A stretch of DNA of 64,000 nucleotides from Candidatus Moraniibacteriota bacterium (lineage in GTDB: Bacteria; Patescibacteriota; Minisyncoccia; Moranbacterales; UBA1568), in assembly GCA_013334245.1 (NCBI GenBank), contig JAAXXZ010000004.1, positions 127 to 64,126 of the forward strand, given 5' to 3'. The position numbers were made by a program, and so were the translations under genes. Positions within the stretch are counted from its first letter, which is position 1. Each line of letters opens with the position of its first letter. The notes beneath the pieces are model-generated. The model was not told where the DNA came from. It did not search any database and saw nothing but the letters and a program-made list of their open reading frames with translations. This document shows, in pieces, positions 1-64,000 of the stretch.

Positions 1-2
1 CG

Positions 3-1220
3 GTGGTCCGTATCGTGGATACGCTCCTGAAGCATGCTATCCTGCAATCAGCATCCGATATCCATATCGAACCTTCGGAGAAAGAAGTATTGGTCCGGTA
101 TCGGATCGACGGTGTTTTGCACGATGCGATGAAACTGCCCCGTGACGCGGCGACCGGTATAGTCGCTCGCATAAAGGTGCTGTCGAACCTCAAGCTCGAT
201 GAACATCGGCAGCCGCAGGACGGACGCTTCAAGATCGAGAAGGACGGTTATCGTATCTCGTTCCGGGTGAGTATTCTTCCCGTTTTCGACGGGGAGAAGA
301 TCGTCATGCGACTTCTCGACGAATCATCGAAAGGTCTGACGCTCGAGAAGATGGGGCTCTCCGGACGCGCACTCGAGGCGGCGCATCGGGAGATACGGAA
401 ACCGAATGGTATCATCCTTGTGACCGGTCCGACGGGTTCGGGAAAGACGACGACGCTCTATACCGTCATGGACATCCTGAACACTCCCGAGGTGAACATA
501 TCGACCGTCGAGGATCCGGTCGAATATCGCATGCCCCGGGTGAATCAGACCCAGATAAATCCGAAGGTCGGCATGACGTTCGCGGCCGCGCTCCGGTCGC
601 TGCTCCGTCAGGACCCGGACATCCTCATGGTCGGCGAGATCCGCGATCAGGAAACGTTGGAAATCGCGCTGCATGCGGCGATGACCGGGCACCTTGTCCT
701 TTCGACCCTGCATACGAACAGCGCTGCGGCGACGCTTCCACGTATGCTCGATATGGGCGCCGAACCGTTTCTTATCGCATCCACGACGAATGTCATCATC
801 GCCCAGCGGCTCGTTCGGAAACTTTGTCCGGAATGTCGGAAACCATACCAACTCGATCCGAAGGAGGCGGAATCTTTCGGCAAACATATCGATGTCGGGG
901 AAATCGTCGCGTATCTGAAGTCCGCGGAGGCGGGCGGATCCGCAAGAGGGAAAGCGATGTCTCTCAGTGATTTCACCTTCTATCGTCCTGGCGGATGCGA
1001 ACAGTGCGGTGGAGAGGGGTATCGGGGCCGTGTCGGCATCTACGAAGTGCTCGAGATGGATGCCGATATCCAGAAGCTTGTCGCGCAATCCGGAACGTCC
1101 GAGGAAATCGAGTCGAAAGCCAAACAAAACGGCATGCTTTCCATGTCGATGGACGGATTCGGAAAGGCGGCTGCGGGCATTACGACACTTGAAGAGGTGC
1201 TCCGCGTGACCAAGGAATAA
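3..1220 (+). CDS. Type II/IV secretion-system ATPase, PilB/GspE family (5' end outside window)
   Basis: Walker A GPTGSGKTTT, Asp box and His box (LSTLHTN), and a C-terminal CxxC...CxxC motif typical of GspE/PilB. Confidence 0.85.
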   Translation: MVRIVDTLLKHAILQSASDIHIEPSEKEVLVRYRIDGVLHDAMKLPRDAATGIVARIKVLSNLKLDEHRQPQDGRFKIEKDGYRISFRVSILPVFDGEKIVMRLLDESSKGLTLEKMGLSGRALEAAHREIRKPNGIILVTGPTGSGKTTTLYTVMDILNTPEVNISTVEDPVEYRMPRVNQTQINPKVGMTFAAALRSLLRQDPDILMVGEIRDQETLEIALHAAMTGHLVLSTLHTNSAAATLPRMLDMGAEPFLIASTTNVIIAQRLVRKLCPECRKPYQLDPKEAESFGKHIDVGEIVAYLKSAEAGGSARGKAMSLSDFTFYRPGGCEQCGGEGYRGRVGIYEVLEMDADIQKLVAQSGTSEEIESKAKQNGMLSMSMDGFGKAAAGITTLEEVLRVTKE

Positions 1221-1448
1221 GTTCGGTGGGGTCGAATCATCCGCCGATGGGGTCACATGATTTTCTTCGTGTGGAAAAGATTCAATATTCTTTGCTTATA
1301 TAAGCCAAGAATAGTTTCTTTTTGGGTTTGCCAGGATTTGAAAAACGCGCTATCATGATGAGTGGAAGTGAACGCACCCGGATGCGGGGAATCCGTATCT
1401 CTAAGCAGCTTCCGTGATGGAATACATGGGAGAAAACAGAGGGAACCT

Positions 1449-1835
1449 ATGAAATTCCAGAAACTCCTTTTCGGGGTCCGTTTTTTTACCGTTCTCTCCC
1501 TGACGGCGTGGGTTTCGGTGCTTTTTTTCGTCGATCCGGAGACGTCAGGCCTTCCCGGAGCGGCGATTTTTCTGGGGACGTTATTCTCCGGGCTGTCCGG
1601 GGTCTTTACGCTCATCCTCGTTTCTCTTGCCCGAAGGTTTCTCGGCGAGTCCGGGGCGTCTGCGTCGTTTCATGCGCTGTTTCGTCAGGGATTCATCCTT
1701 TCCGCGTATGTCGTGGCACTGCTCGCATTGTCGAGATTCGGCATACTGGCATGGTGGAACGCACTTCTTGGGCTCGCGACGGCACTGTTGGTGGAGTTTA
1801 CGGCCCGAAGGGTATCGATGCGGGAGGAAGCGTGA
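1449..1835 (+). CDS. Hypothetical multi-pass membrane protein
   Basis: ORF with 4 hydrophobic segments; putative -35/-10 (TTGCCA-17-TATCAT) at about 1329-1357. Confidence 0.4.
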   Translation: MKFQKLLFGVRFFTVLSLTAWVSVLFFVDPETSGLPGAAIFLGTLFSGLSGVFTLILVSLARRFLGESGASASFHALFRQGFILSAYVVALLALSRFGILAWWNALLGLATALLVEFTARRVSMREEA

Positions 1836-1906
1836 TATGACGGTAGTTGCGATGTCCTGGCCGGTTGTTCCGATATGTGAATCTTGAACCTGATATCTTA
1901 CCGATT

Positions 1907-3961
1907 ATGGCAAAGAAAGATACCGAAAAATCAAACTACGGCGCGAAGTCCATTCAGGTCCTCGAAGGACTTGATCCGGTGCGTAAGCGCCCGGGCATGT
2001 ATATCGGCGGCACCTCGACCGAGGGTCTTCACCATCTGATCTGGGAGATCGTGAACAACTCGATCGACGAGGCGATGGCCGGGCACTGTACTGATGTCGT
2101 GGTCAGACTCCTTCCCGATAACGTCGTGGAAGTCGAAGACAATGGGCGAGGCATTCCGGTCGAGATTCATCCGCAGACGAAGAAGTCCACGCTTGAGACG
2201 GTGCTTACCGTGCTGCATGCCGGAGGGAAGTTCGGCGGCGATGGGTACAAGATTTCCGGGGGTCTGCACGGGGTCGGCGTCTCGGTCGTGAACGCGCTCT
2301 CGGAATGGACCCGGGCGACCGTCCGTCGTGACGGAAAATTATGGATGCAGGAATTCAAGCGCGGTATCCCGCAGGGGTCCGTGAAAGCGATCGGCAAGGC
2401 GACCGATACCGGTACGACCATCACGTTCAAGGCGGATTCGGAAATCTTCCCGGAAATCGAGTACGGTTGGGAGAAGATCCTCGAGTATCTGCGGTATCAG
2501 GCATATCTCACGAAAGGCGTCCGTATCCAGGTCGAGGACCTGCGTGAAGCGGACGCGCCGGGAAGCGCCCATCTCGCGAAGCGGTACGGTTTCTATTTCG
2601 ATTCCGGCATCATCTCGTTCGTGAAATTCCTGAACCGTCGCAAGGACGTGAAGAACGAGGTTCCCGTCTATATCGAGAAGACCGTGGACGGCGTCTACGT
2701 CGAGATCTCGCTCCAGTATACCGACAGCTACAAGGAGCATCTTTTCGCGTTCGCGAACAATATCTACAATCCCGAAGGCGGCATGCACGTCACGGGATTC
2801 AAGATGGCGCTGACACGGGTCCTGAACGACTATGCCAAGAAGAACGGCCTCCTGAAGGAGAAGGACGGGGCGATGACATCGGACGATCTGCGCGAGGGGC
2901 TGACGGCGGTCATCTCGGTCAAGCTCGCGAACCCGCAGTTCGAGGGTCAGACGAAGGCGAAACTCGGCAACAACGAGGTGAGGGGCATCGTCTCGTCGGT
3001 GCTTTCGGAAGGGCTGAACGAATATCTCGAGACTCGGCCGGCGGACGCCAAGGCGATCCTTGAAAAATGTCTCCTGACGGTCCGGGCGCGCATCGCCGCA
3101 CGCGCTGCCAAGGACGCGGTCATCCGCAAGGGCGCGCTCGAGGGCATGACGCTTCCGGGCAAACTCGCCGACTGTTCGACCAAGGACACGCAGCGCAGCG
3201 AACTCTACATCGTCGAGGGCGATTCCGCAGGCGGCTCGGCCAAGCAGGGGCGGAACCGCGAGTTCCAGGCCATCCTGCCGCTTCGCGGCAAGCTTGTGAA
3301 CGTGGAAAAGACCACGCTCGACAAGGTCGTGAAATCCGATACCCTGAAGCCGATCATCATCGCCCTTGGTGCGGGTATCGGGGAAACGTTCGATATCTCG
3401 CGGCTCCGGTACGGCAAGATCATCGTCATGGCGGATGCCGACGTCGACGGTTCGCATATCCGGACGCTTTTGCTGACATTCTTCTATCGGTACTACGAGG
3501 AACTGGTCCGCAACGGGAACATCTATATCGCCCAGCCACCGCTCTATCGTCTGCAGAAAGGAAAGACCGTCCGATACGCGTACAATGACGACGAGAAGAT
3601 GCGTATCCTTGAAGAAATCAAGAAAGAAGCCGATCTCCGCGCGGAGAAGAAAGGAAAGGTTGCCGCCGTAAAGAAAGTCGAAGTGGACGAGCCTGGTGAG
3701 GAGACGGACGAGGCGCCTTCGGAGGGTGAAGAGAAGGTCGGGGGCGTTTCGATCCAGCGGTACAAAGGTCTCGGAGAAATGAACCCGGAGCAGCTCTGGG
3801 AGACGACCATGAACCCCGCAAGCCGTCTTATGCTCCAGGTCAAGATAGAAGACGCGGAAGCGGCCGACGAACTGTTCGACATTCTCATGGGGAACGAGGT
3901 CGAGCCGCGTCGCAAGTTCATCCAGACGCATGCGAAGACGGTGAAGAATCTCGATGTCTAG
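1907..3961 (+). CDS. gyrB: DNA gyrase subunit B
   Basis: N-terminus MAKKDTEKSNYGAKSIQVLEGLDPVRKRPGMYIGG, the GHKL ATPase motifs, Toprim EGDSAGG and the PLRGK motif; start moved to ATG 1907. Confidence 0.95.
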   Translation: MAKKDTEKSNYGAKSIQVLEGLDPVRKRPGMYIGGTSTEGLHHLIWEIVNNSIDEAMAGHCTDVVVRLLPDNVVEVEDNGRGIPVEIHPQTKKSTLETVLTVLHAGGKFGGDGYKISGGLHGVGVSVVNALSEWTRATVRRDGKLWMQEFKRGIPQGSVKAIGKATDTGTTITFKADSEIFPEIEYGWEKILEYLRYQAYLTKGVRIQVEDLREADAPGSAHLAKRYGFYFDSGIISFVKFLNRRKDVKNEVPVYIEKTVDGVYVEISLQYTDSYKEHLFAFANNIYNPEGGMHVTGFKMALTRVLNDYAKKNGLLKEKDGAMTSDDLREGLTAVISVKLANPQFEGQTKAKLGNNEVRGIVSSVLSEGLNEYLETRPADAKAILEKCLLTVRARIAARAAKDAVIRKGALEGMTLPGKLADCSTKDTQRSELYIVEGDSAGGSAKQGRNREFQAILPLRGKLVNVEKTTLDKVVKSDTLKPIIIALGAGIGETFDISRLRYGKIIVMADADVDGSHIRTLLLTFFYRYYEELVRNGNIYIAQPPLYRLQKGKTVRYAYNDDEKMRILEEIKKEADLRAEKKGKVAAVKKVEVDEPGEETDEAPSEGEEKVGGVSIQRYKGLGEMNPEQLWETTMNPASRLMLQVKIEDAEAADELFDILMGNEVEPRRKFIQTHAKTVKNLDV

Positions 3962-4063
3962 CGCACGGTTTCCGGCTCTCCGGACGGGATTGACGGCCTG
4001 ACGGAGCCGTGTTATCATCGTGGAACGTTTCCCGGGTTCTTTTTTCGAAGCTTTCCGAAGGCT

Positions 4064-4396
4064 ATGGGACACTCCCTGGAAAACCTGAAGCCGCTTATCC
4101 GCTGCCCGGTCTGCCAGAAGAAGTACGATCCGTCGAAGGTCGTACTCTTGTCGGAGGATGACCGGAAGACGGTGCTTCATATCGCCTGCGAGTCGTGCGG
4201 CATCTCTTCGCTCGTGTTCGTCTCCCTCGGGAAGATGGGCGCGGTCAGCTTCGGAATGCTGACCGATCTCGGGCGCGACGAGGTCCGTTCGTTCTACGGA
4301 GGCGAGCCGGTCTCGGCGGACGATGCGCTTGCCGCGCATAGCTTTCTGAAGGGATTTCGCGGCGGCGCGAAGGAATGTTTCGAGAATAAATGTTGA
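4064..4396 (+). CDS. Hypothetical zinc-ribbon protein
   Basis: CPVC...CESC pairs; candidate promoter TTGACG-17-TATCAT at 3991-4019. Confidence 0.4.
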   Translation: MGHSLENLKPLIRCPVCQKKYDPSKVVLLSEDDRKTVLHIACESCGISSLVFVSLGKMGAVSFGMLTDLGRDEVRSFYGGEPVSADDALAAHSFLKGFRGGAKECFENKC

Positions 4397-4444
4397 TCCG
4401 CGGTTCCGTTACGGATACCATAATCGCTTTATCATACACAGCAT

Positions 4445-5107
4445 ATGTCCGACACGATCACGCTCAAGGCTTCGGTCCGCGAGGCCGGAAAGGGGCTGCA
4501 GACGCTTCGGAAGAGCGGATTCATCCCGGGGTCCGTCCATGGCCACGGCATCGAGCCGACTAACCTTTCCCTGGAGAGCCGGGAATTCACCCGCGCGTTC
4601 AAGGCGGCCGGTGAGAACACGATCATCGCGTTGACTATCGACGGCGCCAAGCCGGTGAACGTGCTCGTGAAGGAGGCACAGATGCACCCGCTCACGAACC
4701 GCTACACGCATGCCGATTTTTTCCAAGTCCGCATGGACGAGGTGATCGAGGCGACCGTGCCGTTCGAATTCGTCGGTGATTCCGCGGCGGTCAGCGAATT
4801 GGGCGGCGTACTTATCAAGGCGTCCGATGAGGTTGACGTGAAGGCGCTCCCGGCCGATCTTCCGCATACGATCCAGATCGATCTGTCCGCGCTCAAGACG
4901 TTCGACGACGTCATCAAGATCGGGGATATCGTACTGCCGAAGGGCGTGACCGTCGACGCCGATGTCGAGACGGTGATCGCGCTCGTGGAGGCTCCGCGAA
5001 CGACGGCTGAAATCGAGGCGCTTGACGAGAAGGTCGATGCCGATGTGACGAAGGTCGAGAAGGCCGGAAAGCCGGCCGAGGAGTCGGCGGAAGAGGCCGC
5101 GAAATAG
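4445..5107 (+). CDS. rplY: 50S ribosomal protein L25 / general stress protein Ctc
   Basis: N-terminal L25 beta-barrel region (TITLKASVRE...GFIPGSVHG...) followed by an acidic Ctc-type C-terminal extension. Confidence 0.8.
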   Translation: MSDTITLKASVREAGKGLQTLRKSGFIPGSVHGHGIEPTNLSLESREFTRAFKAAGENTIIALTIDGAKPVNVLVKEAQMHPLTNRYTHADFFQVRMDEVIEATVPFEFVGDSAAVSELGGVLIKASDEVDVKALPADLPHTIQIDLSALKTFDDVIKIGDIVLPKGVTVDADVETVIALVEAPRTTAEIEALDEKVDADVTKVEKAGKPAEESAEEAAK

Positions 5108-5177
5108 GGATTTCCGCCGGTTTTCTTCCTTGACGGATTCGCGTCGACTCGCTACCATGGTAAGAGCTTGGACGGTC

Positions 5178-5300
5178 GGGAATCCGATTTCCGGCTGGAG
5201 GCTGAAAGCCGGTCACCCCTCCTACGCCGGCCGAGGTGAAAACGGATGAAGCGGGCTTGCCCGCGGATTCCGAGCTCCAACCGGAAATCGGATTCCTGAC
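5178..5300 (+). other. Long inverted-repeat hairpin element (about 22-bp closing stem with GAAA-tetraloop and GC hairpins inside)
   Basis: 5179-5194 GGAATCCGATTTCCGG is the exact reverse complement of 5281-5296; the interior has GGCUGAAAGCC and GCGGGCUUGCCCGC hairpins. Confidence 0.4.
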
Positions 5301-5310
5301 ATACGTTCGG

Positions 5311-5350
5311 AAAAAGAACGCCCCGTATACGCGGGGCGTTCTTTCGTTTT
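5311..5350. terminator. Bidirectional rho-independent terminator
   Basis: AAAAAGAACGCCCCG-tatac-CGGGGCGTTCTTTCGTTTT, with an A-tract and a T-tract flanking a 12-bp GC-rich stem between convergent genes. Confidence 0.6.
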
Positions 5351-5428
5351 CGGCTGAAATCGAAAAGTAATCGATTTCGTGGCTTATCCAAGCGCAATAG
5401 TTTTCACGAAATCGAAAACCAAGAAGTT

Positions 5429-6385
5429 TCAGGACTTGTATCGTGTCGGTGTCACCGAAACGATGCAGGCATTCTTCCTTTTATTGGCAGTGAAGAAATC
5501 GATCCTGAAGCCTATGTTGTTGAACGTTTCGACGATGGTTTCTTCCGCGAACTTCTTGCTGATGGCGAGCAGGATTTCCTCACCCTTTTCGAACTCGACG
5601 CGGTGTCCTGCGATGTTAATCGCCTTATCCGAGTTCATGGTCAGTACCATCTCTATCTGTTTCAGGTTTCTGTTCCACCGGACGGAGTATTCCTCGAAGG
5701 AGCAGTCCATGTCGTATCCCTTCAACGTCGCCGATACGAGATTGAACACCTCTTCCGTCCGATAATATTCGATGAATTTCTGGGAGGCGAGCAGGTTCGA
5801 TATCTGATTCCCGATGATGAGCGTATCGTTCGGAAACATCGAAAGCTTGATATCGGTCAGGATCTTCTCCGTATTCTCGAAATTTCCGAGCGTGTTTCCG
5901 AGCAGGAAGAAATAGTTCTTGGTACGCTTCTCCTTCGTAAGTTTGAGGATCTGTTCCAAAATCTCCCCCTTTTCAAAATCAAACAGCACCTTGATGATCT
6001 GGACGTCCGGAAACCGTTCCGTAAGATTCTTTTCCGCCTCATCCAACATCTTCGGACTGATGTCGACCGGGATATACCTGACCGTCGCCTTCGTTCTGAG
6101 AAACTCGAGAACCGGAATCATCGGGATGCCGTCGCCGCACCCGAAGTCGACGATATTCACCGTGTCGACGTCCGAATCGACTTCGCGCAACATGTACGGA
6201 AGGGATTCCGTTTTCAGGAGGTTTTCCTCGAATTGGATGGAGTGTTCCGATCGGCTTTTTTCGGCGATCTCGATCCATCTCCGGTACCCGTCTCCGACGT
6301 AGGCGAATTTCAACGGCGATACGGCTCGGGAATCGAGCGCGGAAAGGAGTTCGAGTTCCTGGTTTTCATTGAGATAACCCCGCAT
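5429..6385 (-). CDS. SAM-dependent methyltransferase, EgtD-like (Methyltransf_33-type)
   Basis: DFGCGDG SAM motif and FLLGNTLGNF motif; GC about 47%, clearly below the flanking 60%. Confidence 0.55.
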   Translation of the reverse strand: MRGYLNENQELELLSALDSRAVSPLKFAYVGDGYRRWIEIAEKSRSEHSIQFEENLLKTESLPYMLREVDSDVDTVNIVDFGCGDGIPMIPVLEFLRTKATVRYIPVDISPKMLDEAEKNLTERFPDVQIIKVLFDFEKGEILEQILKLTKEKRTKNYFFLLGNTLGNFENTEKILTDIKLSMFPNDTLIIGNQISNLLASQKFIEYYRTEEVFNLVSATLKGYDMDCSFEEYSVRWNRNLKQIEMVLTMNSDKAINIAGHRVEFEKGEEILLAISKKFAEETIVETFNNIGFRIDFFTANKRKNACIVSVTPTRYKS

Positions 6386-6432
6386 ATTCGTTGTCGATAA
6401 GAAAAGAGTTACTGGTCACCCTACCGCGTTCA

Positions 6433-8913
6433 TTATTTCGTGTCGACATGAACGGTTCCGGTCGAAGTCCCGCCGGAGACGGCGACGGTCGATCCGTTAC
6501 CGGAGAGGGCGCAGGCGGTCGCGGAGGCGAACGCTTCGTTGAAGAGTTGGGAGACGAGCGTACCGGTTCCGCTTACGATGAGTATGCGCTTCGCCGGAGC
6601 GTCGAGCACGACAAGCCTGTCGGAGACATCGGAGTTCGCACAGACCGAGGTGATGGAGAACGGGGTGGCGGGCTGCTGAAGGGAAAAGTCGCTCACGGGG
6701 TTTCCCCGGAAGAACGCCGTCAGGGCGGATCCGGCTCCGTAGATATTCTCGCTGACCGCGATGCGGTTGGTGTCGACGGGCATCGTGGATTTCGTCCACT
6801 GGATACCCTCGCCGAATCCGCCGTCTGCGCGCGGGAAGCGATATATCCGTCCGGTTCCTTCCTCAAGGAAATAGAGATATGTCAGGAAGTCGCCCATGGC
6901 TGCCGCCTTGAATCCGGACGGGAACGGGATGGAGTTTTTCACGAACGTCCTGTTTCCCGGCGCGAAGGAATACAGATCGCCGCCGTCGGTCAGGAGGAAG
7001 ATGAGCCCAAGATCTTCCATGCCTCCGGCCAGGCGGACCGCATCCGAAGTCGGTAACGCGGCCGTCGTATTTTTCGCCGTATCGAACACCCCGTTTCTCG
7101 TCACGAGAAACAGCGAGTCGCCGAGATAGACCGGTGAGACGATATCGTGATCCGCCATCGGCAACGCGGCGACCGATGTAAGCGAGGCATTCGTTTCCTC
7201 GGACGGCGGGAACGGAGTGACGACGGGCGTTTCCACGACGACGACCGGTGCCGGCTCAGGCTTCTTTTCCGGCGCGTTTTTCCAGATGACGATTCCGAGC
7301 CCGGTCACGAGAAATGCGGCAATCGTGGCGAGGATGATCTGCTGTTTCTGCGGAAGGGAAAGGAACCGGTCCCATGCGGCTTTGCCGAGCACGGCCGTCC
7401 GTTTCGCCCCCCAGATCGTCAGTCGTTTCGTGAATCGATAGGCGTTCTTGGATGCGGGAACCGCATATCGTACGGTAAGTTCCCTTGTCGTCTTCGCTGC
7501 CTGTGAAAGGAATGATGCGGTCGCGACGGCCGCCTCACTCGCGCGTTTCATGAATGTCGATTCCGGTCGGGGAACGGGGAATGTCGACGTGTTCCGCGGC
7601 GTTTCTTTTCGGAGTAGTGCCGCGAGCCGGGCTTCCTTTTCGGCTCGATCCGACGGTTTGGTCGCGCTCCGGACTGTCGAGGTCGTCATGGCCGCGGCTT
7701 CCGTTCTCGGTCTTTCCGGACGTCGTTCAACCGGTTTCGGTTCGGTGCATCGTTCCGGCGCGATGTTCACGATGGGCGCCGCGGATTCTTTTTCCGGTCG
7801 GGAAGCGGACTTGTTCTGACGGTTTTCCATGGAAGCGGACGCGGCTTCGGATAAAGAACCGAATGCCGCTTCGCTTCTTTTCCGCGTCTTTCGGACGGAA
7901 TGGGTGACCGAATTCCGGACGGAACGGACGGTATCCTCGATCATCCATCTGAACTTGGTCACTATCGGATGCTCGTCGGCGTTTTCAAGAGCCTCGCCCT
8001 GGATGCGGATTTCGTGGGTCGGGGGTGCGTCGCGGTCCGGCTCGGCCGCGATGTCGGCTTCGGGGTCATGCGATTCGAGGATGGACTTCGTCCGTTCCGC
8101 CGCCGCTTCGCGGAATGTCTTTTCACTCCAGGCGTTCACCGGTTCGGTTTTCGTCGGTCGCTTCTTCGGACGCTTCGTCTCCGATCCGGATACGCCCGTT
8201 TTTTTCACTCCGTCGACGTCGAGTATGATCGCGCCTCCGACGCGAAGCTCGTTGACCATCGCGGTTTCCAGGAATCGCGTGAATTTTTTTTCCGGAAGGA
8301 GACGATTGGCGTTTCGTTCCAGGTCCCGCGCCGAGAAAAGGCCGAACAGTTCCGGTGTCGAGAGCAGGACACAGTCGCCCGGCATCAGCCGGCCACTCGA
8401 AATCTCCAAGAACGTTTTCAACGGATGTTCCCCTGCTTCCTCCGAAGCGAGTCCGTCCCCGATGTCCGAGATCGTCGCTTCCCGAAAAAGAAAGACACCG
8501 CCGTTTCCGGTCGCGGAGAAATGGATGTTCCTTTTTTCCACCACCGCGATGGCTCCGTGCAGGCTTCCCATCCAGTCCGTCTGCCCGTTCTTCACCAGTT
8601 CGGACAGGGCAAGGTTGATGCGGTGAAGGGTCGATTCGAAACTTTCGATGGCTCCGCGACGCGGGTTGGCATAATATTCCTTCTTCGCGACGGATGCGAT
8701 GACGTTCACGGTGTATGCGGAGGATTCGGAGCGATCGAATACGGAAAAAACCCCGACAAGCGTTCCCAGGTGTTCTTGGGTGACGTTTTCGGGGCGAAAG
8801 GCGAAAGTCTTTATGTACGGTTCGACGGCGCGACTTCTGGCGACGGGAATCTCGGTCGCATGCACCGCGATATCCGGGAGCGGTTCGACGGCCCCAGGTT
8901 TTTTCTCTGTCAT
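6433..8913 (-). CDS. Membrane-anchored hypothetical protein (cytoplasmic N-domain, Lys/Arg/Glu-rich linker, one TM, large extracytoplasmic C-domain)
   Basis: TM segment IILATIAAFLVTGLGIVIW. The N-domain shows weak SpoIIE/PP2C-like motifs (PGDCVLLSTPELFG). The C-terminus is Ser/Thr/Gly-rich. Confidence 0.45.
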   Translation of the reverse strand: MTEKKPGAVEPLPDIAVHATEIPVARSRAVEPYIKTFAFRPENVTQEHLGTLVGVFSVFDRSESSAYTVNVIASVAKKEYYANPRRGAIESFESTLHRINLALSELVKNGQTDWMGSLHGAIAVVEKRNIHFSATGNGGVFLFREATISDIGDGLASEEAGEHPLKTFLEISSGRLMPGDCVLLSTPELFGLFSARDLERNANRLLPEKKFTRFLETAMVNELRVGGAIILDVDGVKKTGVSGSETKRPKKRPTKTEPVNAWSEKTFREAAAERTKSILESHDPEADIAAEPDRDAPPTHEIRIQGEALENADEHPIVTKFRWMIEDTVRSVRNSVTHSVRKTRKRSEAAFGSLSEAASASMENRQNKSASRPEKESAAPIVNIAPERCTEPKPVERRPERPRTEAAAMTTSTVRSATKPSDRAEKEARLAALLRKETPRNTSTFPVPRPESTFMKRASEAAVATASFLSQAAKTTRELTVRYAVPASKNAYRFTKRLTIWGAKRTAVLGKAAWDRFLSLPQKQQIILATIAAFLVTGLGIVIWKNAPEKKPEPAPVVVVETPVVTPFPPSEETNASLTSVAALPMADHDIVSPVYLGDSLFLVTRNGVFDTAKNTTAALPTSDAVRLAGGMEDLGLIFLLTDGGDLYSFAPGNRTFVKNSIPFPSGFKAAAMGDFLTYLYFLEEGTGRIYRFPRADGGFGEGIQWTKSTMPVDTNRIAVSENIYGAGSALTAFFRGNPVSDFSLQQPATPFSITSVCANSDVSDRLVVLDAPAKRILIVSGTGTLVSQLFNEAFASATACALSGNGSTVAVSGGTSTGTVHVDTK

Positions 8914-9119
8914 ATGGTCGGCTTCATTATAGCACAATCTTCCTCTGATACGTCCGTTCCCGTGACATCCGTTCGGACCGTTTACCTCATGTTTCGGTCC
9001 GGTTCCCGTTCATTCCATCCAACCCGGTGTCGGGTCGGGCTTCGGGACCGTTTTGACTTCCGGTCCGCTCTCGGGTACAGTGGAGAGAGGAGGGGAGAGT
9101 TCGTCCATTTTCCGATACT

Positions 9120-9725
9120 ATGTCTTTTTCCCTGTTCGAATCCCTGTTCGGTTCAAGAGTCCGCGCCCGTCTTATCCGCCTCTTCGTACTGAATCCGGAA
9201 GGCGAGTACACGACTACCGACATTGCCGCGAAGACGCTCCTCCCTAAAGCCGAGGTTTTCCACGAAGTGCTCCGTCTCCAGAAGATGGGATTTCTTCGGA
9301 CGGTCCCGCGCCGGAAGGTGAAGACATATCAGATGCGGCCGGATTTTTCGTTTTTCCCGGAACTTCAGAGTCTCGTGCTGAAATCCAATGTCGGTGTTTC
9401 CCACCGGATGTTCCAGAAACTGCAGACGGCCGGAGAGGTAAAACTCATACTCATCAGCGGATTGTTCCTGAACCATCCGAAGAGCAAGGCGGACATGCTG
9501 CTCGTCATCAACAACGCCCACAGGCTCCGTCTGAAGGCCGCGATGGAAAAACTCGAGGCGGAAATCGGCCGTGAGATCCGGTTCGTCCTCATGGACACCG
9601 ACGAGCTTCATTACCGACTCAACATGCTGGACCGGTTCCTGATCGAGTTCCTCGAAGGTCCGTACCAGGAGGTTCAGAACCGCGTGCCGGAGATCAAGCG
9701 CTTCATAGCCGGGCTGAAGAAGTAA
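9120..9725 (+). CDS. Hypothetical protein
   Basis: 201-aa ORF with a compositionally normal codon pattern; no motif recognised. Confidence 0.4.
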   Translation: MSFSLFESLFGSRVRARLIRLFVLNPEGEYTTTDIAAKTLLPKAEVFHEVLRLQKMGFLRTVPRRKVKTYQMRPDFSFFPELQSLVLKSNVGVSHRMFQKLQTAGEVKLILISGLFLNHPKSKADMLLVINNAHRLRLKAAMEKLEAEIGREIRFVLMDTDELHYRLNMLDRFLIEFLEGPYQEVQNRVPEIKRFIAGLKK

Positions 9726-9772
9726 ACGGCCTCGGCGGTCTTCGTTCCGACATGAGATAACGGCTCGTTCTT

Positions 9773-10882
9773 ATGTCTCCAATCGTTCTTATCGTGATCG
9801 TACTCGTCCTGGTCGCCGTGGCGGCCGTTTTCGTCATATCGTCTTCCAAGGAATCCCGCCGTCAGACCGCGGAAGACCGGAAATTCATGCTCGACCGGAT
9901 GGAAACGCTCGACCGTCGGTTGAGCCAGGAGATGCATCAGTTTTCCACGTCGGTATCGGGGCAGATCGGGACGCTGAATACGGCGCTCGACCGTCGGCTC
10001 GGCGAGAATACGGAACGGCTCGATTCCCGTCTCGACGGCGCGGCACGATCGTTCGCCGAGGTCCGTGCGGCGCTTGCCGAAGTGCGCGCCTCGAACAAAC
10101 AGATTCTCGAAGTGGGCAAGGAAGTCTCTTCGCTTCAGGAAATCCTACGCGCACCGAAGATGCGCGGCGGTTTCGGCGAGCTCATGCTTGGCAACCTGCT
10201 CTCGCAGATGCTTCCCAAGGAACACTTCGATCTCCAATACGGTTTCAAGAGCGGGGAGGCGGTGGATGCGGTCATCCGGCTCAAGGGCGGACTTATCAGC
10301 GTGGACTCCAAGTTCCCACTCGAGAATTTCAAGCGCATGATCGAGGCGAAAGGGGACGACGAGCGTCGTATCGCCAGGAGGCAATTCGTTTCCGACGTAA
10401 AAAAACACGCCGATTCCATCGCATCGAAATACATACTCCCGGAAGAGGGGACACTCGGGTTCGCGCTCATGTACATTCCCGCCGAAAACGTGTACTACGA
10501 GATCATCATCAAGGACGAGGACGGGACCGGATTGTCCGAATATTTCTTCGGGAAGCGGGTGATTCCCGTATCGCCGAATTCGTTCTATTCGTATCTCCAG
10601 ACGATCGCCATCGGGCTGCAGGGGATGCAGATCGAGAAGCGGGCGAAGGAGATCCTGGGACAGCTCGGCAAACTTTCGGTCGAGCATGGGAAGTTCCTCC
10701 GGGAATTCGAGGTGCTTGGCGGCCATATCGGGAGCGCGCACAAGAAATACGATGACGCGGAAAAGCGGCTCGGCAAGGTGGCCGATCAGCTCGAGCGGGT
10801 CCAAACATCGTCGGTCATCGTCGCGGAGGGAGACGAGCTGCTTCCTGCCGAGGTCGAATCCCTATCCGAACCGAACCTATGA
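9773..10882 (+). CDS. rmuC: DNA recombination protein RmuC
   Basis: N-terminal TM, a long coiled coil, and a C-terminal RmuC nuclease-like block ([13 protein letters not shown]). Confidence 0.8.
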
Positions 10883-11331
10883 ATCCGATGCCGTTCCAAA
10901 GAAAAAAGGAGTATGCCGACGTTGCCCATTCCGCGAAGACGGTGGAAAACGGCGTTACGGAAGAGATTCCGGACGCGGACGAGGGAGCGACATTTTTCGG
11001 GAATCCGCTGGTCCGTTCGCTGATTGCCGCCTCGTCGGCCATCATCCTGTTCTCGTTCGCGGCGATCTACCTCTTCGTCATCCGCGGGGCGAGCGGTACG
11101 ATCGTGCTCCACTTCAACGTGTACTTCGGCGTCGATATCGTCGGGAACCCGTGGCAGGCGCTCCTTATTCCCGCCATGTCGCTCCTGTTCCTTCTTCTGA
11201 ATATCGGTCTCGCGTACCGGTTCTACGTCGTGCGCGAGCGTGTTGCGGCGCATATCCTCCTGTTCGCGGCGTTCCTCTCCGCACTTTCCGCCGGAGTGGT
11301 CACCGCGGCCCTCTCGTTCATCAATTCCTGA
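10879..11331 (+). CDS. Hypothetical membrane protein
   Basis: 4 TM segments; start overlaps the rmuC stop (ATGA). Confidence 0.4.
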
Positions 11332-11343
11332 CCGAAAAGCGAC

Positions 11344-13065
11344 ATGAGCAGTCCGATCACTACGGAATCAGAATATGGGGCGTTCCGTTTCCCTGATCCC
11401 CGCGACCCCGATCCCAGGAAACATCGCATCCAGCGGGCACTCGAGATCATTCCGGGGTCGCTGTCGTGGACGGTCGTTTCGGGCATCCTGCTCGCGTCAT
11501 GGCTCGCTCCGATCGCGGCGGCGGTCTTCGTCATCCTTTACGATATCTACTGGCTGTTCCTGACAGCGTACGTGACCCTTTTTTCCACGCTGTCATACCG
11601 GGATCTCCGCAGGGGGATGCGGACCAACTGGTGGGAACGGCTGGTACGTTCGCATGAAGTGGAACGGTACCGGACCGAGCTTATCGATCGCGGTGAATAT
11701 CTGAGGCGGATGTTGCGCGAGGAACGGATGACCCTGCGACAGCGAAGGCTTGTCCGACGGGAGAGGAGGGAAGTCCTTCGTCATGTCCGCGAGCTAACGG
11801 AACTCTCCGCCCGCAAGGACGAGATCATGGACCATCGGGAGATCATCCACGCGGTGCTCCTTCCTACGGCGGGCGAGGATGCGGATATCATCGAGCCGGC
11901 CATCCGCTCCATCGCCGAGTCGACGTTTCCGAAATCGCAGATCATCGTCATTCTCGCGACGGAAGAGCGCGAACCGGAATCGACCCGGTTGCCGAAGGTC
12001 GAGACGCTCCGAAAGAAGTTCGACGGCGTGTTCAGGGATTTCATCGTGACGACGCACGAAGTCGCGGAAGGGGAACTCAAGTGCAAGGCGTCGAACGCGG
12101 CATACGCCGCGAAGAAGCTCCGCACGTATCTCGACGAGCACGGCATCCCGTACGATCGGGTCATATTCTCGAACTTCGATTGCGATACCGTGGCGCATCC
12201 GGAATACTTCTCCGCACTCGCGTATTCCTATGTCACCGATCCGGACCGGCTCCGCCGGGCGTACCAGCCGTTGCCGATGTATCATAACAATCTGTGGGAC
12301 ACGAACGCGTTCGTGCGCGTCACGGTCACGGGATCGTCGTTCTGGCACATGTATCAGGGGACACGGCGCGAGATGGTCACCTTCTCGTCACACTCCGAAC
12401 CGTTCGATACGCTCGTGCGTGTCGGATATTGGCCCGTCAACATGATTTCGGAGGATTCCGTCATCTATTGGAAGGCGTTCTCGTATTTTCACGGAGACTA
12501 CAAGGTGAAACTTATCCCGCTTCCCGTGTCGCTCGATGCGGTCCTCGCGGATACGTACGTGAAGACCCTTGGAAACGCCTACAAGCAGAACCGACGGTGG
12601 GCATACGGCATCGAGAATTTCCCGGTCATGATGCGCGCGTTCTGGCCGGACAAGAAGATGCCTTTCTTCCACAAACTCCGGGTCACCGAGGAAATCCTCG
12701 AGGGGCACCTGTCGTGGGCGACCGCTCCGCTGATCCTCTCGTTCCTCGGATGGCTGCCGCTCTTTCTCGGCGGGACGGCGTTCAATGAGAGCGTCCTTGC
12801 CCATAATCTGCCGGTCGTCACGCGGACGCTCATGACGCTTTCCATGGGAGGATTGGTCACGCTCGTCTTCCTCTCGTTCCTGATGCTTCCGAAACGTCCG
12901 AAGCGATACGGCCGCTGGCGGACCGTGTTCATGTTCGCGCAGTGGTTCCTGGCACCGTTCGTGGCGCTTCTTATGGCGACTCCGGCGCTCGACGCTCAGA
13001 CACGTATCCTGACGAAGAACTATTTCGGCGAATTCTGGGTCACCGCGAAGGTGAGACGGAAGTGA
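11344..13065 (+). CDS. Family-2-like membrane glycosyltransferase (cellulose-synthase-like architecture)
   Basis: N-terminal TM, a cytoplasmic domain with an FDCD (DxD) motif, and C-terminal TM bundle. Confidence 0.55.
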   Translation: MSSPITTESEYGAFRFPDPRDPDPRKHRIQRALEIIPGSLSWTVVSGILLASWLAPIAAAVFVILYDIYWLFLTAYVTLFSTLSYRDLRRGMRTNWWERLVRSHEVERYRTELIDRGEYLRRMLREERMTLRQRRLVRRERREVLRHVRELTELSARKDEIMDHREIIHAVLLPTAGEDADIIEPAIRSIAESTFPKSQIIVILATEEREPESTRLPKVETLRKKFDGVFRDFIVTTHEVAEGELKCKASNAAYAAKKLRTYLDEHGIPYDRVIFSNFDCDTVAHPEYFSALAYSYVTDPDRLRRAYQPLPMYHNNLWDTNAFVRVTVTGSSFWHMYQGTRREMVTFSSHSEPFDTLVRVGYWPVNMISEDSVIYWKAFSYFHGDYKVKLIPLPVSLDAVLADTYVKTLGNAYKQNRRWAYGIENFPVMMRAFWPDKKMPFFHKLRVTEEILEGHLSWATAPLILSFLGWLPLFLGGTAFNESVLAHNLPVVTRTLMTLSMGGLVTLVFLSFLMLPKRPKRYGRWRTVFMFAQWFLAPFVALLMATPALDAQTRILTKNYFGEFWVTAKVRRK

Positions 13066-13101
13066 TTCGGGGTTCGGCCTCCACGAAATCGCGAAACACG
13101 T

Positions 13102-14118
13102 ATGTCCGAGCAATTTCTCTTTCCGTTTCTGATCGCCTTTATTCTGTCTGTCCTGCTGCTGTCGGTCGTTCCTGCGCTTTCGAGGCGTTTCGCCGGCGAG
13201 AGGAACGAGCGTGACCGGACGCACAAGACGATGCCGCGGCTCGGCGGTGTGGCGCTCATCGCCGCGTTTCTTGTCGCCGTTCTTTTGAATGCGGACCTCG
13301 CGTCTTCCGGACCACTGTTCGGTTTGGTGGCGGGTTCCTGTCTTATTCTTCTTATCGGTACCTTGGATGACGTTTTTCCTCTCTCTTGGGAGCCGCAGCT
13401 CCTGTTCCAGGTCGTGCTTGCCGGCATCATTTTTTTCTCCGGTATGCGGGCATGGGTCCTGACGAACCCCTTCGGAAGCTCCTGGTTTCTTCATCCCGAA
13501 ACGTCTCTATTTCCGAGTCTTTTCGTCGGTATCCTTTTTACGCTGCTCATCGTCAATGCGATGAATTGGGTCGACGGCGTGGATGGTCTCCTGGGAGGGG
13601 TTTCTTTTTCGGCATTTGTCACGCTCTTTTTCGTCAGTCTCCGGCCCGAGGTGGGTCAGCCGACGATCGCCATCCTGGCGTCCATATTCGCCGGACTCTC
13701 ACTCGGCTTTCTCATATATAATGTTCCTCCGGCACGATTATTGGCTGGAACGTCCGGGTCCTATTTTCTCGGGTTCGGCGTAACCGCTCTCGCTCTTTTT
13801 TCCGGAGCGAAAATAGCCACAACTCTGTTGGTACTTTCGGTTCCCGTTCTGGATGCTTGTTTCGTGATCGTTGCCCGTATCCGGGCTGGGTATTCTCCGT
13901 TTCGCGGTGGGGATGAGCGGCACCTGCATGACCGGCTTCGGAACGCCGGATGGTCCGATCGGGCCATCATGATGTTTTTCACGCTCATTTCCGTCCTTTC
14001 GGGCGTCGCAGCGCTCGTTTTGCCGGCCACGGGGAAAGCGTTCTTTCTCCTCGCACTCGTGGCGGGATTCGTATTCCTCGTGTCCGGTCTCGGAAACGTG
14101 ACAAAAAAGGAGATATGA
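13102..14118 (+). CDS. MraY/WecA-family polyprenol-phosphate sugar-1-phosphate transferase
   Basis: Hallmark NAMNWVDGVDGL motif; about 10 TM segments. Confidence 0.8.
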   Translation: MSEQFLFPFLIAFILSVLLLSVVPALSRRFAGERNERDRTHKTMPRLGGVALIAAFLVAVLLNADLASSGPLFGLVAGSCLILLIGTLDDVFPLSWEPQLLFQVVLAGIIFFSGMRAWVLTNPFGSSWFLHPETSLFPSLFVGILFTLLIVNAMNWVDGVDGLLGGVSFSAFVTLFFVSLRPEVGQPTIAILASIFAGLSLGFLIYNVPPARLLAGTSGSYFLGFGVTALALFSGAKIATTLLVLSVPVLDACFVIVARIRAGYSPFRGGDERHLHDRLRNAGWSDRAIMMFFTLISVLSGVAALVLPATGKAFFLLALVAGFVFLVSGLGNVTKKEI

Positions 14119-14603
14119 TACAGATCGATCAAAAGGCACTCCGTCTCTACGCGCTTGTCATGCTACCGGTCGCGATCGCCGCGGCGTGGTTCGTGTTCCG
14201 ATCGGACCGCACATCGACGGCGGGGATGGTCCGCGTTCCGACCGGAAAAGTGAGCGTGATGGTCAATGGCCGTGAGTTTTCGGCCGAGGTCGCGGACACG
14301 CCGTCATCGCGGGAACTCGGACTCGGTGGTCGCGACTCGCTCTGTGCTTCGTGCGCGATGCTATTCCGATTCGATACGCCCGGGAACTATGGCTTCTGGA
14401 TGAAAGGGATGCGTTTCCCGCTGGACCTCGTCTGGATCCGCGAGGGGATAGTCGTCCATGTGGAGCAAAACGTCTCTGCGGACTCGATCCGGACCATGTA
14501 TCCCGGCACGGATGCGACCGAAGTGCTCGAGACGAACGCTGACGCGTTGTCCGGTGTCCTTGTCGGGGATCGCATCGAAGTAGGCGCCGCTTCCGAACGG
14601 TAG
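14115..14603 (+). CDS. DUF192-family protein
   Basis: Signal/TM N-terminus; FPLDLVWI motif typical of DUF192; start trimmed to ATG 14115 after the MraY-like stop. Confidence 0.5.
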   Translation: MIQIDQKALRLYALVMLPVAIAAAWFVFRSDRTSTAGMVRVPTGKVSVMVNGREFSAEVADTPSSRELGLGGRDSLCASCAMLFRFDTPGNYGFWMKGMRFPLDLVWIREGIVVHVEQNVSADSIRTMYPGTDATEVLETNADALSGVLVGDRIEVGAASER

Positions 14604-14715
14604 AAAAACCGTCTGGAAGATGACGTATGAACGCCAAAAACAGACGACGACCCGGTCAGTCGCGGTCGTCGTTCTATGACGGCTCAGGGTGTTCGGATTC
14701 CGAGCCGCGACGCGG

Positions 14716-16233
14716 TCACTTCTTTTCCTTCTCTTTCTCCTCTTCTTCCCGTATGGTCCGGCGGATCTTGGACTTGGCGGTCGAGGTCTTCACGAAGCGG
14801 AGCCAGTCCGCGTTCGGCTTCTTTCGGTCCTTGGCAACGAGGATCTCGACGACCTGACCGTTCTTTATGACGGAATCGAGCGAGGACATCTTGCCGTCGA
14901 TCTTCGCCCCGACGGCGTGCTCGCCGACCTCGGTATGGATCGCGTAGGCGAAGTCGATCGGAGTCGCCTCTTCGGGAAGCTCGATGATGTCGCCCTTCGG
15001 GGTGAAGGCGAAGATATGATTTTTGAAGAATTCGATCTTGAGTCCGGAAAGAAATTCCGCGTCGTCGCGACCGACCTCCTTCTGCCATTCCTTGAGCTGC
15101 GCGACCCATGCGACTTCCTTGGGTTTTGCGGCGGGCGTCGGTTTTCTCCCGAAGACGAACGAACGCCATCCGCCGCGTTCCTTCTCGGTATAGACCCAGT
15201 GCGCGGCGATGCCGTATTCCGCCTCGTCGTGCATTTTCGGCGTCCGTATCTGAAGTTCGAAGATCCTTCCCTCGGGGCCGAAAACGGTGGTGTGGAGCGA
15301 CTGGTACCCGTTCGGTTTCGGAAGCGAGATGTAATCCTTGATGCGGCCGACGAGCGGTCGGTACCGTTTGTGGATGGCGCCGAGCGTCTCGTAGCAGTCG
15401 ACGATTTCGGGAACGATGATCCGTACGGCGACGAGGTCGTACACCCGGCCAATTTCCATGTCGTGTTTTTGCAGCTTCCGGAAGAGACGGTAGAGGTGTT
15501 TGGTCCGTCCGTCGATGTCGACGATCTTGATGCCGTCGCCGCCGAGTTCCTTGCGGAGCAGTTTTATGACGCGCTCGAGATAGGTTTTTCCTTCCCGCAC
15601 GTAGGTCTCCTCGATCTGCCGCATTTCCTCGTAGTGTTCCGGGTCGAGATACTTGAAGGAAAGGTCCTCGAGTTCGCCCTTGATCTCGCTGATACCGAGA
15701 CGGTTCGCGATTTGGGCATAGATTTCCATCGTTTCTCGGGCGATCCGCTGCTGTTTTTCCGGCGGAAGGGCGTCGAGCGTGCGCATGTTGTGGAGCCGGT
15801 CGGCCAGCTTAATGATGACGACGCGGATATCGGCGGCCATCGCGAGGAACATTTTCCGAAGATTCTCCAGGAAGTATTCCTCGTGCGAACCGCGGAGCTT
15901 GATCCGACCGAGCTTGGTGATGCCGTCTACGAGCGATTCGACTTCCGAACCGAACCGCTTCCCGACCTCGGCAAGGGTGTGTTCCGTGTCTTCTGGGACG
16001 TCGTGCAACAGGCCGGCGGCGAGGGTTTCCTTGTCCATGCCGATTTCGGCGAGGATTTTCGTGACCGCGATCGAGTGCGTCACGTAGGGCTCGCCGGATT
16101 TCCGGTTCTGCCCCTCATGCGCTTTCAGGGCGAATGCGAATGCGTCCTCGATGAACCGCCGTTCCTCGGCCGAGAACGGGCGACGGGATGATTTGAGGAT
16201 ATCGTCGAGGGTGGCGATGTCAGGATTGCTCAT
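14716..16233 (-). CDS. (p)ppGpp synthetase/hydrolase, RelA/SpoT family (short, lacks C-terminal regulatory domains)
   Basis: HD hydrolase domain (HDVPED) plus the RelA/SpoT nucleotidyltransferase domain (GRIKDYIS...YQSLHTTV). Confidence 0.85.
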   Translation of the reverse strand: MSNPDIATLDDILKSSRRPFSAEERRFIEDAFAFALKAHEGQNRKSGEPYVTHSIAVTKILAEIGMDKETLAAGLLHDVPEDTEHTLAEVGKRFGSEVESLVDGITKLGRIKLRGSHEEYFLENLRKMFLAMAADIRVVIIKLADRLHNMRTLDALPPEKQQRIARETMEIYAQIANRLGISEIKGELEDLSFKYLDPEHYEEMRQIEETYVREGKTYLERVIKLLRKELGGDGIKIVDIDGRTKHLYRLFRKLQKHDMEIGRVYDLVAVRIIVPEIVDCYETLGAIHKRYRPLVGRIKDYISLPKPNGYQSLHTTVFGPEGRIFELQIRTPKMHDEAEYGIAAHWVYTEKERGGWRSFVFGRKPTPAAKPKEVAWVAQLKEWQKEVGRDDAEFLSGLKIEFFKNHIFAFTPKGDIIELPEEATPIDFAYAIHTEVGEHAVGAKIDGKMSSLDSVIKNGQVVEILVAKDRKKPNADWLRFVKTSTAKSKIRRTIREEEEKEKEKK

Positions 16234-16380
16234 AGAAGCGTTGATTCGGGGTCTGCCTTCCCATTTAATGCCCAAAGAGGTTTTTGGGCAAGTTTCGGTA
16301 TTTTATGGCCGTTTCCACTTGATTTATTTCCGGAAGAAGAGTATCATCCTCGATTATGTTCAGTATTAACCGAACGGCAT

Positions 16381-17799
16381 ATGCAGATGACGAAGAAGAC
16401 GAAAATCGTGGCGACCATCGGCCCCGTCACGACCAGCGAGGCCATGCTGACGAAGCTCGTGAAGTCGGGACTCAACGTGATGCGACTCAACTTCTCGCAC
16501 GGTGATTTCGCCGAGCATCAGGAGAAGGTCGATAATCTTCGAAAAGTCACGGAGAAGCTTGGGACGCCCGTCGCGATCCTGCAGGACCTGTCGGGGCCCA
16601 AGATCCGCATCGGCGAATTCTACAAGGAGCGCGTGATACTGAAGGAGGGGGACGAGTTCGTCCTCACCACGGAGAAGTGTATCGGCGACGAGCATCGGGC
16701 GTCCATCAACTATCCGAAACTCCCGCAGGAGATAAAGCCGGGTGCGTTCATCATGGTGGACGACGGCAAGAAGAAACTCGAGGTGCTCTCGATCAAGGGA
16801 AACGAGATCAAGACGAAGATCATTGTCGGTGGCGAGACGAAGGGGCGCCGCGGCGTGAACCTGCCGGGTACCGACCTCTCCATAAGCTCGCTTACCGCGA
16901 AGGACCGGAAGGATATCGAGTTCGGCGTGAGGAACCAGGTGGACTTCGTGGCGCTCTCGTTCGTGCGGCGTGCGGGTGACGTTCATGAGCTTCGCCGGAT
17001 CCTCGAAAAGAAGGGTCTTCCGGCGCAGATCATCGTGAAGATCGAGACGACACAGGCGATCGACAATCTCGAGGAGATCATCCGGGCGACCGACGCGGTC
17101 ATGGTGGCGCGCGGCGACCTCGCGGTGGAAGTGCCGATGGAACAGGTACCACTTCTCCAGAAGCGGATGGTGCAGATGGCGCGCGAGCTCGGCAAACCGG
17201 TCATCGTCGCGACGCAGATGCTCGAATCCATGATCAATGCCCCGGTGCCGACGCGTGCCGAGGTGAACGATATCGCGAACGCGATCCTCGACGGGGCCGA
17301 TGCCGTAATGCTTTCCGAGGAGACCACGCTTGGGAAGTTCCCGCTCGAGGCGGTTTCCACGATGGCGAAGATCGCCGCGGAAGTGGAGGAGGCGCCGTAT
17401 ACCCGTCCGGTCATCAACGGCGACGAGCTCGGCCTCGATTCGATCGCGGAATCCGTCTCCGAGGCGGTGGAGTCGGTCGCGTACTCTGTAGATGCGGCGG
17501 CGATCGTCGCGTTGTCCGAGTCCGGATTCACCATGCGGGCCATTTCCCGCTATCGTCCCGATCAGCCGATCATCGTTCTGACGCCGAACGAGCGGACGGT
17601 TCGCCGCGCCTGTCTTTCGTACGGGTGCTACGGATACCATGTGGATTCCTTCAAGGAGATCGCACAGGCGGTCGCCGAGGCGTCTTCTCTTCTCAAGAAG
17701 GAGAAAGTCGCGAAGAAGGGTGACCGGTTCGTCGTTTGTGGCGGCGCTCCGCTCGGCAAGGGCGGTGAGACGAACTTCCTCATGGTGAGGACGGCGTAA
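16381..17799 (+). CDS. pyk: Pyruvate kinase
   Basis: KIVATIGP, MVARGDLAVE and full PK barrel/C-domain; upstream TTGATT-17-TATCAT at about 16318-16346. Confidence 0.9.
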   Translation: MQMTKKTKIVATIGPVTTSEAMLTKLVKSGLNVMRLNFSHGDFAEHQEKVDNLRKVTEKLGTPVAILQDLSGPKIRIGEFYKERVILKEGDEFVLTTEKCIGDEHRASINYPKLPQEIKPGAFIMVDDGKKKLEVLSIKGNEIKTKIIVGGETKGRRGVNLPGTDLSISSLTAKDRKDIEFGVRNQVDFVALSFVRRAGDVHELRRILEKKGLPAQIIVKIETTQAIDNLEEIIRATDAVMVARGDLAVEVPMEQVPLLQKRMVQMARELGKPVIVATQMLESMINAPVPTRAEVNDIANAILDGADAVMLSEETTLGKFPLEAVSTMAKIAAEVEEAPYTRPVINGDELGLDSIAESVSEAVESVAYSVDAAAIVALSESGFTMRAISRYRPDQPIIVLTPNERTVRRACLSYGCYGYHVDSFKEIAQAVAEASSLLKKEKVAKKGDRFVVCGGAPLGKGGETNFLMVRTA

Positions 17800-17837
17800 A
17801 CGCGGAGTCATAAGTCGAAAACCTGAAAGCCGAACAG

Positions 17838-17864
17838 AAAGACGCCCCATAGGGGGCGTCTTTT
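17838..17864 (+). terminator. Rho-independent terminator after pyk
   Basis: AAAGACGCCCCATAGGGGGCGTCTTTT. Confidence 0.55.
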
Positions 17865-17997
17865 CGAATCCTTCGATTTTTCTGAGCCGTGTTTTTAGAT
17901 GAAATCGATAAAATATAACATAAACGGCTTATAATAGACATTATATTCGGATGAAATGTGATTCGTGAATTCGAAAAAACATGTCACGTCCGTCAGA

Positions 17998-18026
17998 TTG
18001 ACAGATACAGTTTCTCATGCTATAAT
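17998..18026 (+). promoter_or_regulatory. Consensus sigma70-type promoter (TTGACA-17-TATAAT)
   Basis: Perfect hexamers with a 17-nt spacer in an AT-rich intergenic region, about 50 nt upstream of small ORF 18077. Confidence 0.45.
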
Positions 18027-18076
18027 ATAAGTAGAGAATTTGTTCAATTTAAAAGAATCCAAGAAGGGGGGGTCAC

Positions 18077-18295
18077 GTGGACATATGGACAGAGGCAATC
18101 GACCTCATAGTGGCACATCCGTTTTATTCCGTAGCGGCGTTCATTTTCGCGCTGTGCTGCATAGGAAGCGGCACCAGGATCTTGCGGAGCGTTGTGTTCG
18201 TGGCGGGACTCGCTATCGTCTATGTCGCCGCCCGGCACTTCCTTGCGGAAGTCGACGCCGTATTCGCACCTGTTCGTGAGGTGCTTGCGAGGTAG
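18077..18295 (+). CDS. Small hydrophobic protein (72 aa, 2 TM)
   Basis: Own consensus promoter upstream and a terminator hairpin (AGAGAGCG...GCTCTCTTTTTT) at 18301-18336. Confidence 0.4.
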   Translation: MDIWTEAIDLIVAHPFYSVAAFIFALCCIGSGTRILRSVVFVAGLAIVYVAARHFLAEVDAVFAPVREVLAR

Positions 18296-18363
18296 TAACG
18301 GAAAAGAGAGCGTCTGAACCCAGTGCTCTCTTTTTTGATTTTCGGATATATTTTGGGGAAGCG

Positions 18364-20517
18364 TCATTTCAGCTTGTGCGGGTTGTGGTTCGGACAGGTC
18401 TTGTCCGAACAGCGGTCGGGGATGGTCTTGGTTCCCTGCATCATGAGCGCGCCGCACGTCGGGCAGAGGCTTCCTGTCGGCTTGGCCTTGATGGCGTTCT
18501 TGCAGTCGGGGTAGTTGGAGCAGGAATAGAACGTGCCGAAGCGGCCGCGTTTCTCGACCATCTCTCCCTTGCCGCACTTCGGGCATTTCACGCCGGTGCC
18601 GCTTTGTTGTCCCGCATCCTTCTTGATGTATTTGCACTTCGGATATTTCGAACAGGAAACGAACTTGCCGTAGCGTCCCTCGCGCTCCACGAGCGGACTT
18701 CCGCAATCCGGGCACGGTTCGCCGGTCTCCTTCGGTCCCTCGATCTCGCGGCCTTCCATGGTGAGCGCGCCGGTGCAGTCCGGGAATTTCGAACAGGAGA
18801 GGAACTTCCCGGATCGGCCGAGCTTGATGACCATGGATGATCCGCATTTCGGACATTTATGTGTCTCGTCGGCTTCGCCGAGGTTCGTCGCCTTGCCGGT
18901 GGCTTTGTCTTTCGCCTTCACTTCCTTGCTGAACGGACCGTAGAAATCCGACAGGGTTTTCACGTACTCGCGCTTCCCGTCGGCGATCTCGTCGAGCTCG
19001 TTTTCCATTTCCGCGGTCAGCGTGTCGGAAACGACGTCCGGAAAGTGCTCGGAAAGGAATCCGTCCACGACTTCTCCGGTCTCGGTCGCCTTGAGGGACC
19101 GACCTTCCTTTTCGACATACTGGCGGTCAAGCAGCGTCTTGATGATGGACGCGTAGGTGGACGGGCGTCCGAGTCCGCGCTTTTCGAGTTCCTTCACGAG
19201 TCCGGCTTCGGAATAGCGCTTCGGCGGTTCGGTCTCCTTTTTTTCGTCCCGGATGTCACGAAGCGTGAGCGGTTTGCCTGGAACAAGCTTCGGAAGCTCG
19301 ATGTCGTCCTTTCTCGCGTCGGGATCCGCCTCCAACCAGCCCGCGGTCGTGAGGCGGGATCCGGTGACCGAGAAATCCGGAAGTGCGCGGTCGGTCGTAT
19401 TCGCGGAAACCTTGGTACGCAGTAGTTCGGCTGGAATCATCTGCGAGGCGAGGGTGCGGGTGCGGATCAGTCGATACAGCCTCAGCTGGTCGTCCGGAAG
19501 CTTCGGGAGCTTGCCGAAGGATGTGGGTCGGATCGCCTCGTGCGCTTCCTGGGCATTCTTGGACTTGGTCTTGAAGCGGCGTATCTGGACGGCCCGTTCG
19601 CCGTATGCGGATTTCACCGCGGCCGCGGCGTGTCCGATCGCTTCCTCGGAAAGGGAAACGCTATCGGTACGCATGTAGGTGATGTGTCCCGCCTCGTAGA
19701 GCCGCTGCGCGAGGCGCATGGTGTTGCTCGGCGAGAAGCCGAGACGCGAGCTCGCCGTCTGTTGCAGGGTCGAGGTAGTGAAGGGCGGCAGGGGATTCCG
19801 GACGACCTCGGTTTCTTTTACTTCGACGACCTCCCATTTCTTGGAACGGGCAAGGGAGAGGATTTCCTCGGTTCGTTTTTCCTCTCGGGGTTCTTCCGAA
19901 CAGAGCAGTTCGAGCACGTCCTTCTTTCCCGTTTCGAACGTTCCGGAAAGCCTCCAGAAGGTTTCGGGGATGAACGCGGCTATTTCCCGCTCCCGCTCGG
20001 CGATGATGTGCAGCGCCGGGGATTGGACCCTGCCGGCCGAAAGCCCGTATCGGACCTTCTTCCAAATAAGTCCCGAAAGGTCATAGCCGACAAGCCGGTC
20101 CAGGACGCGGCGTGCTTCCTGCGCGCGACGAAGGTTCTCGTCGAGCTCCCGTGGTTCCTTGAGCGCGGCGCGGATACCGTTCTCCGTGATCTCGTGAAAC
20201 AGGACGCGCTTCGGCTTCTTCAGGTCGCATGCTTCCACGAGGTGCCAGGCAATGGCTTCACCCTCGCGGTCGGGGTCGGTGGCGAGCAGGATTTCCGAAT
20301 TCCGTTTCGCGAGACTCTTTATGCTGCTGATGATCTTTTCCTTCCCGGGAATCGTCTGATATTTCGCGACGAAACCGCCCGCGATATCGATGGCGTTCTT
20401 GTTCGACTTCGGCAGATCACGCACGTGTCCGACCGAAGCGACGACGGTATAGTCTTTGCCAAGATACTTTCCGATGGTCTTGGCTTTCGAAGGGGACTCG
20501 ACGATGAGGAGGGGCAT
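18364..20517 (-). CDS. topA: DNA topoisomerase I
   Basis: MPLLIVESPSKAKTI Toprim start, active-site region, C-terminal run of CxxC zinc ribbons. Confidence 0.95.
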   Translation of the reverse strand: MPLLIVESPSKAKTIGKYLGKDYTVVASVGHVRDLPKSNKNAIDIAGGFVAKYQTIPGKEKIISSIKSLAKRNSEILLATDPDREGEAIAWHLVEACDLKKPKRVLFHEITENGIRAALKEPRELDENLRRAQEARRVLDRLVGYDLSGLIWKKVRYGLSAGRVQSPALHIIAEREREIAAFIPETFWRLSGTFETGKKDVLELLCSEEPREEKRTEEILSLARSKKWEVVEVKETEVVRNPLPPFTTSTLQQTASSRLGFSPSNTMRLAQRLYEAGHITYMRTDSVSLSEEAIGHAAAAVKSAYGERAVQIRRFKTKSKNAQEAHEAIRPTSFGKLPKLPDDQLRLYRLIRTRTLASQMIPAELLRTKVSANTTDRALPDFSVTGSRLTTAGWLEADPDARKDDIELPKLVPGKPLTLRDIRDEKKETEPPKRYSEAGLVKELEKRGLGRPSTYASIIKTLLDRQYVEKEGRSLKATETGEVVDGFLSEHFPDVVSDTLTAEMENELDEIADGKREYVKTLSDFYGPFSKEVKAKDKATGKATNLGEADETHKCPKCGSSMVIKLGRSGKFLSCSKFPDCTGALTMEGREIEGPKETGEPCPDCGSPLVEREGRYGKFVSCSKYPKCKYIKKDAGQQSGTGVKCPKCGKGEMVEKRGRFGTFYSCSNYPDCKNAIKAKPTGSLCPTCGALMMQGTKTIPDRCSDKTCPNHNPHKLK

Positions 20518-20520
20518 GAT

Positions 20521-20640
20521 TCACGAACTTATAACTTACAACTGACAACTTACAACAATCCCATCCCCATGACAAATCATGATCAGAATCCGGTGTGAGT
20601 TGTGAGTTATTAGTTGATGGTTGTTAGTTAGCTTCGGATG
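20521..20640. repeat. AT-rich imperfect palindromic repeat element built from GTTGT(A/G)AGTT / AACTTACAAC units
   Basis: AACTTACAACTGACAACTTACAAC is followed by its approximate reverse complement GTGAGTTGTGAGTT...; it is one of three similar loci. Confidence 0.5.
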
Positions 20641-21734
20641 TAGTTCATCCCGCCGATGTTTTTCGCGAGTCCTTTTATCTCGAGCATCGTAAGGGCTGAG
20701 CCGGCTTCGCTTGTTCCAAGATGCGATGATTTGATGATTTCGTCAACATGAGCCGCTTCGTGCGTGAGCAGCGAAAGGATTTTTTCTTCCGACGGGGAGA
20801 GGTTTTTCGGTGTCGGTTTCGTGGCCGTTCCGGTGTCCGGTATCGGAGCGTCCTGATTCCCGCGGAGCGGGAGTTCCTCAAGTATGTCCCCGATGCCTCG
20901 CACGAGTTTCGCCCCGTCACGGATCAGGCGGTGCGTACCTGTCGAAGCGGGGGAGAATATGGATCCGGGCACGGCAAACACCTCGCGGCCGCATTCGAGC
21001 GCGTGGGTCGCCGTGATGAGCGAGCCGCTCTTCTCGGTTGCCTCCACGACGACCACGCCCAGGGAGAGCGCGGCTATGATCCGGTTACGGGCCGGAAAGG
21101 TACCGCGACCTGCCGCGGTGCCTGGCGGGTACTCCGAAATGAGGCATCCCGATTCCATGATCCGTTTCGCGAGGGGAAGGTGATCCTTGGGATGGATGGA
21201 TGCGTCATCGAGACCGTTGCCGAGGACAGCGATCGTCTTGTCGTCCGCCCGGAGCGTGGCGCCGTGCGCGACCGAGTCTATGCCGTATGCGAGGCCGGAC
21301 ACGACGACGATTCCGGCTCGCGACAGATCCTCGGCGATACGTTCGGCGGCCTGACGGCCGTACGCGGTGTGGTTGCGCGAACCGACGATGGATACCATGG
21401 GAACGTTCCAATCGTCGAAAGACCCGCGTACATAGAGGAGTGATATCGGGAACGGCGCCTCGCGGAGAAGCGTTGGGAATGTCTTGTCCGTCGACGGAAG
21501 GATGCGGATGTCATCGCGATCAAGAATCGGCCGTTCCCGTTCGGGATTGATCGTGTTTCGTCCCGCGATTATCGCGTCCAGCGTGTCTCGGCTCATCCCG
21601 GTCCGCTCCAAGGTCGAGGCATCCGCGTGCCATGCCTCCTCCCCGGATTCGAACGCCGCCATGAGCGAGCGGAGCCGGGTCTGTCCGATGCCGGGGATTT
21701 TCCGAAAACAGTGCCAATAGATCGAATCTTCCAT
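20628..21734 (-). CDS. dprA: DNA processing protein DprA
   Basis: Rossmann-like DprA core (GLAYGIDSVAHGATL, GSLITA) plus a C-terminal winged-helix region. Confidence 0.85.
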   Translation of the reverse strand: MEDSIYWHCFRKIPGIGQTRLRSLMAAFESGEEAWHADASTLERTGMSRDTLDAIIAGRNTINPERERPILDRDDIRILPSTDKTFPTLLREAPFPISLLYVRGSFDDWNVPMVSIVGSRNHTAYGRQAAERIAEDLSRAGIVVVSGLAYGIDSVAHGATLRADDKTIAVLGNGLDDASIHPKDHLPLAKRIMESGCLISEYPPGTAAGRGTFPARNRIIAALSLGVVVVEATEKSGSLITATHALECGREVFAVPGSIFSPASTGTHRLIRDGAKLVRGIGDILEELPLRGNQDAPIPDTGTATKPTPKNLSPSEEKILSLLTHEAAHVDEIIKSSHLGTSEAGSALTMLEIKGLAKNIGGMNYIRS

Positions 21735-21740
21735 TTTCTG

Positions 21741-21840
21741 TAACTTACAACTTACCACTGATAACTTACAACAGGAGTCAGAAAAAGTTCCCCTTTTCTC
21801 GTTGTTGGTTGTGAGTCGTCAGTTGTCAGTTCTAATAATA
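21741..21840. repeat. Second copy of the GTTGTAAGTT-unit palindromic element
   Basis: AACTTACAACTTACCACTGATAACTTACAAC ... GGTTGTGAGTCGTCAGTTGTCAGTT. Confidence 0.5.
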
Positions 21841-21879
21841 GACAAAACCTTTCCATTGGGCTAGGATATCTGGGAATAT

Positions 21880-21955
21880 GGGCCGTTAGCTCAGTTGGTT
21901 AGAGCGCCGCATTTGCAATGCGGAGGTCGCCGGTTCGAATCCGGCACGGTCCACC
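21880..21955 (+). tRNA. tRNA-Ala (TGC)
   Basis: Cloverleaf readable by eye: G3-U70 pair, anticodon loop TTTGCAA, T-loop GGTTCGAATCC, encoded CCA. Confidence 0.85.
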
Positions 21956-21979
21956 ACAATCCATCGGGAGTTGTGTCCC

Positions 21980-22040
21980 GGAGGTCGCCGGCCCGTCTCG
22001 CCGTTCGCGAACGGCAGGGTTCGAATCCGGCACGGTCCAC
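21980..22040 (+). other. Duplicated partial tRNA-Ala 3' segment (T-arm/acceptor copy with a 26-nt insertion)
   Basis: GGAGGTCGCCGG...GGTTCGAATCCGGCACGGTCCAC repeats the 3' part of the adjacent tRNA. Confidence 0.45.
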
Positions 22041-22052
22041 ATTGATCATCCG

Positions 22053-22695
22053 TATGGATATCGAAGAAATTCATTCCACAGTAGAGTGGGCGAAAGGCCT
22101 GACGGGCGGTGACGTTTCAGTTTCGAAGGAAAAGTATGGCGATCAGAGCTCGGTGCTCAGGCTGAATCTTTTGACGGATACCTTTTTCCTGAAAATCGGC
22201 AAGGGATTGGCGATGGAACGTGACCGGCTCGAATGGCTGGGGAAAAAAGTCTCCGTCCCGAGGGTGATTGGCTACACGGAAATCGACGGTAATGAGGCCT
22301 TGTTGCTGTCGGCAATCGAAGGAAAAAATCTCGCGGAACTGAAGAAGGAATGGCGAGCTGAAAAAGTGGTTGACGCTTTGGTTTTGTCGCTCAAGCGATT
22401 TCATTCTGTCGACGTGAAGGATTTCCCGTTCGGTGGCGCAGGAAAAGTGCTCGTGCACGGAGACGCCTGCCTTCCTAACTTCATTTTTAACGGAGATGAA
22501 CTTTCCGGTTATGTCGATGTGGGAGGTACGGCAGTCGATGACGTAGAGGCCGATTTTTCGGCGGCTATCTGGAGCTTGCACTATAATCTCGGTCCGGGAT
22601 ACGGGGCGATGTTCTTGAAACGGTATGGAATAGGGAATGTCGCGGACGAGTACGTGGAAATACTGAGGTTGCGTTACGAAGATAAGCAGGATTAG
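22053..22695 (+). CDS. Aminoglycoside 3'-phosphotransferase-like kinase (APH(3') family, short form)
   Basis: VHGDACLPNFIF...SGYVDVGGTAVDD closely matches the APH(3') catalytic/activation segment (HGDACLPN...SGFID.GRLGVAD). Confidence 0.65.
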
Positions 22696-22733
22696 TGGGA
22701 ACTCATATGATAGCGGATGTTGAGACGAGAAAA

Positions 22734-23360
22734 ATGAACGCAAAGGAGGCGCTCCGGCGGCTGCGGAAAGCGTACAAGGTGACGGGACCGTTCGTGGAAT
22801 GGTCGAACCCGCTCGAGTTGGTCGTGGGGACGGCGCTTTCGGCGCAGTGTACCGATGAGCGGGTGAACATGGTCACGCTGGAGCTGTTCAGGAAATACAA
22901 GACGGCGCATGACTATGCCGATGCCGACCAGTCGACCCTTGAAAAGGAAATCTACTCGACCGGCTTCTTCCGCAACAAGGCGAAGAATCTTCGCGGAATG
23001 GGAAGGGTGCTGGTCGAACGTTTCGGCGGCGAAGTTCCGGATACGCTCGAGGAGCTTCTCGCTCTCCCCGGAATCTCGAACAAGACTGCCTATATCGTGC
23101 TTGCCAAGGCGTTCGGGAAGATGGAGGGACTCGCGGTCGATACGCACGTGTTCCGACTGGCGCCACGGCTTGGCTGGAGTAACGCGAAGACGCCGGAAAA
23201 GATGTCGCGGGAATTGGGCGAGCTCTTCCCGAGGGAGGACTATCTCGACGTGAACGAATACCTCATCACACATGGTCGTGCGGTCTGTTCGCCTCGGAGT
23301 CCGAAGTGCGGCGAATGCGTCCTCTCGGATATCTGTCCTTCGTCGGGGACATTCGCCTAG
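22734..23360 (+). CDS. nth: Endonuclease III (DNA glycosylase/AP lyase)
   Basis: HhH-GPD fold (LPGISNKTAYIVL), FeS cluster CSPRSPKCGECVLSDIC; N-terminus aligns with E. coli Nth. Confidence 0.9.
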   Translation: MNAKEALRRLRKAYKVTGPFVEWSNPLELVVGTALSAQCTDERVNMVTLELFRKYKTAHDYADADQSTLEKEIYSTGFFRNKAKNLRGMGRVLVERFGGEVPDTLEELLALPGISNKTAYIVLAKAFGKMEGLAVDTHVFRLAPRLGWSNAKTPEKMSRELGELFPREDYLDVNEYLITHGRAVCSPRSPKCGECVLSDICPSSGTFA

Positions 23361-23449
23361 CGGATGTGGTATACTCCCGGTAATGAATCGGACATCTCCG
23401 CCGTTTCGCGTCGTTGGTCGTCCGTCATATAAACCGTGTCCTGCGGACT

Positions 23450-26110
23450 ATGTTGTTTCTCGTCTTCGTGGTCGGTCTCATCGGATTCAAGGTTCTTTTG
23501 TCGAGAGTGCAGGTGCTTGAGCGTAAGGTGACGGAATTGGAACATTCGGCTCCGATAGGGAGTCGGGAGACGGCGCGTCCCGTTCCCGTGCAATCGGTTC
23601 CGAATGCTATGCCAGCGTCATCCGGGGGCGCGCCGGTGACACTTGCACGGACCGCGGCACAAGAAACGATCGCACCGGCAGCTTCGATGTCGCAACCGAA
23701 AAAGTCGGAACCCGTTTCGATTCCCGAATCGGCAGGTTTCATGAAGACGACGTTGAACCGAATGGAGTCCGGCTCTTCCGAAAAGGGAACTCTCGAATCG
23801 AATATCGGAGGAAAACTTTTCACAGGCATCGGAGCCATCGCGGTCCTATTGGGAGTCGGATTCTTTTTCCGTTACGCGATCGAGGTCGGAATCATAACTG
23901 AGCCGGTCCGCGTCCTGCTCGGTATCCTTGCCGGCGTGGCGCTTCTCGTCGTCGGTCAGGTGCTGATGGGGAAATATGCCCGCTACTCCCAGATCTTGAC
24001 CGGCACGGGAATCGGCATGCTCTATCTTTCGCTTTACTTCGGATACGCGTCGTACGACCTCCTGTCTCAGGCGTTCGCGTTCGTACTCATGATCCTCGTG
24101 ACGGTCGTCGGTATCGCCCTTGCGCTCCGTCACGACTCGGTCTATCTCGCCCTCTTCGCGCAGATAGGCGGATTCCTTACCCCGTTGCTCGTGTCGGACG
24201 GTGGAAGCGCGACGCATCAGCTGTTCCTCTATATGCTGCTGCTTGACGCCGGCATGGTCGTGGTTGCCTGGAAGAAGCTGTGGATGCCGCTCACGTTGGT
24301 GAGTTTCATCGGAACGGCGCTTTTGTACTCCATGTGGTTTTCCAATTCTTTCGGTCCTTCACAAGCGGGGGTCGCTTCCATATACGCGTCGTTGTTCTTC
24401 ATTTTCTTCTTCGCGGTATCCGTGCTCCGTCAGACGCGGCATCACGAGCCTTCGGAAGCCAAGGAGGCGATACTCGTGCTTTTAAACGCGGGATATTTCC
24501 TTTTCATCGGTCTGGCGATACTCGAGCAGGTCCGCCCGGAACTCCGCGGAACATTCGCGTTCATCTTCGCCGCGTTGCACGGAATCGCCGCCTTCATGTT
24601 CCGCGAATACGGTGAGCGATTCAGGATGTTCACCAAGTTTCTCGCAAGCATCTCGGTCGTCACGTTGGCCATCGGTATCCCGATCCAGTTCGATCGGATG
24701 TACGTGACCATCGGTTGGGCGGCCCAGGGCGCCGTGCTGGCGTATCTCGGTTTCGCTCTCCGTTCGCGTCTCTTGCGCTCGTTCTCGCTGATCGCGTTCC
24801 TTCTGGTCTTCCTTCGTCTCCTTTCCGTCGATACGTTCGGCATCGCGGCCTCGGAGCCGTGGCTGAACGGCCGGATGATCAGCCTCCTGTTTTCCGTGAT
24901 TGCCTACGGCGTGGCGATATTCTTTTTCCATAAAGGGAAGGGAGACGCTTCTCCCGAGGAGTCGTCGTCGGTTTCCTTCCTGCTTCTCACCGGCCTTTTC
25001 ATGACTTTCGTTACCGGAAGCGCGCAGTCGTTCGGATATCATCCCGCCTGGGTGACGATCCTGTTCTGGTCGGTACTCGCGTTCGGTTCGGCGGTCGTTT
25101 CCTTCGGATTGAAGAACCGCGTCGGTCGCGTCTTCTCGCTTGTCCTGACCATGGCAATCCTCCTCGGGACGGTTTCATGGAGCGGACTTTTGTCGGCTTC
25201 GGTATCGGTCGGATTTCCGGGAAGCAGGATATTGGCGGCCGCGTTCGGACTGATCGTGATGGCGGGCATATTCTTCCTGTATCGTACTTCCGAAGGGGAG
25301 GATCGTCCGGAGGAACGGGACATAGCGACGACATTGCTGCTTCTTGAGGCATATCTGCTTACTGTATGGGTCGGGAGCGCCGAAATCGACCGTGTCGGTC
25401 CGTCATTCTGGATTCCCTTGTTCGCGGCCGCCGCATCGACGTTCGCCGGATGGATCTCATCGCGGTTCCGCGAATCGGCCGTACTCGGGGTGAACTATGC
25501 CGGTCTCATGATTTCGGGAATCGCGGCGATATTCATGAATCACGACGCCGCGGTCGCTTTTTCCGGCATGCCTATCCTCAATGCCCGAGTTCTCGTATTT
25601 CTCGTGGTGATCTTGTCCATGCTCCTGTTCCGGCAACTGTTGCGGCGGGAAGGAAAGAATACGCGGGTGTGGTCGGTTCCCGCCCGGAAGGCGCTTTCCT
25701 TCTTCCTGCACGCGCTCGGTTTTTTCCTCATGAATGTCGAGATATACGATGCCTTGTCTCCGACGTTGAGGCCGGTTTCCGGAGCTAAAACCGATTCGGT
25801 TCGACACGCGCAAAGCATGCGCAACGCGGCCCTGTCCGTGGCGTGGTCCGCGTACGCTATCGCGACCCTCGCATACGGGATCGTCAGGAAAAGCTCCGCA
25901 CATCGGCTGGCGGCAATGTTCCTGTTCGGTGCCGCGATATTGAAGGTATTTCTCTATGATGCGGCCGGTCTGGATACGTTCTACCGCTTCGTATCCTATT
26001 TTTCGCTCGGCGTCCTCTTGCTGCTTGCCGGGTATGCCTATAACCGGTACCGGGACCGAATCTCCGAATTTGTCCGCGATACCGGTAGTAGCGACGTGCT
26101 TAAAGGCTGA
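23450..26110 (+). CDS. Large polytopic membrane protein (DUF2339-like)
   Basis: More than 20 predicted TM segments after a coiled-coil N-terminal region. Confidence 0.5.
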   Translation: MLFLVFVVGLIGFKVLLSRVQVLERKVTELEHSAPIGSRETARPVPVQSVPNAMPASSGGAPVTLARTAAQETIAPAASMSQPKKSEPVSIPESAGFMKTTLNRMESGSSEKGTLESNIGGKLFTGIGAIAVLLGVGFFFRYAIEVGIITEPVRVLLGILAGVALLVVGQVLMGKYARYSQILTGTGIGMLYLSLYFGYASYDLLSQAFAFVLMILVTVVGIALALRHDSVYLALFAQIGGFLTPLLVSDGGSATHQLFLYMLLLDAGMVVVAWKKLWMPLTLVSFIGTALLYSMWFSNSFGPSQAGVASIYASLFFIFFFAVSVLRQTRHHEPSEAKEAILVLLNAGYFLFIGLAILEQVRPELRGTFAFIFAALHGIAAFMFREYGERFRMFTKFLASISVVTLAIGIPIQFDRMYVTIGWAAQGAVLAYLGFALRSRLLRSFSLIAFLLVFLRLLSVDTFGIAASEPWLNGRMISLLFSVIAYGVAIFFFHKGKGDASPEESSSVSFLLLTGLFMTFVTGSAQSFGYHPAWVTILFWSVLAFGSAVVSFGLKNRVGRVFSLVLTMAILLGTVSWSGLLSASVSVGFPGSRILAAAFGLIVMAGIFFLYRTSEGEDRPEERDIATTLLLLEAYLLTVWVGSAEIDRVGPSFWIPLFAAAASTFAGWISSRFRESAVLGVNYAGLMISGIAAIFMNHDAAVAFSGMPILNARVLVFLVVILSMLLFRQLLRREGKNTRVWSVPARKALSFFLHALGFFLMNVEIYDALSPTLRPVSGAKTDSVRHAQSMRNAALSVAWSAYAIATLAYGIVRKSSAHRLAAMFLFGAAILKVFLYDAAGLDTFYRFVSYFSLGVLLLLAGYAYNRYRDRISEFVRDTGSSDVLKG

Positions 26111-26200
26111 TACGGTACTTGATTCTTTTTTCGGCTCATGGTATCCTGTCGGGGACCTCTTCGGAGGCGTTGCTCCTGTCCAGTTTGAGCCGATTCTTTC

Positions 26201-26277
26201 GGGCGATTAGCTCAGTTGGTTAGAGCGCGTCACTGATAATGACGAGGTCCCAAGTTCGAATCTTGGATCGCCCACAC
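26201..26277 (+). tRNA. tRNA-Ile (GAT)
   Basis: Anticodon arm CGTCA-CTGATAA-TGACG and the canonical D and T arms. Confidence 0.85.
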
Positions 26278-26376
26278 TGCCGCCGACAGGCGGTAAGCAC
26301 CAAGCACCAAATAACAAGGACCAAAAGATCAGTCTATGTTTGGTATTTGGAGTTTGGAACGCGAAAGCGTTAGATA

Positions 26377-26448
26377 GCGGGGTAGAGCAGTCTGGCAGCT
26401 CGTCTGGCTCATAACCAGGAGGTCGTGGGTTCGAATCCCACCCCCGCA
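26377..26448 (+). tRNA. tRNA with CAT anticodon (elongator Met or Ile2)
   Basis: GCGGGGT acceptor, anticodon loop CTCATAA, G1-C72 pair so not an initiator. Confidence 0.8.
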
Positions 26449-26692
26449 ACAAGGAATGAAATGACGCAGTGAAGGGGAGCGAGTGAACTGCTTCACTCGC
26501 GAGTGGGATGAGAACGGATTTCCCCTGAAAGGGAAATCAGTGGCTCGAAGAGGAATCCCACCCCCGCAACAAGGAATGAAATGACGCAGTGAAGGGGAGC
26601 GAGTGAACTGCTTCACTCGCGAGTGGGATGAGAACGGATTTCCCCTGAAAGGGAAATCAGTGGCTCGAAGAGGAATCCTACCCCCGCAACCA
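26449..26692. repeat. Two perfect 122-bp tandem units, each ending in a copy of the tRNA-CAT 3' end, plus a third degenerate 3'-end copy
   Basis: 26461-26520 is identical to 26581-26640; each unit has two 8-bp hairpins (CGAGTGAA/TTCACTCG and GATTTCCC/GGGAAATC) and ends GAATCCCACCCCCGCAAC. Confidence 0.75.
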
Positions 26693-26815
26693 CGAAAAAC
26701 ATGCTATGCATGTCTCGTGGCACGGCGGAATCGTCAAGATGTTTTGTAGCGGAAATCTTTTTGAATTTCGTGGCCACGTGGCGAGCGAAACGAGTTTTGC
26801 GTGGCAAAAGACGAT

Positions 26816-27093
26816 ATGGCGTATTTTGTCTACGTTCTTGAGAGCTATGGTGACGGAAGTCTGTATATCGGATATACGGAGAACCTGAAGCGGCGATATG
26901 CCGAGCATCTTTCCGGGAAAGGAGGAAGACGACCCGAAGGAAGGACGATTGGAAGTTGATATATTTTGAAGGTTATTCCGATAAGTCCGATGCTCTCGGA
27001 AGGGAGAAATTTCTCAAGAGCGGTTCCGGAAGAAGATACCTGAAGAAACAATTGTCCCATTTTTTTTACGCTGGGAGATCGAAATCCCGATAA
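26816..27093 (+). pseudogene. GIY-YIG (YhbQ-like) nuclease gene disrupted by a frameshift near 26935
   Basis: N-terminal half YVLESYGDGSLYIGYTENLKRRYAEHLSGKGGRRP is in one frame; C-terminal half WKLIYFEGYSDKSDALGREKFLK is in another. Confidence 0.4.
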
Positions 27094-28967
27094 TGCGGAA
27101 AGTTGAAGAACGATGTATGTCTGGTCAGACGAATGATAAAAAGACGAAACTCCCGGCGAAGCGGATCTTCGCCTGGTATTGGAAGGTGTTGCGAACATAT
27201 CGACACGTGTTTTTTTTCGCGGTCGTCTTTTACGGGTTCGCGGCCGTTTCGGGGAGCGTCATTCCGCCGATCATCTACAAGGGTCTGACGGATGCGTTGT
27301 CTGGAACCGGTACCTTGACGATTTTCGGACATGCCGGGGCATGGGCCTGGGTCACCGCGCTCGGTTTCAACTACCTGTCGACCTATATATTGTTCAGGAT
27401 CGGAGATATCTTCTATTTCCGTCCGTATAGTCGGGCGGCGAAGGATCTCATCGACTTCACTTTCGATCGTATCGAATCACGCTCGCATGGATTCTTCGCC
27501 GATCATTTCTCCGGAAGTCTCGTATCGCAGGCGAGGCGGTATGTCGATGCGTTTGGATCCCTGTCGGATACGATCATCTACAATATCTGGATGCCGATCG
27601 TAAACCTTGTCGGAAGCCTGATCGGCCTGTTCATCTTCTCTCCTCCTCTGGCGGCGCTCTTCCTGACCAGCATGGCCATCATACTGCTGCTTCCGCTTCC
27701 GCTTCTCCGCAAGAGGATGTCGTTCGACGCGCTCGAAAGCGAGGAGGATTCGAAGGTGACCGGACGGCTGGCCGATGTCATCACGAATATCCTGACGGTG
27801 AAGATGTTCGCTTCCGGATCTGGCGAACGGAAGTCGTTCCGGGAGTTCACCGATCGCCAGGAGCATTCCCGGGGCAGGGCGGCTCGCGCGCTTCTGCATA
27901 TGATCATGTTGCAGAACGGCCTCGTCCTCGTCTTTCAGTTCGTGGGAATGGCCGTGTCGGTATGGCTCTGGTCGCGCGGGACGATCACGGTCGGAACGGT
28001 CATTCTCATGCAGGCCTATCTGATGGGCGTTTTCAGCATCGCGAACCAGTTCAACCGGTCCGTCTCCGAGATACTCCGATCGCTTGCGCGCGCGTCCGAG
28101 ATGGTGGAAATCTTCGAGTTGCCTCAGGACTTGACCGATCCGGAGCATCCCGAGACGTGCCGGATTTCCCGCGGTTCCATCGAGTTTCGTGATCTGTCGT
28201 TCCGGTATGCCGGCGGGAACGTCGTCTTTTCCCGCTTTTCGTTCGCGGTCCGCGCCGGGGAGAAGGTCGGACTCGTCGGACCTTCCGGCGGCGGAAAGTC
28301 GACGATTACGAAGCTCCTGCTCCGTTTCGCGGATCCTCAGGAGGGGGCGGTGCATATCGACGGACAGGATATCAGGAATATCCGTCAGGACGATCTCCGG
28401 AACGCCATCGCCTATGTCCCGCAGGATCCGCTCCTGTTTCATCGATCGCTGCGAGAGAACATCGCCTACGGCGATCCGAGCGCGACGGAAGCGGAAATTC
28501 TTTCCGCATCGAAGCGGGCTCATGCGCACGAATTCATCTCCAAACTGCACGAAGGATACGGTACGTTGGTCGGCGAACGCGGCGTAAAACTTTCCGGCGG
28601 CCAACGTCAGCGGATCGCCATCGCCCGAGCCATTCTCAAGAACGCTCCAATTCTCATTCTCGACGAGGCGACAAGCGCCTTGGATTCCGAGAGCGAGCAT
28701 GCGATTCAGGAAGCGCTTGCCGAGCTGATGAAAGGAAAGACGGCCATCGTCATCGCGCACCGGCTGAGTACCATCCGTCGGATGGATCGGATCGTCGTCT
28801 TGGGCGAGAACGGAACCGTCGAGGAAGAAGGTACGCACGAGGATCTGCTTGCCCGAAACGGTCACTACGCGGCACTCTGGGCCCGACAAACGGGGGGATT
28901 CATTGATGCCGATCCGGACGAGACCGATCCGCAGGACCATCCGATCCGCGACGTGCTTGATGTCTGA
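27093..28967 (+). CDS. ABC exporter, fused permease/ATPase (MsbA/multidrug type)
   Basis: 6-TM domain followed by Walker A GPSGGGKST, signature LSGGQRQR and Walker B ILILDEATSALD. Confidence 0.85.
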   Translation: MRKVEERCMSGQTNDKKTKLPAKRIFAWYWKVLRTYRHVFFFAVVFYGFAAVSGSVIPPIIYKGLTDALSGTGTLTIFGHAGAWAWVTALGFNYLSTYILFRIGDIFYFRPYSRAAKDLIDFTFDRIESRSHGFFADHFSGSLVSQARRYVDAFGSLSDTIIYNIWMPIVNLVGSLIGLFIFSPPLAALFLTSMAIILLLPLPLLRKRMSFDALESEEDSKVTGRLADVITNILTVKMFASGSGERKSFREFTDRQEHSRGRAARALLHMIMLQNGLVLVFQFVGMAVSVWLWSRGTITVGTVILMQAYLMGVFSIANQFNRSVSEILRSLARASEMVEIFELPQDLTDPEHPETCRISRGSIEFRDLSFRYAGGNVVFSRFSFAVRAGEKVGLVGPSGGGKSTITKLLLRFADPQEGAVHIDGQDIRNIRQDDLRNAIAYVPQDPLLFHRSLRENIAYGDPSATEAEILSASKRAHAHEFISKLHEGYGTLVGERGVKLSGGQRQRIAIARAILKNAPILILDEATSALDSESEHAIQEALAELMKGKTAIVIAHRLSTIRRMDRIVVLGENGTVEEEGTHEDLLARNGHYAALWARQTGGFIDADPDETDPQDHPIRDVLDV

Positions 28968-29139
28968 AGATGACGTTTTTCCTCGTATCGTTCCATTATT
29001 GAGGGCCGCCCGGATGGGCGGCCTTCGTTTTTACCCCTTGACATTTTCAGAAAAAGGACTATAATATGCGGTTTTATCGAACAGGGGCGTTTATGTGCGC
29101 CCGTGTCCGAAAAACGCCTAATCAGTGATACGAAGCAGT

Positions 29140-29640
29140 ATGAAGCGGGTGAATCTGTCGGTAGCCGCTCTCGCCGCGGTCGGCTTGCTTATGGCCGCAT
29201 CGGCGTCCGCGTGCGAAACCCCGAGGCCGATCGTGTGTGCGCCGGGAACCGTGCAAGATCACGGGATATGTCAGCCGAAGCCGGAGAATCCGGTCTGCGG
29301 GAATGGCAAGGTTGAACGCGGGGAGGCCTGCGACGACGGGAACACGAACGATAACGACTCGTGCACAAACAAGTGCGAGAAACAGATCGTGAAGGAAGTT
29401 CCGGTCGAGACGGTCGTGACCAAGGAGGTTCCGGTCATTACGACTGTGACCAATACGGTCGAGAAAGTCGTGTACAAGTACAAGCATCATCATGATAAGG
29501 ATCATGACAAGAAGGACAAGAAAAAGTCCTCGGTGAAGGATGTCCTTCCGGCGACCGGTCTGCCGGCAGTAGCCGTCGCGGGAGTCGCGCTGTCCGCTGC
29601 GGGCGTTTCCGTCGCGAGCAGAAAGTTGCGCAGGAAGTAA
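29140..29640 (+). CDS. LPXTG-type cell-wall-anchored protein with a Myxococcus-type cysteine-rich repeat
   Basis: Signal peptide; CGNGKVERGEACDDGNTNDNDSCTNKC; His/Lys-rich stalk; LPATG followed by a hydrophobic stretch and a KLRRK tail. Confidence 0.65.
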   Translation: MKRVNLSVAALAAVGLLMAASASACETPRPIVCAPGTVQDHGICQPKPENPVCGNGKVERGEACDDGNTNDNDSCTNKCEKQIVKEVPVETVVTKEVPVITTVTNTVEKVVYKYKHHHDKDHDKKDKKKSSVKDVLPATGLPAVAVAGVALSAAGVSVASRKLRRK

Positions 29641-29642
29641 CG

Positions 29643-30830
29643 ATGTTCGGGAAGTCGGCGTCTTCGGACGCCTTCTCCCTTTCGCCCTGTTGTATGGCAA
29701 GGAGGCGGAAGGGAGAACGGCATATGAGGGAACAGGAAATATTCATCAAGAGGGGACTGAACTTTTCCGGTCGTGAGAATCGGTTTGTTCCGCCTGTGGT
29801 CGAAAGCGTTTCCGTATGGCGACGCTTCGTTCCATATGTCGTTTTCATCGCCGCGTTCTCTGTGATATTTTTCGCGGTGAATGCGGACTTTGCGGCTTTC
29901 GAGAATATCGCCGCCCGTTTTCGGGGTGAGACTGTGGCGAAGGAGACGCTCGCTCCGGATTGGCTTGCCAGGTATTCCATCGTCTTGAACGGTCGCATCC
30001 GTAAGGATGACGATGCCGACCATGACGGCCTCGGATTCCTTGAGGAGCAAACTGCCGGAACGAATCCGTACGATGCCGATACCGATCACGACGGTACATC
30101 GGATAAAGACGAGCTGAATCGCGGCACCGATCCTCTTGGGTCGGGCGATCTTGATACGGACAGGGATGGCATGCCGGATCCGTGGGAAATGGCCAATGGG
30201 ACGGATCCCAAGAGGGCTGATGTGGACGTGGACTTGGACGGAGACGGGCTTCCGAATATCGGCGAATACGCGTACGGTACTGATCCGAAGCGTGCCGATA
30301 CCGACGGTGACGGATTCGGTGACGCGCAGGAAATCGGGAACGGATACGATCCGGACGCAGCCGGCGATTTTAAACCGTCCGTCACGGTGCTCGTGGAGCG
30401 GATCGGCGTCGCCGCGCCGATGATCTGGGCCGGTTCCGAAGACCAGAAATCGATGCTTCGCGACCTGGAGAACGGAGTCATCCGTTATCCAGAGTCGGGG
30501 ATTCCCGGCCAATCCGGCAATGTGATTATCGCGGGGCATAGCAGCAACTATGCCTGGGCGAAGGGGGACTACAATTCCGTATTCCGACGTCTGGGGGAAC
30601 TCGGTCCCGGCGATTCGATCGTGCTTCGTATGCGTCAGGCGAACGGGAAGACGTTCGATTACGCGTACAGGCTGACCGAAAAGCGCGTGACCGTGCCTGA
30701 CGACCCGTGGATATTCGAGGACAGCGGCGGGGACGAGGTGACCTTGAGTACCTGTTGGCCGCTCGGTACCGCCTTCAAGCGGCTTATCGTCCGTGGCGAG
30801 CTCGTCTCGGATGGTCCTGCGACCTCCTAA
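29643..30830 (+). CDS. Sortase with an N-terminal acidic thrombospondin-type-3-like calcium-binding repeat region
   Basis: Catalytic TLSTCWP (TLxTC) with upstream His (IIAGHSSN) and downstream Arg; repeated DxDxDGxxD segments N-terminal to the fold. Confidence 0.75.
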   Translation: MFGKSASSDAFSLSPCCMARRRKGERHMREQEIFIKRGLNFSGRENRFVPPVVESVSVWRRFVPYVVFIAAFSVIFFAVNADFAAFENIAARFRGETVAKETLAPDWLARYSIVLNGRIRKDDDADHDGLGFLEEQTAGTNPYDADTDHDGTSDKDELNRGTDPLGSGDLDTDRDGMPDPWEMANGTDPKRADVDVDLDGDGLPNIGEYAYGTDPKRADTDGDGFGDAQEIGNGYDPDAAGDFKPSVTVLVERIGVAAPMIWAGSEDQKSMLRDLENGVIRYPESGIPGQSGNVIIAGHSSNYAWAKGDYNSVFRRLGELGPGDSIVLRMRQANGKTFDYAYRLTEKRVTVPDDPWIFEDSGGDEVTLSTCWPLGTAFKRLIVRGELVSDGPATS

Positions 30831-30931
30831 TGGCCGGGCACCATCCGATGTTTGACGGGGCGTGGAAAATCGGGTATCGTTCAGAGGAATCCGGTTTCGA
30901 GTGAATCGGAGCGGTTCCCTGTCCCACGTAT

Positions 30932-31005
30932 GCCAGGGTAGCTCAGTTGGTTAGAGCACGGGACTCATAAGCCCGGGGTCGAGAGTTCGAATCTCTCCCC
31001 TGGTA
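30932..31005 (+). tRNA. tRNA with CAT anticodon (Met/Ile2), second copy type
   Basis: GCCAGGGTAGCTCAGTTGGTTAGAGC..CTCATAA..GGTTCGAATC; one mismatched pair at the base of the anticodon stem. Confidence 0.7.
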
Positions 31006-31058
31006 CCAAGTCGGCATGGGACGGCTCTCGTTCGGGTTCGGTTCGGACAATATGCGTT

Positions 31059-31132
31059 GGATCGGTAGCTCAGTTGGTTAGAGCGCCGCCCTGTCACGGC
31101 GGAGGTCGCGAGTTCGAGTCTCGTCCGGTCCG
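31059..31132 (+). tRNA. tRNA-Asp (GTC)
   Basis: Anticodon arm CCGCC-CTGTCAC-GGCGG. Confidence 0.85.
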
Positions 31133-31226
31133 CAGAAAAAACAGCCCCTACGCGGGCTGTTTTCGTTTCTGATCGGATCCGGCATGGTATAATCCGGTCG
31201 TAATAACCGGTGCAATACCAGGTCAT

Positions 31227-31610
31227 ATGTCCGATACGCAACTGTTCCAACTGCTCGGGCTCGCGATGTTTCCGATCGGAGTAGGGATGTTGGCGCATCC
31301 CGATGTGCTCAAGAAGATATTCAAGAACCTGGAGCATGATCCCGCGGCCGTCTATCTGAGCGGATTCGTGAGTCTTTTCCTCGGGTACGCGTTGGTCGCG
31401 TTTCATAACACATGGCAGTTCGACCGGTCCCTCATCATTACGCTCGTCGGATGGTCGGCGCTCATCAAAGGACTGTCGCTTCTCCTGTTTCCGACTTCGC
31501 TTTTCGGCGCGACCCGGAAATTCACCGACAGCGATCGATATCGGAAATGCTTTCCCTGGTATCCGATCCTGTTCGGGCTCGTCCTCCTGTATTTCGGATT
31601 CTTCGCATAG
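31227..31610 (+). CDS. Hypothetical membrane protein
   Basis: 4 hydrophobic helices. Confidence 0.4.
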   Translation: MSDTQLFQLLGLAMFPIGVGMLAHPDVLKKIFKNLEHDPAAVYLSGFVSLFLGYALVAFHNTWQFDRSLIITLVGWSALIKGLSLLLFPTSLFGATRKFTDSDRYRKCFPWYPILFGLVLLYFGFFA

Positions 31611-31612
31611 AT

Positions 31613-32155
31613 ATGCCGAACTATTGCTGTACGACCCTTTTCGCCGAACACGTGACGCTGAAGCCCGTCTCTTCCGCGTACGAAACGGAACTGTTCCGGG
31701 AACTGACCGCCGAGGTGGCCAGGTATCTTGTCTTCCAGCCGACGGGCGATATCGATGACACGCGGGATTTCATCGCCCGCTCCCGGATGGAAATGGATCA
31801 GGGTACGGCGATCAAGATGGTCATTCTCGATCGGGTCAGCGGAGCGTTTCTGGGGTATATCAATCTGAGATCCGTCGACACGCGGGAACCGGGCGTCGGC
31901 ATATGGATCGCGAAGCCCCACCAGGGAAAGGGCGTCGGAAAACAGGCACTGCGGGCGATGATGACATGGGCGGACCAGAACCTGTCATATGATTTTCTCC
32001 GATATCCGGTTGCAGCCGAAAATATTCTGAGTCGGCGGCTGGCGGAGTCGCTCGGCGGCGTTGTCGCGGGTACGGGAACGTTTCGGAATACGAACGGCGA
32101 AGAGCTGGAAGAGGTCGAATATCGGATCCCGAAAGGCCCGGTTGATCGACTTTGA
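31613..32155 (+). CDS. GNAT-family N-acetyltransferase (RimJ/RimL-like)
   Basis: Acetyl-CoA-binding motif QGKGVGKQALRAMM; start set at ATG 31613 after the upstream stop. Confidence 0.7.
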   Translation: MPNYCCTTLFAEHVTLKPVSSAYETELFRELTAEVARYLVFQPTGDIDDTRDFIARSRMEMDQGTAIKMVILDRVSGAFLGYINLRSVDTREPGVGIWIAKPHQGKGVGKQALRAMMTWADQNLSYDFLRYPVAAENILSRRLAESLGGVVAGTGTFRNTNGEELEEVEYRIPKGPVDRL

Positions 32156-32235
32156 AGACGACCGGCATATCGCGGAATTTCGTCGATGTCCGACGCTTGA
32201 CGCCGGAATCGCGTTTTTATATACTCTAGGGGAGT

Positions 32236-32547
32236 ATGAAAACGGGAACACGGGCGAAGGAAAAACCGAACAGGAAATCCGGCGCGGAAACGGGCCGGGT
32301 CTTGTTGGATTCCGAATCGCGTGACTGCCTGCTTCGCCGTCTCTCGCGCATCGAGGGGCAGTTCCGGGGCATCCGGAAGATGGTTGGAGAGGGGAGGGAG
32401 TGTCTTGATGTCATACAGCAGATTACCGCGGTTCGTGAGGCGATTTCGATGCTCGGCATCGAGCTTCTCAAGGACGATTTCGTCTGTCATCGTACAGGGA
32501 AAAATATCGACGAGAAGTTTCTGAAAACGCTGTTCAAGATGCGGTAG
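32236..32547 (+). CDS. CsoR/RcnR/FrmR-family metal- or stress-sensing repressor
   Basis: RLSRIEGQFRGIRKMV helix and conserved Cys/His positions (C...H...C pattern). Confidence 0.65.
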   Translation: MKTGTRAKEKPNRKSGAETGRVLLDSESRDCLLRRLSRIEGQFRGIRKMVGEGRECLDVIQQITAVREAISMLGIELLKDDFVCHRTGKNIDEKFLKTLFKMR

Positions 32548-32657
32548 TCGTCGGGTCGGATGACGGTTGTGCGATTGGGGTGTATACTACATGATACGAA
32601 TAATGTAAAAGGGGTTCGTAATTCGGACGGTTCCGAGGGGCGTCTCCTGAAAAAAGT

Positions 32658-32990
32658 ATGAGCCAGGCACTGAGTCTGACGGAGGTGACATTCGAGGCGG
32701 AAGTCTTGAAGAGCGATATTCCGGTCCTCGTTGATTTCTGGGCCCCGTGGTGCGGGCCGTGCCGCATGATGGCACCGGTGCTCGACGAACTTGCCGAGTC
32801 GATGGCAGGCAAAGTTAAGATTGCCAAGCTCGACGTGGACGATCCGGCACATCGTGAGCTCGCCATGAAATATAAGATTCAGAGCATCCCGGCCATGAAA
32901 CTCTTCAAGGGCGGCGAAGTGGTGAAGGAGTTCGTCGGCTTCCGTCCGAAAGACGTCCTGGAAGTCGAGCTCGGTAAGGAGATCCAGTAG
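32658..32990 (+). CDS. trxA: Thioredoxin
   Basis: WAPWCGPC active site. Confidence 0.9.
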   Translation: MSQALSLTEVTFEAEVLKSDIPVLVDFWAPWCGPCRMMAPVLDELAESMAGKVKIAKLDVDDPAHRELAMKYKIQSIPAMKLFKGGEVVKEFVGFRPKDVLEVELGKEIQ

Positions 32991-33011
32991 GCCGTTATCC
33001 CCGATATCGCC

Positions 33012-33941
33012 ATGAATACGGACAAGACATACCCGCTCGCCATCATCGGGGCCGGGCCGGCGGGTCTGTCGGCTTCCATCTACGCTTCCCGCTACGGAGT
33101 CGATCACATCGTGATCGGTCATCTTCCTGGCGGACAGATTTCCGAGACGCACGAGATAGACAATTATCCGGGCGTCGATGCTGCGGGCGGGTTCGAGTTT
33201 GCCGAGTCGCTGGTGGCGCATGCGCGAAAGTACGGTGCCCCCATCGAGAACAGGATGGTGAAAAATATCCGGAAAGAGGATGGCGGGTTCGTCGTGACCC
33301 TCGATGGGGGAGCGTCCGTCCGAAGCCGGATGATCCTTCTGGCGACCGGTACAAAGCGCCGGGTACTCGGGCTGGATCGCGAGGGCGAGTTTCTCGGCCG
33401 CGGCGTTTCCTATTGCGCGACCTGCGACGGATTTTTCTATCGTGATCGGATCGTGACCGTGATCGGAGGAAACAACAGCGCCGCCGGCGCCGCCGCGTAT
33501 CTTTCCGGAATCGCTTCCAAGGTCCATATCGTGTACCGCGGCAAGGAGCTCCGCGCGGAAGAGCATATCCTCAAATCGCTCCGGAACGATCCGAAGGTGA
33601 GGATCATCCTGGAGACGAACGTCGTTTCGCTCGTGGGCGATGACGCGCTTACGGCCGTGAAACTCGACCGACCGTACGAGGGATCGGACACGCTTCCGAC
33701 GGACGGACTGTTCATAGAGATCGGTTCCGATCCGAATGCCGATTTCGCGCGCGACCTCGGGGTCGCGACGGACGAGAACGGATATGTGCATGTCGGATCG
33801 GACATGTCGACCTCGGTTCCCGGCGTTTTTGCCGCCGGTGACATTACCGACGGGTCGGACAAGTTCCGTCAGGTGGTTACCGCCGCCGCGGAAGGCGCTA
33901 TCGCCGCGCGGAGTATTCACGCCGCGCTCGCGAAGGAATAA
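33012..33941 (+). CDS. trxB: Thioredoxin-disulfide reductase
   Basis: FAD GxGxxG (IIGAGPAG), redox CATCDG, NADPH site GGNNSAAGAAAY. Confidence 0.9.
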   Translation: MNTDKTYPLAIIGAGPAGLSASIYASRYGVDHIVIGHLPGGQISETHEIDNYPGVDAAGGFEFAESLVAHARKYGAPIENRMVKNIRKEDGGFVVTLDGGASVRSRMILLATGTKRRVLGLDREGEFLGRGVSYCATCDGFFYRDRIVTVIGGNNSAAGAAAYLSGIASKVHIVYRGKELRAEEHILKSLRNDPKVRIILETNVVSLVGDDALTAVKLDRPYEGSDTLPTDGLFIEIGSDPNADFARDLGVATDENGYVHVGSDMSTSVPGVFAAGDITDGSDKFRQVVTAAAEGAIAARSIHAALAKE

Positions 33942-34116
33942 TATCGGAAACACTTGTGAAGCACGCGCAAAAGGACCGTCATCGGTCCTTTTATTGAACA
34001 CGCATCGTTATCGGCATCATCGCTACGGTGATGTGGCGCACGAATCGTTATGGGTAGTACGTATTTTGAGGCTTTCCTCGAAATGGGCTAAAATGGGGTA
34101 TACCTATTAGACGAAA

Positions 34117-35007
34117 ATGATGAGGAAAGAACGAACCAAGCAGAAGAAAGACCGGCAAAAATCGATTGGCGGCGTAAGGGTCGGTTTGGCGCTTTCGGGT
34201 GGGTCGGCTGTCGGAATCGCCCACGTCGGCGCGGTACGCGCGCTCCGTGAAGCGGATGTCGTCATCGGTTCCGTCGCCGGCACCAGCGCGGGAGCGGTCG
34301 TCGCCGCCTGCGTCGCGTTCGGAATTCCCGAGGAACGGATGATCGAGGCATCGAGGCGGCTCAGCTGGTCGAATATCTCCGACTTCGGATACTCCAAGCT
34401 CGGGTTGAACTCTAATAAACCGGTCGGGAAGTTGATCGAGGAGCTGATCGGTGACGTTTCGATAGAGGATGCCCCGATACCGCTTGCCATTGTCGCGACG
34501 GATATCGACACCGGCGAGAAGGTCGTGTTCCGGAAGGGGAATCTTGCCGAAGCGGTTATGGCGAGTACCTGCATCCCGGGATTCTTCGTGCCGGTCGAGA
34601 TCGGCGGGCGCCGGCTCGTCGACGGCGGGATCGTCGAGAACCTGCCTCTTCCGTCTTTGTCACAGTCGCGTGTCGATGTCCGGATCGGTATCGATCTCGG
34701 GTACTGGCGCACGATCCACACGGCGAAGAATGTCCTCGACGTCGTCACGAACTCCTATGCGATCCTGGTTCGGAACCAGAGTGGCGGCTCTCCTATAGCG
34801 TTCGACGAAGGCATTGTTATCCGGCCCCATCTCGAGGGCTTTACCATATCCGATTTCAAGCGCATGGACGAACTTATCGATATCGGTTTCCGGGCGACGC
34901 GCGCGCGGATTCCCGCCGTGCGCCGACGCATAGTCGCGAAGCGGCTTTCTCCGGTCAGGTTCTTCCGTCGGCTTCGGAAGGTGTTCCGGTTCAAGGGGGG
35001 CGTATGA
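34117..35007 (+). CDS. Patatin-like phospholipase
   Basis: Gly-rich loop GGSAVGIAHVG, nucleophile GTSAG, catalytic DGG. Confidence 0.75.
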   Translation: MMRKERTKQKKDRQKSIGGVRVGLALSGGSAVGIAHVGAVRALREADVVIGSVAGTSAGAVVAACVAFGIPEERMIEASRRLSWSNISDFGYSKLGLNSNKPVGKLIEELIGDVSIEDAPIPLAIVATDIDTGEKVVFRKGNLAEAVMASTCIPGFFVPVEIGGRRLVDGGIVENLPLPSLSQSRVDVRIGIDLGYWRTIHTAKNVLDVVTNSYAILVRNQSGGSPIAFDEGIVIRPHLEGFTISDFKRMDELIDIGFRATRARIPAVRRRIVAKRLSPVRFFRRLRKVFRFKGGV

Positions 35008-36290
35008 TGAAGCGCGTGAAGACCGTCGGTCGCGACGCGTTCTCGTCGCTTCAGGTCCGAAATTTCCGACTCTATTTCATCGGGCAGGGGCTTTCGGTTT
35101 CCGGGACCTTCATGCAGGCCGTCGCTTTGCCGTGGCTGGTTCTCCGTATGACCGGGTCCGGAACGGCACTCGGGGTCGTCTCGGCGCTTCAATTTCTCCC
35201 CATACTCTTGTTCGCTCCGCTCGGCGGCGCGATTGCCGATCGGTTCCCAAAGAGAAATCTGATCATTTTCACGCAGTGCGTTTTCGGTATCCTGGCGTTG
35301 ACGCTTGGCGTTCTCGTGCTGACCGATCTCGTACGTCTCTGGATGGTCTATGGCATCGCGTTCTGTCTCGGACTCTTCGCCGCGCTCGATAGTCCCACCC
35401 GCCATACGTTCATCTCGGAACTCGTCGGCGAGAAAGGACTGAAAAACGCCATCACGCTCAATTCGGGCATCATGAACGCGGCGCGTATCGTCGGTCCGAC
35501 GATCGCGGGCATCCTCATCGCGGAAGTCGGCATCGCGTCGTGTTTCATCCTGAACGGGCTGTCGTATGTCGTCGTCATCGTGATGCTATTCCTCATGCGA
35601 AAGGAAGAGCTTGCCGTTGCCGAGCGGGAGTCCGGGAAATCGCGGTACTTCGACGGGCTCCGATACATATTTTCGAAACCGGATCTTCGGTTGATTTTCA
35701 TCATGGTCGCGGTCATCGGCACCCTTGCCTATGAGTTTCAGGTCAGCCTTCCCTTATTGGCAAAAATCACCTTCGGTGGCGATGCGAGGAGTTATGCGGC
35801 GCTCTCTTCCGCGTTCGGCCTCGGTGCGGTCATCGGAGGCCTGCTTTTTGCCGGAAAAAAACACGTCGACCGTATCGGCCTCGTCCGGCTTGCCGCTCTC
35901 TTAGGGGTCTCCTTATTGTTGGTATCGGTATCTCCGAATCACGCGACGGCCGTCGTCGTGATGGTCGCGGCCGGTATCTTTTCCATCGGTTTCACGTCCG
36001 CCGGCAATACGATGATGCAGCTCGGAAGTACGCCGGGTATGCGGGGACGGGTGATGGCGTTCTGGTCGATGGCGATGATGGGATCGACGGCAATCGGCGG
36101 TCCGATCATCGGATGGATAGGGGAGCATGTCGGACCGCGGTACGGTCTTGGTCTCGGCGGATTGGTGACCGTTCTTGCGGCGTCCTACGGATATCTGACC
36201 ATCCTCCGGCCCCGTCTCGGACGGATGTTCCCGTTTGAACGCGTGCCGGAAGCGGTGACTGACGAACCGGATGATCCGAAACGCGTATGA
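35004..36290 (+). CDS. MFS transporter
   Basis: 12 TM; MFS motif A-like GGAIADRFPKR; ATGA overlap with the patatin stop. Confidence 0.75.
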   Translation: MMKRVKTVGRDAFSSLQVRNFRLYFIGQGLSVSGTFMQAVALPWLVLRMTGSGTALGVVSALQFLPILLFAPLGGAIADRFPKRNLIIFTQCVFGILALTLGVLVLTDLVRLWMVYGIAFCLGLFAALDSPTRHTFISELVGEKGLKNAITLNSGIMNAARIVGPTIAGILIAEVGIASCFILNGLSYVVVIVMLFLMRKEELAVAERESGKSRYFDGLRYIFSKPDLRLIFIMVAVIGTLAYEFQVSLPLLAKITFGGDARSYAALSSAFGLGAVIGGLLFAGKKHVDRIGLVRLAALLGVSLLLVSVSPNHATAVVVMVAAGIFSIGFTSAGNTMMQLGSTPGMRGRVMAFWSMAMMGSTAIGGPIIGWIGEHVGPRYGLGLGGLVTVLAASYGYLTILRPRLGRMFPFERVPEAVTDEPDDPKRV

Positions 36291-37252
36291 ACGGTACCGA
36301 CATCGCGTCGATAGTCGCCTCGTACGGGATCGTTTTCGGGAAACTTCGCGAGGATATCCCGCTCTTTGGCAGTCCCGAGCGGACGGAATATCGTGTAGCA
36401 TTCGAGGACACGGAAGCGAGACCATATATTTTCGAGGAAGTCGCGGAAGCGAGACTCGTAAAAAAAAGAGCCATTGCGCGGACGCTCTCGGCGCTGGCTT
36501 CAGCGGATCCGTCGCTTCCCGCCGTTCCGTATCTGCATCTCTCCGACTCCTCGCATATCCTTGAACGTGATGGGCGATTCTTCCAGGTCGTGCCGTATAT
36601 CGAAGGCGTCGCGCTCGATCGCGAGTGCTATCTTGGGGACGACTGGCGCGGGGTCGTGGCGGCGGAGTTCCTGATAGCCATGCGACGCGCGTCGGCTTCG
36701 CTTCGTCCGGACGAGATGGGTCCGATACCGGGGCTATTTCTTCTTCGAGAATATGTCGCCGAACTCGTCGGGAAAATCAGACGGAACGAACCCGCCCTCC
36801 TTTTGGGAATCGGCCCGGTACTCTCACATCTCGAGTCGGATTTCTTCCCATCGGAGCATTCCGTTCCGACCGCGTTCTGTCACGGGGACTATCACCCGGT
36901 AAACGTCATCTGGAGCGAACACGGCGTGGCGGGCGTAATCGATTGGGAATTCGCCGGGATGAAGGCCGGGCTCTACGACGCGGCGAACATGGTCGGATGC
37001 CTTGGTATGGAGGATCCGGACGCGTTGAAGGGCGGGATGGCGCTTTCATTTCTGCGGATGCTCCGGGAATCGGATGTGTTTTCCGGGGACGATTGGAATG
37101 GGTTTCCCGACCTGCTGCTCGCGACGCGGTTCGCGTGGCTTTCGGAATGGCTCCGGTTCAAGGAACGCGGACTGATCGAGCTTGAGGCGGAATACATGAA
37201 TCTCATCCTTGAAAACCGGGATTTTCTGACGCGTATCTGGAACATCGCGTGA
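36287..37252 (+). CDS. APH-family phosphotransferase (aminoglycoside/homoserine-kinase-II type kinase fold)
   Basis: Catalytic loop FCHGDYHPVNVIW and the IDWEFAG Mg-binding motif; ATGA overlap with the MFS stop. Confidence 0.6.
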   Translation: MNGTDIASIVASYGIVFGKLREDIPLFGSPERTEYRVAFEDTEARPYIFEEVAEARLVKKRAIARTLSALASADPSLPAVPYLHLSDSSHILERDGRFFQVVPYIEGVALDRECYLGDDWRGVVAAEFLIAMRRASASLRPDEMGPIPGLFLLREYVAELVGKIRRNEPALLLGIGPVLSHLESDFFPSEHSVPTAFCHGDYHPVNVIWSEHGVAGVIDWEFAGMKAGLYDAANMVGCLGMEDPDALKGGMALSFLRMLRESDVFSGDDWNGFPDLLLATRFAWLSEWLRFKERGLIELEAEYMNLILENRDFLTRIWNIA

Positions 37253-37342
37253 TATCCGCTCGGTGGACAAGCCTGGCCCGTAAAGGGTATCATTCGATGG
37301 GATACGGTCGATTTCAGGCGTCATATATTTGAGTAAAAACAC

Positions 37343-37720
37343 ATGAGCAAAAGAATAGTCAAAAAAATAGCGAATACGCATATCGGCGGTTTCATGCAGT
37401 TCGTCCGCGAGCAGGGCGTCGTCGGATTGGCGACCGGTTTCCTCCTTGGCGGTGCGGTGTCCAAGGTCGTCACCGCCCTGGTGACGGATATCATCAATCC
37501 GGTGATCAGCATCGTGTTCGGCTCGGCAGAGGGCTTCAAGCTGGCCGCGATACAGGTGGGCGATTCGAAGATCATGTGGGGGGATTTCGTGAGCGTGCTG
37601 ATCGACTTCCTGATCGTCGCGGCAGTCGTCTATTTCGGGTTCAAGGGACTCGGACTCGAGAAGCTGGATAAGAAGAAGGAAAAGCCGGAAGAAAAGCCGA
37701 AAGAAGCGGCGAAGAAGTGA
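37343..37720 (+). CDS. mscL: Large-conductance mechanosensitive channel
   Basis: FREQGVVGLATGFLLGGA..., two TM and a C-terminal charged helix. Confidence 0.85.
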   Translation: MSKRIVKKIANTHIGGFMQFVREQGVVGLATGFLLGGAVSKVVTALVTDIINPVISIVFGSAEGFKLAAIQVGDSKIMWGDFVSVLIDFLIVAAVVYFGFKGLGLEKLDKKKEKPEEKPKEAAKK

Positions 37721-37860
37721 TATTTCCGCGAGACGCGCATATGCCGCTCCGGTCGTTTCCGGAGCGGTTTCCGCTTGATAACCCCCGGAAACGGTGTTAC
37801 CATGGGTCTGTTTCCGAATTGCGGTCGTGGCGGGTCTCAGGACCGTGCTTGTGGGGGGGC

Positions 37861-37912
37861 ATGGATGTGGTTGGTTGTTGTCAGTTGTTCGTTGTCGGTT
37901 GTAAGTTCAGAC
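37861..37912. repeat. GTTGTCAGTT / GTTGTAAGTT repeat-unit block upstream of the tRNA-Ser fragment
   Basis: GGTTGGTTGTTGTCAGTTGTTCGTTGTCGGTTGTAAGTT. Confidence 0.45.
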
Positions 37913-37916
37913 AAAG

Positions 37917-37980
37917 GAGAGATGGCCGAGCGGCTGCCAGCTAGATGCCGGCCACCCTTTGGGTGAAAGGTGGCTCGCTA
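37917..37980 (+). other. Truncated duplicate of the tRNA-Ser 5' end (21 nt identical to the start of the downstream tRNA-Ser, then diverges; no matching 3' acceptor strand)
   Basis: GGAGAGATGGCCGAGCGGCTG at 37917 and at 38044; no TCTCTCC acceptor complement follows the first copy. Confidence 0.45.
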
Positions 37981-37984
37981 TTAA

Positions 37985-38040
37985 CGAATAGTTGTTCGTC
38001 GTTCGTCGTTCGTGGTAAGTTGTCAGTTATTAGTTAAATA
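37985..38040. repeat. Third GTTGTxAGTT-unit repeat block
   Basis: AGTTGTTCGTCGTTCGTCGTTCGTGGTAAGTTGTCAGTTATTAGTTAA. Confidence 0.45.
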
Positions 38041-38043
38041 TTC

Positions 38044-38130
38044 GGAGAGATGGCCGAGCGGCTGAAGGCACCACACTGCTAACGTGGCATGGGGTAACAC
38101 CCATCGAGGGTTCGAATCCCTCTCTCTCCG
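38044..38130 (+). tRNA. tRNA-Ser (GCT), class II with a long variable arm
   Basis: GGAGAGA acceptor, anticodon loop CTGCTAA, long variable arm, T-loop GGTTCGAATCC. Confidence 0.85.
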
Positions 38131-38365
38131 CACAGAGGGACAAGCGACTCCGAGAGGGTCGCTTTTCCTTTTCCTTGCGGCGCTTTCGGCGGTTCGAAGG
38201 TGCCGTTTCCGGCACGGAGGGATGTTGCGTCTTTTGCGGGACTGTTTTTTCTTGCGTTACGGTATCGGCAGGAATCGTCTATTCTTATGGCATGATAACT
38301 GCTAAAATGAAATCAAAGGAAAACAAGAGCATTCGGAATACGTTATAGTACCTGAAAGGAAACAT

Positions 38366-39079
38366 ATGAAAACGATTATGCAAAACCGATCCTTTTTGTC
38401 CGGAATCCGTTTCGTGGCTTTCGCGTCCGCCGTTTTGGCGTTCACGCCGACGCCGTTTTCCAGTCACGCATCCGCAGCAACCACATGCTCTCCAACGGTT
38501 ACGGTTACGGATACCGGGAAAACGTCCGTCAAACTCAAGGTCGCCTGTAGCAATCTCGTCAGTACGAAAGTAAGCGTGCGGTTATTGGCTACCAATGAGG
38601 AAACCGACAAGGATTCAAAAAAAACGGTTACGGCGAAGCTTGGAAAAAAAGGGACGGTTACCATTAAGCTCTCGGGACTTGATTCGGCCACGGGCTATTC
38701 CTTCAAGGCGAAAGTGAAAAAGAACGGAGGTGCGTACGGGGCCTATTCCGATGTGGTCGAGGCGACGACCGAAGGGGCTGATTACGATGTATCGATCGAC
38801 AAGATTAGTAGCATTACCGAGAGCTCTGCGAAACTCCGCATCACGTGCGAGGATCTCGAAGATGAGGATGTGACGTTGATGGTCGCATACAAGAAAAAGA
38901 CGTCCTGGTCGACGAAGACGTATACGCTGACTTTGGACGGCGACGGCGAAGGGGTGGTCACGGTCGACGGACTCAAGTCGGATACGACATACAGCTTCAA
39001 GACGCGAATTAAGAAGGACGACGATTCGATATATTCCCAGTATTCGGAAGAGAAGTCAGCGACGACCGACGAAGATTGA
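38366..39079 (+). CDS. Secreted protein with fibronectin-type-III-like repeats
   Basis: Signal peptide; two repeated about 100-aa beta-sandwich-like modules (TV..T..SVKLKV.C / SAKLRITCEDL); GC about 50%. Confidence 0.5.
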   Translation: MKTIMQNRSFLSGIRFVAFASAVLAFTPTPFSSHASAATTCSPTVTVTDTGKTSVKLKVACSNLVSTKVSVRLLATNEETDKDSKKTVTAKLGKKGTVTIKLSGLDSATGYSFKAKVKKNGGAYGAYSDVVEATTEGADYDVSIDKISSITESSAKLRITCEDLEDEDVTLMVAYKKKTSWSTKTYTLTLDGDGEGVVTVDGLKSDTTYSFKTRIKKDDDSIYSQYSEEKSATTDED

Positions 39080-39101
39080 GGTACTCATTAAACAAACGCA
39101 T

Positions 39102-39452
39102 ATGACCGCTTCGCCCAGATGGCTCTCGTTCGCTGCCGCAGGCATCGTCATAACGGCACTCATTATCGGCGGATGGTATGTCGTATTCAGAGATACCGAT
39201 ACGGTGAAAACCGGCTCAGTCGGCAAGGAGCGGTTTTCGGAAACGACTTCGGAAACAACTCCCTCATCCGCTGTTTCCTCCGAGTCGGAACCGCAGGAGA
39301 AGGAGCTCCCGGCGAAAAGTACCGGTGTGCTCGTCGGTGCGACGGCAAGCCATGATGAGTCCGACGATTTTTCCCGAGGAACACAGGAGGACGATGATGA
39401 GATCGATACCGATGACAGTATCTCCGTCGATGTGGAGACCGAGGAAGAATAG
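39102..39452 (+). CDS. Small membrane-anchored acidic protein
   Basis: One TM followed by a Ser/Glu/Asp-rich tail. Confidence 0.35.
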   Translation: MTASPRWLSFAAAGIVITALIIGGWYVVFRDTDTVKTGSVGKERFSETTSETTPSSAVSSESEPQEKELPAKSTGVLVGATASHDESDDFSRGTQEDDDEIDTDDSISVDVETEEE

Positions 39453-39676
39453 CGGATAGGACTTTTTCGTGGTTCCTGACGACGATACCGAGCCTCTTTT
39501 TCTCAGGATAAGAAGGGGTCGGTATCGTTATAAATGGCGGGTCCGGAGAGGGTGTCAGAAAATTTTTTTCTTGTCGCCGAGAGGCGATAGCACGACGCGC
39601 CTGCCCGTAAACGGGTTGGCGTTTTTCAAAAACCCCTAAATTCTTAGTAATCCTTGCCTTTTCGCCCCAGAGGGGT

Positions 39677-42445
39677 ATGGTGGAGGTGTTAGTATCAGTA
39701 AAAAGGTACCTGATCCCTTTTCTGCTAAGCAATATGGCCACTGTATTGGACAAAATTGAAGTAATAAACGAAAAGATCAATAAGAATATTAGCATTCTTG
39801 GAAGTAGTCAGAGAGGTCTTGCATCTCAGGATATTCTTAAAAGCCTGCGTGATTTAATCGAGCATACTGCTGTTTTGATTCATGTGGGAAGTGAAGCAGA
39901 ATTCAACCGTGTTACAAAAGATGCGGGTATGTCCCACATCAAACAAGATCCAGGTAGGTATAGTTTTTTGTACAGATTTCACGACAGAATACAGCTAGCC
40001 TTGTCTCACTATGAGCCAAATGAGAGTGACGCGGAAATGCTTATGCTGGGCTACATGCACGACTTGTTTCTAGTAAAAAAATTTTACATTGAAAACTACA
40101 AACATAGCCTATTGCAGGAGTTGCGGAATTATCCGCTAAACCTTGATCCTGGTTTGTCGGAATACTACAAGGCGGTAATTGAAAAACTAAATAATGGTGA
40201 ATATGAAAAAGAGGCAGATAGAGCTGATTTTTACATTGATAGAGTAAAGCCTTTAATTATTGATGACGAACTGTATTACGAAGTAACCTTTCGTCCTGCG
40301 ACAAACAATTTTGCAAAGTTCAATAAAACAGTTGCCTTTACAAGGCAGAGAATTACAACAAATTACGCCCTCCGACTTAGATTGGCACGTACCCAAATAA
40401 ATGTATTTGACACTAAATCGCGCGCTTTGATTATTTTGGATTACGAAATATCGATACGACCTTGTGAGATACAACACCTTGGGATGATATTTGATCGAGG
40501 CTTTACATTCAATAGCAGAGACAAAGAGTACCAGAATTTAATGAGCGCTCTTAAGGTGAGTCAACTTACACTTTTGGAAATAGCCATTTTGTCCGAGGAG
40601 AGGTATGAAAAGTTTAAGCAGTATATAAGTGCTGGTACGAGTTCTGTAAACATCAAAAATGTCATTGAAAAATGTCGACAGGTAATTTTGAATAACAACG
40701 ACGGTGCAAATATACTCAGGTATCTCCTTACCAACCTAAACAATGTTGTATTAAAGAAACAACTCTTTCAAGAACCATGCGGTATTCTTTCCAATCTATA
40801 CTTGAAAAATAGTTGCAAAGTATTCGATACCATGCCTTTTTGCTCATCGTTGAAGGAACACAATCCAACGAAACTTTCATTAATCAATTGCATATCTCCA
40901 GAGGGCAGGCATCATGAATTTTTGGCAAGGCGCGTGAATCAAAACACAAGAACTCGGAAAATTCTCTATACTCCGTTAGATGAAGTTGAAAAAGTTTATG
41001 CTGTAGACAAGGAGATTGAGACCTTCAATTCAAAAGTGTGGTGGGGACATAAACCTAAGCGATTACTAAGAAAATACTCTAAATATATATACGAGCATGG
41101 TGCAGAGAGTGATTGTTACGAAATATATACCAAATTATTAAGTTTTACCGATTCTTGTATTAAAGACTATCAAACACTTATTGATTTGTGGCTTGATCAG
41201 CAAGTTGAAAATGTAATTGATTCAGAGCAGAAGAAACAGGCGCTACGGCAGCTCTTTGCTAAATCTAGCGTAGCTCTGATTTATGGATCAGCAGGTACAG
41301 GTAAAACAAAGATGATCGAATATATCGACAGTGTTTTTCTTGGCGAAAAGAAAGTTTTTTTATCCAACACATGGGCATCAGTGAATAACCTTAGACATAG
41401 AATTGGTGAAAGCGACAGACGTTTTTTTTCGACAGTTTCTTCCTACTTATGCCACATAGATCATTACGATGAGGCGGAAATACTTTTTATAGATGAGTGT
41501 AGTACGGTGTGTAATGACGATCTGCTGAAAGTATTAAAACATAAGAAGTTTAAGAAAATTGTGCTAGTTGGTGATGTGTACCAAATTGAAGCAATAGATT
41601 TTGGAAATTGGTTTTATCTCTGTAAGAATTTATTGCCCGAGCATTGTATTTTTGAACTAGATGACACACATCGAACTAAGAAAGAAGATCTGAAATTATA
41701 CTGGTCAGCTGTTCGGAATGCTGTTTATGAGGTTCGTGAAATTGCATCCAGAGGACAATTCTCTCAGCCAATCGACCAATTTATAAAAAGTTACAAAGAT
41801 AGCGAAGATCAAATTGTACTGTGTTTAAATTATGATGGATTGTACGGAATTAACAATTTAAACAAATTACTACAAGAAAAAAACCCAAATGAGGGAATAG
41901 ATTGGGGAAGTGTTCATACATATAAAGCTGGAGATCCGATTATTTTCACTGAGACATCGAAATATGCTCCTGTTTTGTACAACAATCTAAAAGGACGTAT
42001 AACAAAAATTACTGCTAGTAGTGACGAAATACAATTTGAAATAATAATTGATTATTCGCCCAACCCGTTTGATGCGCAGAGTCGCGGTATTAAATTTTTA
42101 GAAAATCTTCCAGAGGGAAAGTCCAAGATAGGTTTATCCGTCAGCAAACTAGAGAATGTCGATGAAGATTTAGATGATTCTGACAGATTAGTTCCATTCC
42201 AAGTATCCTATGCCACGTCTATTCATAAGGCTCAGGGTTTAGAGTATAAAACTGTAAAGCTTGTTTTTGTTGATGAAGTTCAAGATATGGTTACTCATAG
42301 CATCTTTTACACAGCTATAACCAGAGCAAAGGAAAGGTTAGAGATATATTGGTCGCCTGAAACTGCAAGCAAGGTATATGAGCGCATTAAATCAAATTTA
42401 AACAAAAAAGATGCGTGCATTTTTAAAAGCAAATTTAAGCTATAG
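39677..42445 (+). CDS. 922-aa protein: about 500-aa N-terminal domain of unknown function fused to a C-terminal RecD/Dda-like SF1 helicase core
   Basis: Walker A GSAGTGKT, Walker B ILFIDECS, motif III VLVGDVYQ, motif V/VI SYATSIHKAQGLEYKTV; about 35% GC versus a 60% backbone; alternative start ATG 39743. Confidence 0.7.
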   Translation: MVEVLVSVKRYLIPFLLSNMATVLDKIEVINEKINKNISILGSSQRGLASQDILKSLRDLIEHTAVLIHVGSEAEFNRVTKDAGMSHIKQDPGRYSFLYRFHDRIQLALSHYEPNESDAEMLMLGYMHDLFLVKKFYIENYKHSLLQELRNYPLNLDPGLSEYYKAVIEKLNNGEYEKEADRADFYIDRVKPLIIDDELYYEVTFRPATNNFAKFNKTVAFTRQRITTNYALRLRLARTQINVFDTKSRALIILDYEISIRPCEIQHLGMIFDRGFTFNSRDKEYQNLMSALKVSQLTLLEIAILSEERYEKFKQYISAGTSSVNIKNVIEKCRQVILNNNDGANILRYLLTNLNNVVLKKQLFQEPCGILSNLYLKNSCKVFDTMPFCSSLKEHNPTKLSLINCISPEGRHHEFLARRVNQNTRTRKILYTPLDEVEKVYAVDKEIETFNSKVWWGHKPKRLLRKYSKYIYEHGAESDCYEIYTKLLSFTDSCIKDYQTLIDLWLDQQVENVIDSEQKKQALRQLFAKSSVALIYGSAGTGKTKMIEYIDSVFLGEKKVFLSNTWASVNNLRHRIGESDRRFFSTVSSYLCHIDHYDEAEILFIDECSTVCNDDLLKVLKHKKFKKIVLVGDVYQIEAIDFGNWFYLCKNLLPEHCIFELDDTHRTKKEDLKLYWSAVRNAVYEVREIASRGQFSQPIDQFIKSYKDSEDQIVLCLNYDGLYGINNLNKLLQEKNPNEGIDWGSVHTYKAGDPIIFTETSKYAPVLYNNLKGRITKITASSDEIQFEIIIDYSPNPFDAQSRGIKFLENLPEGKSKIGLSVSKLENVDEDLDDSDRLVPFQVSYATSIHKAQGLEYKTVKLVFVDEVQDMVTHSIFYTAITRAKERLEIYWSPETASKVYERIKSNLNKKDACIFKSKFKL

Positions 42446-42530
42446 TAGAAACTTACGACATTAACATGAGTTACACAAAATCATTTTAAAAAATTGCACC
42501 AACAGCTTTTTAAAAATGAAGCGGAGAGTC

Positions 42531-42555
42531 AGAAAAGGGGTCAGGCACTTTTTTA
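42531..42555 (+). other. 24-nt motif GAAAAGGGGTCAGGCACTTTTTTA, 85 bp downstream of the helicase-like gene (copy A)
   Basis: 22 of 24 positions identical to 61014-61037 (copy B) downstream of the OLD-family gene. Confidence 0.5.
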
Positions 42556-42830
42556 TTCTCATCATTGATCTAATCAATTGAAATAATTTTCCAATGAGTT
42601 GTTGAGGCGATGCGGATGCGTTTTCCCTCAACCCAGCCCTTTCCCAACGGGAGAGGAGGTACAAGGTCGGTTTTCTGATATTGGGGCAAAGATTCCCGTT
42701 TCCACGGGAATGACAAAAACTGAATCGGATTCGAGAGTCGGAATATTGGAAGATGTGGTGTCGAATTGCCGAATTACCGATCTGTTATTATTCCGGTAGA
42801 TTGATTTCGATATCCTGAAATGAAAACGTT

Positions 42831-43445
42831 ATGGATCTCGATGACATCATACGACGCATGCGGTCCTCACACGGCATTCTCTATATCCTGTGCGGTCTTC
42901 CGTATTCCGGAAAGACGTATGCGGCTCGGAAGATCCTCGATGCCGTCCCGTGCGTGTACGTGAGCGTGGACGATATCCTGGAAGCGCTCGGGTATGACTG
43001 GAACGCGGGAAAACTGCCCGACGAAAAGGGATGGGAATCGGTCATGGATATCTCGTATCGACGGACCCGTGAAGCCCTCTGGGATTCCAAGAACGTGCTG
43101 TACGATTCGACGAATCACACGAAAATCAGTCGTGACGAGCTGCGGAAGGTCGCGGACGATGCGGGTGCCGGTTCGCGGGTGGTGTTTGTCGATGCGCCGG
43201 CCGGGGTTGTGAGGCGACGCTGGGAGGAAAACAAGACCAGCAGGAAACGATTCGTTTTAAGCGAAGAGCTTCTAGACATGACCATCGACGCTTTGGAAGT
43301 TCCCGGATCGGACGAAGATCCATGGATCGTGGCTCGATGGTATGATCCGTATCCAGGGGGCGGGGACCGTGCGTGGGGCGGAATGTACCCCATGTTTTTC
43401 TCCGCTTTCGTAAACGGTGGCTTTATAGTAAGCTTGACGCAGTGA
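42831..43445 (+). CDS. P-loop kinase-like protein (AAA_33 / zeta-toxin-like fold)
   Basis: P-loop GLPYSGKTY and a Walker-B-like VVFVDAP. Confidence 0.5.
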   Translation: MDLDDIIRRMRSSHGILYILCGLPYSGKTYAARKILDAVPCVYVSVDDILEALGYDWNAGKLPDEKGWESVMDISYRRTREALWDSKNVLYDSTNHTKISRDELRKVADDAGAGSRVVFVDAPAGVVRRRWEENKTSRKRFVLSEELLDMTIDALEVPGSDEDPWIVARWYDPYPGGGDRAWGGMYPMFFSAFVNGGFIVSLTQ

Positions 43446-43461
43446 ACGAACCCTTCCGCTT

Positions 43462-44850
43462 ATGACCGACAAGTCGATAAATCATCCCGAAAAGAAAGGG
43501 AACGGCATCCTCCGGGGGTTGAGCAAGACCGAGCACATCGCGCTCAATATCTTCAAAACCATGCTGAGCCGGAAGCGGTTCAACCGGTTTCTGCATATCC
43601 TGGGACCCGGACTGGTGACCGGTGCCGCCGACGACGACCCATCCGGAATTGCGACCTATTCGCAGGCGGGTGCAGGGAACGGACTCGGGCTCCTGTGGGC
43701 GTTCCCGCTCATGTATCCGTTTCTCCTGGCCGTGCAGGAAAGCTGCTCCCGTATCGGGGCCATCACCGGCAAGGGCCTTGCGGCAGTCATCAAGGAGCAT
43801 TACGGACGGCCGCTCCTGGTCATGTCGGTCGGATTGGTGGTCGTCGCGAATACGGTCAATATCGGTGCGGATCTCGGCGCGATGGCCGCGACAACGCAAC
43901 TCTTCGTAAATATCCCGTTCGCGCTCCTGGCGATCTTCTATGCCGTCGTCATCGTCTTGCTGGTCATTTTCGTCAGTTACAAGCAGTATGCGAAACTGTT
44001 GAAGTGGCTCGCCTTGGCATTGTTTTCCTATCCTATCGCGGCATTCATGGTCGGACAGGACTGGATGGACGTGTTCCGGAACACGTTCACCCTGACCCCG
44101 AGAATTGATTTCGAAACCATGTACCTGTTCGTGGGCATGCTTGGGACGACCATTTCTCCCTATCTCTTCTTCTGGGACACGTCGGAAGTCGTCGAAGAGG
44201 AGATCGCGAATCACAACCGTTCCAAGATCGGCGAGGACCCGAAGCGAACCAAGCGGTTTCTGCACAACCTTCGCGTCGACAATTTCGTCGGTATGACGCT
44301 CGCGAGCGTGACCGCGTGGTTCATCGTGATCGCCTGCGCGTCCACCCTGCATGCGGGCGGCATTACGGAAATCAACACGGCCGCGGACGCCGCACAGGCG
44401 CTCGAACCGCTGGTCCGGAATTTCCCGAACTCCGGCTTCGTGGCGAAGCTCATCTTTTCCGTCGGTATCATCGGCCTCGGGCTTCTGGCCGTGCCGGTGC
44501 TTGCCGGTTCGTCCTCGTATGCGATTAGCGAGGCGTGCGGGCTGAAGGAAGGCCTGTATCGGAAGTTCCGGAAGGCGAAGGGTTTCTATATGATCATCAT
44601 CATCGCGACGGTCGTCGGACTGGCGATGAACTTCATCGGACTCGATCCGATCAAGGCGCTCGTCTTCACCGCCGTATTCAACGGTGTCGCCGCGGTGCCG
44701 CTCCTTTTCATGATCGCCAAGGTCGGCAACAACGCGGACATCATGGGCGAATACAAAAACGGCCGCGTCTCGAACGTGTTCGTCCGGCTTGCCTTCGCCA
44801 TCATGACGCTCGCGACGCTGGTCCTGTTCTACTCGTTTTTCCGAGCGTAA
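43462..44850 (+). CDS. mntH: NRAMP-family divalent metal transporter
   Basis: 11-12 TM; DDDPSGIATYSQAGA at the position of the DPGN metal-binding motif. Confidence 0.75.
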   Translation: MTDKSINHPEKKGNGILRGLSKTEHIALNIFKTMLSRKRFNRFLHILGPGLVTGAADDDPSGIATYSQAGAGNGLGLLWAFPLMYPFLLAVQESCSRIGAITGKGLAAVIKEHYGRPLLVMSVGLVVVANTVNIGADLGAMAATTQLFVNIPFALLAIFYAVVIVLLVIFVSYKQYAKLLKWLALALFSYPIAAFMVGQDWMDVFRNTFTLTPRIDFETMYLFVGMLGTTISPYLFFWDTSEVVEEEIANHNRSKIGEDPKRTKRFLHNLRVDNFVGMTLASVTAWFIVIACASTLHAGGITEINTAADAAQALEPLVRNFPNSGFVAKLIFSVGIIGLGLLAVPVLAGSSSYAISEACGLKEGLYRKFRKAKGFYMIIIIATVVGLAMNFIGLDPIKALVFTAVFNGVAAVPLLFMIAKVGNNADIMGEYKNGRVSNVFVRLAFAIMTLATLVLFYSFFRA

Positions 44851-45021
44851 TAAGCACTTCGAATTGGGATAATGCCCTTTGGTTTTTTCTTTCGATATGA
44901 TTACGTCAGAATGGATAAGTGGGGTCTGCTGTCTGTCATGAAAAAATGGTTTTTGCTTTCTTGTCTCCCGAAGACGGTATATACTAGGGTAGATTTCCGA
45001 TTGACTGTGCCGTTCCTGCGT

Positions 45022-48000
45022 ATGAAGATAAACCGAGTCGTCTTAGTTCCGATTTTACTGGGTGGGTTGTTCATGTTTTCGTGCTCCGCTTCGGCGGCAA
45101 CGTTATGGGAAGACACCTTCGATCGCGCCGATGGTGCGGTGGGGAACGGGTGGGTCGGAACGGGTGACACCACAGCCGAAATTTCCAGCAACGCTCTTCA
45201 TAGGACCTCTTCCGACGGGTATACTATCTATTATAATCCAGCCGGTGGCACGCTTCCGGCAGATTATTATATTACGGTTACATTGCCGAATTCTCAAATC
45301 AGGAGTCATTTTTGGGGGATTATTGGAAGATATCTTCCGCCGGGTTCAGGCATGGGAAGCGGTAATAAGATTTTTTGGACCGATCAAGGCTTTATGTCAT
45401 CGGGTGTCGGAAATGCCGAGTATGAGAACAATTTTTCTTTGACGATGACAGGCGGATATCCGGAAAGCTGGTCGCTTGATCAGGATCATTCCGTGACTCT
45501 CCATTATCAGGATTCGAGGGTCACGGCCTATCTCGATGGGGAAGAATTGGGCTATTTTACAGACACAACGAATGATCAGGTCGGAACTGGAGTCGGGTTT
45601 GTTGGTGACAATGGAACCTTCCGTGATATTCGCGTGACTGATGATCTTCCAAAATATCTCCCGTTTGGGTCGGATGCGGTGGACCCGATCGTTTCAAATA
45701 TCTTCTCGACGACCACGGAGTCCGACGCGACAATTGTGTGGAATACGGATGAATTGACCCAGGTGACGATCGAATATGGCCTTACCGACGCATATGGAAG
45801 TTCCGTTTCCACCGAGGCCTGGACAACCAATCACTTGATGACGGTTAGCGGGCTCTCTGCTGGAACGACTTATCACTACCGCATCGTCTCGAACGATTTC
45901 GCCGGTAACGTAGCCGAGTCCTCAGACTATATATTATCAACGATAGCTTCCGGAGACGTGTATTGGACTGATGATTTTCATCGGGAATATGGTGCCGTGG
46001 AAAACGGATGGGTCGGTGTCAATTCGGCGGTTGGCCTCATTTCAAATGATATCTTGGAACGAACCGACGAATATCAATACCGGATTCTTTATAACCCAGC
46101 TGGTGGAGCTTTGCCGCAAAATTATTATCTGACGATGTTCGTTCCGCAGTCGACACTGGATGGAACTTTTTGGGGACTTATTGGCCGGTATTTTTCACCC
46201 GGTTCTGGTATGGGTACCGGAAACAAGGTGTTTTGGATGGATGGTGGAATTCAGTCGGCCGGAGTAGGAAATGCCGAGTTTGAGAATAATTTTTCTTTGA
46301 CGGTTACGGGGGGATATCCGGAAAGCTGGTCGCAAGATCGTGTGCATATGGTGACACTTGGCTATAATGGAAACACCGTTACCGTTTATCTTGACGGAGA
46401 AGAGCTCGGATATTTCACGGATACGACGAACAATCAGACTGGCACGGGAATCGGATTGGTCGGAGATGGCGGTGGTGACTTTTTTGTGCTCGGGACGAAA
46501 GTGACGCAAGCACTACCGGTTTTTTTGGCAGCCGGAGCAGAGCCGGACACAAATCCACCCACATTGTCACTGATAAGTGTCAATCCTGCCGAAACGACCG
46601 CCGCCGTTTCTTGGACGACAGATGAAGAAGCCAATTCATTTGTCGAATATGGATTGACGGACACATATGGGAACACCGCTTCTTCGGTTTCAATGACGAT
46701 GTCACATACTCTCGCACTTTCCGGGCTCACGGCTGGGACGACCTATCATTATCGTGTCGCTTCGACCGACGCTTCCAGCAATACGGCAACTTCAGAAGAT
46801 GCGACGTTTACGACCGATCCAGAAGGATCTACTCCGGAGGAAGTGGTGTTTCACACAACGGGTGCGACATTTTCCCCGATTTTGACAGTTGCGGACGGAG
46901 CCGTGATTGAATGGACTTTTCACGACGGGACTACGTCTAATTCAGCCTCGCCAACCAAAGCTTATGGGAGTACGGGAAACAGGGAAAACCGTTTGACGGT
47001 GACTCCGTGGAGTGCGCTGACCGAGGTGAATATCGGGTATGACGGAGGGGACGATGGGACGTTGCCAAATCCACACCTAGTACAACAAAATGTTACTGCG
47101 GTGGATGGTATGGAATATATGGCGCCGTATCTTCGCGTCTGGGCTTCATCGCAGAACCCCATAGCATCGCTTGATTTTTCCGATTTCATCTCCCTACGCA
47201 CCATTGAGTGTTTTCTCTGTCAGCAGATGACCTCAGTTGATCTTTCAAACACTCCATCGCTTGTCCGTGCGAATTTCGAGGATAATAACTTGCAGAGTCT
47301 CAATCTCTCGGAAAGTCCGGCTCTTGAGGATCTTCGCGGAGCGAACAATGGATATACGGAAATTGTCTGGGGGGATACCGGAGATAATGTGTGGCATATT
47401 TGCACGAGAGATAATCCTCAATTGAATGTAAATTTTCCTGATATGTCCCGATATCCACTTCTTGAGGAACTGTGGATCTGGAACGATAATCAAACTGGAA
47501 CGCTTGCTCCGACATCGTCCGCTCTCCGCTCGGTTCAGGCATTTGACAATCACTATACGGCAGCAGATTTTTCTGGGTTGTTTCCGTCCGGCCGGGCCGC
47601 CGAGGTGAATGTAAGCGGGAATGATCTGACGCATCTTGATGTTTCCGATAATCCTGGGCTTATGTGGCTTTATGCACAGGACAACGATCTTGATCAGGCG
47701 ACGGTTGATGCCGTACTCCACGATCTTGCAACGGTGCCAAACGGTCATAATTCCGGAGTGCTTGATTTGACTGGAAATGCGGAGCCATCGTTTTCAGGGC
47801 TTGATGACGTCTCCATTCTTGAAGCTCGAGGGTGGACGGTATCCGTGGACGGTGACGGTGTCCCCAGCGAGCCTATCGACATCTTGTACCTCAATACGTC
47901 TGCTGGATCTACGAGTGCGATTGTTTTTTGGAATACTACCAGGGAAGGGACATCGGTTATTGAGTATGGGACCGATACTCATTTTGGGTCGACTGTTTCT

Positions 48001-49647
48001 TCCGATGTAATGACTACATCGCACCATATTCTGTTGGAAAATTTACTTCCAGATACCTCGTATGTCTTCCGTGTGACGTCCGAAGATAGTGAAGGAGGCA
48101 TATTCAGTATATCAGAGAGTACTTTCCGAACGAGAGCCACGGGAGTGACCTATTGGGAAGACGACTTTCATCGGGCAGACGGATCCGTTTCGAACGGGTG
48201 GGTTTCGGTGAACGGCGCGGTGGGCGAGATCGAAAGCGAGTCACTGCTCCGCTCCGATCAGGATGACTATCGTATTTTGTATCATCAGACGGACGGGGAT
48301 TTGCCTGCGGACTATTTTGTCACCATGACGATACCGAATTTGACCGCCGGCCGTAGCTTTTGGGGACTGGTCGGACGGTATCTGCCACCGGGTGCGGATA
48401 ACGGGACCGGTACGCAGGTGTTTTGGGGCGATCAGGGTCGCGATGTGTTGAACCCGGGCAATCCGTATTGGGATAGCGTCTTGCCGATTACGGTGACGGG
48501 TGGGATTCCGGAAACATGGAACGAAAATCGTGTACATGCGGTCACGCTCGGATATGCCGGCGATGCGGTGACGATTTACCTTGACGGCGAGGCGTATGGA
48601 ACGCTCCAGAATAACACGAATATACAGACAGGGACCGGTATCGGTATCGTCGGTGACGGCCGCGGAACGGCATTCGGCGTGCTTGATGTTCGTGTGACGG
48701 ATTTTCTTCCGGATTATTCGGAACAGGTCGGCGACGAAGCTCCAGAGGTGACTTCTTTTGTCCTTCCTGAGACGTCTAATTCTTTGGTCGTTCCGATTTC
48801 CCTATTTACCGCAACGGACGATATCGGCATCACAGGATACCTGATTACGGAATCGCCGGACAATCCCGCATACGATGATCCGATGTGGAGCGTGTCGGTT
48901 CCTACCATGTTCAATTTTTCAACTGAGGGGGAGAAGACCCTTTATGCGTGGGTGAAGGACGGGTCGGGGTCGATATCGTCTTCTCTGAGCGAAACGGTTA
49001 TCGTGCGGATCGTTGATTCCGTGGCAGATGACGATACGGAAGATGACGGTGAAGAACGCGAGGAAGCGCCCGATGACTTCGAGATATCGAACGTGAAATA
49101 CGGGGTAATTGGTTCGGATAGCGTTCGGATATCGTTTTTGACGAGTAATGAGACGCGGGCGACTATCCGATATGGGACGGAATCGAACCGGTTACATCGG
49201 AAGCGAACCGAAGATCGGAAAGGGAAGCGACACACTGTTATCTTGCGAGATCTTGTCCCTGGAAAACGGTATTTCTTTCGGGTTTCCGCCGAAGACGATT
49301 ATGACCAGGATGATCGGAGCAGGATTCATTCCGTTGAACTCCCATCGCTTTCGAAAGCAGCGCCAGTCGTTTCATCCGCAGTTTCGGTGGGAAAGCCTGT
49401 GAAGATTCCGGTTTCAGTTCCGGGCGACACCCCGGTTTTTCCCGATGTTTTGCCTGAATCCGCGCCGCAGGACCTTGATAGCGAAACGCATAATACAGAG
49501 GATGTTGGTTCGGAAAGTAAAGGAATGGAGTTGACCGATAGAAATGAAAATACGGTGTCATCGTCGCCGGACGATTTGATCCCATCCACCTCGAGTGGAG
49601 CCTCGTCATTTGTCTGGTGGAACCCTTTCACCTGGTTTAAAAAATAA
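45022..49647 (+). CDS. Giant secreted surface protein with three LamG/ConA-like lectin modules alternating with FN3 domains and an LRR-like segment
   Basis: Signal peptide; three copies of W.DDFHR.DG.V.NGWVG...FWGL.GRY..PG...G.G...FW.D.G; FN3 blocks (YHYRV); LRR-like LSNTPSL..NLSESPALEDL; GC about 48%. Confidence 0.6.
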   Translation: MKINRVVLVPILLGGLFMFSCSASAATLWEDTFDRADGAVGNGWVGTGDTTAEISSNALHRTSSDGYTIYYNPAGGTLPADYYITVTLPNSQIRSHFWGIIGRYLPPGSGMGSGNKIFWTDQGFMSSGVGNAEYENNFSLTMTGGYPESWSLDQDHSVTLHYQDSRVTAYLDGEELGYFTDTTNDQVGTGVGFVGDNGTFRDIRVTDDLPKYLPFGSDAVDPIVSNIFSTTTESDATIVWNTDELTQVTIEYGLTDAYGSSVSTEAWTTNHLMTVSGLSAGTTYHYRIVSNDFAGNVAESSDYILSTIASGDVYWTDDFHREYGAVENGWVGVNSAVGLISNDILERTDEYQYRILYNPAGGALPQNYYLTMFVPQSTLDGTFWGLIGRYFSPGSGMGTGNKVFWMDGGIQSAGVGNAEFENNFSLTVTGGYPESWSQDRVHMVTLGYNGNTVTVYLDGEELGYFTDTTNNQTGTGIGLVGDGGGDFFVLGTKVTQALPVFLAAGAEPDTNPPTLSLISVNPAETTAAVSWTTDEEANSFVEYGLTDTYGNTASSVSMTMSHTLALSGLTAGTTYHYRVASTDASSNTATSEDATFTTDPEGSTPEEVVFHTTGATFSPILTVADGAVIEWTFHDGTTSNSASPTKAYGSTGNRENRLTVTPWSALTEVNIGYDGGDDGTLPNPHLVQQNVTAVDGMEYMAPYLRVWASSQNPIASLDFSDFISLRTIECFLCQQMTSVDLSNTPSLVRANFEDNNLQSLNLSESPALEDLRGANNGYTEIVWGDTGDNVWHICTRDNPQLNVNFPDMSRYPLLEELWIWNDNQTGTLAPTSSALRSVQAFDNHYTAADFSGLFPSGRAAEVNVSGNDLTHLDVSDNPGLMWLYAQDNDLDQATVDAVLHDLATVPNGHNSGVLDLTGNAEPSFSGLDDVSILEARGWTVSVDGDGVPSEPIDILYLNTSAGSTSAIVFWNTTREGTSVIEYGTDTHFGSTVSSDVMTTSHHILLENLLPDTSYVFRVTSEDSEGGIFSISESTFRTRATGVTYWEDDFHRADGSVSNGWVSVNGAVGEIESESLLRSDQDDYRILYHQTDGDLPADYFVTMTIPNLTAGRSFWGLVGRYLPPGADNGTGTQVFWGDQGRDVLNPGNPYWDSVLPITVTGGIPETWNENRVHAVTLGYAGDAVTIYLDGEAYGTLQNNTNIQTGTGIGIVGDGRGTAFGVLDVRVTDFLPDYSEQVGDEAPEVTSFVLPETSNSLVVPISLFTATDDIGITGYLITESPDNPAYDDPMWSVSVPTMFNFSTEGEKTLYAWVKDGSGSISSSLSETVIVRIVDSVADDDTEDDGEEREEAPDDFEISNVKYGVIGSDSVRISFLTSNETRATIRYGTESNRLHRKRTEDRKGKRHTVILRDLVPGKRYFFRVSAEDDYDQDDRSRIHSVELPSLSKAAPVVSSAVSVGKPVKIPVSVPGDTPVFPDVLPESAPQDLDSETHNTEDVGSESKGMELTDRNENTVSSSPDDLIPSTSSGASSFVWWNPFTWFKK
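45098..48690 (+). repeat. Three copies of an about 530-bp coding repeat (LamG-like module) at about 45098, 45960 and 48150
   Basis: About 75% nucleotide identity between modules 1 and 2, readable directly from the sequence. Confidence 0.5.
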
Positions 49648-49697
49648 GGGGAATACGTATGCTGACGATTTTATAGATGATATGTTTTAAATTCGCT

Positions 49698-50240
49698 ATG
49701 AAAACCGAATTCGAAGCCCGGATACTGGAGATCAATGTGGATGCGATCGTGGAGAAACTCGAATCGCTGGGGGCCGAGAAGGTCGCGGAGCGGAAACTGC
49801 GGCGACTCGTCTACGACCTCGAGCCCGGAAACGAGACGTCGTGGATCCGTCTGCGGACGGACGGGACCAAGTCGACCCTGACCGTGAAGGAACACCAAGT
49901 GGAAGGGATCGATGGCATGAAGGAACTGGAGGTCGTCGTGGACGACTTCGATATGGCGAACCTGTTCCTTTCGAAGATCGGCCGGGAGCCGAGGTGGTAC
50001 CAGGAAAACCGTCGGACGAGCTATGTTCTCGACGGTACCGAGATCGAAATCGATTCGTGGCCGCTCATTCCGACGTATCTTGAGATAGAGGGGCGGTCGG
50101 TCGGCGAGGTGGAAGCGATGATCGGGCGACTCGGTTTCTCGCTTGCCGACATGACCACACTCTGTACGAAGGACATCTATTCGAAATACGGCATCGACCT
50201 GCACTCGATCGCGGATCTGCGGTTCGAACAAAACGTTTGA
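49698..50240 (+). CDS. CYTH-domain protein (CyaB/thiamine-triphosphatase-like triphosphate tunnel enzyme), paralogue 1
   Basis: N-terminal E.E.R/K block (EFEARIL) and an eight-strand pattern with acidic clusters. Confidence 0.6.
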   Translation: MKTEFEARILEINVDAIVEKLESLGAEKVAERKLRRLVYDLEPGNETSWIRLRTDGTKSTLTVKEHQVEGIDGMKELEVVVDDFDMANLFLSKIGREPRWYQENRRTSYVLDGTEIEIDSWPLIPTYLEIEGRSVGEVEAMIGRLGFSLADMTTLCTKDIYSKYGIDLHSIADLRFEQNV

Positions 50241-50243
50241 CGT

Positions 50244-50870
50244 ATGATACGAGCGGTCATCTTCGATGTGGACGGGGTGCTGTTGGATTCTTTCGAGGGG
50301 AATCTGAAGTTTTTCGGAGACCTGCTGGAGCACGCGGGATATCCTGCGCCGACGCGGGAGGAATACGCCACGATGATGCATCTTTCCATGTGGGACGTCA
50401 TAAAGGAACGGACCGGTCTGACGGATGACGGGAGGATCCGCGAGATATACGACATCGGGAAGCGGCGTGAGATTCCGTACCCGCTCGACCTTCTGAATGT
50501 GCCGGACGATATCGGTCCGGTGATCGGTGCCTTGGATGAACGATACCTGCTCGGTGTCGTCACGAGCCGTGTCCGGTCGAGCGTTTTCGAGGCGCCGAAA
50601 CTGGTCGAATTGGAAGGGTATTTCAGGACAACGGTCTCGTACGAGGATACGGACGAGCATAAGCCCGCTCCGGAATCGCTCTTGCTCGCGGCAAAGCTCC
50701 TCGGGGTGGCGCCGGGTGAGTCGGTCTATGTCGGGGATACCGAAAGCGACGTGATTGCGGCGCGGGCAGCGGGAATGAAGATCGTACTCTACTCGAAAAC
50801 GGACCGGTTCGGGGCGGACGCATATGCCCGGACCCTTTCCGATATACCAGCTTTGATCGAGTGCTGGTAG
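50244..50870 (+). CDS. HAD-superfamily hydrolase (beta-phosphoglucomutase-like subfamily)
   Basis: Motif I VIFDVDGVLLDS, motif II VTS, motif IV VGDTESD. Confidence 0.75.
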   Translation: MIRAVIFDVDGVLLDSFEGNLKFFGDLLEHAGYPAPTREEYATMMHLSMWDVIKERTGLTDDGRIREIYDIGKRREIPYPLDLLNVPDDIGPVIGALDERYLLGVVTSRVRSSVFEAPKLVELEGYFRTTVSYEDTDEHKPAPESLLLAAKLLGVAPGESVYVGDTESDVIAARAAGMKIVLYSKTDRFGADAYARTLSDIPALIECW

Positions 50871-50996
50871 ATGGGGGGTGAAAGAAACCTATCGGGGAAA
50901 TCGTAACACCCATATGATGCCTGCCGTTTCGGTTTGGCGTTGGTGGTGAAAATCCGCCATTAATTCGAAAAAGCCTGTACGCAGGAAAAAAAGCGT

Positions 50997-51707
50997 ATGA
51001 ATACGAAGAAGATATCCGTCGGTATTATTGCGGCGACCCTGACGCTGTCGGCGCCGCTCGTTGCCGTACATGCTTTTTCTCGCGGTGCCGGTATGGGACA
51101 GGGGAATGATCGTGGAGCTGATCGCGGCGCGATGCGAGGCGGATTACCGTTCCGGACATCGGACGAAGCGGTGTCTGCCTGTTCGGGAAAGAGCAAGGAC
51201 GATTCGTGCTCGTTTACTACCACCATGCCCGGGAACAGCGACCAGTCGGTGACGCTCGACGGGACCTGCCAGAATGTGCGGAAGAGTGAGACCGATAGTA
51301 CGGAGACGCTTTCGTGCCTGCCGGAGAAAAAGGGTGTGCGTGATTTCCGCGGAGAGCAAAACGGTGCCGAGCTGACCCGTTTGCAGAAGGCGGAACAGCT
51401 GAAGACGCGAAAGAGCAGGGAGGTCGCCCAGATCGAAACCCGCATCGGGAAACTGATTGATTTTCTCGGGTCGAAGAACGTCGATACGACTGCCCTCGAG
51501 AGTGAACTTTCGACCCTGAAGGCGAAGGGCCAGACACTTCTGGACAAGACGGACGCGTATGTGACGCTCCAGAAGAACAATGGAAGCGATGCCGATGTCG
51601 CCACTGCGCTTGAGGCGGTGAAAGCGGCCGGCAAGGACATGTGGACCTACTTCCATGATACGCTCCGTCCGGATATCAAGAAGGCCATCGACGGACTTCA
51701 CGACTAG
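50997..51707 (+). CDS. Secreted hypothetical protein
   Basis: Signal peptide and coiled-coil-rich sequence. Confidence 0.4.
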   Translation: MNTKKISVGIIAATLTLSAPLVAVHAFSRGAGMGQGNDRGADRGAMRGGLPFRTSDEAVSACSGKSKDDSCSFTTTMPGNSDQSVTLDGTCQNVRKSETDSTETLSCLPEKKGVRDFRGEQNGAELTRLQKAEQLKTRKSREVAQIETRIGKLIDFLGSKNVDTTALESELSTLKAKGQTLLDKTDAYVTLQKNNGSDADVATALEAVKAAGKDMWTYFHDTLRPDIKKAIDGLHD

Positions 51708-51749
51708 CGCGACAAAAGTCCGACATATCACCATTTTGTGTAATTCCGT

Positions 51750-52070
51750 ATGAAATTGGAAAAGAAACAGATCGTCATCCTTTCAGTCGGTACGGTTGCC
51801 GTACTGGCATTGGTCGGAGGAGCATGGCTCTTGGTATCTTCCCGGCCGAATACGGTCGCGAAGCTGAACCGGACTGCTGCCGAAAATTCCGCCGGTTTTC
51901 CCGGTGATAGGGGAGCGGGTGATGCCACGGACTCCGCCGACGCGGTACAGGATCCGGTCGCTGCGGCTCTGGACGCTCCGGTTACGGATGTCAAAACCAA
52001 GGCCGAGGCGACGAAGGCGATGGGAGATCTCGACACGCTCGTCGATTCCGCCGGTAACGATACGGAGTAG
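51750..52070 (+). CDS. Small membrane-anchored acidic protein
   Basis: N-terminal TM followed by an Asp/Ala-rich tail. Confidence 0.3.
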   Translation: MKLEKKQIVILSVGTVAVLALVGGAWLLVSSRPNTVAKLNRTAAENSAGFPGDRGAGDATDSADAVQDPVAAALDAPVTDVKTKAEATKAMGDLDTLVDSAGNDTE

Positions 52071-52305
52071 GGACGGGTTTCGAAGGCGGCCCGGACATGA
52101 TCCGGGCCGTTTTTGTTTCGCAAATACCCTTGATAATCTTTCTGTTCCGTGGTATCGTTTAATATGCGCAACCGGGACAGGCCGTTTTCGGCCCGGTCAT
52201 ATGGTTGAACTTTCCGCCATTTGAAAATGACCGAGGGTTTCGGTTTTCTTCCGTACCCGATGCGGATCCCTGCGAATCTACCGACGTATGTGCTTTCTTA
52301 ATGAG

Positions 52306-53394
52306 ATGCGTATGAGGAAATTGCGGATCGCCCTGTTGGCACCGGTCGAAGAACGGGTGCCCCCGCCGAAATACGGTGGGACGGAAGTCGTGGTCTATAA
52401 CCTCGCGCAGCACCTGACCCGGATGGGTCACGAGGTGGTATTGTTCGCCACGGGCGATTCCGTGACCGATGCCACGCTCGTCCCGATATTTCCTGAGCCC
52501 ATCCGGACATTGCCGATATCGCGCAATCCGAAAGTCCGGCAGGTGCTGACGATCACGGGCATCGGACGGATGCTCGGATACCTGTCGCAATACGAGTTCG
52601 ACGTGGTGCATAATCATATCGGGTGGCTGTTTCTGCCGTTCGTGCAGACACTGCGCATGCCGGTCGTGACGACCCTGCATGGGTCGCTCGGCAATCCTGA
52701 CGAATCCGAAATCTACCGGTTGTTCGCGGGGGAGAACTATATAAGTATCAGCGACAAGCAACGGGAGTCGGGGCCGTCGGGGATGAACTATATCGCGAAC
52801 ATCTATAACGGGATAGAGATCCCGAGTTTCACGTTCGTTCCGGAACCGGGCCGCTACCTCGCCTTTCTCGCGCGAATCTCCAACGAGAAGGGAGCGCTTG
52901 AAGCCATACGGATCGCCAAAGCGTCGGGAGAGAGGCTCGTCATGGCGGGTAAGGTCGATCCGGCTGACGCGACCTATTTCGAGGAGCAGATCAAGCCGCT
53001 CATCGACGGCGAACAGATAAGATTCATCGGTGAGATCGGACACAAGGACAAAGTGAAGCTGCTTGGGCACGCGAAAGCGATTCTGTGTCCGATCCAGTGG
53101 GACGAACCGTTCGGTCTGTATTTCATCGAGGCGATGGCGTGTGGTACGCCGGTCATCGCGAACCGGCGAGGATCGGTTCCCGAGGTGATTGTCGACGGGG
53201 TGACCGGATACATCGTCGACTCCGTCGACGAAGCTATCGCCCGGGTCGCGGATATCGGTGATATCGACCGCCTGGCGTGTCGCCGGCACGTGGAAGAACA
53301 TTTTTCCGCCGAGGCCATGGCTGCCGGGTATGTCGCCGCCTACGAGGCAGTTCTGGATTGTCGTCACGAGACCGCGTGTTCCGTAATGTTCTGA
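52306..53394 (+). CDS. Family-1 glycosyltransferase (GT4-like, retaining)
   Basis: N-terminal G-rich substrate domain and C-terminal EPFGLYFIEAMACGTPVIA (E-X7-E region). Confidence 0.75.
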   Translation: MRMRKLRIALLAPVEERVPPPKYGGTEVVVYNLAQHLTRMGHEVVLFATGDSVTDATLVPIFPEPIRTLPISRNPKVRQVLTITGIGRMLGYLSQYEFDVVHNHIGWLFLPFVQTLRMPVVTTLHGSLGNPDESEIYRLFAGENYISISDKQRESGPSGMNYIANIYNGIEIPSFTFVPEPGRYLAFLARISNEKGALEAIRIAKASGERLVMAGKVDPADATYFEEQIKPLIDGEQIRFIGEIGHKDKVKLLGHAKAILCPIQWDEPFGLYFIEAMACGTPVIANRRGSVPEVIVDGVTGYIVDSVDEAIARVADIGDIDRLACRRHVEEHFSAEAMAAGYVAAYEAVLDCRHETACSVMF

Positions 53395-53398
53395 TCGG

Positions 53399-53413
53399 CC
53401 CGCTTTACAATAG
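53399..53413 (+). promoter_or_regulatory. CCGCTTTACAATAG motif copy 1 (upstream of rubrerythrin)
   Basis: One of four copies in 5 kb; contains TTTACA / TACAAT promoter-like hexamers. Confidence 0.4.
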
Positions 53414-53466
53414 GCGGTTCTTGCGGGAAAATTGTCGATGGGCGAAGTAATTTTGTTGAAAAGCAT

Positions 53467-53967
53467 ATGGCATCTCATGAAGACCTGATGGCGGCGTTCG
53501 CGGGCGAAAGCCAGGCGAACCGTAAGTACCTCGCGTTCGCGAAGAAGGCGGAAGCCGAAGGCTATCCGGCCGTGGCGAAGCTTTTCCGTGCGGCGGCCGA
53601 GGCCGAGACGGTACACGCGCACGCGCATCTTGCCGCGGCCGGCGGCGTGCAGGATACCGCCGCGAATCTCGAGGCGGCGATTGCAGGGGAACAGTACGAG
53701 TTCACGGATATGTATCCGGGGTTCATCGCGACTGCCGAGGCGGAGGGGAACGTGGCGGCACTCAAGTCTTTCAGGAACGCCGATGCGGTCGAGCACGAGC
53801 ACTACGAGCTCTATCGACAGGCACTCGAGGCAATCAAGGCCGGGCACGATATCGAGGACCTTGCGATCTACGTCTGTCCTGTCTGCGGGCATACCGAGGT
53901 CGGCGTCCGGTCGGAGAAGTGTCCGATTTGCGGCGTCCCGGGAAGCACGTTCATCGAGGTGAAGTAA
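53467..53967 (+). CDS. Rubrerythrin
   Basis: Di-iron four-helix E..H motifs and a C-terminal rubredoxin-like CPVCG...CPICG domain. Confidence 0.85.
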   Translation: MASHEDLMAAFAGESQANRKYLAFAKKAEAEGYPAVAKLFRAAAEAETVHAHAHLAAAGGVQDTAANLEAAIAGEQYEFTDMYPGFIATAEAEGNVAALKSFRNADAVEHEHYELYRQALEAIKAGHDIEDLAIYVCPVCGHTEVGVRSEKCPICGVPGSTFIEVK

Positions 53968-53995
53968 TCTCGCAGATTTCTTTGGAAAAGCGAAA

Positions 53996-54026
53996 AGCCA
54001 TGAAGGTGCGCCTTCATGGCTTTCGT
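53996..54026 (+). terminator. Rho-independent terminator after rubrerythrin
   Basis: AGCCATGAAGG-tgcg-CCTTCATGGCT followed by TTTCG. Confidence 0.6.
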
Positions 54027-54340
54027 GATTGCTGGGATAGTTTTGGGTCACTTGTTTCCGGGAAGTCGCACGCTTTTGTACTGCACGTTTCGCACATACT
54101 TCGATCCGGAACAGAGGATATGGTGGAGAAGGACTATGAGTCCTACTCCGAACAGGGTCCATTTTTTCATGATCAGAGATGGTTGCGTTAAAGAAAAGAG
54201 GGACAATCAGGCGAAAGAGAGGATATCACGCTCTGCAGATGTGTCAAAGATTTCGACGTATGAGGTAAGGAGATGATCGGCTCATATATGCGTGCGCTTC
54301 TTTTTCGGCCGGAACGGACATCCCGCTCGGGATACCGCTG

Positions 54341-54354
54341 TTCGCTTTACAATA
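54341..54354 (+). promoter_or_regulatory. CGCTTTACAATAG motif copy 2
   Basis: Directly upstream of a GGGGAGAGG RBS and the small ORF at 54373. Confidence 0.4.
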
Positions 54355-54372
54355 GTGTCCGGGGAGAGGAAA

Positions 54373-54480
54373 ATGAAGCAGGAAATCATGGCGGAAATTC
54401 ATGGCTATACGCCCGCTACATGTTGCCGATGCCATCACAGGAGTGACGCGAGCGGACGGCCGTCCATTCGCGTCACCTGA
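54373..54480 (+). CDS. Possible 35-aa Cys/His-rich peptide (MKQEIMAEIHGYTPATCCRCHHRSDASGRPSIRVT)
   Basis: Strong SD 5 nt upstream and motif copy 2 upstream; the 3' end is encoded inside the 34-bp palindrome, so it may be a non-coding leader instead. Confidence 0.25.
   Translation: MKQEIMAEIHGYTPATCCRCHHRSDASGRPSIRVT
54443..54476. promoter_or_regulatory. 34-bp nested palindrome GTGACGCGAGCGGACGGCCGTCCATTCGCGTCAC, candidate operator, copy 1
   Basis: 9-bp outer arms GTGACGCGA/TCGCGTCAC and inner GGACGG/CCGTCC arms; 25 bp upstream of the PaaX-like gene start. Confidence 0.45.
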
Positions 54481-54502
54481 TTGAATGATAATGGAGGGAA
54501 AT

Positions 54503-55081
54503 ATGAAACGACTGGGACCGGTGCAGGAAAAGACGCTTCTCATCCTTCTTGGTGTCATCGCGCTTGGGGGTTCGCGCACGATCGTGCGGCAGGCCAGGCT
54601 GGTTTCGGAGCTCCGAAAGGAATGGAAAAAGATCGACCGGAGGAGCGTCGCGCGTTCGCTGAGGCGCCTTTCCGAGGAGAAGCTCATTTCCGAGAAGGTC
54701 TTGCCGGATGAGACCGTCCATTTCGCGCTCACCTCGGAAGGGCGTCGGAAAGCGAGTTTTCTGAACCTGTTCGGTTCGGCCATCACATTCAGGAAGCCGA
54801 AAAAATGGGATGGAAAATGGCGGGTTGTCGCGTTCGATATTCCCGAGAAGAGCCGGTCATTCCGCCGCATCTTGCGCGAGCATCTTCATGAAGCGGAATT
54901 CTATCAGTTGCAGCAAAGCGTGTTCGTATCGCCATATCCTTTCGAGGAGCCGTTTGCGAAGCTCGTGCGGCTGTATGATGCCGAGCCGTACGTCAGGATC
55001 ATGACGGTTTCCTGGATGGATGACGAACTGAAATTGAGGCGCATATTTTTCGGACGTCGCAGGAATCCTTCGAAAGGGTGA
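54503..55081 (+). CDS. PaaX-like winged-helix transcriptional regulator
   Basis: C-terminal block KWDGKWRVVAFDIPEKSRSFRRILREHL...QQSVFVSPYP matches the PaaX C-domain pattern; SD GGAGGG upstream. Confidence 0.55.
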   Translation: MKRLGPVQEKTLLILLGVIALGGSRTIVRQARLVSELRKEWKKIDRRSVARSLRRLSEEKLISEKVLPDETVHFALTSEGRRKASFLNLFGSAITFRKPKKWDGKWRVVAFDIPEKSRSFRRILREHLHEAEFYQLQQSVFVSPYPFEEPFAKLVRLYDAEPYVRIMTVSWMDDELKLRRIFFGRRRNPSKG

Positions 55082-55111
55082 CGTGAGCGGACGGTCGTCA
55101 TTTCGCGCCAC
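55078..55111. promoter_or_regulatory. 34-bp palindrome copy 2 (GTGACGTGAGCGGACGGTCGTCATTTCGCGCCAC), overlapping the regulator stop codon
   Basis: 28 of 34 positions identical to copy 1. Confidence 0.4.
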
Positions 55112-55147
55112 ACTTTTGAGAAGAGTGTGATTTTTCGAATACGGATA

Positions 55148-55162
55148 CCCGCTTTACAATAG
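55148..55162 (+). promoter_or_regulatory. CCCGCTTTACAATAG motif copy 3 with G-rich leader GGGGAGTAGAAAGGGGGTGAAAGGGG
   Basis: Shares the motif and an extended leader with copy 4. Confidence 0.4.
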
Positions 55163-55200
55163 GGTAATTGGGGAGTAGAAAGGGGGTGAAAGGGGTGGGG

Positions 55201-55390
55201 ATGAAGGCATCCGATCTCGTTTTGGGTTAGGGCTGCTCATCGAGGTCGAGCGATTGTCGGACGCAGAAAACGACGAAGCGGTCCAGGAAGACCTGAAAGC
55301 CTTTCTCCTGTCACTCGGCATCGGCAAAATGGACATCGTCACCAAGGGCTACGATACGCTTTTGTATGAGGCGGGAAAATTCGCTTGTTA
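55201..55390 (+). pseudogene. Internally deleted duplicate of the CYTH gene: promoter, leader and first codons fused to the last about 160 bp
   Basis: 55233-55390 is about 90% identical at nucleotide level to 58969-59124; the reading frame is closed after 9 codons (MKASDLVLG*). Confidence 0.6.
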
Positions 55391-55451
55391 AAGGAGTTGG
55401 AGGGGAGGAAAACAGGGGTGTAGGTCTATCGTGATGCTTTCTTCATTGACT

Positions 55452-57839
55452 ATGAAATACGTCAGCTCCCTTTGGAATATCGAGAAAGAAGATAGCGCTA
55501 TCGCTGGAGGAAAAGGCGCTTCGCTTGGTGAGATGATTCGGGCGGGCTTCCCTGTCCCGCCAGGATTTGTCGTTCTTTCAAGTGCTTTTGACGTTTTCTT
55601 GAAGGGGACGGGCTTGAATGCCAAGGTGGAATTGATACTGGAGTCAGTTATTCCCGAAGACACAGGGACAATCGAAAAAGCTTCTGAAAACATCCGATCG
55701 ATTATCCTTGCGGCGGCGATGCCAAGGGAAATTGAAGAGGAAATCAGGAAATCATTCAATGAACTCGGTTCGGAATATGTCGCTGTCAGGTCTTCGGCTA
55801 CCGCCGAGGATTCTGCTGTAGCGGCATGGGCAGGACAGCTCGAAAGCTTTCTTAATACCAATTCGGAAGACTTGCCGAAAAACGTGAAGAGTTGTTGGGC
55901 TTCGCTCTTTACGCCGCGCGCCATAACATATCGGCTCGAAAAAGGATTGGGTTCGCAAAGCATATCAGTCGCTGTCGTCGTTCAGGAAATGGTGGAGAGT
56001 GATACGTCAGGTATTGCCTTTTCCGTCCATCCCGTAACACATGACGTCGACCGTATGTTTATCGAAGCGGGGTACGGGCTTGGTGAAGCGATCGTGTCGG
56101 GGCAGGTTACCCCGGACAGTTATGAGGTGAGAAAAGATCCGATGGAAATAGTGGATAAGAATATTCAATCACCAGCGCGTGGATTATATCGGTCTGATCG
56201 CGGAGGAAACGAATGGCACGATGTGCCTGCGGAGCGGAAGGGGAAGGCGGTTTTGTCGGACGCTGAAATCATAAAGCTGTCGGATATTGTTGTCGGCATA
56301 GAGGGACACTATGGGTTCCCATGCGATATCGAGTGGGCAATCGCAGACGGGCGGCTGTATGTTGTCCAAAGTCGACCGATAACGACACTTGCTGAAAAGC
56401 TCGTGACCGTAGAAAAATTGTTGCTCATGTACAAGGAAGTCAATGTCTGTGGATTGACGATGTCCGTGAACGTCTCGGGTTGGATAGACGAATGGCTGAG
56501 TCGGACCTGCCGCGTAGGCAGTTTCGGGTCGATGGCTTGCCGGTTCCGCGGATATGAGATGGATTTCTATGTGGATAAGGGTCAGTACGAAAAAGCGCAT
56601 TTCGAAATAGTGCGACAGATCGAGGCTGGCACGTATCCCATCGAGTTTTCGACCGAGCGCTCGATGGCGTTGGGTGATCGGATCCTATCGATTGTCCGTT
56701 CGGGTCGTTCGGTATGGGAGGCTATGGACCCTGGGAAAGTCTGCGAAATATTCTCTGAAGTATTCGATTGTAGTCGGAAGCTTTGTTCTTATGGATACAT
56801 TGCCCCCTTATCCGATTTCCCGTACACCTTCATTTCTTCCCGGATGCAGGAGATACTCGAGGCGCGTCACGCTTCGGATGCGGCTGGTCTGAAAATCTTT
56901 TTGAGTACCCCGGAGGCTAGGCGCCCGATGATGCTTGCAAACGAAGAGATGTTTCGGATTATCGCCGAGCAAGGGGACCTCGGATCGTGGCTACAGCGGT
57001 GGTTTTGGATCGATTTCGGTCACATCGGTGCGGTGCTGACCGACGCGTCGGTTCGTGAGAAGTACAAGTTATTATTTGACGATCCCAAACGCGCGACGAC
57101 AGAGCTGCAAAATATCTCTGCAGAATACGGTTCTTTGGAGGAGAAACAGGAAAAAAATATTGGAGAGCTCGGGTTTTCAGATGAAGAGAGACGGATTTTT
57201 CGATATGCACGGGAGATCACGTTTCTGAAGGGGTATCGTGCCGATGTGCTTTCGGCGGCAAACGCATTTTTTGACGCGGTTTTCGAAATCTATTCGAAAA
57301 GACTCGGTATCGGGAAAGACGTTTTCAGGTTTGCGACAAAAGAGGAAGTGGTTGCGCTCATATCGGGAAGCGATATCAATGTCGCGGAAATCCTTGAAAG
57401 GAAAGACTATTCCATTTGGCTTTATACGGACAACGCCTCTGGAATCTTGATACATACCGGCGAACAGGCACGACAGTTTGAAGCAGATCATCTGGCGGAA
57501 GAGCATGTCGTTCATGAGGGAAAAGTTATAAAAGGAAATGTCGCGTACCCCGGTATCGTTGAAGGTACTGTTCGGATTGTGAACTCTCTGGAGGACCTTA
57601 AGAAGATGAATCGCGGAGAAATCCTGGTATCGACGCAGACCACACCGGAACTGCTTCCCGCGATGAGCAAGGCGGCCGCCTTTATTGCCGATGTTGGGGG
57701 GATTATTTCCCATGCCGCCATCGTCGCGAGAGAGATGAAGAAGCCTTGTATCATTGGGACCGAAATCGCATCCAAGGTCCTCAGGGATGGCGATCGGGTT
57801 CGTGTCGATGCCAACTCCGGGGTGATAGAGATAATATGA
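55452..57839 (+). CDS. PEP-utilising enzyme with N-terminal PEP-synthase-type ATP-grasp domain and C-terminal phospho-His swivel domain, with no PEP/pyruvate TIM-barrel domain (rifampin-phosphotransferase-like architecture)
   Basis: N-terminal GGKGASLGEM and ATP-grasp motifs; C-terminal GGIISHAAIVAREMKKPCIIGT mobile domain at the very end of the protein. Confidence 0.7.
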   Translation: MKYVSSLWNIEKEDSAIAGGKGASLGEMIRAGFPVPPGFVVLSSAFDVFLKGTGLNAKVELILESVIPEDTGTIEKASENIRSIILAAAMPREIEEEIRKSFNELGSEYVAVRSSATAEDSAVAAWAGQLESFLNTNSEDLPKNVKSCWASLFTPRAITYRLEKGLGSQSISVAVVVQEMVESDTSGIAFSVHPVTHDVDRMFIEAGYGLGEAIVSGQVTPDSYEVRKDPMEIVDKNIQSPARGLYRSDRGGNEWHDVPAERKGKAVLSDAEIIKLSDIVVGIEGHYGFPCDIEWAIADGRLYVVQSRPITTLAEKLVTVEKLLLMYKEVNVCGLTMSVNVSGWIDEWLSRTCRVGSFGSMACRFRGYEMDFYVDKGQYEKAHFEIVRQIEAGTYPIEFSTERSMALGDRILSIVRSGRSVWEAMDPGKVCEIFSEVFDCSRKLCSYGYIAPLSDFPYTFISSRMQEILEARHASDAAGLKIFLSTPEARRPMMLANEEMFRIIAEQGDLGSWLQRWFWIDFGHIGAVLTDASVREKYKLLFDDPKRATTELQNISAEYGSLEEKQEKNIGELGFSDEERRIFRYAREITFLKGYRADVLSAANAFFDAVFEIYSKRLGIGKDVFRFATKEEVVALISGSDINVAEILERKDYSIWLYTDNASGILIHTGEQARQFEADHLAEEHVVHEGKVIKGNVAYPGIVEGTVRIVNSLEDLKKMNRGEILVSTQTTPELLPAMSKAAAFIADVGGIISHAAIVAREMKKPCIIGTEIASKVLRDGDRVRVDANSGVIEII

Positions 57840-58474
57840 CCACGTTCCCTATGAGACTTATACTTGGCTCGGATATGAGCTTTCTTCTGAAATACGGGTA
57901 CGACCTGACCGGAATTTCGAAGGCGGATATGCGGATCGGGTATGTGACGACAGGGATAAAGGGAGTGCGCACGAAGGAATTTTTCGAGAACGTGGAACGA
58001 CAGATCGTGGAGATCGGATACGATTTCGAGAAGTTCGATATTGAAGGAAAAAGCGTGGAAGAAATGAGGTCGTTCTTCGCGGACAAGAACGTGATCCATA
58101 TCGAAGGCGGTAATACGTTCTATCTATTGAAAGCCATCCGGGAAACCGGTTTCGCCCCAGTGCTTGATGAGCTCCTCAAAGAGGGGAAAGTCTATATCGG
58201 TACGAGTGCGGGATCCTATATAATGTGCCCGTCGATCGAAGTGGCGGATTGGGACGAAACCGGAAAAAGCCGGTTCGGAATGACCGACTTCACCGCTCTC
58301 GGGTATGTCCCATTCGTTCTGAAAGTGCATTACAAGGATGAGAAGGAAGAAACCGTGAGGGAAAAGATGAAGACTGTGCACCATCCGCTCCGATTACTTC
58401 GTGACGGGCAAGGCATCCTCGTCGACAACGGCGTCGAAACCTTCGTCGGTGACGGAGAAGAAACGGTGTTATAG
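57835..58474 (+). CDS. Peptidase E (S51 family)
   Basis: GTSAGS nucleophile region and IHIEGGNTFYLL; ATGA overlap with the preceding stop codon. Confidence 0.75.
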
Positions 58475-58484
58475 GTGAATTATA

Positions 58485-58499
58485 TCCGCTTTACAACGG
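58485..58499 (+). promoter_or_regulatory. TCCGCTTTACAACGG motif copy 4 with the same G-rich leader as copy 3
   Basis: Upstream of the CYTH gene at 58549. Confidence 0.4.
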
Positions 58500-58548
58500 C
58501 GTGTTTGGGGAGTAGAAAGGGGGTGAAAGGGATGGATATTCCGTTCCG

Positions 58549-59124
58549 ATGGTGGGGTATGTCATTAGTACCGAAATGAAGGAAATCGAGGTCAAAGCAC
58601 GGATACGCGATATCGACACGCTGACCGGAGTGCTTGCCGCCAAGGGGTTCGTATTCGGCGAACCCGCGGTCCAAAACGACGTGATATTCCTGCCGGCCGG
58701 GATCGAGTTCCCGGAAATCACCAAAGGGGTGCCGGTCGTGCGTGTGCGGAACGCGGACGGCGTTTTTACCCTGACACTCAAGATGCGCGTCATCGCCGGG
58801 AAGGAACTCATAAAGCTGGAGAAGGAAGTGAATGTGAGCGACGACAAGACGGCCATCGAGATCGTCTCGCTCATGGGATTTCACGAGGTGATACGAGTCG
58901 GCAAGAAACGGATGGAATGCGAACACGACGGCGTGACCGTCTGTATCGACGATGTGACCGGACTCGGGGCGTTCATCGAGGTCGAGCGATTGTCGGACGC
59001 AGAAAACGGCGAAGCGGTCCAGGAAGACCTGAAAGCCTTCCTCCTGTCGCTTGGCATCGGCACAGACGACATCATCACCAAAGGCTACGACACGCTTTTG
59101 TATGAGAAGAAGAAACCGTGTTAA
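58549..59124 (+). CDS. CYTH-domain protein (CyaB-like), paralogue 2
   Basis: MKEIEVKARI E.E.K motif; intact parent of the 55201-55390 fragment; a short 15-codon uORF in another frame starts at 58533. Confidence 0.65.
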   Translation: MVGYVISTEMKEIEVKARIRDIDTLTGVLAAKGFVFGEPAVQNDVIFLPAGIEFPEITKGVPVVRVRNADGVFTLTLKMRVIAGKELIKLEKEVNVSDDKTAIEIVSLMGFHEVIRVGKKRMECEHDGVTVCIDDVTGLGAFIEVERLSDAENGEAVQEDLKAFLLSLGIGTDDIITKGYDTLLYEKKKPC

Positions 59125-59179
59125 AACGCGATTGGAAGAGTATGAATGAATATAATCCATAATACAGTTTCATGAGTCT

Positions 59180-60946
59180 ATGCGATATATAAAGTTTCTG
59201 ATTCGTAATTATAAAGGAATAAAGTCATTAGAGTTGGATTTAGATTTATTCCCCGATCATAAAATCTATACACTAGTTGGTCTAAATGAATCGGGGAAAA
59301 CAACCATACTTGAAGCAATAAATGATTTTGAATTTGATGTCTCAGTTAATAAGCGGCATCTGTTAATACCGAAGAGTTCGGCGGGAGGTTTTACTGGAGA
59401 TATCGCAATAAAAGCAACGCTTCAATTTTCTGAAGATGATAAAGGGAGAATAATTGCCTTCATTCGGTCGAGGATTAAGGTAAGTGAAGTGTTTGTCTCT
59501 GAAACTTTAATCATAGAACGAAAATATAGTTTTAAAAACTCTACGCCGTATGAGTCTAAAAGAACATACGAAAAATATGTAAAAATAAAAAAGACTGCAA
59601 AAGGAAAGCCAGTTGATTTGGATGAAAGTATATCCAAAGAACTGTGGAGTTTTATTAAGGAAACGATGTTTCCTGAGATAATCTTTTATCGTGATTTCCT
59701 TTCTAAATTTCCGGAGAAGATTTACTTAGATGCAGAAGATCCTAAAGATAAGAACTATCTATCAATTATTGAAGATATTCTTACTGCTATAAATCCTGAT
59801 TATAACGTTCAAAATAGTCTCTTAGACAGACTGGACGATTCAACTGATGCTGCAAAAAAACAAGCGCTTGAAGCAGTCGAGAATGACATGGGCGCGAAGA
59901 TTTCTAAAGTAGTGTTTGACGCATGGAACAAGATACTAAACGTAAGTAAGAAAGAAATTGTTGTTAAGGCAGAATATGATGCCGAGAAGGGAAGATATTA
60001 TCTTCGATTGAGCGTAAAAGATGGTCATCAAACTTACGCCGTTGCTGAGCGGAGTCTAGGATTTCGATGGTTTTTCACTTTTCTTTTATACACAGAATTT
60101 CGAAAGGAAAGGATAAAAACTTCAGGAGAAATCTTGTTTATTTTGGATGAGCCAGCATCAAATCTTCATCAGACTGCGCAACAAAGCTTACTTGAAACAT
60201 TTCGTACAATAACAAGCAAATCACGACTAATATATACAACACATAGTCATCATTTGGTGAATCCAGAATGGTTAAGTTCCGCATATATTATTCGAAACAA
60301 AGGTCTTAAGTATAATGAGAGTGATGATTATAATCTAACGAAGACGGAAATTGAAGCATTTAAGTACAAGCAATTTGTTTCAAAATACCCGACCGAAACC
60401 TCGTATTTTCAGCCGATTTTGGATGTGTTGGATTATAAGCCAGGCTTACTTGAGCTGATTCCCAATATCGTAATAACAGAAGGAAAATTCGACTATTTTA
60501 CCTTTAGATATTTTAAAGAGATAGTTTTCTCGGACTTGACTGATGGCTATAGATTTTATCCTGGAATGGGCGCTTCAAGCTTAGACCTACCTATTTCCTT
60601 ATATGAATCATGGGGTAAAGGATATTTGGTTTTACTTGATTCGGATAAGGAGGGCCGTGATCAAAAGGAGCGTTATATTAAAGATATAAGCGATACTCAG
60701 CATATCTATACTCTTGAGGATTGTTTTTCAGATTTAAAAAATTCAACGACTGAAAAAGTATTTACTGAAACGGAAAAAATTGAAATCTCTAAGGAGTTTA
60801 ACAGTGAGCTTACTGAATATAATAAAAACGCTTTTAATACGGGAATTCAGATTCTGTTAATGCAAAAACGTATTCCTGACTATTTAACTGATGAAACAAA
60901 GAAAAAGATGAGGAAGATTATCGAATTTATCAACGGTAAAATATAA
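59180..60946 (+). CDS. OLD-family nuclease (N-terminal ABC-type ATPase plus C-terminal Toprim)
   Basis: Walker A GLNESGKTT, Walker B ILFILDEPASNLH, H-loop TTHSHH; Toprim Glu (ITEGKFD) and DxD (LLDSDKEG); about 33% GC. Confidence 0.7.
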   Translation: MRYIKFLIRNYKGIKSLELDLDLFPDHKIYTLVGLNESGKTTILEAINDFEFDVSVNKRHLLIPKSSAGGFTGDIAIKATLQFSEDDKGRIIAFIRSRIKVSEVFVSETLIIERKYSFKNSTPYESKRTYEKYVKIKKTAKGKPVDLDESISKELWSFIKETMFPEIIFYRDFLSKFPEKIYLDAEDPKDKNYLSIIEDILTAINPDYNVQNSLLDRLDDSTDAAKKQALEAVENDMGAKISKVVFDAWNKILNVSKKEIVVKAEYDAEKGRYYLRLSVKDGHQTYAVAERSLGFRWFFTFLLYTEFRKERIKTSGEILFILDEPASNLHQTAQQSLLETFRTITSKSRLIYTTHSHHLVNPEWLSSAYIIRNKGLKYNESDDYNLTKTEIEAFKYKQFVSKYPTETSYFQPILDVLDYKPGLLELIPNIVITEGKFDYFTFRYFKEIVFSDLTDGYRFYPGMGASSLDLPISLYESWGKGYLVLLDSDKEGRDQKERYIKDISDTQHIYTLEDCFSDLKNSTTEKVFTETEKIEISKEFNSELTEYNKNAFNTGIQILLMQKRIPDYLTDETKKKMRKIIEFINGKI

Positions 60947-61013
60947 TTTGGACATTCAGATAATGGTCTATATTCAATATTTCGAATAAATTCCCCCTAC
61001 TTGTCGCGTATCC

Positions 61014-61037
61014 GAAAAGGGGTCAAGTACTTTTTTA
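61014..61037 (+). other. 24-nt motif GAAAAGGGGTCAAGTACTTTTTTA (copy B), 68 bp downstream of the OLD gene
   Basis: Matches copy A at 42531-42555 at 22 of 24 positions. Confidence 0.5.
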
Positions 61038-61140
61038 ACGTCTTCTCGACAGACCATCGGAAATATGCCGGATATTAAGATGTGAAAAATGCAGGCGATG
61101 ATTGATAAATATTTCTATAATTAAATTGTAATTAAAAAGT

Positions 61141-61773
61141 ATGTCATATTGCTCGATGTGTGGAACCAAGGCAAATGATGGCGCAATCTTTTGTTCTAAG
61201 TGTGGATCGAATTTGCAAAAGGGCCAACCCTCTGATCTTGAGGTAAAAGAAATTCGGTCAGAAAGTAATATCAGTTTTTTTTCCATATCAAACAAGCGTC
61301 TTGCTCTGTTTTCTGTTATCACGTTCGGCCTATACGAGATATTTTGGTTTTATAAAAATTGGAGTGCAGTAAAAATGGCCGAAGGCAAGAAGATCGCACC
61401 ATTCTGGAGAGCTATATTTGCTGTATTTTTCTGTCACTCACTTTTTAAGAAAGTTCTTGAATCAGCTAAAAGTCATTCATATACCAAATCGTATTCTCCT
61501 GGTTGGCTAGCTGCAGGGTATATTATTATTCTTTTTATTAATAATGCTTTGAGTAAAGCAGAATCTACTGATATAAGTACTCTTTTGTTGTTACTGTTTT
61601 CTTTGATTTCATTTTTGCCTTTGTTGCCAGTCCAAAATGCGATTAACTATAATAATGAACAATTAAAGGGTGCGATGCCGTTGAAACATGGTTTCTCTGG
61701 TGGGGAAGTTACAATTATAGTAGTGGGTATCATTTGGTTTTTTCTGGTACTCGTTGGTACGTTCTCGGCGTGA
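61141..61773 (+). CDS. Zinc-ribbon-anchored membrane protein (DUF4234-like)
   Basis: N-terminal CSMCG...CSKCG ribbon, GLYEIFWFYKNW motif, 4 TM; AT-rich like the OLD gene. Confidence 0.5.
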   Translation: MSYCSMCGTKANDGAIFCSKCGSNLQKGQPSDLEVKEIRSESNISFFSISNKRLALFSVITFGLYEIFWFYKNWSAVKMAEGKKIAPFWRAIFAVFFCHSLFKKVLESAKSHSYTKSYSPGWLAAGYIIILFINNALSKAESTDISTLLLLLFSLISFLPLLPVQNAINYNNEQLKGAMPLKHGFSGGEVTIIVVGIIWFFLVLVGTFSA

Positions 61774-62081
61774 TCGGAAAAGATTAAGGTTCCTTTTTAG
61801 CCTCCCTCTCGCCATACCGCCGGAAACATCTCAGGTGCACGGAAGAGGGGATTCGAATGCAGACGGAAGGGAAGGAATGTGCGATACTATCGATATGACA
61901 CAGGACGAGACATACGAGCGGATACTGGAAGCAGCGAGGAACGATTCCAAAGTCCTCGGTTTTGTGCTGACCGGAGGAGGTTGGAAATTTATCTGACTCA
62001 ATGATGCATAGACGATCGCCGTCACGGATGACAGTATGAGAATCTTGGAGACGTGAATGAATAAAGTGTTTCTGAACCGTT

Positions 62082-62741
62082 ATGAATAACAACGACTATC
62101 GCAACAGGATCGTGGAGTCATACCTGCCGGAATCGTACCGGGTCTGGTTTGAAGAAGAGGCGAAATACCTCGCCGCTCATGTTGCCCGTTCGGCCGTCGT
62201 GCTCGATGTCGGCTCCGGGGACGGCCGTACCATAAATGATCTGCTGCCGGTCACGAAGAATATAACGGGTATCGATCACGACACTGCCGCTATCGAGCGG
62301 GCCAAGGAACGGTTCAAGGATTTCCCATCGGTGCATGTTGAAACTGCGGACGCGACGAAGATTCCGTTTGAAGATGGGCGATTCGATTTTGTCACGTGCA
62401 TGGGGGTGCTCATGAACCTTGGGGAACACAGGACGGAGGCGCTTCGGGAAATGAAACGGGTAGTGAAGGATGGCGGAAAGATCATTTTGGATTCCTTTTC
62501 GGAACGATCGTTAATGGAGCGTCTGAAAGCGTATGAGGCTGCCGGTGTCCCGGTGAAACGAATCGAGGGCGGAGCGGTGTTTTTCGACGAGAGTATCGGT
62601 GATAATATTTCGGAGCAGTTTACCGAAGGAGAATTGAGAAATATTTTTGATCGGGAGGGATTGATCATCGAAGATATGTATGATGGTGGAATCGTATACA
62701 TATTTACCGTTTCGAAGAAAAATACCAGTCTCATACAATAA
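62082..62741 (+). CDS. Class-I SAM-dependent methyltransferase
   Basis: Motif I VLDVGSGDGRT, motif post-I GIDHD, motif II FDFVTCMGVL. Confidence 0.75.
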   Translation: MNNNDYRNRIVESYLPESYRVWFEEEAKYLAAHVARSAVVLDVGSGDGRTINDLLPVTKNITGIDHDTAAIERAKERFKDFPSVHVETADATKIPFEDGRFDFVTCMGVLMNLGEHRTEALREMKRVVKDGGKIILDSFSERSLMERLKAYEAAGVPVKRIEGGAVFFDESIGDNISEQFTEGELRNIFDREGLIIEDMYDGGIVYIFTVSKKNTSLIQ

Positions 62742-62759
62742 TCCGTTAGCCGTAATCGT

Positions 62760-62924
62760 ATGGAAAGGATAAAGGTGGAGCAGCACGGGTTCACGGCGTT
62801 CTCGTGGTGCGCCGGGTGGCTGTTCACACTCGGGTTTTTGCACCTCACTTTTTGGAAGGGGGTGCTGGCGATCGCGCTGTGGCCGTACTTCATCGGCCTC
62901 GCGGTGAGTGCCTTGGCGAAGTAG
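62760..62924 (+). CDS. Possible 54-aa two-TM peptide
   Basis: Short ORF between the methyltransferase and the CDPS-like gene; two hydrophobic helices. Confidence 0.25.
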   Translation: MERIKVEQHGFTAFSWCAGWLFTLGFLHLTFWKGVLAIALWPYFIGLAVSALAK

Positions 62925-62985
62925 CTGGACTTGCATATCTTTTCGGGATGGTCGATGATTGAGTCATCGCATTATTGTTGTACGT

Positions 62986-64000
62986 ATGGAAGGAAACCAG
63001 GCTGGTACATACCACATCATCGGGATGAGTCCCGGAAATAGCTATTTTAAGGATCAGGAGATTTCGTATCTTCTGAAAACGGTTGTTGGGAAGTTCGGGA
63101 AAGTCGGAATACTGATAGCGGATATACCGGCGGTTTCGACCTATGTCGCGCTTGGATATCCGGAGAACCGCGCGCGTCGCGACAAGGCTATTCCCAAGGG
63201 AAATGCTCTAAAAAACCGTGTCCGAAAGGTCATGGAAGAGCTTGGATATTCGGAAGAAATCGTCAGAATCTTCGACTGGGAGCACGAAGTCGAGGGGAAC
63301 GCGGAGTATCGGGAGTCGTATCGGAAAATCAAGGAACTGTATGAAGGGAACGAATCGTTCCATGAATCTGCCGCATCTACGACGCGGGTGGTTCTCGATG
63401 GTTCGCGCAAGAATATTCCAGACATGGAAGCCGCGACGGAGACAGCCGTTCATTATCTTCTTTCCGAGTTGGCGTTTCTGGAGTTTGCCGTTTCGTATCT
63501 CGGAGCGGATCAAATCGTATATGTCTATCATAAGAACTGGAGGGTTTTCGAGGACTATATTTCAGGTACATTTGATAATATCTTCCGGCCATATTTGGAT
63601 TTCCTGCTTTTGGAAAATCCGTATGAGACCTTCAACCCGATATGGGGTCTTGAGGATGAGGAAAACGGATACGAGGATGCTTTGGATCGCGTCGAGAAGA
63701 GCGGAGTATTGCGGGTCGGTTTTTTTGAGTATCCTACGGCTTTGGAACGCGACGAGAATAGCGGGACCTTTTCCGGAATCTTCCATGATGTTATCTCACA
63801 CATCGCGATGAAACACGGGTGGAACCTGAAGTGGGTCGAGGAAACCGGCTACGGGGTGATCCTCGATGGCCTGAATGCGGACCGCTTTGACGTATTCGGC
63901 AGTACGGTCTGGCCGACGGATGAGCGGGATGCCGAGTTTTCGGTTTCGCTCTATGGCAGCCCGGTATATTCCTGGGTCAGAGAAGGATTCGGAAAGGGCG
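62986..64000 (+). CDS. Cyclodipeptide synthase (AlbC-like) domain fused in frame to an SBP_bac_3-like periplasmic-binding domain (3' end outside window)
   Basis: IIGMSPGNSYF matches the AlbC catalytic-Ser region IGISAGNSYF; YLLSE matches the AlbC Y178/E182 pair; from about 63690 the sequence GVLRVGFFEYP...FDVFGSTVWPTDERDAEFSVSLYGSPVY is PBP-type-2-like; the ORF is not in the supplied track because it runs off the window end. Confidence 0.6.
   Translation, partial: MEGNQAGTYHIIGMSPGNSYFKDQEISYLLKTVVGKFGKVGILIADIPAVSTYVALGYPENRARRDKAIPKGNALKNRVRKVMEELGYSEEIVRIFDWEHEVEGNAEYRESYRKIKELYEGNESFHESAASTTRVVLDGSRKNIPDMEAATETAVHYLLSELAFLEFAVSYLGADQIVYVYHKNWRVFEDYISGTFDNIFRPYLDFLLLENPYETFNPIWGLEDEENGYEDALDRVEKSGVLRVGFFEYPTALERDENSGTFSGIFHDVISHIAMKHGWNLKWVEETGYGVILDGLNADRFDVFGSTVWPTDERDAEFSVSLYGSPVYSWVREGFGKG

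Follow-up and report, generated by a model that had tools for sequence, protein, structure and literature searches.

The window, i.e. the whole 64-kb stretch of DNA that was analysed, carries a short sequence, CCGCTTTACAATAG, repeated upstream of several genes, which raises the question whether this motif is a promoter, the binding site of a regulator or an element of another kind, and whether the genes behind it form a regulon. The search of the entire 64 kb with up to 2 mismatches resulted in 4 matches, all on the + strand and within 5.1 kb, with 0, 1, 0 and 2 mismatches at 53400, 54342, 55149 and 58486, respectively. No further match at this threshold was detected in the rest of the 64 kb. 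The number expected by chance was 0.18, and 4 matches were reached in 0 of 100 shuffles, which confirms the fourfold reuse within 5 kb reported in the initial annotation. With the relaxed bipartite pattern TTTACA-N17-KANAAH exclusively the same four sites were found in the window (expected 0.11). The copies and the genes behind them are the following:

53399-53432, +: copy 1, class A, a putative bare promoter; CCCGCTTTACA (TTTACA, -35-like, at 53404-53409), 17-nt spacer, GAAAAT at 53427-53432
53467-53967, +: rubrerythrin gene (Pfam), predicted transcription unit of copy 1
54341-54374, +: copy 2, class A; TTCGCTTTACA (TTTACA at 54346-54351), 17-nt spacer, GAAAAT at 54369-54374
54503-55081, +: PaaX-like regulator gene (Pfam PaaX_M/wHTH), predicted unit of copy 2
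55148-55198, +: copy 3, class B module; CCCGCTTTACA (TTTACA at 55153-55158), 17-nt spacer, TAGAAA at 55176-55181, GGGGGTGAAAGG block; 60.4 bits with the position matrix (PWM)
55199-55391, +: CYTH remnant, a 5' fragment fused to the last ~48 codons
55383-55413, +: degenerate fifth copy; GCTTGTTA, 17-nt spacer, GAAAAC
55431-57839, +: PEP-utilising enzyme gene (Pfam PPDK_N and PEP-utilizers; mobile His domain)
57836-58474, +: S51 peptidase gene (Pfam Peptidase_S51)
58485-58535, +: copy 4, class B module; TCCGCTTTACA (TTTACA at 58490-58495), 17-nt spacer, TAGAAA at 58513-58518, GGGGGTGAAAGG block
58576-59124, +: intact CYTH gene (Pfam CYTH), predicted unit of copy 4

The rubrerythrin, PaaX-like, PEP-utilising, S51 and CYTH genes named earlier as targets were all borne out by Pfam. 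Every copy is intergenic and co-oriented with the gene, whose start codon is 12-70 nt downstream; a stop codon or terminator directly precedes the copy. Copy 1 begins 5 nt past the GT4 stop codon and the rubrerythrin ATG (53467) follows 34 nt downstream, while copy 4 begins 11 nt past the S51 stop codon and precedes the intact CYTH gene (ATG at 58576). Copy 2 and the PaaX-like gene are separated by a leader of ~120 nt with a palindrome. The small Cys/His ORF also listed as a target is present at 54374-54481, but its protein is not conserved in relatives and the stretch is therefore probably 5' UTR. Behind copy 3 come first the CYTH remnant and next the PEP-utilising and S51 genes. The stop codon of the PEP-utilising gene overlaps the start of the S51 gene (ATGA, 57836-57839), and together (55431-58474) the two make up the predicted unit of copy 3 and of the fifth copy. 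The fifth copy ends 17 nt 5' of the GTG (55431) of the PEP-utilising enzyme gene and its score, 19.9 bits, is at the lower edge of the range spanned by the sequences used to build the matrix (20.2-63.2 bits).

The architecture was drawn from ten related Moranbacteria loci, the relatives being sampled as neighbourhoods of PaaX-like genes only. The true unit is bipartite and consists of CTTTACA (usually CGCTTTACA), exactly 17 nt, and GGAnAAT, the latter replaced by TAGAAA, with A instead of T at -7, in copies 3 and 4. In 238 kb of the close clade TTTACA-Nx-KANAAH had 40 matches at x = 17, each of them on the strand of the genes, and 0-2 matches at each of the other spacers from 12 to 22; no spacer peak was detected in 1.06 Mb of distant loci. 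In the matrix of 33 unique copies, C preceded TTTACA in 32, and G at -13, G at -12 and T at -7 were present in 32, 23 and 24, respectively (A at -11 and A at -9/-8, 33 of 33, were the selection criterion). In addition, a conserved C(GC) preceded the -35 element, and a G-rich block followed the -10 element. Six orthologous rubrerythrin genes, whose proteins were as little as 75% identical, had no invariant upstream sequence other than CTTTACA, GGAnAAT and the ATG region, and the -10-to-ATG distance was constant at 32-35 nt; both blocks of copy 1 were unchanged across the six genomes. Copy 2 was kept 5' of the PaaX-like gene in six loci (L001, L002, L004, L006, L007, L008), and the two blocks thus stand as a phylogenetic footprint 5' of the rubrerythrin and PaaX-like orthologues. 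Due to the fixed 17-nt geometry and the invariance of both blocks, TTTACA is assigned as the -35 element. Of the two hexamers noticed earlier, TTTACA was retained, whereas TACAAT is incidental, because the two bases 3' of TTTACA vary among the 33 copies; the -10-like block is GGAnAAT, 17 nt downstream of TTTACA, and copy 4 actually reads TACAAC.

TTTACA is a 5/6 match to the sigma-70 TTGACA and is known as a -35 element of sigma-70-type promoters, e.g. the E. coli lac promoter, and GAAAAT retains A-11 and T-7. As in such promoters, a TTGACA-like and an A-11/T-7 hexamer are 17 bp apart, upstream of genes and co-oriented with them. The geometry is that of canonical TTGACN-16/17-TAnnnT promoters elsewhere in the window, e.g. 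29038-29065, 17998-18026 and 30852-30880, the last of which precedes tRNA-Met. In contrast to sigma-70-type promoters, the -10 of the motif is GGAnAAT or TAGAAA, the G at -12/-13 replaces TA and TGn, which is atypical of a housekeeping -10 element, and the conserved C(GC) and the G-rich block flank the hexamers. The organism uses the standard geometry in the same window, therefore the motif represents a variant or separate class, and this separate promoter class is, in the sampled loci, confined to the rearranging gene cluster around the PaaX-like regulator. Altogether, the motif is probably the -35 half of a lineage-specific sigma-70-family promoter that is reused for accessory genes. The RNA polymerase holoenzyme would bind both blocks, and transcripts would begin some 6-9 nt past the second block, giving leaders of roughly 10-60 nt. 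One transcription unit per copy would result: rubrerythrin from copy 1, the palindrome-bearing leader and PaaX-like gene from copy 2, the CYTH remnant from copy 3, with the degenerate fifth copy ahead of the PEP-utilising and S51 genes, and the intact CYTH gene from copy 4. A common non-canonical promoter should give these units shared expression behaviour.

The copies differ in their history. Positions 55230-55370 of the CYTH remnant were 90% identical to 58966-59106 within the intact CYTH gene (repeat D1, 141 nt), so that the remnant had been recognised correctly, as had the 27-nt G-rich block common to copies 3 and 4 (TTGGGGAGTAGAAAGGGGGTGAAAGGG, identical at 55168-55194 and 58505-58531). 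Copies 4 and 3 themselves were 87% identical over 54 nt (repeat D2). The structure of the remnant points to a segmental duplication followed by an internal deletion; since copies 3 and 4 both lie within the duplication, they do not count as independent. L001 and L099 share the breakpoint of the remnant and show signs of gene conversion, and each remnant resembles the intact CYTH gene of its own genome. Outside the hexamers, the class B copies were 76-89% identical despite unrelated downstream genes, and those of L001, L002, L007 and L008 were 76-100% identical; in relatives the module precedes unrelated genes and gene remnants. The class A copies (rubrerythrin, PaaX-like) were inherited vertically with conservation limited to the two blocks, and class B (copies 3 and 4) is a 45-55-nt module spread in a rearrangement-prone cluster via segmental duplication and gene conversion. 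The promoter type was spread by inheritance and duplication and is no new kind of element. Putative mobile promoters (Nijveen, Matus-Garcia and van Passel 2012, PMC3575422) are likewise near-identical sequences upstream of unrelated genes, and as with these no known mobile element is attached to the motif. However, their criterion is at least 50 shared nt, and the shared block of the motif, ~45-55 nt, is at this lower limit, while the class A copies have the hexamers alone in common. Copies 3 and 4 precede paralogous CYTH sequence, and that definition would therefore discard them as a duplication.

The grouping of genes had been interpreted as an oxidative-stress/metabolic mini-regulon. This proved unsupported: although rubrerythrin, PaaX-like, CYTH and S51 genes recur downstream of the motif in relatives, RadC, HsdM (type I methylase), a MazE-like antitoxin and a polyprenyl-synthase-like protein are found behind the same promoter, as are several gene remnants or proteins of unknown function. 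Such a heterogeneous gene set suggests the reuse of one promoter type for accessory genes and not the signature of a defined oxidative-stress regulon. A dedicated promoter, read by an alternative sigma factor or served by some activator or repressor and controlling a stimulon with a rubrerythrin/PaaX-like/CYTH/S51 core, is possible, though doubtful. The GG-A-n-AAT with its G at -12/-13 and the CGC 5' of the -35 are consistently unlike the canonical promoters of the window, L001, L002, L004 and L008 likewise have the four gene families behind the motif, and the copies form a single cluster, 4-5 in 5 kb and within a few kb of the PaaX-like gene versus 0 in the remaining 59 kb, a hint of dedicated control rather than plain reuse. 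Against it, the called genes of the fetched neighbourhoods include no sigma or anti-sigma gene, the cargo of the L010-L013 loci (RadC, HsdM, MazE-like) has no stress theme, and common descent accounts for much of the extra similarity among class B copies. The sigma-B general stress regulon of Firmicutes has the consensus GTTTAA-N12-15-GGGWAW. A distinctive G-rich -10 region common to stress-type genes such as rubrerythrin resembles it, but hexamers and spacing do not match, the best alignment requiring a 16-nt spacer, no sigma gene is seen near the motif and the cargo is heterogeneous. To our knowledge, the hexamers correspond to no alternative-sigma consensus (sigma-B, H, 28, 32, 54, ECF). 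It is quite unlikely that TACAAT is the -10 element, with the start a few bases on and the G-rich block as a leader offering GGAG and GGGGGTGA as Shine-Dalgarno sites. The GGGGGTGA/GGAGGTGA block 3' of the hexamer is a perfect Shine-Dalgarno complement (usual 16S 3' end). It lies at Shine-Dalgarno distance, 4-7 nt, 5' of the ATG of a 336-aa ORF in L002 (13357), and AGGGGTG of the fifth copy is 9 nt 5' of the GTG at 55431; if the block is so used, the start site must be upstream of it. On the other hand, the last two positions of TACAAT vary (AT, AC, GC, GT, CG, TT, AG), T at -7 would occur in less than half of the copies, no sequence is conserved at 17 nt upstream of it, the exact 17-nt spacing to GAnAAT would be left unexplained, and the G-rich block is absent from the rubrerythrin copies and from all PaaX-like copies but that of L002. 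Shine-Dalgarno motifs were unenriched in this genome (5' of 11 of 48 genes vs 18% background), therefore the look of the block is no argument against a start site within or after it.

The least probable reading is a non-promoter structural or recombination element, i.e. a terminator/REP-like hairpin, attC-like site, miniature mobile element or leader RNA motif. In L010, L011 and L013, GCTTTACA forms the loop on a CCCGC/GCGGG stem with a run of 5-6 T behind it (z = -2.3 to -3.6), two such hairpins are without a -10-like hexamer, and the region is rich in gene remnants and duplications. But the hairpin or inverted-repeat potential in the window clade is no better than that of shuffles, the leaders show no unusual structure (z = -0.6 to -1.0), Rfam gave no match, the remnant breakpoints are within genes and not at the motif, the gene lists of L001 and L004-L005 have no integrase adjoining the arrays, and L002 has only a serine recombinase ~8 kb from the first copy; strict orientation and 17-nt geometry are promoter properties. 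Correia elements, ERIC and REPIN are promoter-bearing intergenic repeats (PMC3575422). The motif is similarly short repeated intergenic DNA that provides promoter hexamers to adjacent genes, but it lacks both terminal inverted repeats and a significant hairpin in the window clade, is in a single orientation and, in the sampled loci, is restricted to one gene cluster and not dispersed. The proposal of a dedicated promoter or an embedded regulator site was sustained for the promoter, i.e. a co-oriented, bipartite footprint with a 17-nt spacer, and found no support for a PaaX-like site. An operator role for the motif, with the adjacent PaaX-like regulator controlling the promoters that contain it, is very unlikely, even with the motif on both sides of the PaaX-like gene in every close-clade genome, the copies within ~7 kb, and the regulator itself behind copy 2, as autoregulation would predict. 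The motif has no dyad symmetry and is missing at 72 more distant loci encoding the family at 35-59% identity. The regulator has a wHTH and a Cas2-like PaaX_M domain without the PaaX C-terminal domain, and its identity to a protein of a Candidatus Moranbacteria MAG is 100%. It has a palindrome of its own, conserved far more widely than the motif, which makes the motif an unlikely binding site. In the window this palindrome is present twice:

54443-54476, no strand: palindrome 1, GTGACGCGAGCGGACGGCCGTCCATTCGCGTCAC (repeats I8, D3), 27 nt 5' of the PaaX-like ATG
55078-55111, no strand: palindrome 2 (repeat D3), 78% identical to palindrome 1 over 45 nt

Palindrome 2 overlaps the PaaX-like stop codon, ~40 nt 5' of the -35 element of copy 3. 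The palindrome-to-motif distance is 58-73 nt and changes in roughly 5-nt steps, thus there is no fixed phasing. The same bracket around the PaaX-like gene was detected in L001, L004, L006, L007 and L008. In 50 of 74 loci the 34-bp ACGGCCGT-centred palindrome precedes the PaaX-like gene by no more than 150 nt, and in 54 of 74 it follows the gene within 160 nt, compared with 0.33 per 10 kb elsewhere and 0 in shuffled sequence. It is a better PaaX-like operator candidate than the motif. Palindrome 1, with an RNA fold of -26.5 kcal/mol (z = -4.8), is a candidate for either this operator or a leader hairpin.

Four copies of the motif were located in the window by matching CCGCTTTACAATAG:

53400, plus strand, copy 1, no mismatches, before the rubrerythrin gene
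54342, plus strand, copy 2, one mismatch, before the PaaX-like gene
55149, plus strand, copy 3, no mismatches, before a CYTH remnant, the PEP-utilising enzyme and the S51 peptidase
58486, plus strand, copy 4, two mismatches, before the intact CYTH gene

No further match was found elsewhere in the 64-kb window. The chance expectation was 0.18 matches (shuffle mean) and four matches were never reached in shuffles, so the repeated occurrence within the cluster that the initial annotation had described was confirmed. The relaxed pattern TTTACA-N17-KANAAH recovered exactly the same four copies. The PWM scan of the window resulted in these copies and one degenerate fifth at 55383-55413, directly before the PEP-utilising gene, with zero copies across the remaining 59 kb. 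A 27-nt block, TTGGGGAGTAGAAAGGGGGTGAAAGGG, is identical in copies 3 and 4 (55168-55194 and 58505-58531).

The gene assignments of the initial annotation agreed with Pfam, by which rubrerythrin, a 192-aa PaaX-like protein with wHTH and Cas2-like PaaX_M domains, an enzyme with PPDK_N and PEP-utilizers domains, an S51 peptidase and CYTH were identified in the cluster, along with a GT4 glycosyltransferase. The small Cys/His peptide ORF at 54374-54481 was rejected as a gene: in the relative's locus L007 it ends early, at codon 19, and in L002 and L008 it is unrelated, and it was therefore treated as 5' UTR. A 15-codon uORF starts in the window at ATG 58533, and its stop TGA (58578-58580) overlaps the CYTH ATG. 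The uORFs behind the other copies vary in length, frame and sequence, thus a conserved leader peptide was dismissed.

The window PaaX-like protein is 100% identical to a Candidatus Moranbacteria MAG protein and has hundreds of homologues in Patescibacteria. The neighbourhoods of homologues were collected by exact look-up (L001-L005) and extended with 80 more (L006-L085), one genome per species. Recurrence of the sequence GCTTTACA was limited to L001-L013, the closest relatives (GC 51-58%, with PaaX-like identities of about 60% or more), and there it was always intergenic and on the gene strand. A metagenome-wide scan returned 16 stretches: lineages already sampled, a single new relative (L099) and chance matches of low score.

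The alignment of 33 unique copies resulted in C(GC)TTTACA, 17 nt, and G-A-n-A-A-T with G before it. C precedes TTTACA in 32 of the 33 copies and G occupies -13 in equally many, while T at -7 and G at -12 were found in 24 and 23 copies, respectively. The A's of the second block, A-11 included, were a selection criterion for the 33 copies, and the invariance of A-11 (33/33) is therefore neither a finding nor a test. Similarly, TTTACA was the search seed for every copy; its independent support is its invariance upstream of six rubrerythrin orthologues. In these six genomes, with protein identities down to 75%, CTTTACA, GGAnAAT and the ATG region are invariant, the spacer and the leader have diverged, and the distance from the second block to ATG is constant at 32-35 nt.

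When the spacer of TTTACA-Nx-KANAAH was varied over 238 kb of DNA from the nearest relatives, 40 matches were obtained with x = 17 and 0-2 with each of the other lengths (12-22). All 40 are on the gene strand, with a start codon 12-70 nt downstream or a gene remnant behind them. There was no spacer peak in 1.06 Mb of distant loci. TTTACA matches TTGACA at 5/6 positions, and GAAAAT retains both key -10 positions. Window copies 1 and 2 carry GAAAAT, with A-11 and T-7 present; copies 3 and 4 carry TAGAAA, with A at -7. Conserved blocks at a fixed spacing within an otherwise diverged region are the pattern expected of putative -35 and -10 elements and, judged by its -35-like hexamer, spacing, position and orientation, the motif works like an ordinary putative -35/-10 promoter. 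The TACAAT hexamer, the second one read in the motif initially, did not hold as a -10 element. The two bases after TTTACA vary (AA, AC, AT, GC, GT, CG, TT), so the last two positions of TACAAT are not conserved among the 33 aligned copies, and nothing conserved was found upstream of it.

The window also contains promoters of the standard kind, which precede genes and tRNAs:

3990-4018, canonical promoter TTGACG-17-TATCAT
17998-18026, canonical promoter TTGACA-17-TATAAT
29038-29065, canonical promoter TTGACA-16-TATAAT
30852-30880, canonical promoter TTGACG-17-TATCGT
54247-54220, minus strand, canonical promoter TTGACA-16-TATCCT

In contrast to these, the motif has G instead of T at -12 in most copies, G at -13 and, on the 5' side of the -35 element, a conserved CGC. 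By this comparison, the motif is a putative promoter class separate from the canonical ones of the same window. We know of no alternative-sigma consensus sequence that it fits, and no sigma gene was seen near the motif copies among the called genes of the neighbourhoods collected. The minus-strand canonical promoter lies before a 43-codon hydrophobic ORF (MKKWTLFGVGLIVLL...) on the same strand at 54040-54170, between rubrerythrin and copy 2; the ORF has a hairpin at 53995-54024 in common with the rubrerythrin 3' end.

The motif had also been proposed as a regulator binding site. For the PaaX-like regulator the comparison made this unlikely: a dimeric wHTH protein would call for dyad symmetry, but no inverted repeat beyond chance was detected in the motif within the window clade, the motif is absent from 72 distant PaaX-like loci, and it is another element that tracks the gene. 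This element is an inverted repeat of about 34 bp centred on ACGGCCGT, the core of which is conserved and the arms of which are variable but complementary. Of 74 Patescibacteria loci, 50 have it no more than 150 nt upstream of the PaaX-like gene and 54 no more than 160 nt downstream; 42 have it on both sides. Its density elsewhere was 0.33 per 10 kb, and 0 in shuffled DNA. Two such palindromes bracket the PaaX-like gene of the window:

54443-54476, palindrome 1, in the leader from copy 2, predicted RNA hairpin of -26.5 kcal/mol (z = -4.8)
55078-55111, palindrome 2, about 40 nt upstream of copy 3

The motif is thus probably not the PaaX-like binding site, and the ACGGCCGT palindrome is the probable operator of the regulator. 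Due to the positions of the palindromes in the copy 2 leader and near copy 3, the PaaX-like regulator may modulate two of the four units. A fixed phasing between palindrome and promoter was rejected, as the distances differ by roughly half-turns. In low-GC relatives, the 3' arm of the palindrome runs into TGnTACAAT/TATAAT, 6-7 nt before ATG, a leaderless-type promoter. No literature on the ACGGCCGT palindrome was found.

Similarity outside the hexamers splits the copies into two classes. Class A comprises the rubrerythrin and PaaX-like promoters, each of which resembles only its own orthologue in other genomes. Class B is a 45-55-nt module, CCGCTTTACAAYRGGGnAATTGGGGAGTAGAAAGGGGGTGAAAG, found in single genomes and across genomes ahead of genes and remnants that are unrelated: CYTH, polyprenyl-synthase-like, 109-aa and 330-aa proteins and 'MYLT..' ORFs. 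Orphan copies of the module lead into a hairpin instead. These orphan copies are located at L001 12746-12840, L007 7579-7650 and L099 322-400, and the hairpin (AGCCGGGCAATAG.../AGCCGGGTATAG.../AGCCAGGTATAG...) follows after about 15 nt; its stems differ by genome with complementarity kept. A small RNA is one possibility for it, and the terminator of the convergent gene another.

The CYTH remnant noted after copy 3 proved correct, 55230-55370 being 90% identical to 58966-59106 within the intact CYTH gene, and copies 3 and 4 therefore represent one segmental duplication and are not independent. The 5' breakpoint of the remnant is identical in three genomes (window 55199-55391, L001 16620-16830, L099 about 1640-1835), and the remnant has an open frame of 45-46 codons from TTG. 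Remnants abound in the region: motif copies are followed by CYTH 3' ends in the window, L001, L002 and L099, and preceded by S51 3' ends in L001 and L002. The 3' part of the L001 remnant matches the intact CYTH of the same genome, which suggests gene conversion within the cluster; the corresponding match in the window is less close. The closeness of copies 3 and 4 would thus result from duplication together with gene conversion.

Putative mobile promoters have been defined by a minimum of 80% identity across 50 nt or more upstream within one genome, with non-paralogous adjacent coding sequences (Nijveen et al., PMC3575422). The reuse of the motif is alike, and the direct repeat D2 that joins copies 3 and 4 (54 nt, 87% identity) is within the limits of length and identity. 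However, CYTH sequence lies behind both copies of the window pair, which is therefore not non-paralogous. The L001 copies precede unrelated genes, but their common block is only about 45 nt.

Other readings of the motif were weighed against a promoter. As a terminator or REP-like hairpin, the motif should fold into a stable GC-rich stem-loop, with a T-run behind it in the case of a terminator. The mean hairpin energy around TTTACA was -6.3 kcal/mol compared with -5.2 kcal/mol in shuffles, with z < -1 in 6 of the 33 copies. The window copies had z from +0.6 to -1.3 and the L010 and L013 variants from -2.3 to -3.6, and the three hairpins with z below -2 all belong to the latter two. A CCCGC/GCGGG terminator stem with a T-run encloses GCTTTACA as its loop in L010, L011 and L013 alone; the window copies may retain a trace of this stem in their CGC...GGGG flanks. 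The hairpin was rejected for the window clade, where folding is close to shuffles. A riboswitch or other known RNA was dismissed as well, as the leaders are not significantly structured and Rfam gave no match: across the window only tRNAs match Rfam 15, and at 53300-59200 with E <= 1 there was one chance snoRNA match at E = 1 and nothing else. A phage origin was discarded with 0 matches in IMG/VR.

In an integron-like cassette array, an integrase would be found beside the units, and attC-type imperfect palindromes would separate promoterless cassettes. No integrase was present among the Pfam matches in the cluster or the called genes of L001 and L004-L005; a large serine recombinase with Resolvase/Recombinase domains occurs in L002/L003, about 8 kb upstream of the first copy and not beside the array. 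With no adjacent integrase, units that have their own promoter and a motif that is not palindromic, this array was rejected. In class B copies, the -10 element is followed by a block (GGGGGTGA/GGAGGTGA) with perfect Shine-Dalgarno complementarity, which stands at Shine-Dalgarno distance from ATG in L002; if it were used in this way, the start site must be upstream of the block. Class A copies are without the G-rich block, except the PaaX-like copy of L002. The Shine-Dalgarno role is weakened because the cores are not enriched before starts (11 of 48 genes with predicted starts in the window vs 18% background). Many window starts are instead preceded by an A-rich context such as GAAAnnnnATG or AAACGCGTATG.

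The putative promoter class fronts a mixed set of genes. Several relatives likewise have rubrerythrin, PaaX-like, CYTH and S51 behind the motif, and to this extent the grouping of functions in the initial annotation stood. Its oxidative-stress regulon was not supported, since the motif also stands before RadC, an HsdM-type methylase, a MazE-like antitoxin, an NTP_transf_2 protein and a number of proteins without family. The PEP-utilising enzyme was found in the window lineage only. The gene set looks like accessory genes under a common promoter type rather than a defined oxidative-stress regulon. A conserved promoter copy stands directly after the PaaX-like gene and its 3' palindrome, and the slot behind it varies by genome: CYTH remnant with PEP-utilising enzyme and S51, 109-aa protein, S51 remnant, 'MYLT..' remnants, 330-aa protein or MazE-like antitoxin. 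That the promoter module and the ACGGCCGT palindromes form an accessory-gene cassette platform anchored on the PaaX-like gene is improbable in our estimation; if true, it would be an undescribed Patescibacteria system capturing accessory genes under common control, with the PaaX-like protein as gatekeeper or even recombination factor. In low-GC L025 (7531-10594), five successive intergenic gaps each contain the palindrome GTAACATAATnnnACGGCCGTnnnATTATGTTAC, the end of which is 29-53 nt from ATG in four gaps and 13 nt in the gap before the PaaX-like gene. The genes there are small and unrelated (240-aa, 74-aa, an operon-like pair of 133 and 82 aa, 184-aa, PaaX-like, 166-aa), in a cassette-like layout.

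In the full-text literature, neither promoter motifs nor transcription start sites of Patescibacteria (Candidate Phyla Radiation) were the subject of any paper found, and there was nothing relevant on PaaX-like proteins in Patescibacteria or Moranbacteria rubrerythrin. The motif provides a concrete, comparatively supported putative promoter class with clear geometry for one Moranbacteria clade, coexisting with standard TTGACA/TATAAT promoters in one genome, and it is now distinguished from the probable operator of the adjacent PaaX-like regulator. In a reduced genome, where every regulatory element should be costly, its reuse is documented along with gene conversion, duplication and orphan promoters before gene remnants. 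For a phylum that is unstudied, the motif is a real, significant and informative finding; mechanistically it is ordinary and leaves the understanding of promoters unchanged. The probable operator palindrome, conserved across the phylum, may be the more interesting lead.

Several further features of the window were recorded. The genes directly after the cluster, 59180-60946 and 61141-61773, have third-position GC of 0.30 and 0.34, respectively, vs about 0.6-0.75 elsewhere. The former encodes an AAA_15/AAA_21 ATPase with AriA, OLD and GajA as the best PADLOC matches, and is probably a horizontally acquired defence gene. The 922-aa ORF at 39677-42445, with third-position GC of 0.34 vs the genome average of about 0.7, is probably foreign DNA. 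A 120-nt tandem repeat (26433-26690, 2.2 copies with 99% identity) starts in the last 18 nt of tRNA-Met (26376-26450), much as if an integrative element had left its trace at a tRNA attachment site. Heptad-like AAGTTGT/CAGTTGT repeats with the core AAGTTGTCAGTT (10 matches vs 2.8 expected) are clustered in three intergenic regions, 20526-20608, 21742-21831 and 38017-38028, two of which are just upstream of tRNA-Ala and tRNA-Ser.

Follow-up and report, generated by a model that had tools for sequence, protein, structure and literature searches.

The gene of a short PaaX-like regulator is bracketed by two copies of a 34-bp palindrome, and we consider that in these palindromes the encoded regulator probably has its own cognate operators, bound as double-stranded DNA. 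Support for this reading comes throughout from comparative sequence analysis of metagenome-assembled genomes, and it has four parts: conservation of the bracket in related loci, a fixed three-part symmetry of the site, covariation of the site with residue 48 of the protein, and the precedent of PaaX itself. The preliminary description of this DNA had proposed dyad-symmetric autoregulatory operators that may also serve the genes downstream; the first proposal gained from all four lines of evidence, while its extension to the downstream unit was not supported.

Two copies of a nested palindrome flank the regulator gene

The best zero-spacer palindrome of the window, by which we mean the whole 64-kb stretch of DNA that was analyzed, is copy 1 (site 1, 54443..54476; GTGACGCGAGCGGACGGCCGTCCATTCGCGTCAC). 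In this copy 15 of the 17 arm positions are paired, a level reached by none of 20 composition-matched simulated sequences (0/20). Its 9-bp outer arms and 6-bp inner arms are fully complementary, with GC/AT between them, and this nested design can be read directly in the sequence as it had been described; divided into its parts, the site consists of an outer half-site, a linker and a core on each side, that is, GTGACGC and GAGCGG to the left of the core ACGG|CCGT, and CCATTC and GCGTCAC to its right. The centre of site 1 is 44 nt 5' of the ATG, within the predicted 5' leader, and the gap between the palindrome and the ATG (54503) is 26 nt, not the 25 bp given before.

Copy 2 (site 2, 55078..55111; GTGACGTGAGCGGACGGTCGTCATTTCGCGCCAC) lies 635 bp from copy 1, with the regulator gene between the two. 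A recount of the identity between the copies gave 29/34, correcting the earlier figure of 28/34, and the overlap of the second copy with the stop codon of the regulator was found as described, since the TGA (55079-55081) is inside the left arm of copy 2, at arm positions 16-14. Taken alone, copy 2 is a weak palindrome (11/17), with 86 such places in the window vs 54 expected, and its significance is drawn from its identity to copy 1 and from its conservation at orthologous loci. No further site of this kind was found in the 64-kb window beyond copies 1 and 2.

The gene between the palindromes encodes a short PaaX-like protein

The regulator gene (54503..55081, plus strand) encodes 192 aa, with an N-terminal winged helix and a Cas2-like domain (residues 106-183); a homologue search returned a protein of Candidatus Moranbacteria (P0001) that is 100% identical. 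The PaaX-like nature of the product, suggested previously, was confirmed by a Pfam match to PaaX_M (PF20803; 1.4e-21, 76.8 bits vs a cut-off of 24, residues 100-170) and by Foldseek, in which the best match in the PDB was E. coli PaaX (8a39; E 8.8e-5, 195 columns), with Cas2 structures next. Pfam matches to HxlR (5.3e-4) and Cas2 are weak, the profile of the regulator family matches the winged-helix regulator QsrR over residues 17-87, and the scores are below the cut-offs of the Cas2 family (18.9 vs 23.8; 21.3 vs 24.5); from defence-system models, too, the regulator had sub-threshold Cas2 matches only. With TIGR02277, the equivalog model of PaaX, the score is 32 bits where 264.55 is required, and the aligned part of the profile is limited to positions 32-152 of 279; the C-terminal effector domain of PaaX, which binds phenylacetyl-CoA, is absent from the regulator, which ends at residue 192 and has no Pfam PaaX_C match.

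An AlphaFold2 model of the regulator (pLDDT 75.7) contains helices at residues 6-21, 27-42 and 46-58, followed by a beta wing at 62-76, and helix 46-58 is predicted to be the recognition helix. The neighbors of the gene encode a glycosyltransferase, a rubrerythrin, a PEP-utilising enzyme, an S51 peptidase, a CYTH protein and an ABC-type ATPase. No paa genes (phenylacetate catabolism) were found near the regulator, and the neighbor genes vary among related loci.

The bracket is conserved while the surrounding DNA diverges

The comparison set consisted of 38 Patescibacteria loci with a protein identity to the regulator of at least 47% (47-98%). The 34-bp palindrome is on both flanks of the gene in about 28 of the 38, and the core ACGG|CCGT is invariant among related sites. 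More specifically, the density of the core motif over the 38 loci is 4.9/kb at the gene borders vs 0.105/kb elsewhere, a 47-fold difference. Site 1 is kept in L001-L004 and L081 although the flanking non-coding DNA diverges, site 2 is kept in L001-L005 and L081, and both copies stay at the same places down to about 40-50% protein identity, with surrounding non-coding DNA that is unalignable. Two paralogues, L006 and L007, found in the genomes of L004 and L002 respectively, have no sites. In most related loci the downstream site overlaps the stop codon or lies within about 25 nt of it, a distance that goes up to about 50 nt in L090. We also considered whether the stop codon keeps one register within site 2 and rejected this as a general rule, since it was seen at arm positions 16-14, 18-16, 21-19, 11-9 or still farther from the centre.

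These data bear on the simplest explanation of the pair, that copy 2 is the leftover of a local duplication and that the two copies have no function of their own, to which we give almost no credence. Such an origin would agree with the similarity between the copies, which runs 11 nt upstream of the palindrome, with the abundance of partial duplications in the neighborhood, and with the weakness of copy 2 as a palindrome by itself. Against it, both copies persist in orthologous loci amid the unalignable DNA, and they change in concert within each genome, the two copies of one genome sharing derived states such as GAGCTGACGG with CCACTC in both copies of L003.

Symmetry of the site and covariation with residue 48

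Across the family, the dyad symmetry spans positions 1-17 and falls to chance at position 18, whether the genome is rich in GC or in AT. Positions 1-4 (ACGG), 9 and 13 carry high information, symmetry is only weak in the linker (5-8), and the consensus site is GTrAC-N8-ACGGCCGT-N8-GTyAC, 34 bp in length. The outer arms turn over completely between genomes while the symmetry is retained. The statistics of symmetry, covariation and residue 48 are all inflated by an unquantified amount because symmetry of the outer arms was one of the grounds on which the sites were selected and because the sequences share ancestry; read with this in mind, paired cells amount to 88.7% vs 63% in shuffles, cells changed on both sides number 122 vs 39.6 in shuffles, the covariation score of the sites is 0.652 vs 0.11-0.18 in slid controls, and base 14 of the half-site varies with residue 48, the residue that opens predicted helix 46-58, this pair being the first of about 2,366 residue-base pairs (z 7.6).

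The pairing of residue 48 with base 14 is S with A, N with T, H with C, and Q or A with G, while G is found with a variable base; the S and N classes are on separate branches of a neighbor-joining tree. A specificity rule is predicted from this pairing, in which S, N or H at residue 48 would go with A, T or C at base 14.

Hairpins in the mRNA as an alternative

The two copies could instead be hairpins in the 5' leader and at the 3' end of the regulator mRNA, with a role in stabilizing it, in termination, or in binding the protein for translational self-control, and we judge this explanation unlikely. It is in agreement with the position of both copies within the predicted transcript, with the fold of copy 1 (-26.5 kcal/mol, z -4.8), with the location of the family sites just 5' of the start codon and at the stop, with the TTTT after copy 2 and with the strong covariation of pairs; moreover, the Cas2 fold is related to RNA-binding folds. 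However, hairpin stability is not significant for the sites of L062, L008 and L092 (z -0.3 to -1.7), the linkers of several members are not complementary, and the mismatches show no surplus of G·U (G·T 42, A·C 32). The arm length is constant at 17 bp, and the coupled residue 48 is located in the putative recognition helix of the winged helix. No match to the palindromes was found in Rfam 15 over 53300-55500 with E up to 10, where the sole match was an unrelated sRNA (53971-54020; 20 bits vs a gathering score of 55). The asymmetry of the linker is not conserved from one lineage to another. The inverted orientation of the two L092 sites might have spoken for double-stranded DNA, but we set it aside because their alignment is too ambiguous.

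Termination was considered in more detail. Both copies had been said to have no T-tract, which is correct for copy 1, followed by CTGATTGAA, and not for copy 2, followed by ACTTTTGAG, in which a run of just four T begins after 2 nt. A T-tract is generally absent after the sites of the family: in the next 9 nt (n = 55 sites), at least five T are present in 7/55 and at least five A in 14/55. As in intrinsic terminators, copy 1 can form a GC-rich hairpin and copy 2 is at the 3' end of a gene, followed by TTTT; unlike them, the sites share a conserved core and a fixed length across genomes and have no family-wide T-tract. These T-tract counts, together with canonical terminators of unrelated sequence in the same genomes, led us to reject the palindromes as canonical intrinsic terminators. 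A separate terminator-like hairpin comes after copy 2, namely CACACTTTTGAGAAGAGTGTG then ATTTTT (55109..55135, plus strand; consensus scan), directly 3' of site 2. The terminator scan picks this hairpin (55109-55129, with a T5 run after it) and not copy 2; its fold is weak (-9.5 kcal/mol, z -1.4), and it is found in L001 and L002 too.

Position of the sites with respect to promoters and downstream genes

A consensus scan identified a promoter-like element of the regulator gene (54346..54374, plus strand), composed of TTTACA (54346-54351), a 17-nt spacer and GAAAAT (54369-54374), for which we infer a promoter function. This element belongs to a repeated motif, CGCTTTACAATAG, with copies in the window at 53401, 54343, 55150 and 58487, and it is also present 153-163 nt upstream of the ATG in L003, L004 and L081. 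The recognisable promoter is about 100 nt upstream of site 1, which is located at about +60 to +95 of the predicted transcription start. A possible proximal -10, GATAAT (54487-54492), was given no weight, as L081, L003 and L004 do not keep it. The sequence also contains a Shine-Dalgarno-like GGAGGG (54494..54499, plus strand), 3 nt before the start codon, which L003, L004 and the AT-rich relatives do not share. In four AT-rich lineages, a TGnTAnnAT element whose end is 7 nt 5' of the ATG is overlapped by the right half-site, which favors the operator reading; we set aside the idea that the palindrome is itself a promoter in these relatives, since such a match (right half-site plus 3 nt) carries little weight in AT-rich sequence.

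Downstream of site 2, a promoter-like motif copy 3 (55153..55181, plus strand) is composed of TTTACA (55153-55158), a 17-nt spacer and TAGAAA (55176-55181), with its -35 from 41 to about 60 bp downstream of the site. The order of site, about 45-60 nt and promoter is kept in six loci with variable spacing, and the gap between the site and the next gene ranges from 6 to 173 nt among relatives. The earlier suggestion that copy 2 gates the CYTH/PEP-enzyme/peptidase unit was not sustained, as the terminator-like hairpin intervenes, the spacing varies, and the unit is absent from L001. Indeed, the genes of this unit are in a 6.66-kb segment missing from L001 (98% identical), where copy 2 remains; copy 2 therefore belongs with the regulator gene and not with this unit.

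Recombination or mobility sites as an alternative

In a further explanation, which we hold to be very unlikely, the palindromes would be structure-specific recombination or mobility sites (REP- or attC-like) that bound exchangeable cassettes, with the regulator acting on them. Relatives carry 2-5 copies per locus, 45-940 bp apart and mostly with genes between, and in some of them arrays of sites (five in L010; four to five in L008, L090, L094 and L085) are found between unrelated co-oriented small genes. Genes bracketed by similar imperfect palindromes, and such arrays, recall REP/RAYT and attC systems. In L004, one site and 30 nt of its flank are duplicated; the region downstream of the regulator gene is highly variable and carries gene fragments; and D112, at the position of the catalytic Asp of Cas2, is invariant in 51 homologues of the regulator.

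In contrast with such a role, rearrangement junctions lie elsewhere, the indel junction between the window and L001 being at the repeated promoter/leader motif (about 55195), away from the palindromes. The closest relatives have a rubrerythrin gene on the upstream side of the regulator gene, immediately adjacent in L002-L004 and at a distance of several kb, with other genes between, in L081, which argues that the regulator gene was not recently mobile. A REP/RAYT system was rejected because the protein is not a HUH/Tyr transposase and because the 64-kb window has no dispersed sites beyond the two at the gene. An integron attC was rejected as well: conservation of the site is central, in ACGGCCGT, and its ends are variable, whereas attC sites are conserved at their ends, and no GTTRRRY is present at the ends of the sites. 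The regulator is not a tyrosine recombinase, and no recombinase or HUH-type protein is found at the locus.

A bolder version, for which we see an even slimmer chance, is that the short winged-helix and Cas2-like proteins of Patescibacteria are more than plain repressors and have kept D112 to act on ACGG|CCGT at the dyad, through nicking or structure-specific processing, the palindromes being cassette boundaries in variable islands, in a Cas2-derived integron- or REP-like system without Cas1. If true, the arrays of four to five sites in L010, L008, L090, L094 and L085 would be the cassette arrays of a Cas2-derived system.

A proposed model for autoregulation

Returning to the operator reading, the 192-aa protein would be a short PaaX-like regulator in which the Cas2-like domain is the dimerisation module, as in PaaX. 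In the dimer, one recognition helix would contact each outer half-site (GTGACGC, positions 17-11 to the left and right of the dyad, about 27 bp apart), and the invariant ACGG|CCGT centre would sit beneath the dimer axis. On site 1, between the predicted promoter and the start codon, the regulator may lower its own expression, either by occlusion of a proximal promoter or by a block of elongation. A second operator would be site 2, located at the stop codon; it could form a loop of about 635 bp and so cooperate with site 1, or it could insulate the gene from its neighbors. We infer the binding, the sign of regulation, the looping, the part of the protein that reads the core and the signal sensed.

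Several observations count against operators. Neither site of the window overlaps a recognisable promoter, which is less usual for a simple repressor; the positions of the sites are conserved relative to the ends of the ORF, which would also suit an mRNA-level function; transcription of the gene includes both sites, and copy 1 would give a very stable hairpin on either strand; and the spacing of the half-sites is about 27 bp vs about 33 bp in E. coli PaaX.

Comparison with known systems

E. coli PaaX, a GntR-type repressor responsive to phenylacetyl-CoA with operators at the paa, pac and paaX promoters, binds TGATTC-N27-GAATCA and represses its own promoter Px (PMC9493321). Like the regulator, it has a winged helix ahead of a Cas2-like domain, and its site is a long-spaced inverted repeat. 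The two differ in size, PaaX having about 305 aa with a C-terminal effector domain and the window protein 192 aa without it, and in their sites, 6-N27-6 for PaaX vs half-sites of 7 bp with 20 bp between in the window, a layout that is nevertheless compatible with binding of the PaaX kind. The invariant 8-bp centre of the window site is not described for PaaX, and the window sites bracket the gene whereas the PaaX operator overlaps the promoter. Alignment with QsrR (PDB 4hqe, 4hqm) relates the protein also to regulators of the HxlR/MarR type, as it places residues 46-58 as the recognition helix.

The site is unlike those of HxlR/MarR-type regulators in its length of 34 bp, and Cas2-like dimerisation is proposed in its case. 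Regulators of this type bind palindromic DNA as dimers, by means of helices beside the winged helix, at sites of about 16-20 bp. With Cas2, the regulator shares the ferredoxin-like fold, the FDI and QxSVF motifs and the position of the catalytic Asp; unlike in CRISPR systems, there is no Cas1 and no CRISPR array at the locus, and the palindromes are about 600 bp apart, not separated by 30-40-bp spacers. A CRISPR array was rejected on the same basis, as the pair found here, separated by 635 bp and a gene, differs from many repeats of 25-40 bp with spacers of similar length.

In the literature on PaaX in Patescibacteria/CPR and on ACGGCCGT, we found no description of this element. Bacteria of the Candidate Phyla Radiation (Patescibacteria) are almost all uncultured, and to our knowledge practically none of their cis-regulatory sites has been linked to a transcription factor. 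A widespread family of short PaaX-like proteins (hundreds of homologues) with a defined 34-bp site provides a testable pair. The comparison suggests that the Cas2-like domain sets the wide spacing of the two winged helices, and this domain may read the invariant centre of the site or lie above it. In conclusion, the system is in kind most likely an autoregulated repressor with palindromic operators, an ordinary circuit in a poorly known bacterial group, and as such useful rather than surprising.

A palindrome pair flanks the gene of a PaaX-like regulator

The window is part of a Candidatus Moranbacteria (Patescibacteria/CPR) metagenome-assembled genome. Site 1 (54443-54476; GTGACGCGAGCGGACGGCCGTCCATTCGCGTCAC) has fully complementary 9-bp outer and 6-bp inner arms and is the top zero-spacer palindrome in the 64 kb, with 15/17 arm positions paired, a level seen in 0 of 20 simulated sequences of matched composition. 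Site 2 (55078-55111), whose left arm contains the regulator stop codon TGA (55079-55081), is identical to site 1 at 29/34 positions; the pair reported in the preliminary description is real, and its count of 28/34 is corrected by one. Taken alone, site 2 is a weak palindrome (11/17, a level frequent by chance), and its significance comes from its match to site 1 and its conservation in other loci. The statement that neither copy carries a T-tract holds for site 1 only; ACTTTT lies directly 3' of site 2, and then comes a distinct, weak hairpin (55109-55135) that resembles a terminator and has a T5 run.

The gene between the sites (54503-55081, forward strand) encodes a 192-aa protein identical (100%) to a Candidatus Moranbacteria protein and matching Pfam PaaX_M, the Cas2-like central domain of PaaX (1.4e-21), with weak HxlR and Cas2 matches in addition. 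The AlphaFold2 model (pLDDT 75.7) has H6-21, H27-42, H46-58 and a wing at 62-76, together a winged helix, ahead of a ferredoxin-like domain. Foldseek against PDB returned E. coli PaaX as the top match (8a39, E 8.8e-5) and many Cas2 structures next, and in the profile of the regulator family residues 17-87 align to the winged-helix regulator QsrR. The Cas2 motifs FDIPE (54833-54847, codons F111-E115) and QxSVF (54911-54925, Q137-F141) are retained, and D112, which stands at the position of the catalytic aspartate of Cas2, does not vary among 51 homologues. Identity as the PaaX equivalog was rejected, as the TIGR02277 score is 32 bits against a cut-off of 264.55 and the C-terminal effector domain is absent. 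No paa genes were found near the regulator gene.

The sites are conserved in related loci

We compared 161 loci encoding relatives of the regulator protein (L001, L002 and so on). Both palindromes are kept in the close orthologues L001-L005 and L081 (identity 63-98%) while the neighbouring non-coding DNA has diverged, and in distant relatives (down to ~36-50% identity) the outer arms are wholly different yet complementary, as in L015 (CCAACTTTAAGTGACGGCCGTCACTTAAAGTTGG). The core ACGG|CCGT is invariant across relatives except for transitions at the two centre positions. Among 38 loci whose protein identity is 47% or more, the core reaches a density of 4.9 per kb at gene borders against 0.105 per kb elsewhere, a 47-fold difference, and sites occur on both gene flanks in ~28 of the 38. 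This deep conservation contradicts the idea that the pair is a functionless remnant of a duplication, to which we give hardly any credence. The upstream site is centred 26-46 nt from the ATG in some loci and 90-169 nt in others; in most loci the downstream site either overlaps the stop codon or comes no more than ~25 nt after it (up to ~50 nt in L090), and the two sites are 605-760 bp apart.

The sites are missing from paralogues carried by the same genomes (L006, L007, L084). A sister protein lineage (L014, L016, L096-L098; 51-52% identity) is without ACGGCCGT sites and has a different 22-bp palindrome, GCTACGTAACATG(T/C)TACGTAGC, two per locus (L014 3116, 3855; L016 3845, 5315). Some relatives have 3-5 sites per locus, between adjoining genes of unrelated function. 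In L010, five highly similar sites (GTAACATAAT...ATTATGTTAC; 1547, 2328, 3266, 3971, 4577) part unrelated co-oriented small genes in a cassette-array-like layout, and these genes include, judged by sequence appearance, one Mrr-type restriction-endonuclease-like gene and one NUDIX-like gene.

A residue of the predicted recognition helix tracks one base of the site

Alignment of 27 divergent sites, registered on the dyad and numbered outward from it, gave the consensus GTrAC-N8-ACGGCCGT-N8-GTyAC. Symmetry spans positions 1-17 and is at chance level at position 18; information peaks at positions 1-4 (ACGG), 9 (A) and 13 (C), and linker positions 5-8 have the lowest symmetry in the site. Paired cells make up 88.7% versus 63% in shuffles, cells changed on both sides number 122 versus 39.6, and the covariation score is 0.652 versus 0.11-0.18 in slid controls, all figures inflated to an indeterminable extent by shared ancestry and by the choice of sites partly for outer-arm symmetry.

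Residue 48, the third of the predicted recognition helix, tracks base 14 in both half-sites. Serine goes with A nearly always (12 loci including the window; in the window, L002 and L093, one of the four half-sites has G), asparagine with T (5 loci), histidine with C (L108), glutamine or alanine with G (L106, L118), and glycine with a variable base (L003, L004). In an unbiased scan this pair ranks first among ~2,366 residue-by-position pairs (z 7.6). The S and N classes occupy separate branches of a neighbour-joining tree, and inside each residue-48 class base 14 is near-constant and positions 11, 12 and 15 are variable. As judged from these alignments, the coupling is a putative signature of direct winged-helix readout and links the sites with the protein whose gene they bracket.

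Duplex DNA is favoured over an RNA structure

Symmetric change on both sides fits either a hairpin or the site of a symmetric dimer. A role in mRNA would accord with site positions set relative to open-reading-frame ends, with the predicted transcription of both sites and with the high stability of site 1 as a hairpin. Several observations favour action as duplex DNA, the strongest being the residue 48-base 14 coupling. The 17-bp arm length is the same in GC-rich and AT-rich genomes; sites of L062, L008 and L092 keep core and outer arms with unpaired linkers and non-significant hairpin stability (z -0.3 to -1.7); mismatches (42 G·T versus 32 A·C) do not indicate a G·T excess; a T-rich run follows only 7/55 sites; and Rfam gave no match. 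We thus favour duplex DNA and regard the mRNA-level role as unlikely. Canonical terminators of different sequence are present in the same genomes. One follows the rubrerythrin gene (53997-54024; GCCATGAAGG/CCTTCATGGC then TTTCGTG; -23.9 kcal/mol, z -4.5) and illustrates the ordinary terminators of the source genome.

Promoter geometry and proposed mechanism

The promoter-like motif CGCTTTACAATAG is present at 53401, 54343, 55150 and 58487 and allows a reading as TTTACA, a spacer of 17 nt and GAAAAT or TAGAAA. If the copy at 54343 is the regulator promoter, the leader contains site 1 at ~+62 to +95, a geometry kept in L003, L004 and L081; the next -35 begins 41 bp downstream of the end of site 2. 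Four AT-rich lineages have a TGnTAnnAT element that ends 7 nt 5' of the ATG and overlaps the right half-site, which suggests possible promoter occlusion there.

The palindromes are probably cognate operators of the regulator dimer, acting in autorepression. The preliminary description had proposed such operators, and conservation in orthologues, fixed symmetry, the residue 48-base 14 coupling and the precedent of PaaX speak for them; what we infer comprises binding itself, the direction of regulation, loop formation, what reads the core, and the effector. The Cas2-like domains would join the dimer, setting two recognition helices on outer half-sites ~27 bp apart with the invariant core beneath the axis of the dimer. 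Autorepression would come from site 1, as a leader roadblock or via occlusion of a proximal promoter, and site 2 would serve as an additional operator that loops to site 1 or insulates the gene.

Genes downstream of site 2 are variable

Site 2 had also been suggested to gate the downstream CYTH/PEP-enzyme/peptidase unit. This is unsupported, because a 6.66-kb segment (55196-61853) that contains the unit is missing in L001 (98% identical), where site 2 and the promoter motif persist, and because both the genes downstream of the regulator and the site-to-promoter spacing vary among loci. The segment comprises a truncated CYTH copy, genes for a PEP-utilising enzyme, an S51 peptidase and an ABC-type ATPase, a gene resembling CYTH/class IV adenylate cyclase, and one more ORF, and appears to have been inserted or deleted by way of a repeated motif. 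Its left junction is the 3' end of a ~54-nt promoter-plus-leader motif (CCGCTTTACAAT..GGGGAGTAGAAAGGGGGTGAAAG; 55145-55198, 58482-58535; L081 5652, 6093, 7743; L002 4643, 5787) that is repeated ahead of successive unrelated genes and marks where collinearity among close relatives ends.

That the palindromes are recombination or cassette-boundary sites would fit the site arrays of some relatives, the duplicated site plus flank in L004 and the invariant Cas2 aspartate, but the sole mapped rearrangement junction is at the promoter motif and not at a palindrome, and we consider this reading very improbable.

The CYTH copy just 3' of the motif at 55150 is a gene remnant, 141 nt long (55230-55370) and 90% identical to the 3' end of the CYTH gene (58966-59106); L003 likewise has S51 and CYTH gene fragments. 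The 588-aa ATPase (59180-60946) matches models of anti-phage defence ATPases (AriA of PARIS, 80.6 bits, full profile; also OLD, GajA and PtuA), and the gene ahead of it matches class IV adenylate cyclase CyaB (TIGR00318, 86 bits, cut-off 58); their region may be a defence island. GC drops to 0.37-0.45 at 58-62 kb, and the composition profile has a second low-GC stretch at 40001-42000 (0.36 versus ~0.57 for the remaining window).

Comparison with known systems

We found no account of the palindrome element in the searchable literature. The pair provides a testable candidate transcription factor and site, along with a rule of specificity, in a bacterial group whose regulation is essentially uncharted; the underlying regulatory logic would be conventional. 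In E. coli, PaaX recognises TGATTC-N27-GAATCA and represses Px, its own promoter (review PMC9493321), and the window system would work like PaaX and its operators. In contrast to the PaaX family, the short window protein lacks two defining features, the effector domain and an equivalog score, and unlike the PaaX operator the window site has an invariant 8-bp centre and shorter spacing, and brackets the gene.

Follow-up and report, generated by a model that had tools for sequence, protein, structure and literature searches.

A divergent, Class 1-style OLD-family gene on an AT-rich islet in a Moranbacteria-like genome

The window analyzed here, a 64,000-nucleotide stretch of a Candidatus Moraniibacteriota contig, contains an AT-rich islet of foreign composition at positions 59125..61790 (~2.67 kb, assigned to no strand), which follows a gene for a CYTH-domain protein and holds two genes and the spacer between them. 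ORF A (59180..60946, + strand; 588 aa) and ORF B (61141..61773, + strand; 210 aa) are both present as listed in the first-pass annotation, a reading of this DNA from its letters alone, and the spacer (60947..61140, no strand; 194 bp) has a GC content of 0.33, as AT-rich as the genes on either side. GC is 0.56–0.59 in the CYTH gene, 0.31–0.38 over 59200–61800, and ~0.5 again past 61800, in agreement with the drop to about 33% that had been placed directly after the CYTH gene; the flanks of the islet as a whole are at about 0.50–0.59. A comparison at ~59125–61790 puts the islet at 0.33–0.37 and its flanks at 0.50–0.56. The shift is also seen at third codon positions (GC3 of 0.295 in ORF A, 0.297 in the spacer, and 0.336 in ORF B, with 0.54–0.75 in the flanking genes). 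The adjacency of ORF A and ORF B, their common strand, and their shared foreign composition indicate that they were acquired together, and with a gap of 194 bp they may be cotranscribed in this genome. Promoter and terminator prediction gives no strong call in the spacer, and an RNA element there was rejected: the fold is no better than that of shuffled sequences (z-score of +1.18), and an Rfam scan of 58400–62800 has no match in the spacer and none elsewhere that reaches or approaches a gathering score.

Similarity to two host relatives, L164 and L165, ends at ~59108–59130, the left edge of the islet. This junction carries the 16-nt sequence AGAAGAAACCGTGTTA (59108..59123, + strand), a second copy of which lies at 58456–58471 in the 3' end of an S51 peptidase gene. 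Similarity among five copies of the CYTH 3' end breaks at the left-junction copy, and similarity of the S51 region with L165 stops within the other, and the repeat is a probable recombination scar. To the right of the islet lies the truncated 5' part of a gene whose GC content is host-like (61881..61978, + strand; found by blastn and alignment to L165), with two copies in L165 (14856–14940 and 15452–15549; 86–87% by blastn), each preceding other small genes. In L164 the islet is absent and the CYTH gene is followed directly by the S51 gene, and in L165 the slot is filled by an unrelated low-GC gene of 594 aa, with a low-GC DRT2 islet close by. The composition shift, the empty site, and the alternative cargo together support horizontal acquisition of the islet, and it sits in a plastic, rearrangement-prone locus with repeated exchange of cargo genes. 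The islet is not an assembly chimera, because the same order of ORF A and ORF B is recovered in two independent read-set assemblies (L161 and L162), the first of which extends to the methyltransferase gene.

The N-terminal part of ORF A (residues 5–360; 59192..60259, + strand) is an ABC-type ATPase head that matches AAA_15 (73.9 bits against a Pfam cut-off of 32.1; 2.5e-20; residues 5–360), AAA_21, and SMC_N. Motif scanning and alignment A1, which comprises 26 ORF A homologues at 43–73% identity, place the Walker A motif (P-loop) at G34-LNESGKT41 (59279..59302), the Walker B motif at L319-FILDE324 (60134..60151), and the H-loop at T354-H-S (60239–60247), all on the + strand. Walker A residues G34, N36, E37, S38, and K40 are invariant among the 26 sequences, as are D323, E324, T354, H355, S356, and H357, and the ATPase head recognized initially, with its Walker A/B motifs and H-loop, is well founded. 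The secondary structure of the AlphaFold2 (AF2) model has a helical insert at approximately residues 188–250 within the head. In TsOLD the dimerization domain is likewise set inside the ATPase (PMC7049728), and from its position we infer that the insert is the equivalent of the OLD dimerization domain.

The C-terminal part of ORF A comprises a Toprim core (approximately residues 426–515; 60455..60724, + strand) and a helical region recognized from invariant columns and model helices (approximately residues 516–588; 60725..60943, + strand). The Toprim glutamate motif is E434-G-K-F-D438 (60479..60493, + strand; alignment A1 and hhalign), whose acidic residues may coordinate metals A and B, and the DxD motif is D487-S-D489 (60638..60646, + strand; alignment A1); E434, G435, D438, D487, and D489 are invariant across the 26 sequences. 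The catalytic residues of BpOLD are E400, E404, D455, and D457 (PMC6755086); the spacing of E434 and D438 matches that of E400 and E404, and D487 and D489 lie 53 and 55 residues past the Toprim glutamate, compared with 55 and 57 in BpOLD. An hhalign comparison with P2 Old runs from the N terminus to the EGKxD/E Toprim motif and sets ITEGKFD of ORF A opposite LVEGKTE, with a probability of only 24%. Two residues of the helical region, E525 and K549, are also invariant and, judged by order and spacing, are possible counterparts of BpOLD E508 and K562.

Sequence profiles detect little of this C-terminal part. PF20469 (OLD-like_TOPRIM) reaches only 14.8–15.4 bits on ORF A, below its cut-off of 23.2 (E of 0.03–0.04), PDB profile searches with alignments A1 and A3 return ATPase relatives or nothing, a C-terminal profile finds no match among solved structures by sequence, and hhalign of that profile against P2 Old does not confirm the Toprim domain. 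No PADLOC model matches the C-terminal 228 aa, and the PADLOC 'Old' model meets the ATPase part only (9.3e-12; residues 6–244). Predicted structure is more informative. The full-length AF2 model (pLDDT of 85) has TsOLD (PDB 6p74; 6e-17) as its top Foldseek match in the PDB, with GajA at 1e-14 to 4e-15, in alignments of 640–690 columns that span the whole chain. Structural neighbours of the ATPase part also include OLD, GajA, PtuA, Rad50, and SMC heads, and when the C-terminal domain is searched alone, the best six matches are without exception C-terminal regions of OLD proteins, separated by a gap from the noise. In the predicted model, residues 426–515 carry the Toprim fold. The proposed C-terminal Toprim domain with its catalytic glutamate and DxD is upheld, although its sequence signal is subthreshold and structure prediction is needed to see it, and the OLD architecture proposed for the 588-aa protein stands with it. 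Standard pipelines would give such a protein only the name 'AAA family ATPase' because the Toprim domain of this type escapes both Pfam and PADLOC, and Class 1-type OLD genes would be under-counted.

ORF A is a divergent, Class 1-style member of the known OLD family, and the locus is probably best read as a stand-alone OLD-family ATPase–Toprim nuclease gene accompanied by a passenger, ORF B, that arrived on the same fragment. The genes flanking ORF A include neither a UvrD-like helicase nor a DUF4435 partner, as had been stated. The single-gene OLD is itself a described class, Class 1 (PMC10568477, PMC7049728), and the absence of a partner is therefore not novel in itself. Class 1-type OLD genes are estimated to occur in 0.45% of genomes (PMC13261556), and three of the proteins, P2 Old, Vc OLD, and YbjD, have antiphage phenotypes (PMC10568477, PMC13261556). 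ORF A resembles the Class 1 proteins (P2 Old, TsOLD, Escherichia coli YbjD/OldB, and Vibrio cholerae OLD) in having no helicase, reverse transcriptase, or DUF4435 partner, in its ABC ATPase head with an insert followed by a C-terminal Toprim domain, in an EGKxD/E motif that aligns with that of P2 Old, and in length (588 aa, compared with 586 aa for P2 Old). It differs from them in its very low sequence similarity (phmmer of ORF A against 6p74 gives an E value of 0.0017, over the ATPase only), in its Toprim domain being under the Pfam threshold, and in the ~65-aa helical region with invariant E525 and K549 that follows the Toprim domain, whereas the Class 2 helical domain is said to be missing from TsOLD.

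The Class 2 OLD proteins, including Gabija GajA of Bacillus cereus and the OLD C-terminal regions of Burkholderia pseudomallei and Xanthomonas campestris (PDB 6nk8 and 6njv–x), share the two-domain architecture and the order of residues (the glutamate, an acidic residue at +4, DxD ~55 residues later, and, within the helical region, a lysine preceded by an acidic residue), but ORF A has no GajA-level match in Pfam or PADLOC beyond the ATPase. The gene downstream of ORF A is ORF B, and a helicase resembling UvrD/PcrA/Rep follows neither here nor in 80 loci of the family, with no helicase family recurrent among the neighbours. A split Gabija system comprising ORF A and a 922-aa SF1 helicase encoded elsewhere in the window was rejected; the two genes are 17 kb apart, and the helicase matches PDC-S53 over its full length. 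The retron-associated Class 3 is not indicated either, with no reverse transcriptase among the flanking genes and no Rfam family close to or above threshold within 58400–62800.

ORF A is probably an antiphage gene, a prediction made by analogy with its characterized relatives. By the same analogy, the ATPase insert would mediate its dimerization or oligomerization, and binding or hydrolysis of ATP at the Walker A/Walker B/H-loop site would gate the Toprim active site. This site would cut nucleic acid by two-metal catalysis, with E434, D487, and D489 at metal A and D438, possibly together with E525, at metal B. Its substrate would be either DNA, which TsOLD, BpOLD, and GajA cleave, or tRNA, the reported target of P2 Old, and the outcome would be single-gene antiphage or abortive-infection protection.

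Homologues of ORF A of ~590 aa number more than 3484, in ~965 clusters at 50% identity, and are distributed sporadically across phyla; some carry the JGI annotation 'ATP-dependent endonuclease of OLD family'. Neighbourhoods were compared at the 80 best genome loci and 6 further loci of closest relatives, giving 86 independent loci with proteins at 37–73% identity to ORF A. As expected of a single-gene Class 1 OLD, no neighbour is universally conserved in the 80 best loci or among 139 flanking proteins, in which the sole recurrent families are the HsdS (13–14) and HsdR (6–8) subunits of type I restriction-modification (R-M) systems; the top 25 flanking Pfam families include no helicase, DUF4435, reverse transcriptase, DUF4234, or zinc-ribbon family. 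An ORF A-type gene lies within a type I R-M operon in 13 of the 80 loci (~16%), always on the same strand and most commonly in the order hsdM-hsdS-X-hsdR; in a few loci X instead separates hsdR from hsdS or hsdM from hsdS. Three of the seven closest relatives are so placed (L001, at 73% identity, and P0005 and P0006, at 70%); neighbours of other close relatives include a type IIG/ISP enzyme, which the ORF A-type gene follows, a PIN protein, and a Cas4-like nuclease, and further neighbours in the family include DNA methylases, GmrSD, and type II restriction endonucleases. The ORF A subfamily is divergent in sequence, widespread, and without an obligatory partner gene.

These neighbourhoods bear on the alternative that fares best, in which proteins of the ORF A family work with type I R-M systems, for instance as a back-up upon inhibition of restriction, and the window copy is an orphan without its R-M partner. 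Unrelated defence genes are known to land in type I R-M operons, and embedding there need not mean functional coupling. A functional link would have a precedent in PARIS, an ABC ATPase and Toprim system that senses an antirestriction protein and is triggered by Ocr (PMC9122126, PMC11464382), and it would fit the recurrence of R-M genes as the sole recurrent neighbours, including those of the closest relatives. However, an R-M probe has no match within ±5 kb in 62 of the 80 loci (~78%), many neighbours in the family are housekeeping genes, and no R-M gene is near ORF A in the window, and this alternative is considered unlikely. In a related form, the ~590-aa family would be an OLD class of its own, not described so far, whose marks are a divergent Toprim domain, a helical C terminus, and recurrent insertion between hsdS and hsdR. 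It would then be linked to restriction and stand behind it as a second line of defence that is active, for example, on R-M inhibition, with the window copy again an orphan. Class 1 OLD genes are described as not being near other candidate defence genes (PMC10568477), and although no known defence gene adjoins ORF A in the window, the family with ~16% of its loci embedded in type I R-M operons may be no typical Class 1; a separate class is nevertheless doubtful. The frequency of this embedding is a lead toward an R-M-linked function.

The PARIS comparison also raises the alternative that ORF A is a single-polypeptide PARIS, an AriA–AriB fusion that would act in abortive infection by cleaving tRNA. 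Fused AriA–AriB proteins exist (PMC9122126), AriB likewise belongs to the Toprim nucleases (PMC11464382), PARIS shares with ORF A an AAA_15-type ABC ATPase and occurrence in defence-island and R-M contexts, and the best PADLOC matches of ORF A are AriA models (4.7e-23 and 2.2e-14). The matches are nevertheless confined to residues 5–360, similar in length and position to those of the generic AAA_15 and AAA_21 families, and OLD C-terminal regions rank first structurally, with no PARIS chain among the top 50. PARIS is called when AAA_15 or AAA_21 is accompanied by DUF4435 (PF14491) at 27 bits or above, whether on a partner protein or in a fusion (PMC9122126); AAA_15 is present here, but DUF4435 is found neither in the C-terminal 228 aa at E values up to 10 nor in ORF B. 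A fused PARIS is thus very unlikely. When scanned with PADLOC models, as the first-pass annotation had proposed, the ATPase head of ORF A meets the AriA and Old models, but ORF B has no match.

ORF B contains an N-terminal zinc ribbon (residues 3–25; Zn_Ribbon_1, 30 bits in Pfam) and a membrane domain, recognized from Pfam, alignment A2, and hydropathy. DUF4234 (PF14018) matches residues 56–83 at 31.4 bits, above its cut-off of 25.3, but the match is limited to profile positions 8–35 of 70, and a YxxYWFYKNW motif is apparent in alignment A2. Hydropathy gives five conserved hydrophobic segments, so that of the earlier description as a zinc-ribbon protein with a four-transmembrane, DUF4234-like domain, the zinc ribbon and a partial DUF4234 match stand, but the count of four does not. 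Small DUF4234 membrane proteins with an N-terminal zinc ribbon, which are multi-pass and common in candidate phyla radiation (CPR) and Gram-positive genomes, share the Zn_Ribbon_1 domain and the DUF4234 match around YxxYWFYKNW, but only 28 residues of ORF B match, and its own family has five hydrophobic segments and 83 detectable homologues, mostly from CPR bacteria.

Adjacency, a common strand, a gap of 194 bp without a clear terminator, and equal foreign composition also allow ORF A and ORF B to be viewed as a new two-gene system, in which the nuclease senses or cleaves and the membrane protein is a coeffector (for example, in membrane disruption) or a sensor. Many defence systems use membrane effectors. 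They are noted among such systems in the PARIS work (PMC9122126), and this would suit ORF B as a partner. Co-occurrence elsewhere, which the first-pass annotation raised in proposing a distinct defence configuration, is not found, however. No relative of ORF B is near a relative of ORF A in any of the 86 independent loci, the nearest exceptions being one weak 32-aa match in L050 and a weak DUF4234 match 3.2 kb upstream in L169, and no ORF A-like sequence is present at 80 metagenome loci of ORF B relatives, 52 of which extend 600 bp or more upstream; elsewhere the pair occurs only in reassemblies of the same organism. The recurrent neighbours of ORF B relatives are other zinc-ribbon proteins of CPR bacteria (21 of 69 loci), and no association with defence is found. 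A two-gene system is highly improbable, and since the claimed pairing fails, the combination of an OLD gene with a membrane protein should not be listed among new defence systems; ORF B is a passenger typical of CPR bacteria, outside the nuclease mechanism, and not a partner. The weak SMC_N and RecF N-terminus matches and the structural resemblance of Rad50 and SMC heads to the ATPase part might point to a housekeeping ATPase of genome maintenance that resembles RecF, SMC, or Rad50 and has no nuclease core. This reading can be dismissed almost entirely, as the SMC_N and RecF matches are confined to the P-loop region (residues 8–48), the C terminus is a Toprim domain with invariant acidic residues, and the gene is foreign in composition, absent from close host relatives, sporadic across phyla, and associated with R-M, with neither vertical inheritance nor conserved synteny with replication or repair genes seen.

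With ORF A taken as a stand-alone OLD-family gene, a single 2.67-kb AT-rich fragment would have brought it and ORF B into a CPR (Moranbacteria-like) genome of ~55% GC, and the donor would have been a low-GC bacterium, probably also of the CPR. Carriage of the family by phages or plasmids was considered and dropped, with one weak phage match and plasmid matches at no more than 28% identity. A pairing of OLD with the upstream CYTH gene was likewise set aside as coincidence: the window CYTH gene has host composition and occurs in relatives without the islet, the CYTH gene before the ORF A homologue in L169 and L170 is only 30% identical, and no further locus among those surveyed has both. A second AT-rich islet of the window is itself a defence candidate, PDC-S53 (1019 bits), which the SF1-helicase gene at 39677–42445 (922 aa) matches over its full length. 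A CPR bacterium of ~55% GC thus gathers AT-rich single-gene defence islets, with the OLD-like gene and PDC-S53 here and DRT2 in a relative, at a site prone to rearrangement. An integron or attC-like cassette array was considered for this region on account of the repeats between codirectional genes, but these are duplicated gene ends together with a promoter-like 54-nt element, rather than hairpin attC sites.

The AT-rich islet (∼2.67 kb, ∼59125-61790) contains the two genes reported in the first-pass annotation, ORF A (59180-60946, + strand; 588 aa) and ORF B (61141-61773, + strand; 210 aa), with a CYTH gene (58549-59124) upstream and a SAM-methyltransferase gene (62082-62741) downstream. The drop in GC content described after the CYTH gene is real, with values of 0.56-0.59 in CYTH falling to 0.31-0.38 across ∼59200-61800 and returning to ∼0.5 before the methyltransferase gene. 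Third-position GC is 0.295 in ORF A, 0.297 in the spacer, and 0.336 in ORF B, compared with 0.54-0.75 in the flanking genes, and the three therefore form a single block of foreign composition. The A-B arrangement recurs in two independent read-set assemblies, one of which extends to the methyltransferase, and this shows that the block did not arise by a chimeric join. The exact ORF A protein is on deposit as an 'AAA family ATPase' of a Candidatus Moranbacteria MAG.

ORF A residues 5-360 match the ABC-type AAA_15 and AAA_21 Pfam families, and the best PADLOC matches (AriA, AbiLi, Old, GajA, and PtuA) are all limited to this ATPase head. The C-terminal 228 residues have a sub-threshold match to OLD-like_TOPRIM (E = 0.03-0.04; 15 bits, with the cut-off at 23) and no match to DUF4435 (Pfam) or in PADLOC; from sequence alone, the Toprim domain called previously is plausible but unproven. 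In an alignment of 26 family members (43-73% identity), invariant positions include the P-loop (G34…K40), Walker B (D323/E324), and H-loop (T354-H357) of the ATPase, together with E434-G435…D438, D487-x-D489, E525, and K549 in the C-terminal part. BpOLD has a two-metal site formed by E400, E404, and D455/D457, after which a helical region contributes E508 and K562 (PMC6755086); the ORF A acidic residues E434, D438, and D487/D489 have the same order and spacing, and E525 and K549 are, judged by spacing only, putative equivalents of E508 and K562. The profile alignment of ORF A with Old of phage P2, though weak (probability 24%), spans the N terminus to ITE434GKFD, which faces LVEGKTE of P2 Old.

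An AlphaFold model of ORF A made from the 26-member alignment is confident (pLDDT 85) and aligns at full length with its top PDB match, the Thermus scotoductus Class 1 OLD nuclease (6p74; E = 6e-17), and with Gabija GajA (E of about 1e-14 to 1e-15). When the C-terminal domain is modelled separately (pLDDT 88) and searched alone with Foldseek, the C-terminal regions of OLD proteins make up all of the top six matches (Bp 6nk8; Xcc 6njw, 6njx, and 6njv; Ts 6p74; E = 2e-4 to 3e-3), with an abrupt drop to noise after them. These results identify ORF A as a genuine, sequence-divergent OLD-family ATPase-Toprim protein, as the first-pass annotation proposed; a housekeeping RecF/SMC protein is rejected.

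A profile search with the C-terminal domain yields 965 clusters at 50% identity (221 at E ≤ 1e-30), and the domain is almost always the C terminus of 590- to 650-aa proteins. The family is present in CPR, Bacteroidota, Proteobacteria, Cyanobacteria, Acidobacteriota, and one archaeon, with essentially none in sequenced phages and only distant relatives on plasmids. Scanning one genome per species gave 385 relatives, and the loci of the best 80 (37-73% identity, ±5 kb) were surveyed by clustering flanking ORFs, identifying them with Pfam, and probing them across loci, with all 139 immediate neighbours scanned in bulk; six further closest metagenomic relatives (69-72% identity) were also looked up. 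Type I restriction-modification (R-M) is the only recurrent context among the 80 loci and 139 neighbours. In 13/80 loci a type I R-M operon encloses the relative, which has the same orientation as the operon; the order is mostly hsdM-hsdS-X-hsdR (X being the ORF A relative), and in a few loci X separates hsdR from hsdS or hsdM from hsdS. The closest genomic relative (73%) is embedded in this way, as are two of the six metagenomic ones, both in hsdM-hsdS-X-hsdR operons. The other four of the six have as neighbours a PIN protein, a type IIG/ISP restriction enzyme, a Cas4-like PD-(D/E)XK nuclease, and, in the last, an rve-type integrase gene upstream on the opposite strand with an N6_N4 methylase ∼1 kb downstream. 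Another DNA methylase is nearby in five more loci, and YhcG, RhuM, GmrSD, and type II REases turn up occasionally; UvrD helicase, reverse transcriptase, DUF4435, DUF4234, and zinc-ribbon families are not among the 25 commonest neighbour Pfam families. The R-M probes match nothing in about three quarters of the loci. An R-M-linked OLD class is a possible but improbable reading of the subfamily.

In the literature grouping (PMC10568477, PMC7049728, PMC9122126), a Class 1 OLD is a single gene, a Class 2 OLD (Gabija) has a UvrD-like helicase after it, a Class 3 OLD adjoins a retron reverse transcriptase and ncRNA, and PARIS combines AAA_15 or AAA_21 with DUF4435, as two genes or fused. ORF A was checked against the hallmarks of Class 2, Class 3, and PARIS and fits none of these groups; in genomic context it is a single gene, as in Class 1. 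It differs from Class 1 in having a post-Toprim helical region at the C terminus, resembling Class 2 enzymes, and in the frequent placement of its family in R-M operons, Class 1 genes being described as isolated. These two departures are variations within a known kind, and ORF A is a Class-1-style OLD of a divergent, poorly annotated subfamily.

The analysis shows the fold and motifs of ORF A, its single-gene context, its horizontal acquisition, and its association with defence genes, and from these its activity, trigger, and target are predicted. By analogy with TsOLD, BpOLD, P2 Old, and GajA, it probably oligomerises via an insert in the ATPase domain; nucleotide binding or hydrolysis may gate the two-metal Toprim nuclease, which would cut DNA, or tRNA, on phage infection. 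tRNA cleavage is reported for P2 Old, as cited in PMC13261556.

The pairing of ORF A with ORF B, put forward earlier as a distinct defence configuration, fails in both directions. With 83 ORF B family sequences as queries, no family member is found within ±5 kb in the loci of the best 80 of 385 ORF A relatives, the sole signal being one weak match of 32 residues, and none adjoins the ORF A homologue in the six closest metagenomic relatives (0/6). Reciprocally, 120 ORF A family members detect no ORF A-like sequence in 80 metagenomic ORF B loci (33-61% identity, 423 kb in total, 52/80 with at least 600 bp upstream). ORF B relatives adjoin other N-terminal zinc-ribbon proteins in 21/69 metagenomic loci, including M48 and trypsin-like peptidase domain fusions and DUF6804. 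The zinc ribbon (CxxC…CxxC) annotated in ORF B is borne out, as is a partial DUF4234 match, explained by a conserved YxxYWFYKNW motif, but there are five conserved hydrophobic segments and not four. ORF B has no PADLOC match, and its best interpretation is as a membrane protein typical of CPR, carried along on the same DNA fragment as ORF A. Same-strand clusters of ORF B-family and other N-terminal zinc-ribbon genes are common in the compared loci L081 to L100 (e.g., L081 5172-7903, L088 866-2510, L089 262-2401, and L085 488-2946), and look like a CPR membrane-protein gene cluster.

The islet was acquired horizontally and is in a plastic region. In related locus L164 (CYTH 94% identical), an S51 peptidase gene directly follows CYTH and there is no islet, and in L165 (CYTH 82%) the post-CYTH slot contains an unrelated 594-aa gene (8686-10470, GC 0.42-0.45) with no match in Pfam or PADLOC. 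A second low-GC islet of L165 (12451-13887, 0.35-0.39) encodes a defence reverse transcriptase of the DRT2 type (359 bits), and a transglutaminase-like protein comes next. At L169 3364-5770, and also in L170, which represent an unrelated CPR genome that is AT-rich throughout, an ORF A homologue (70% identity) has a CYTH-domain gene immediately upstream, only 30% identical to that of the window, and a Cas4-like PD-(D/E)XK nuclease downstream; the CYTH-OLD adjacency is probably chance because it is confined to two organisms.

In all copies, homology at the CYTH 3' end stops at window 59108-59110, inside a 16-nt sequence, AGAAGAAAC[G/C]GTGTTA, that is present at 58456-58471 and 59108-59123, terminates the S51 and CYTH genes, and at both copies marks the exact break of homology to relatives. 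An internally deleted CYTH remnant (55145-55378), with the upstream element and last ∼140 nt, precedes a PPDK-like gene, and a 54-nt promoter-like element, TTTACA…TAGAAA…GGGGGTGA (58482-58535), is duplicated in the window and has three further copies in L165. The remnant, the 16-nt repeats, and the 54-nt element indicate repeated recombination at the locus. A ∼95-nt 5' gene fragment (61881-61978) encoding a protein N terminus (…DETYERILEEARNDSEVLGFALTGG…) occurs twice more in L165 (14856-14940 and 15452-15549), each copy ahead of a different small gene: in the window the methyltransferase, in L165 a NUDIX gene and a methyltransferase of another kind. The fragment resembles a duplicated end of a target gene or a cassette boundary. 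Directly upstream of the CYTH remnant is a gene (54485-55081) whose 198-aa product combines a central PaaX_M (Cas2-like) domain with an HxlR-like HTH; L165 has an 82% orthologue.

The window's other AT-rich islet (∼39650-42700; GC 0.31-0.40, GC3 0.34) is ∼1.5 kb downstream of tRNA-Ser (38044-38131) and has the same composition as the OLD islet. It codes for a 922-aa protein (39677-42445, + strand) that has a C-terminal SF1 helicase (AAA_30, UvrD_C_2) and matches, at full length, the PADLOC single-gene defence candidate PDC-S53 (1019 bits). Together with the DRT2 islet of L165, this islet indicates that the lineage repeatedly acquires AT-rich single-gene defence cargo, in keeping with a role of ORF A in defence. 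A coding segment of 50-190 nt is present in three related copies at 45106-48426, with spacings of 858 and 2190 nt, which suggests tandem paralogous genes or repeated domains.
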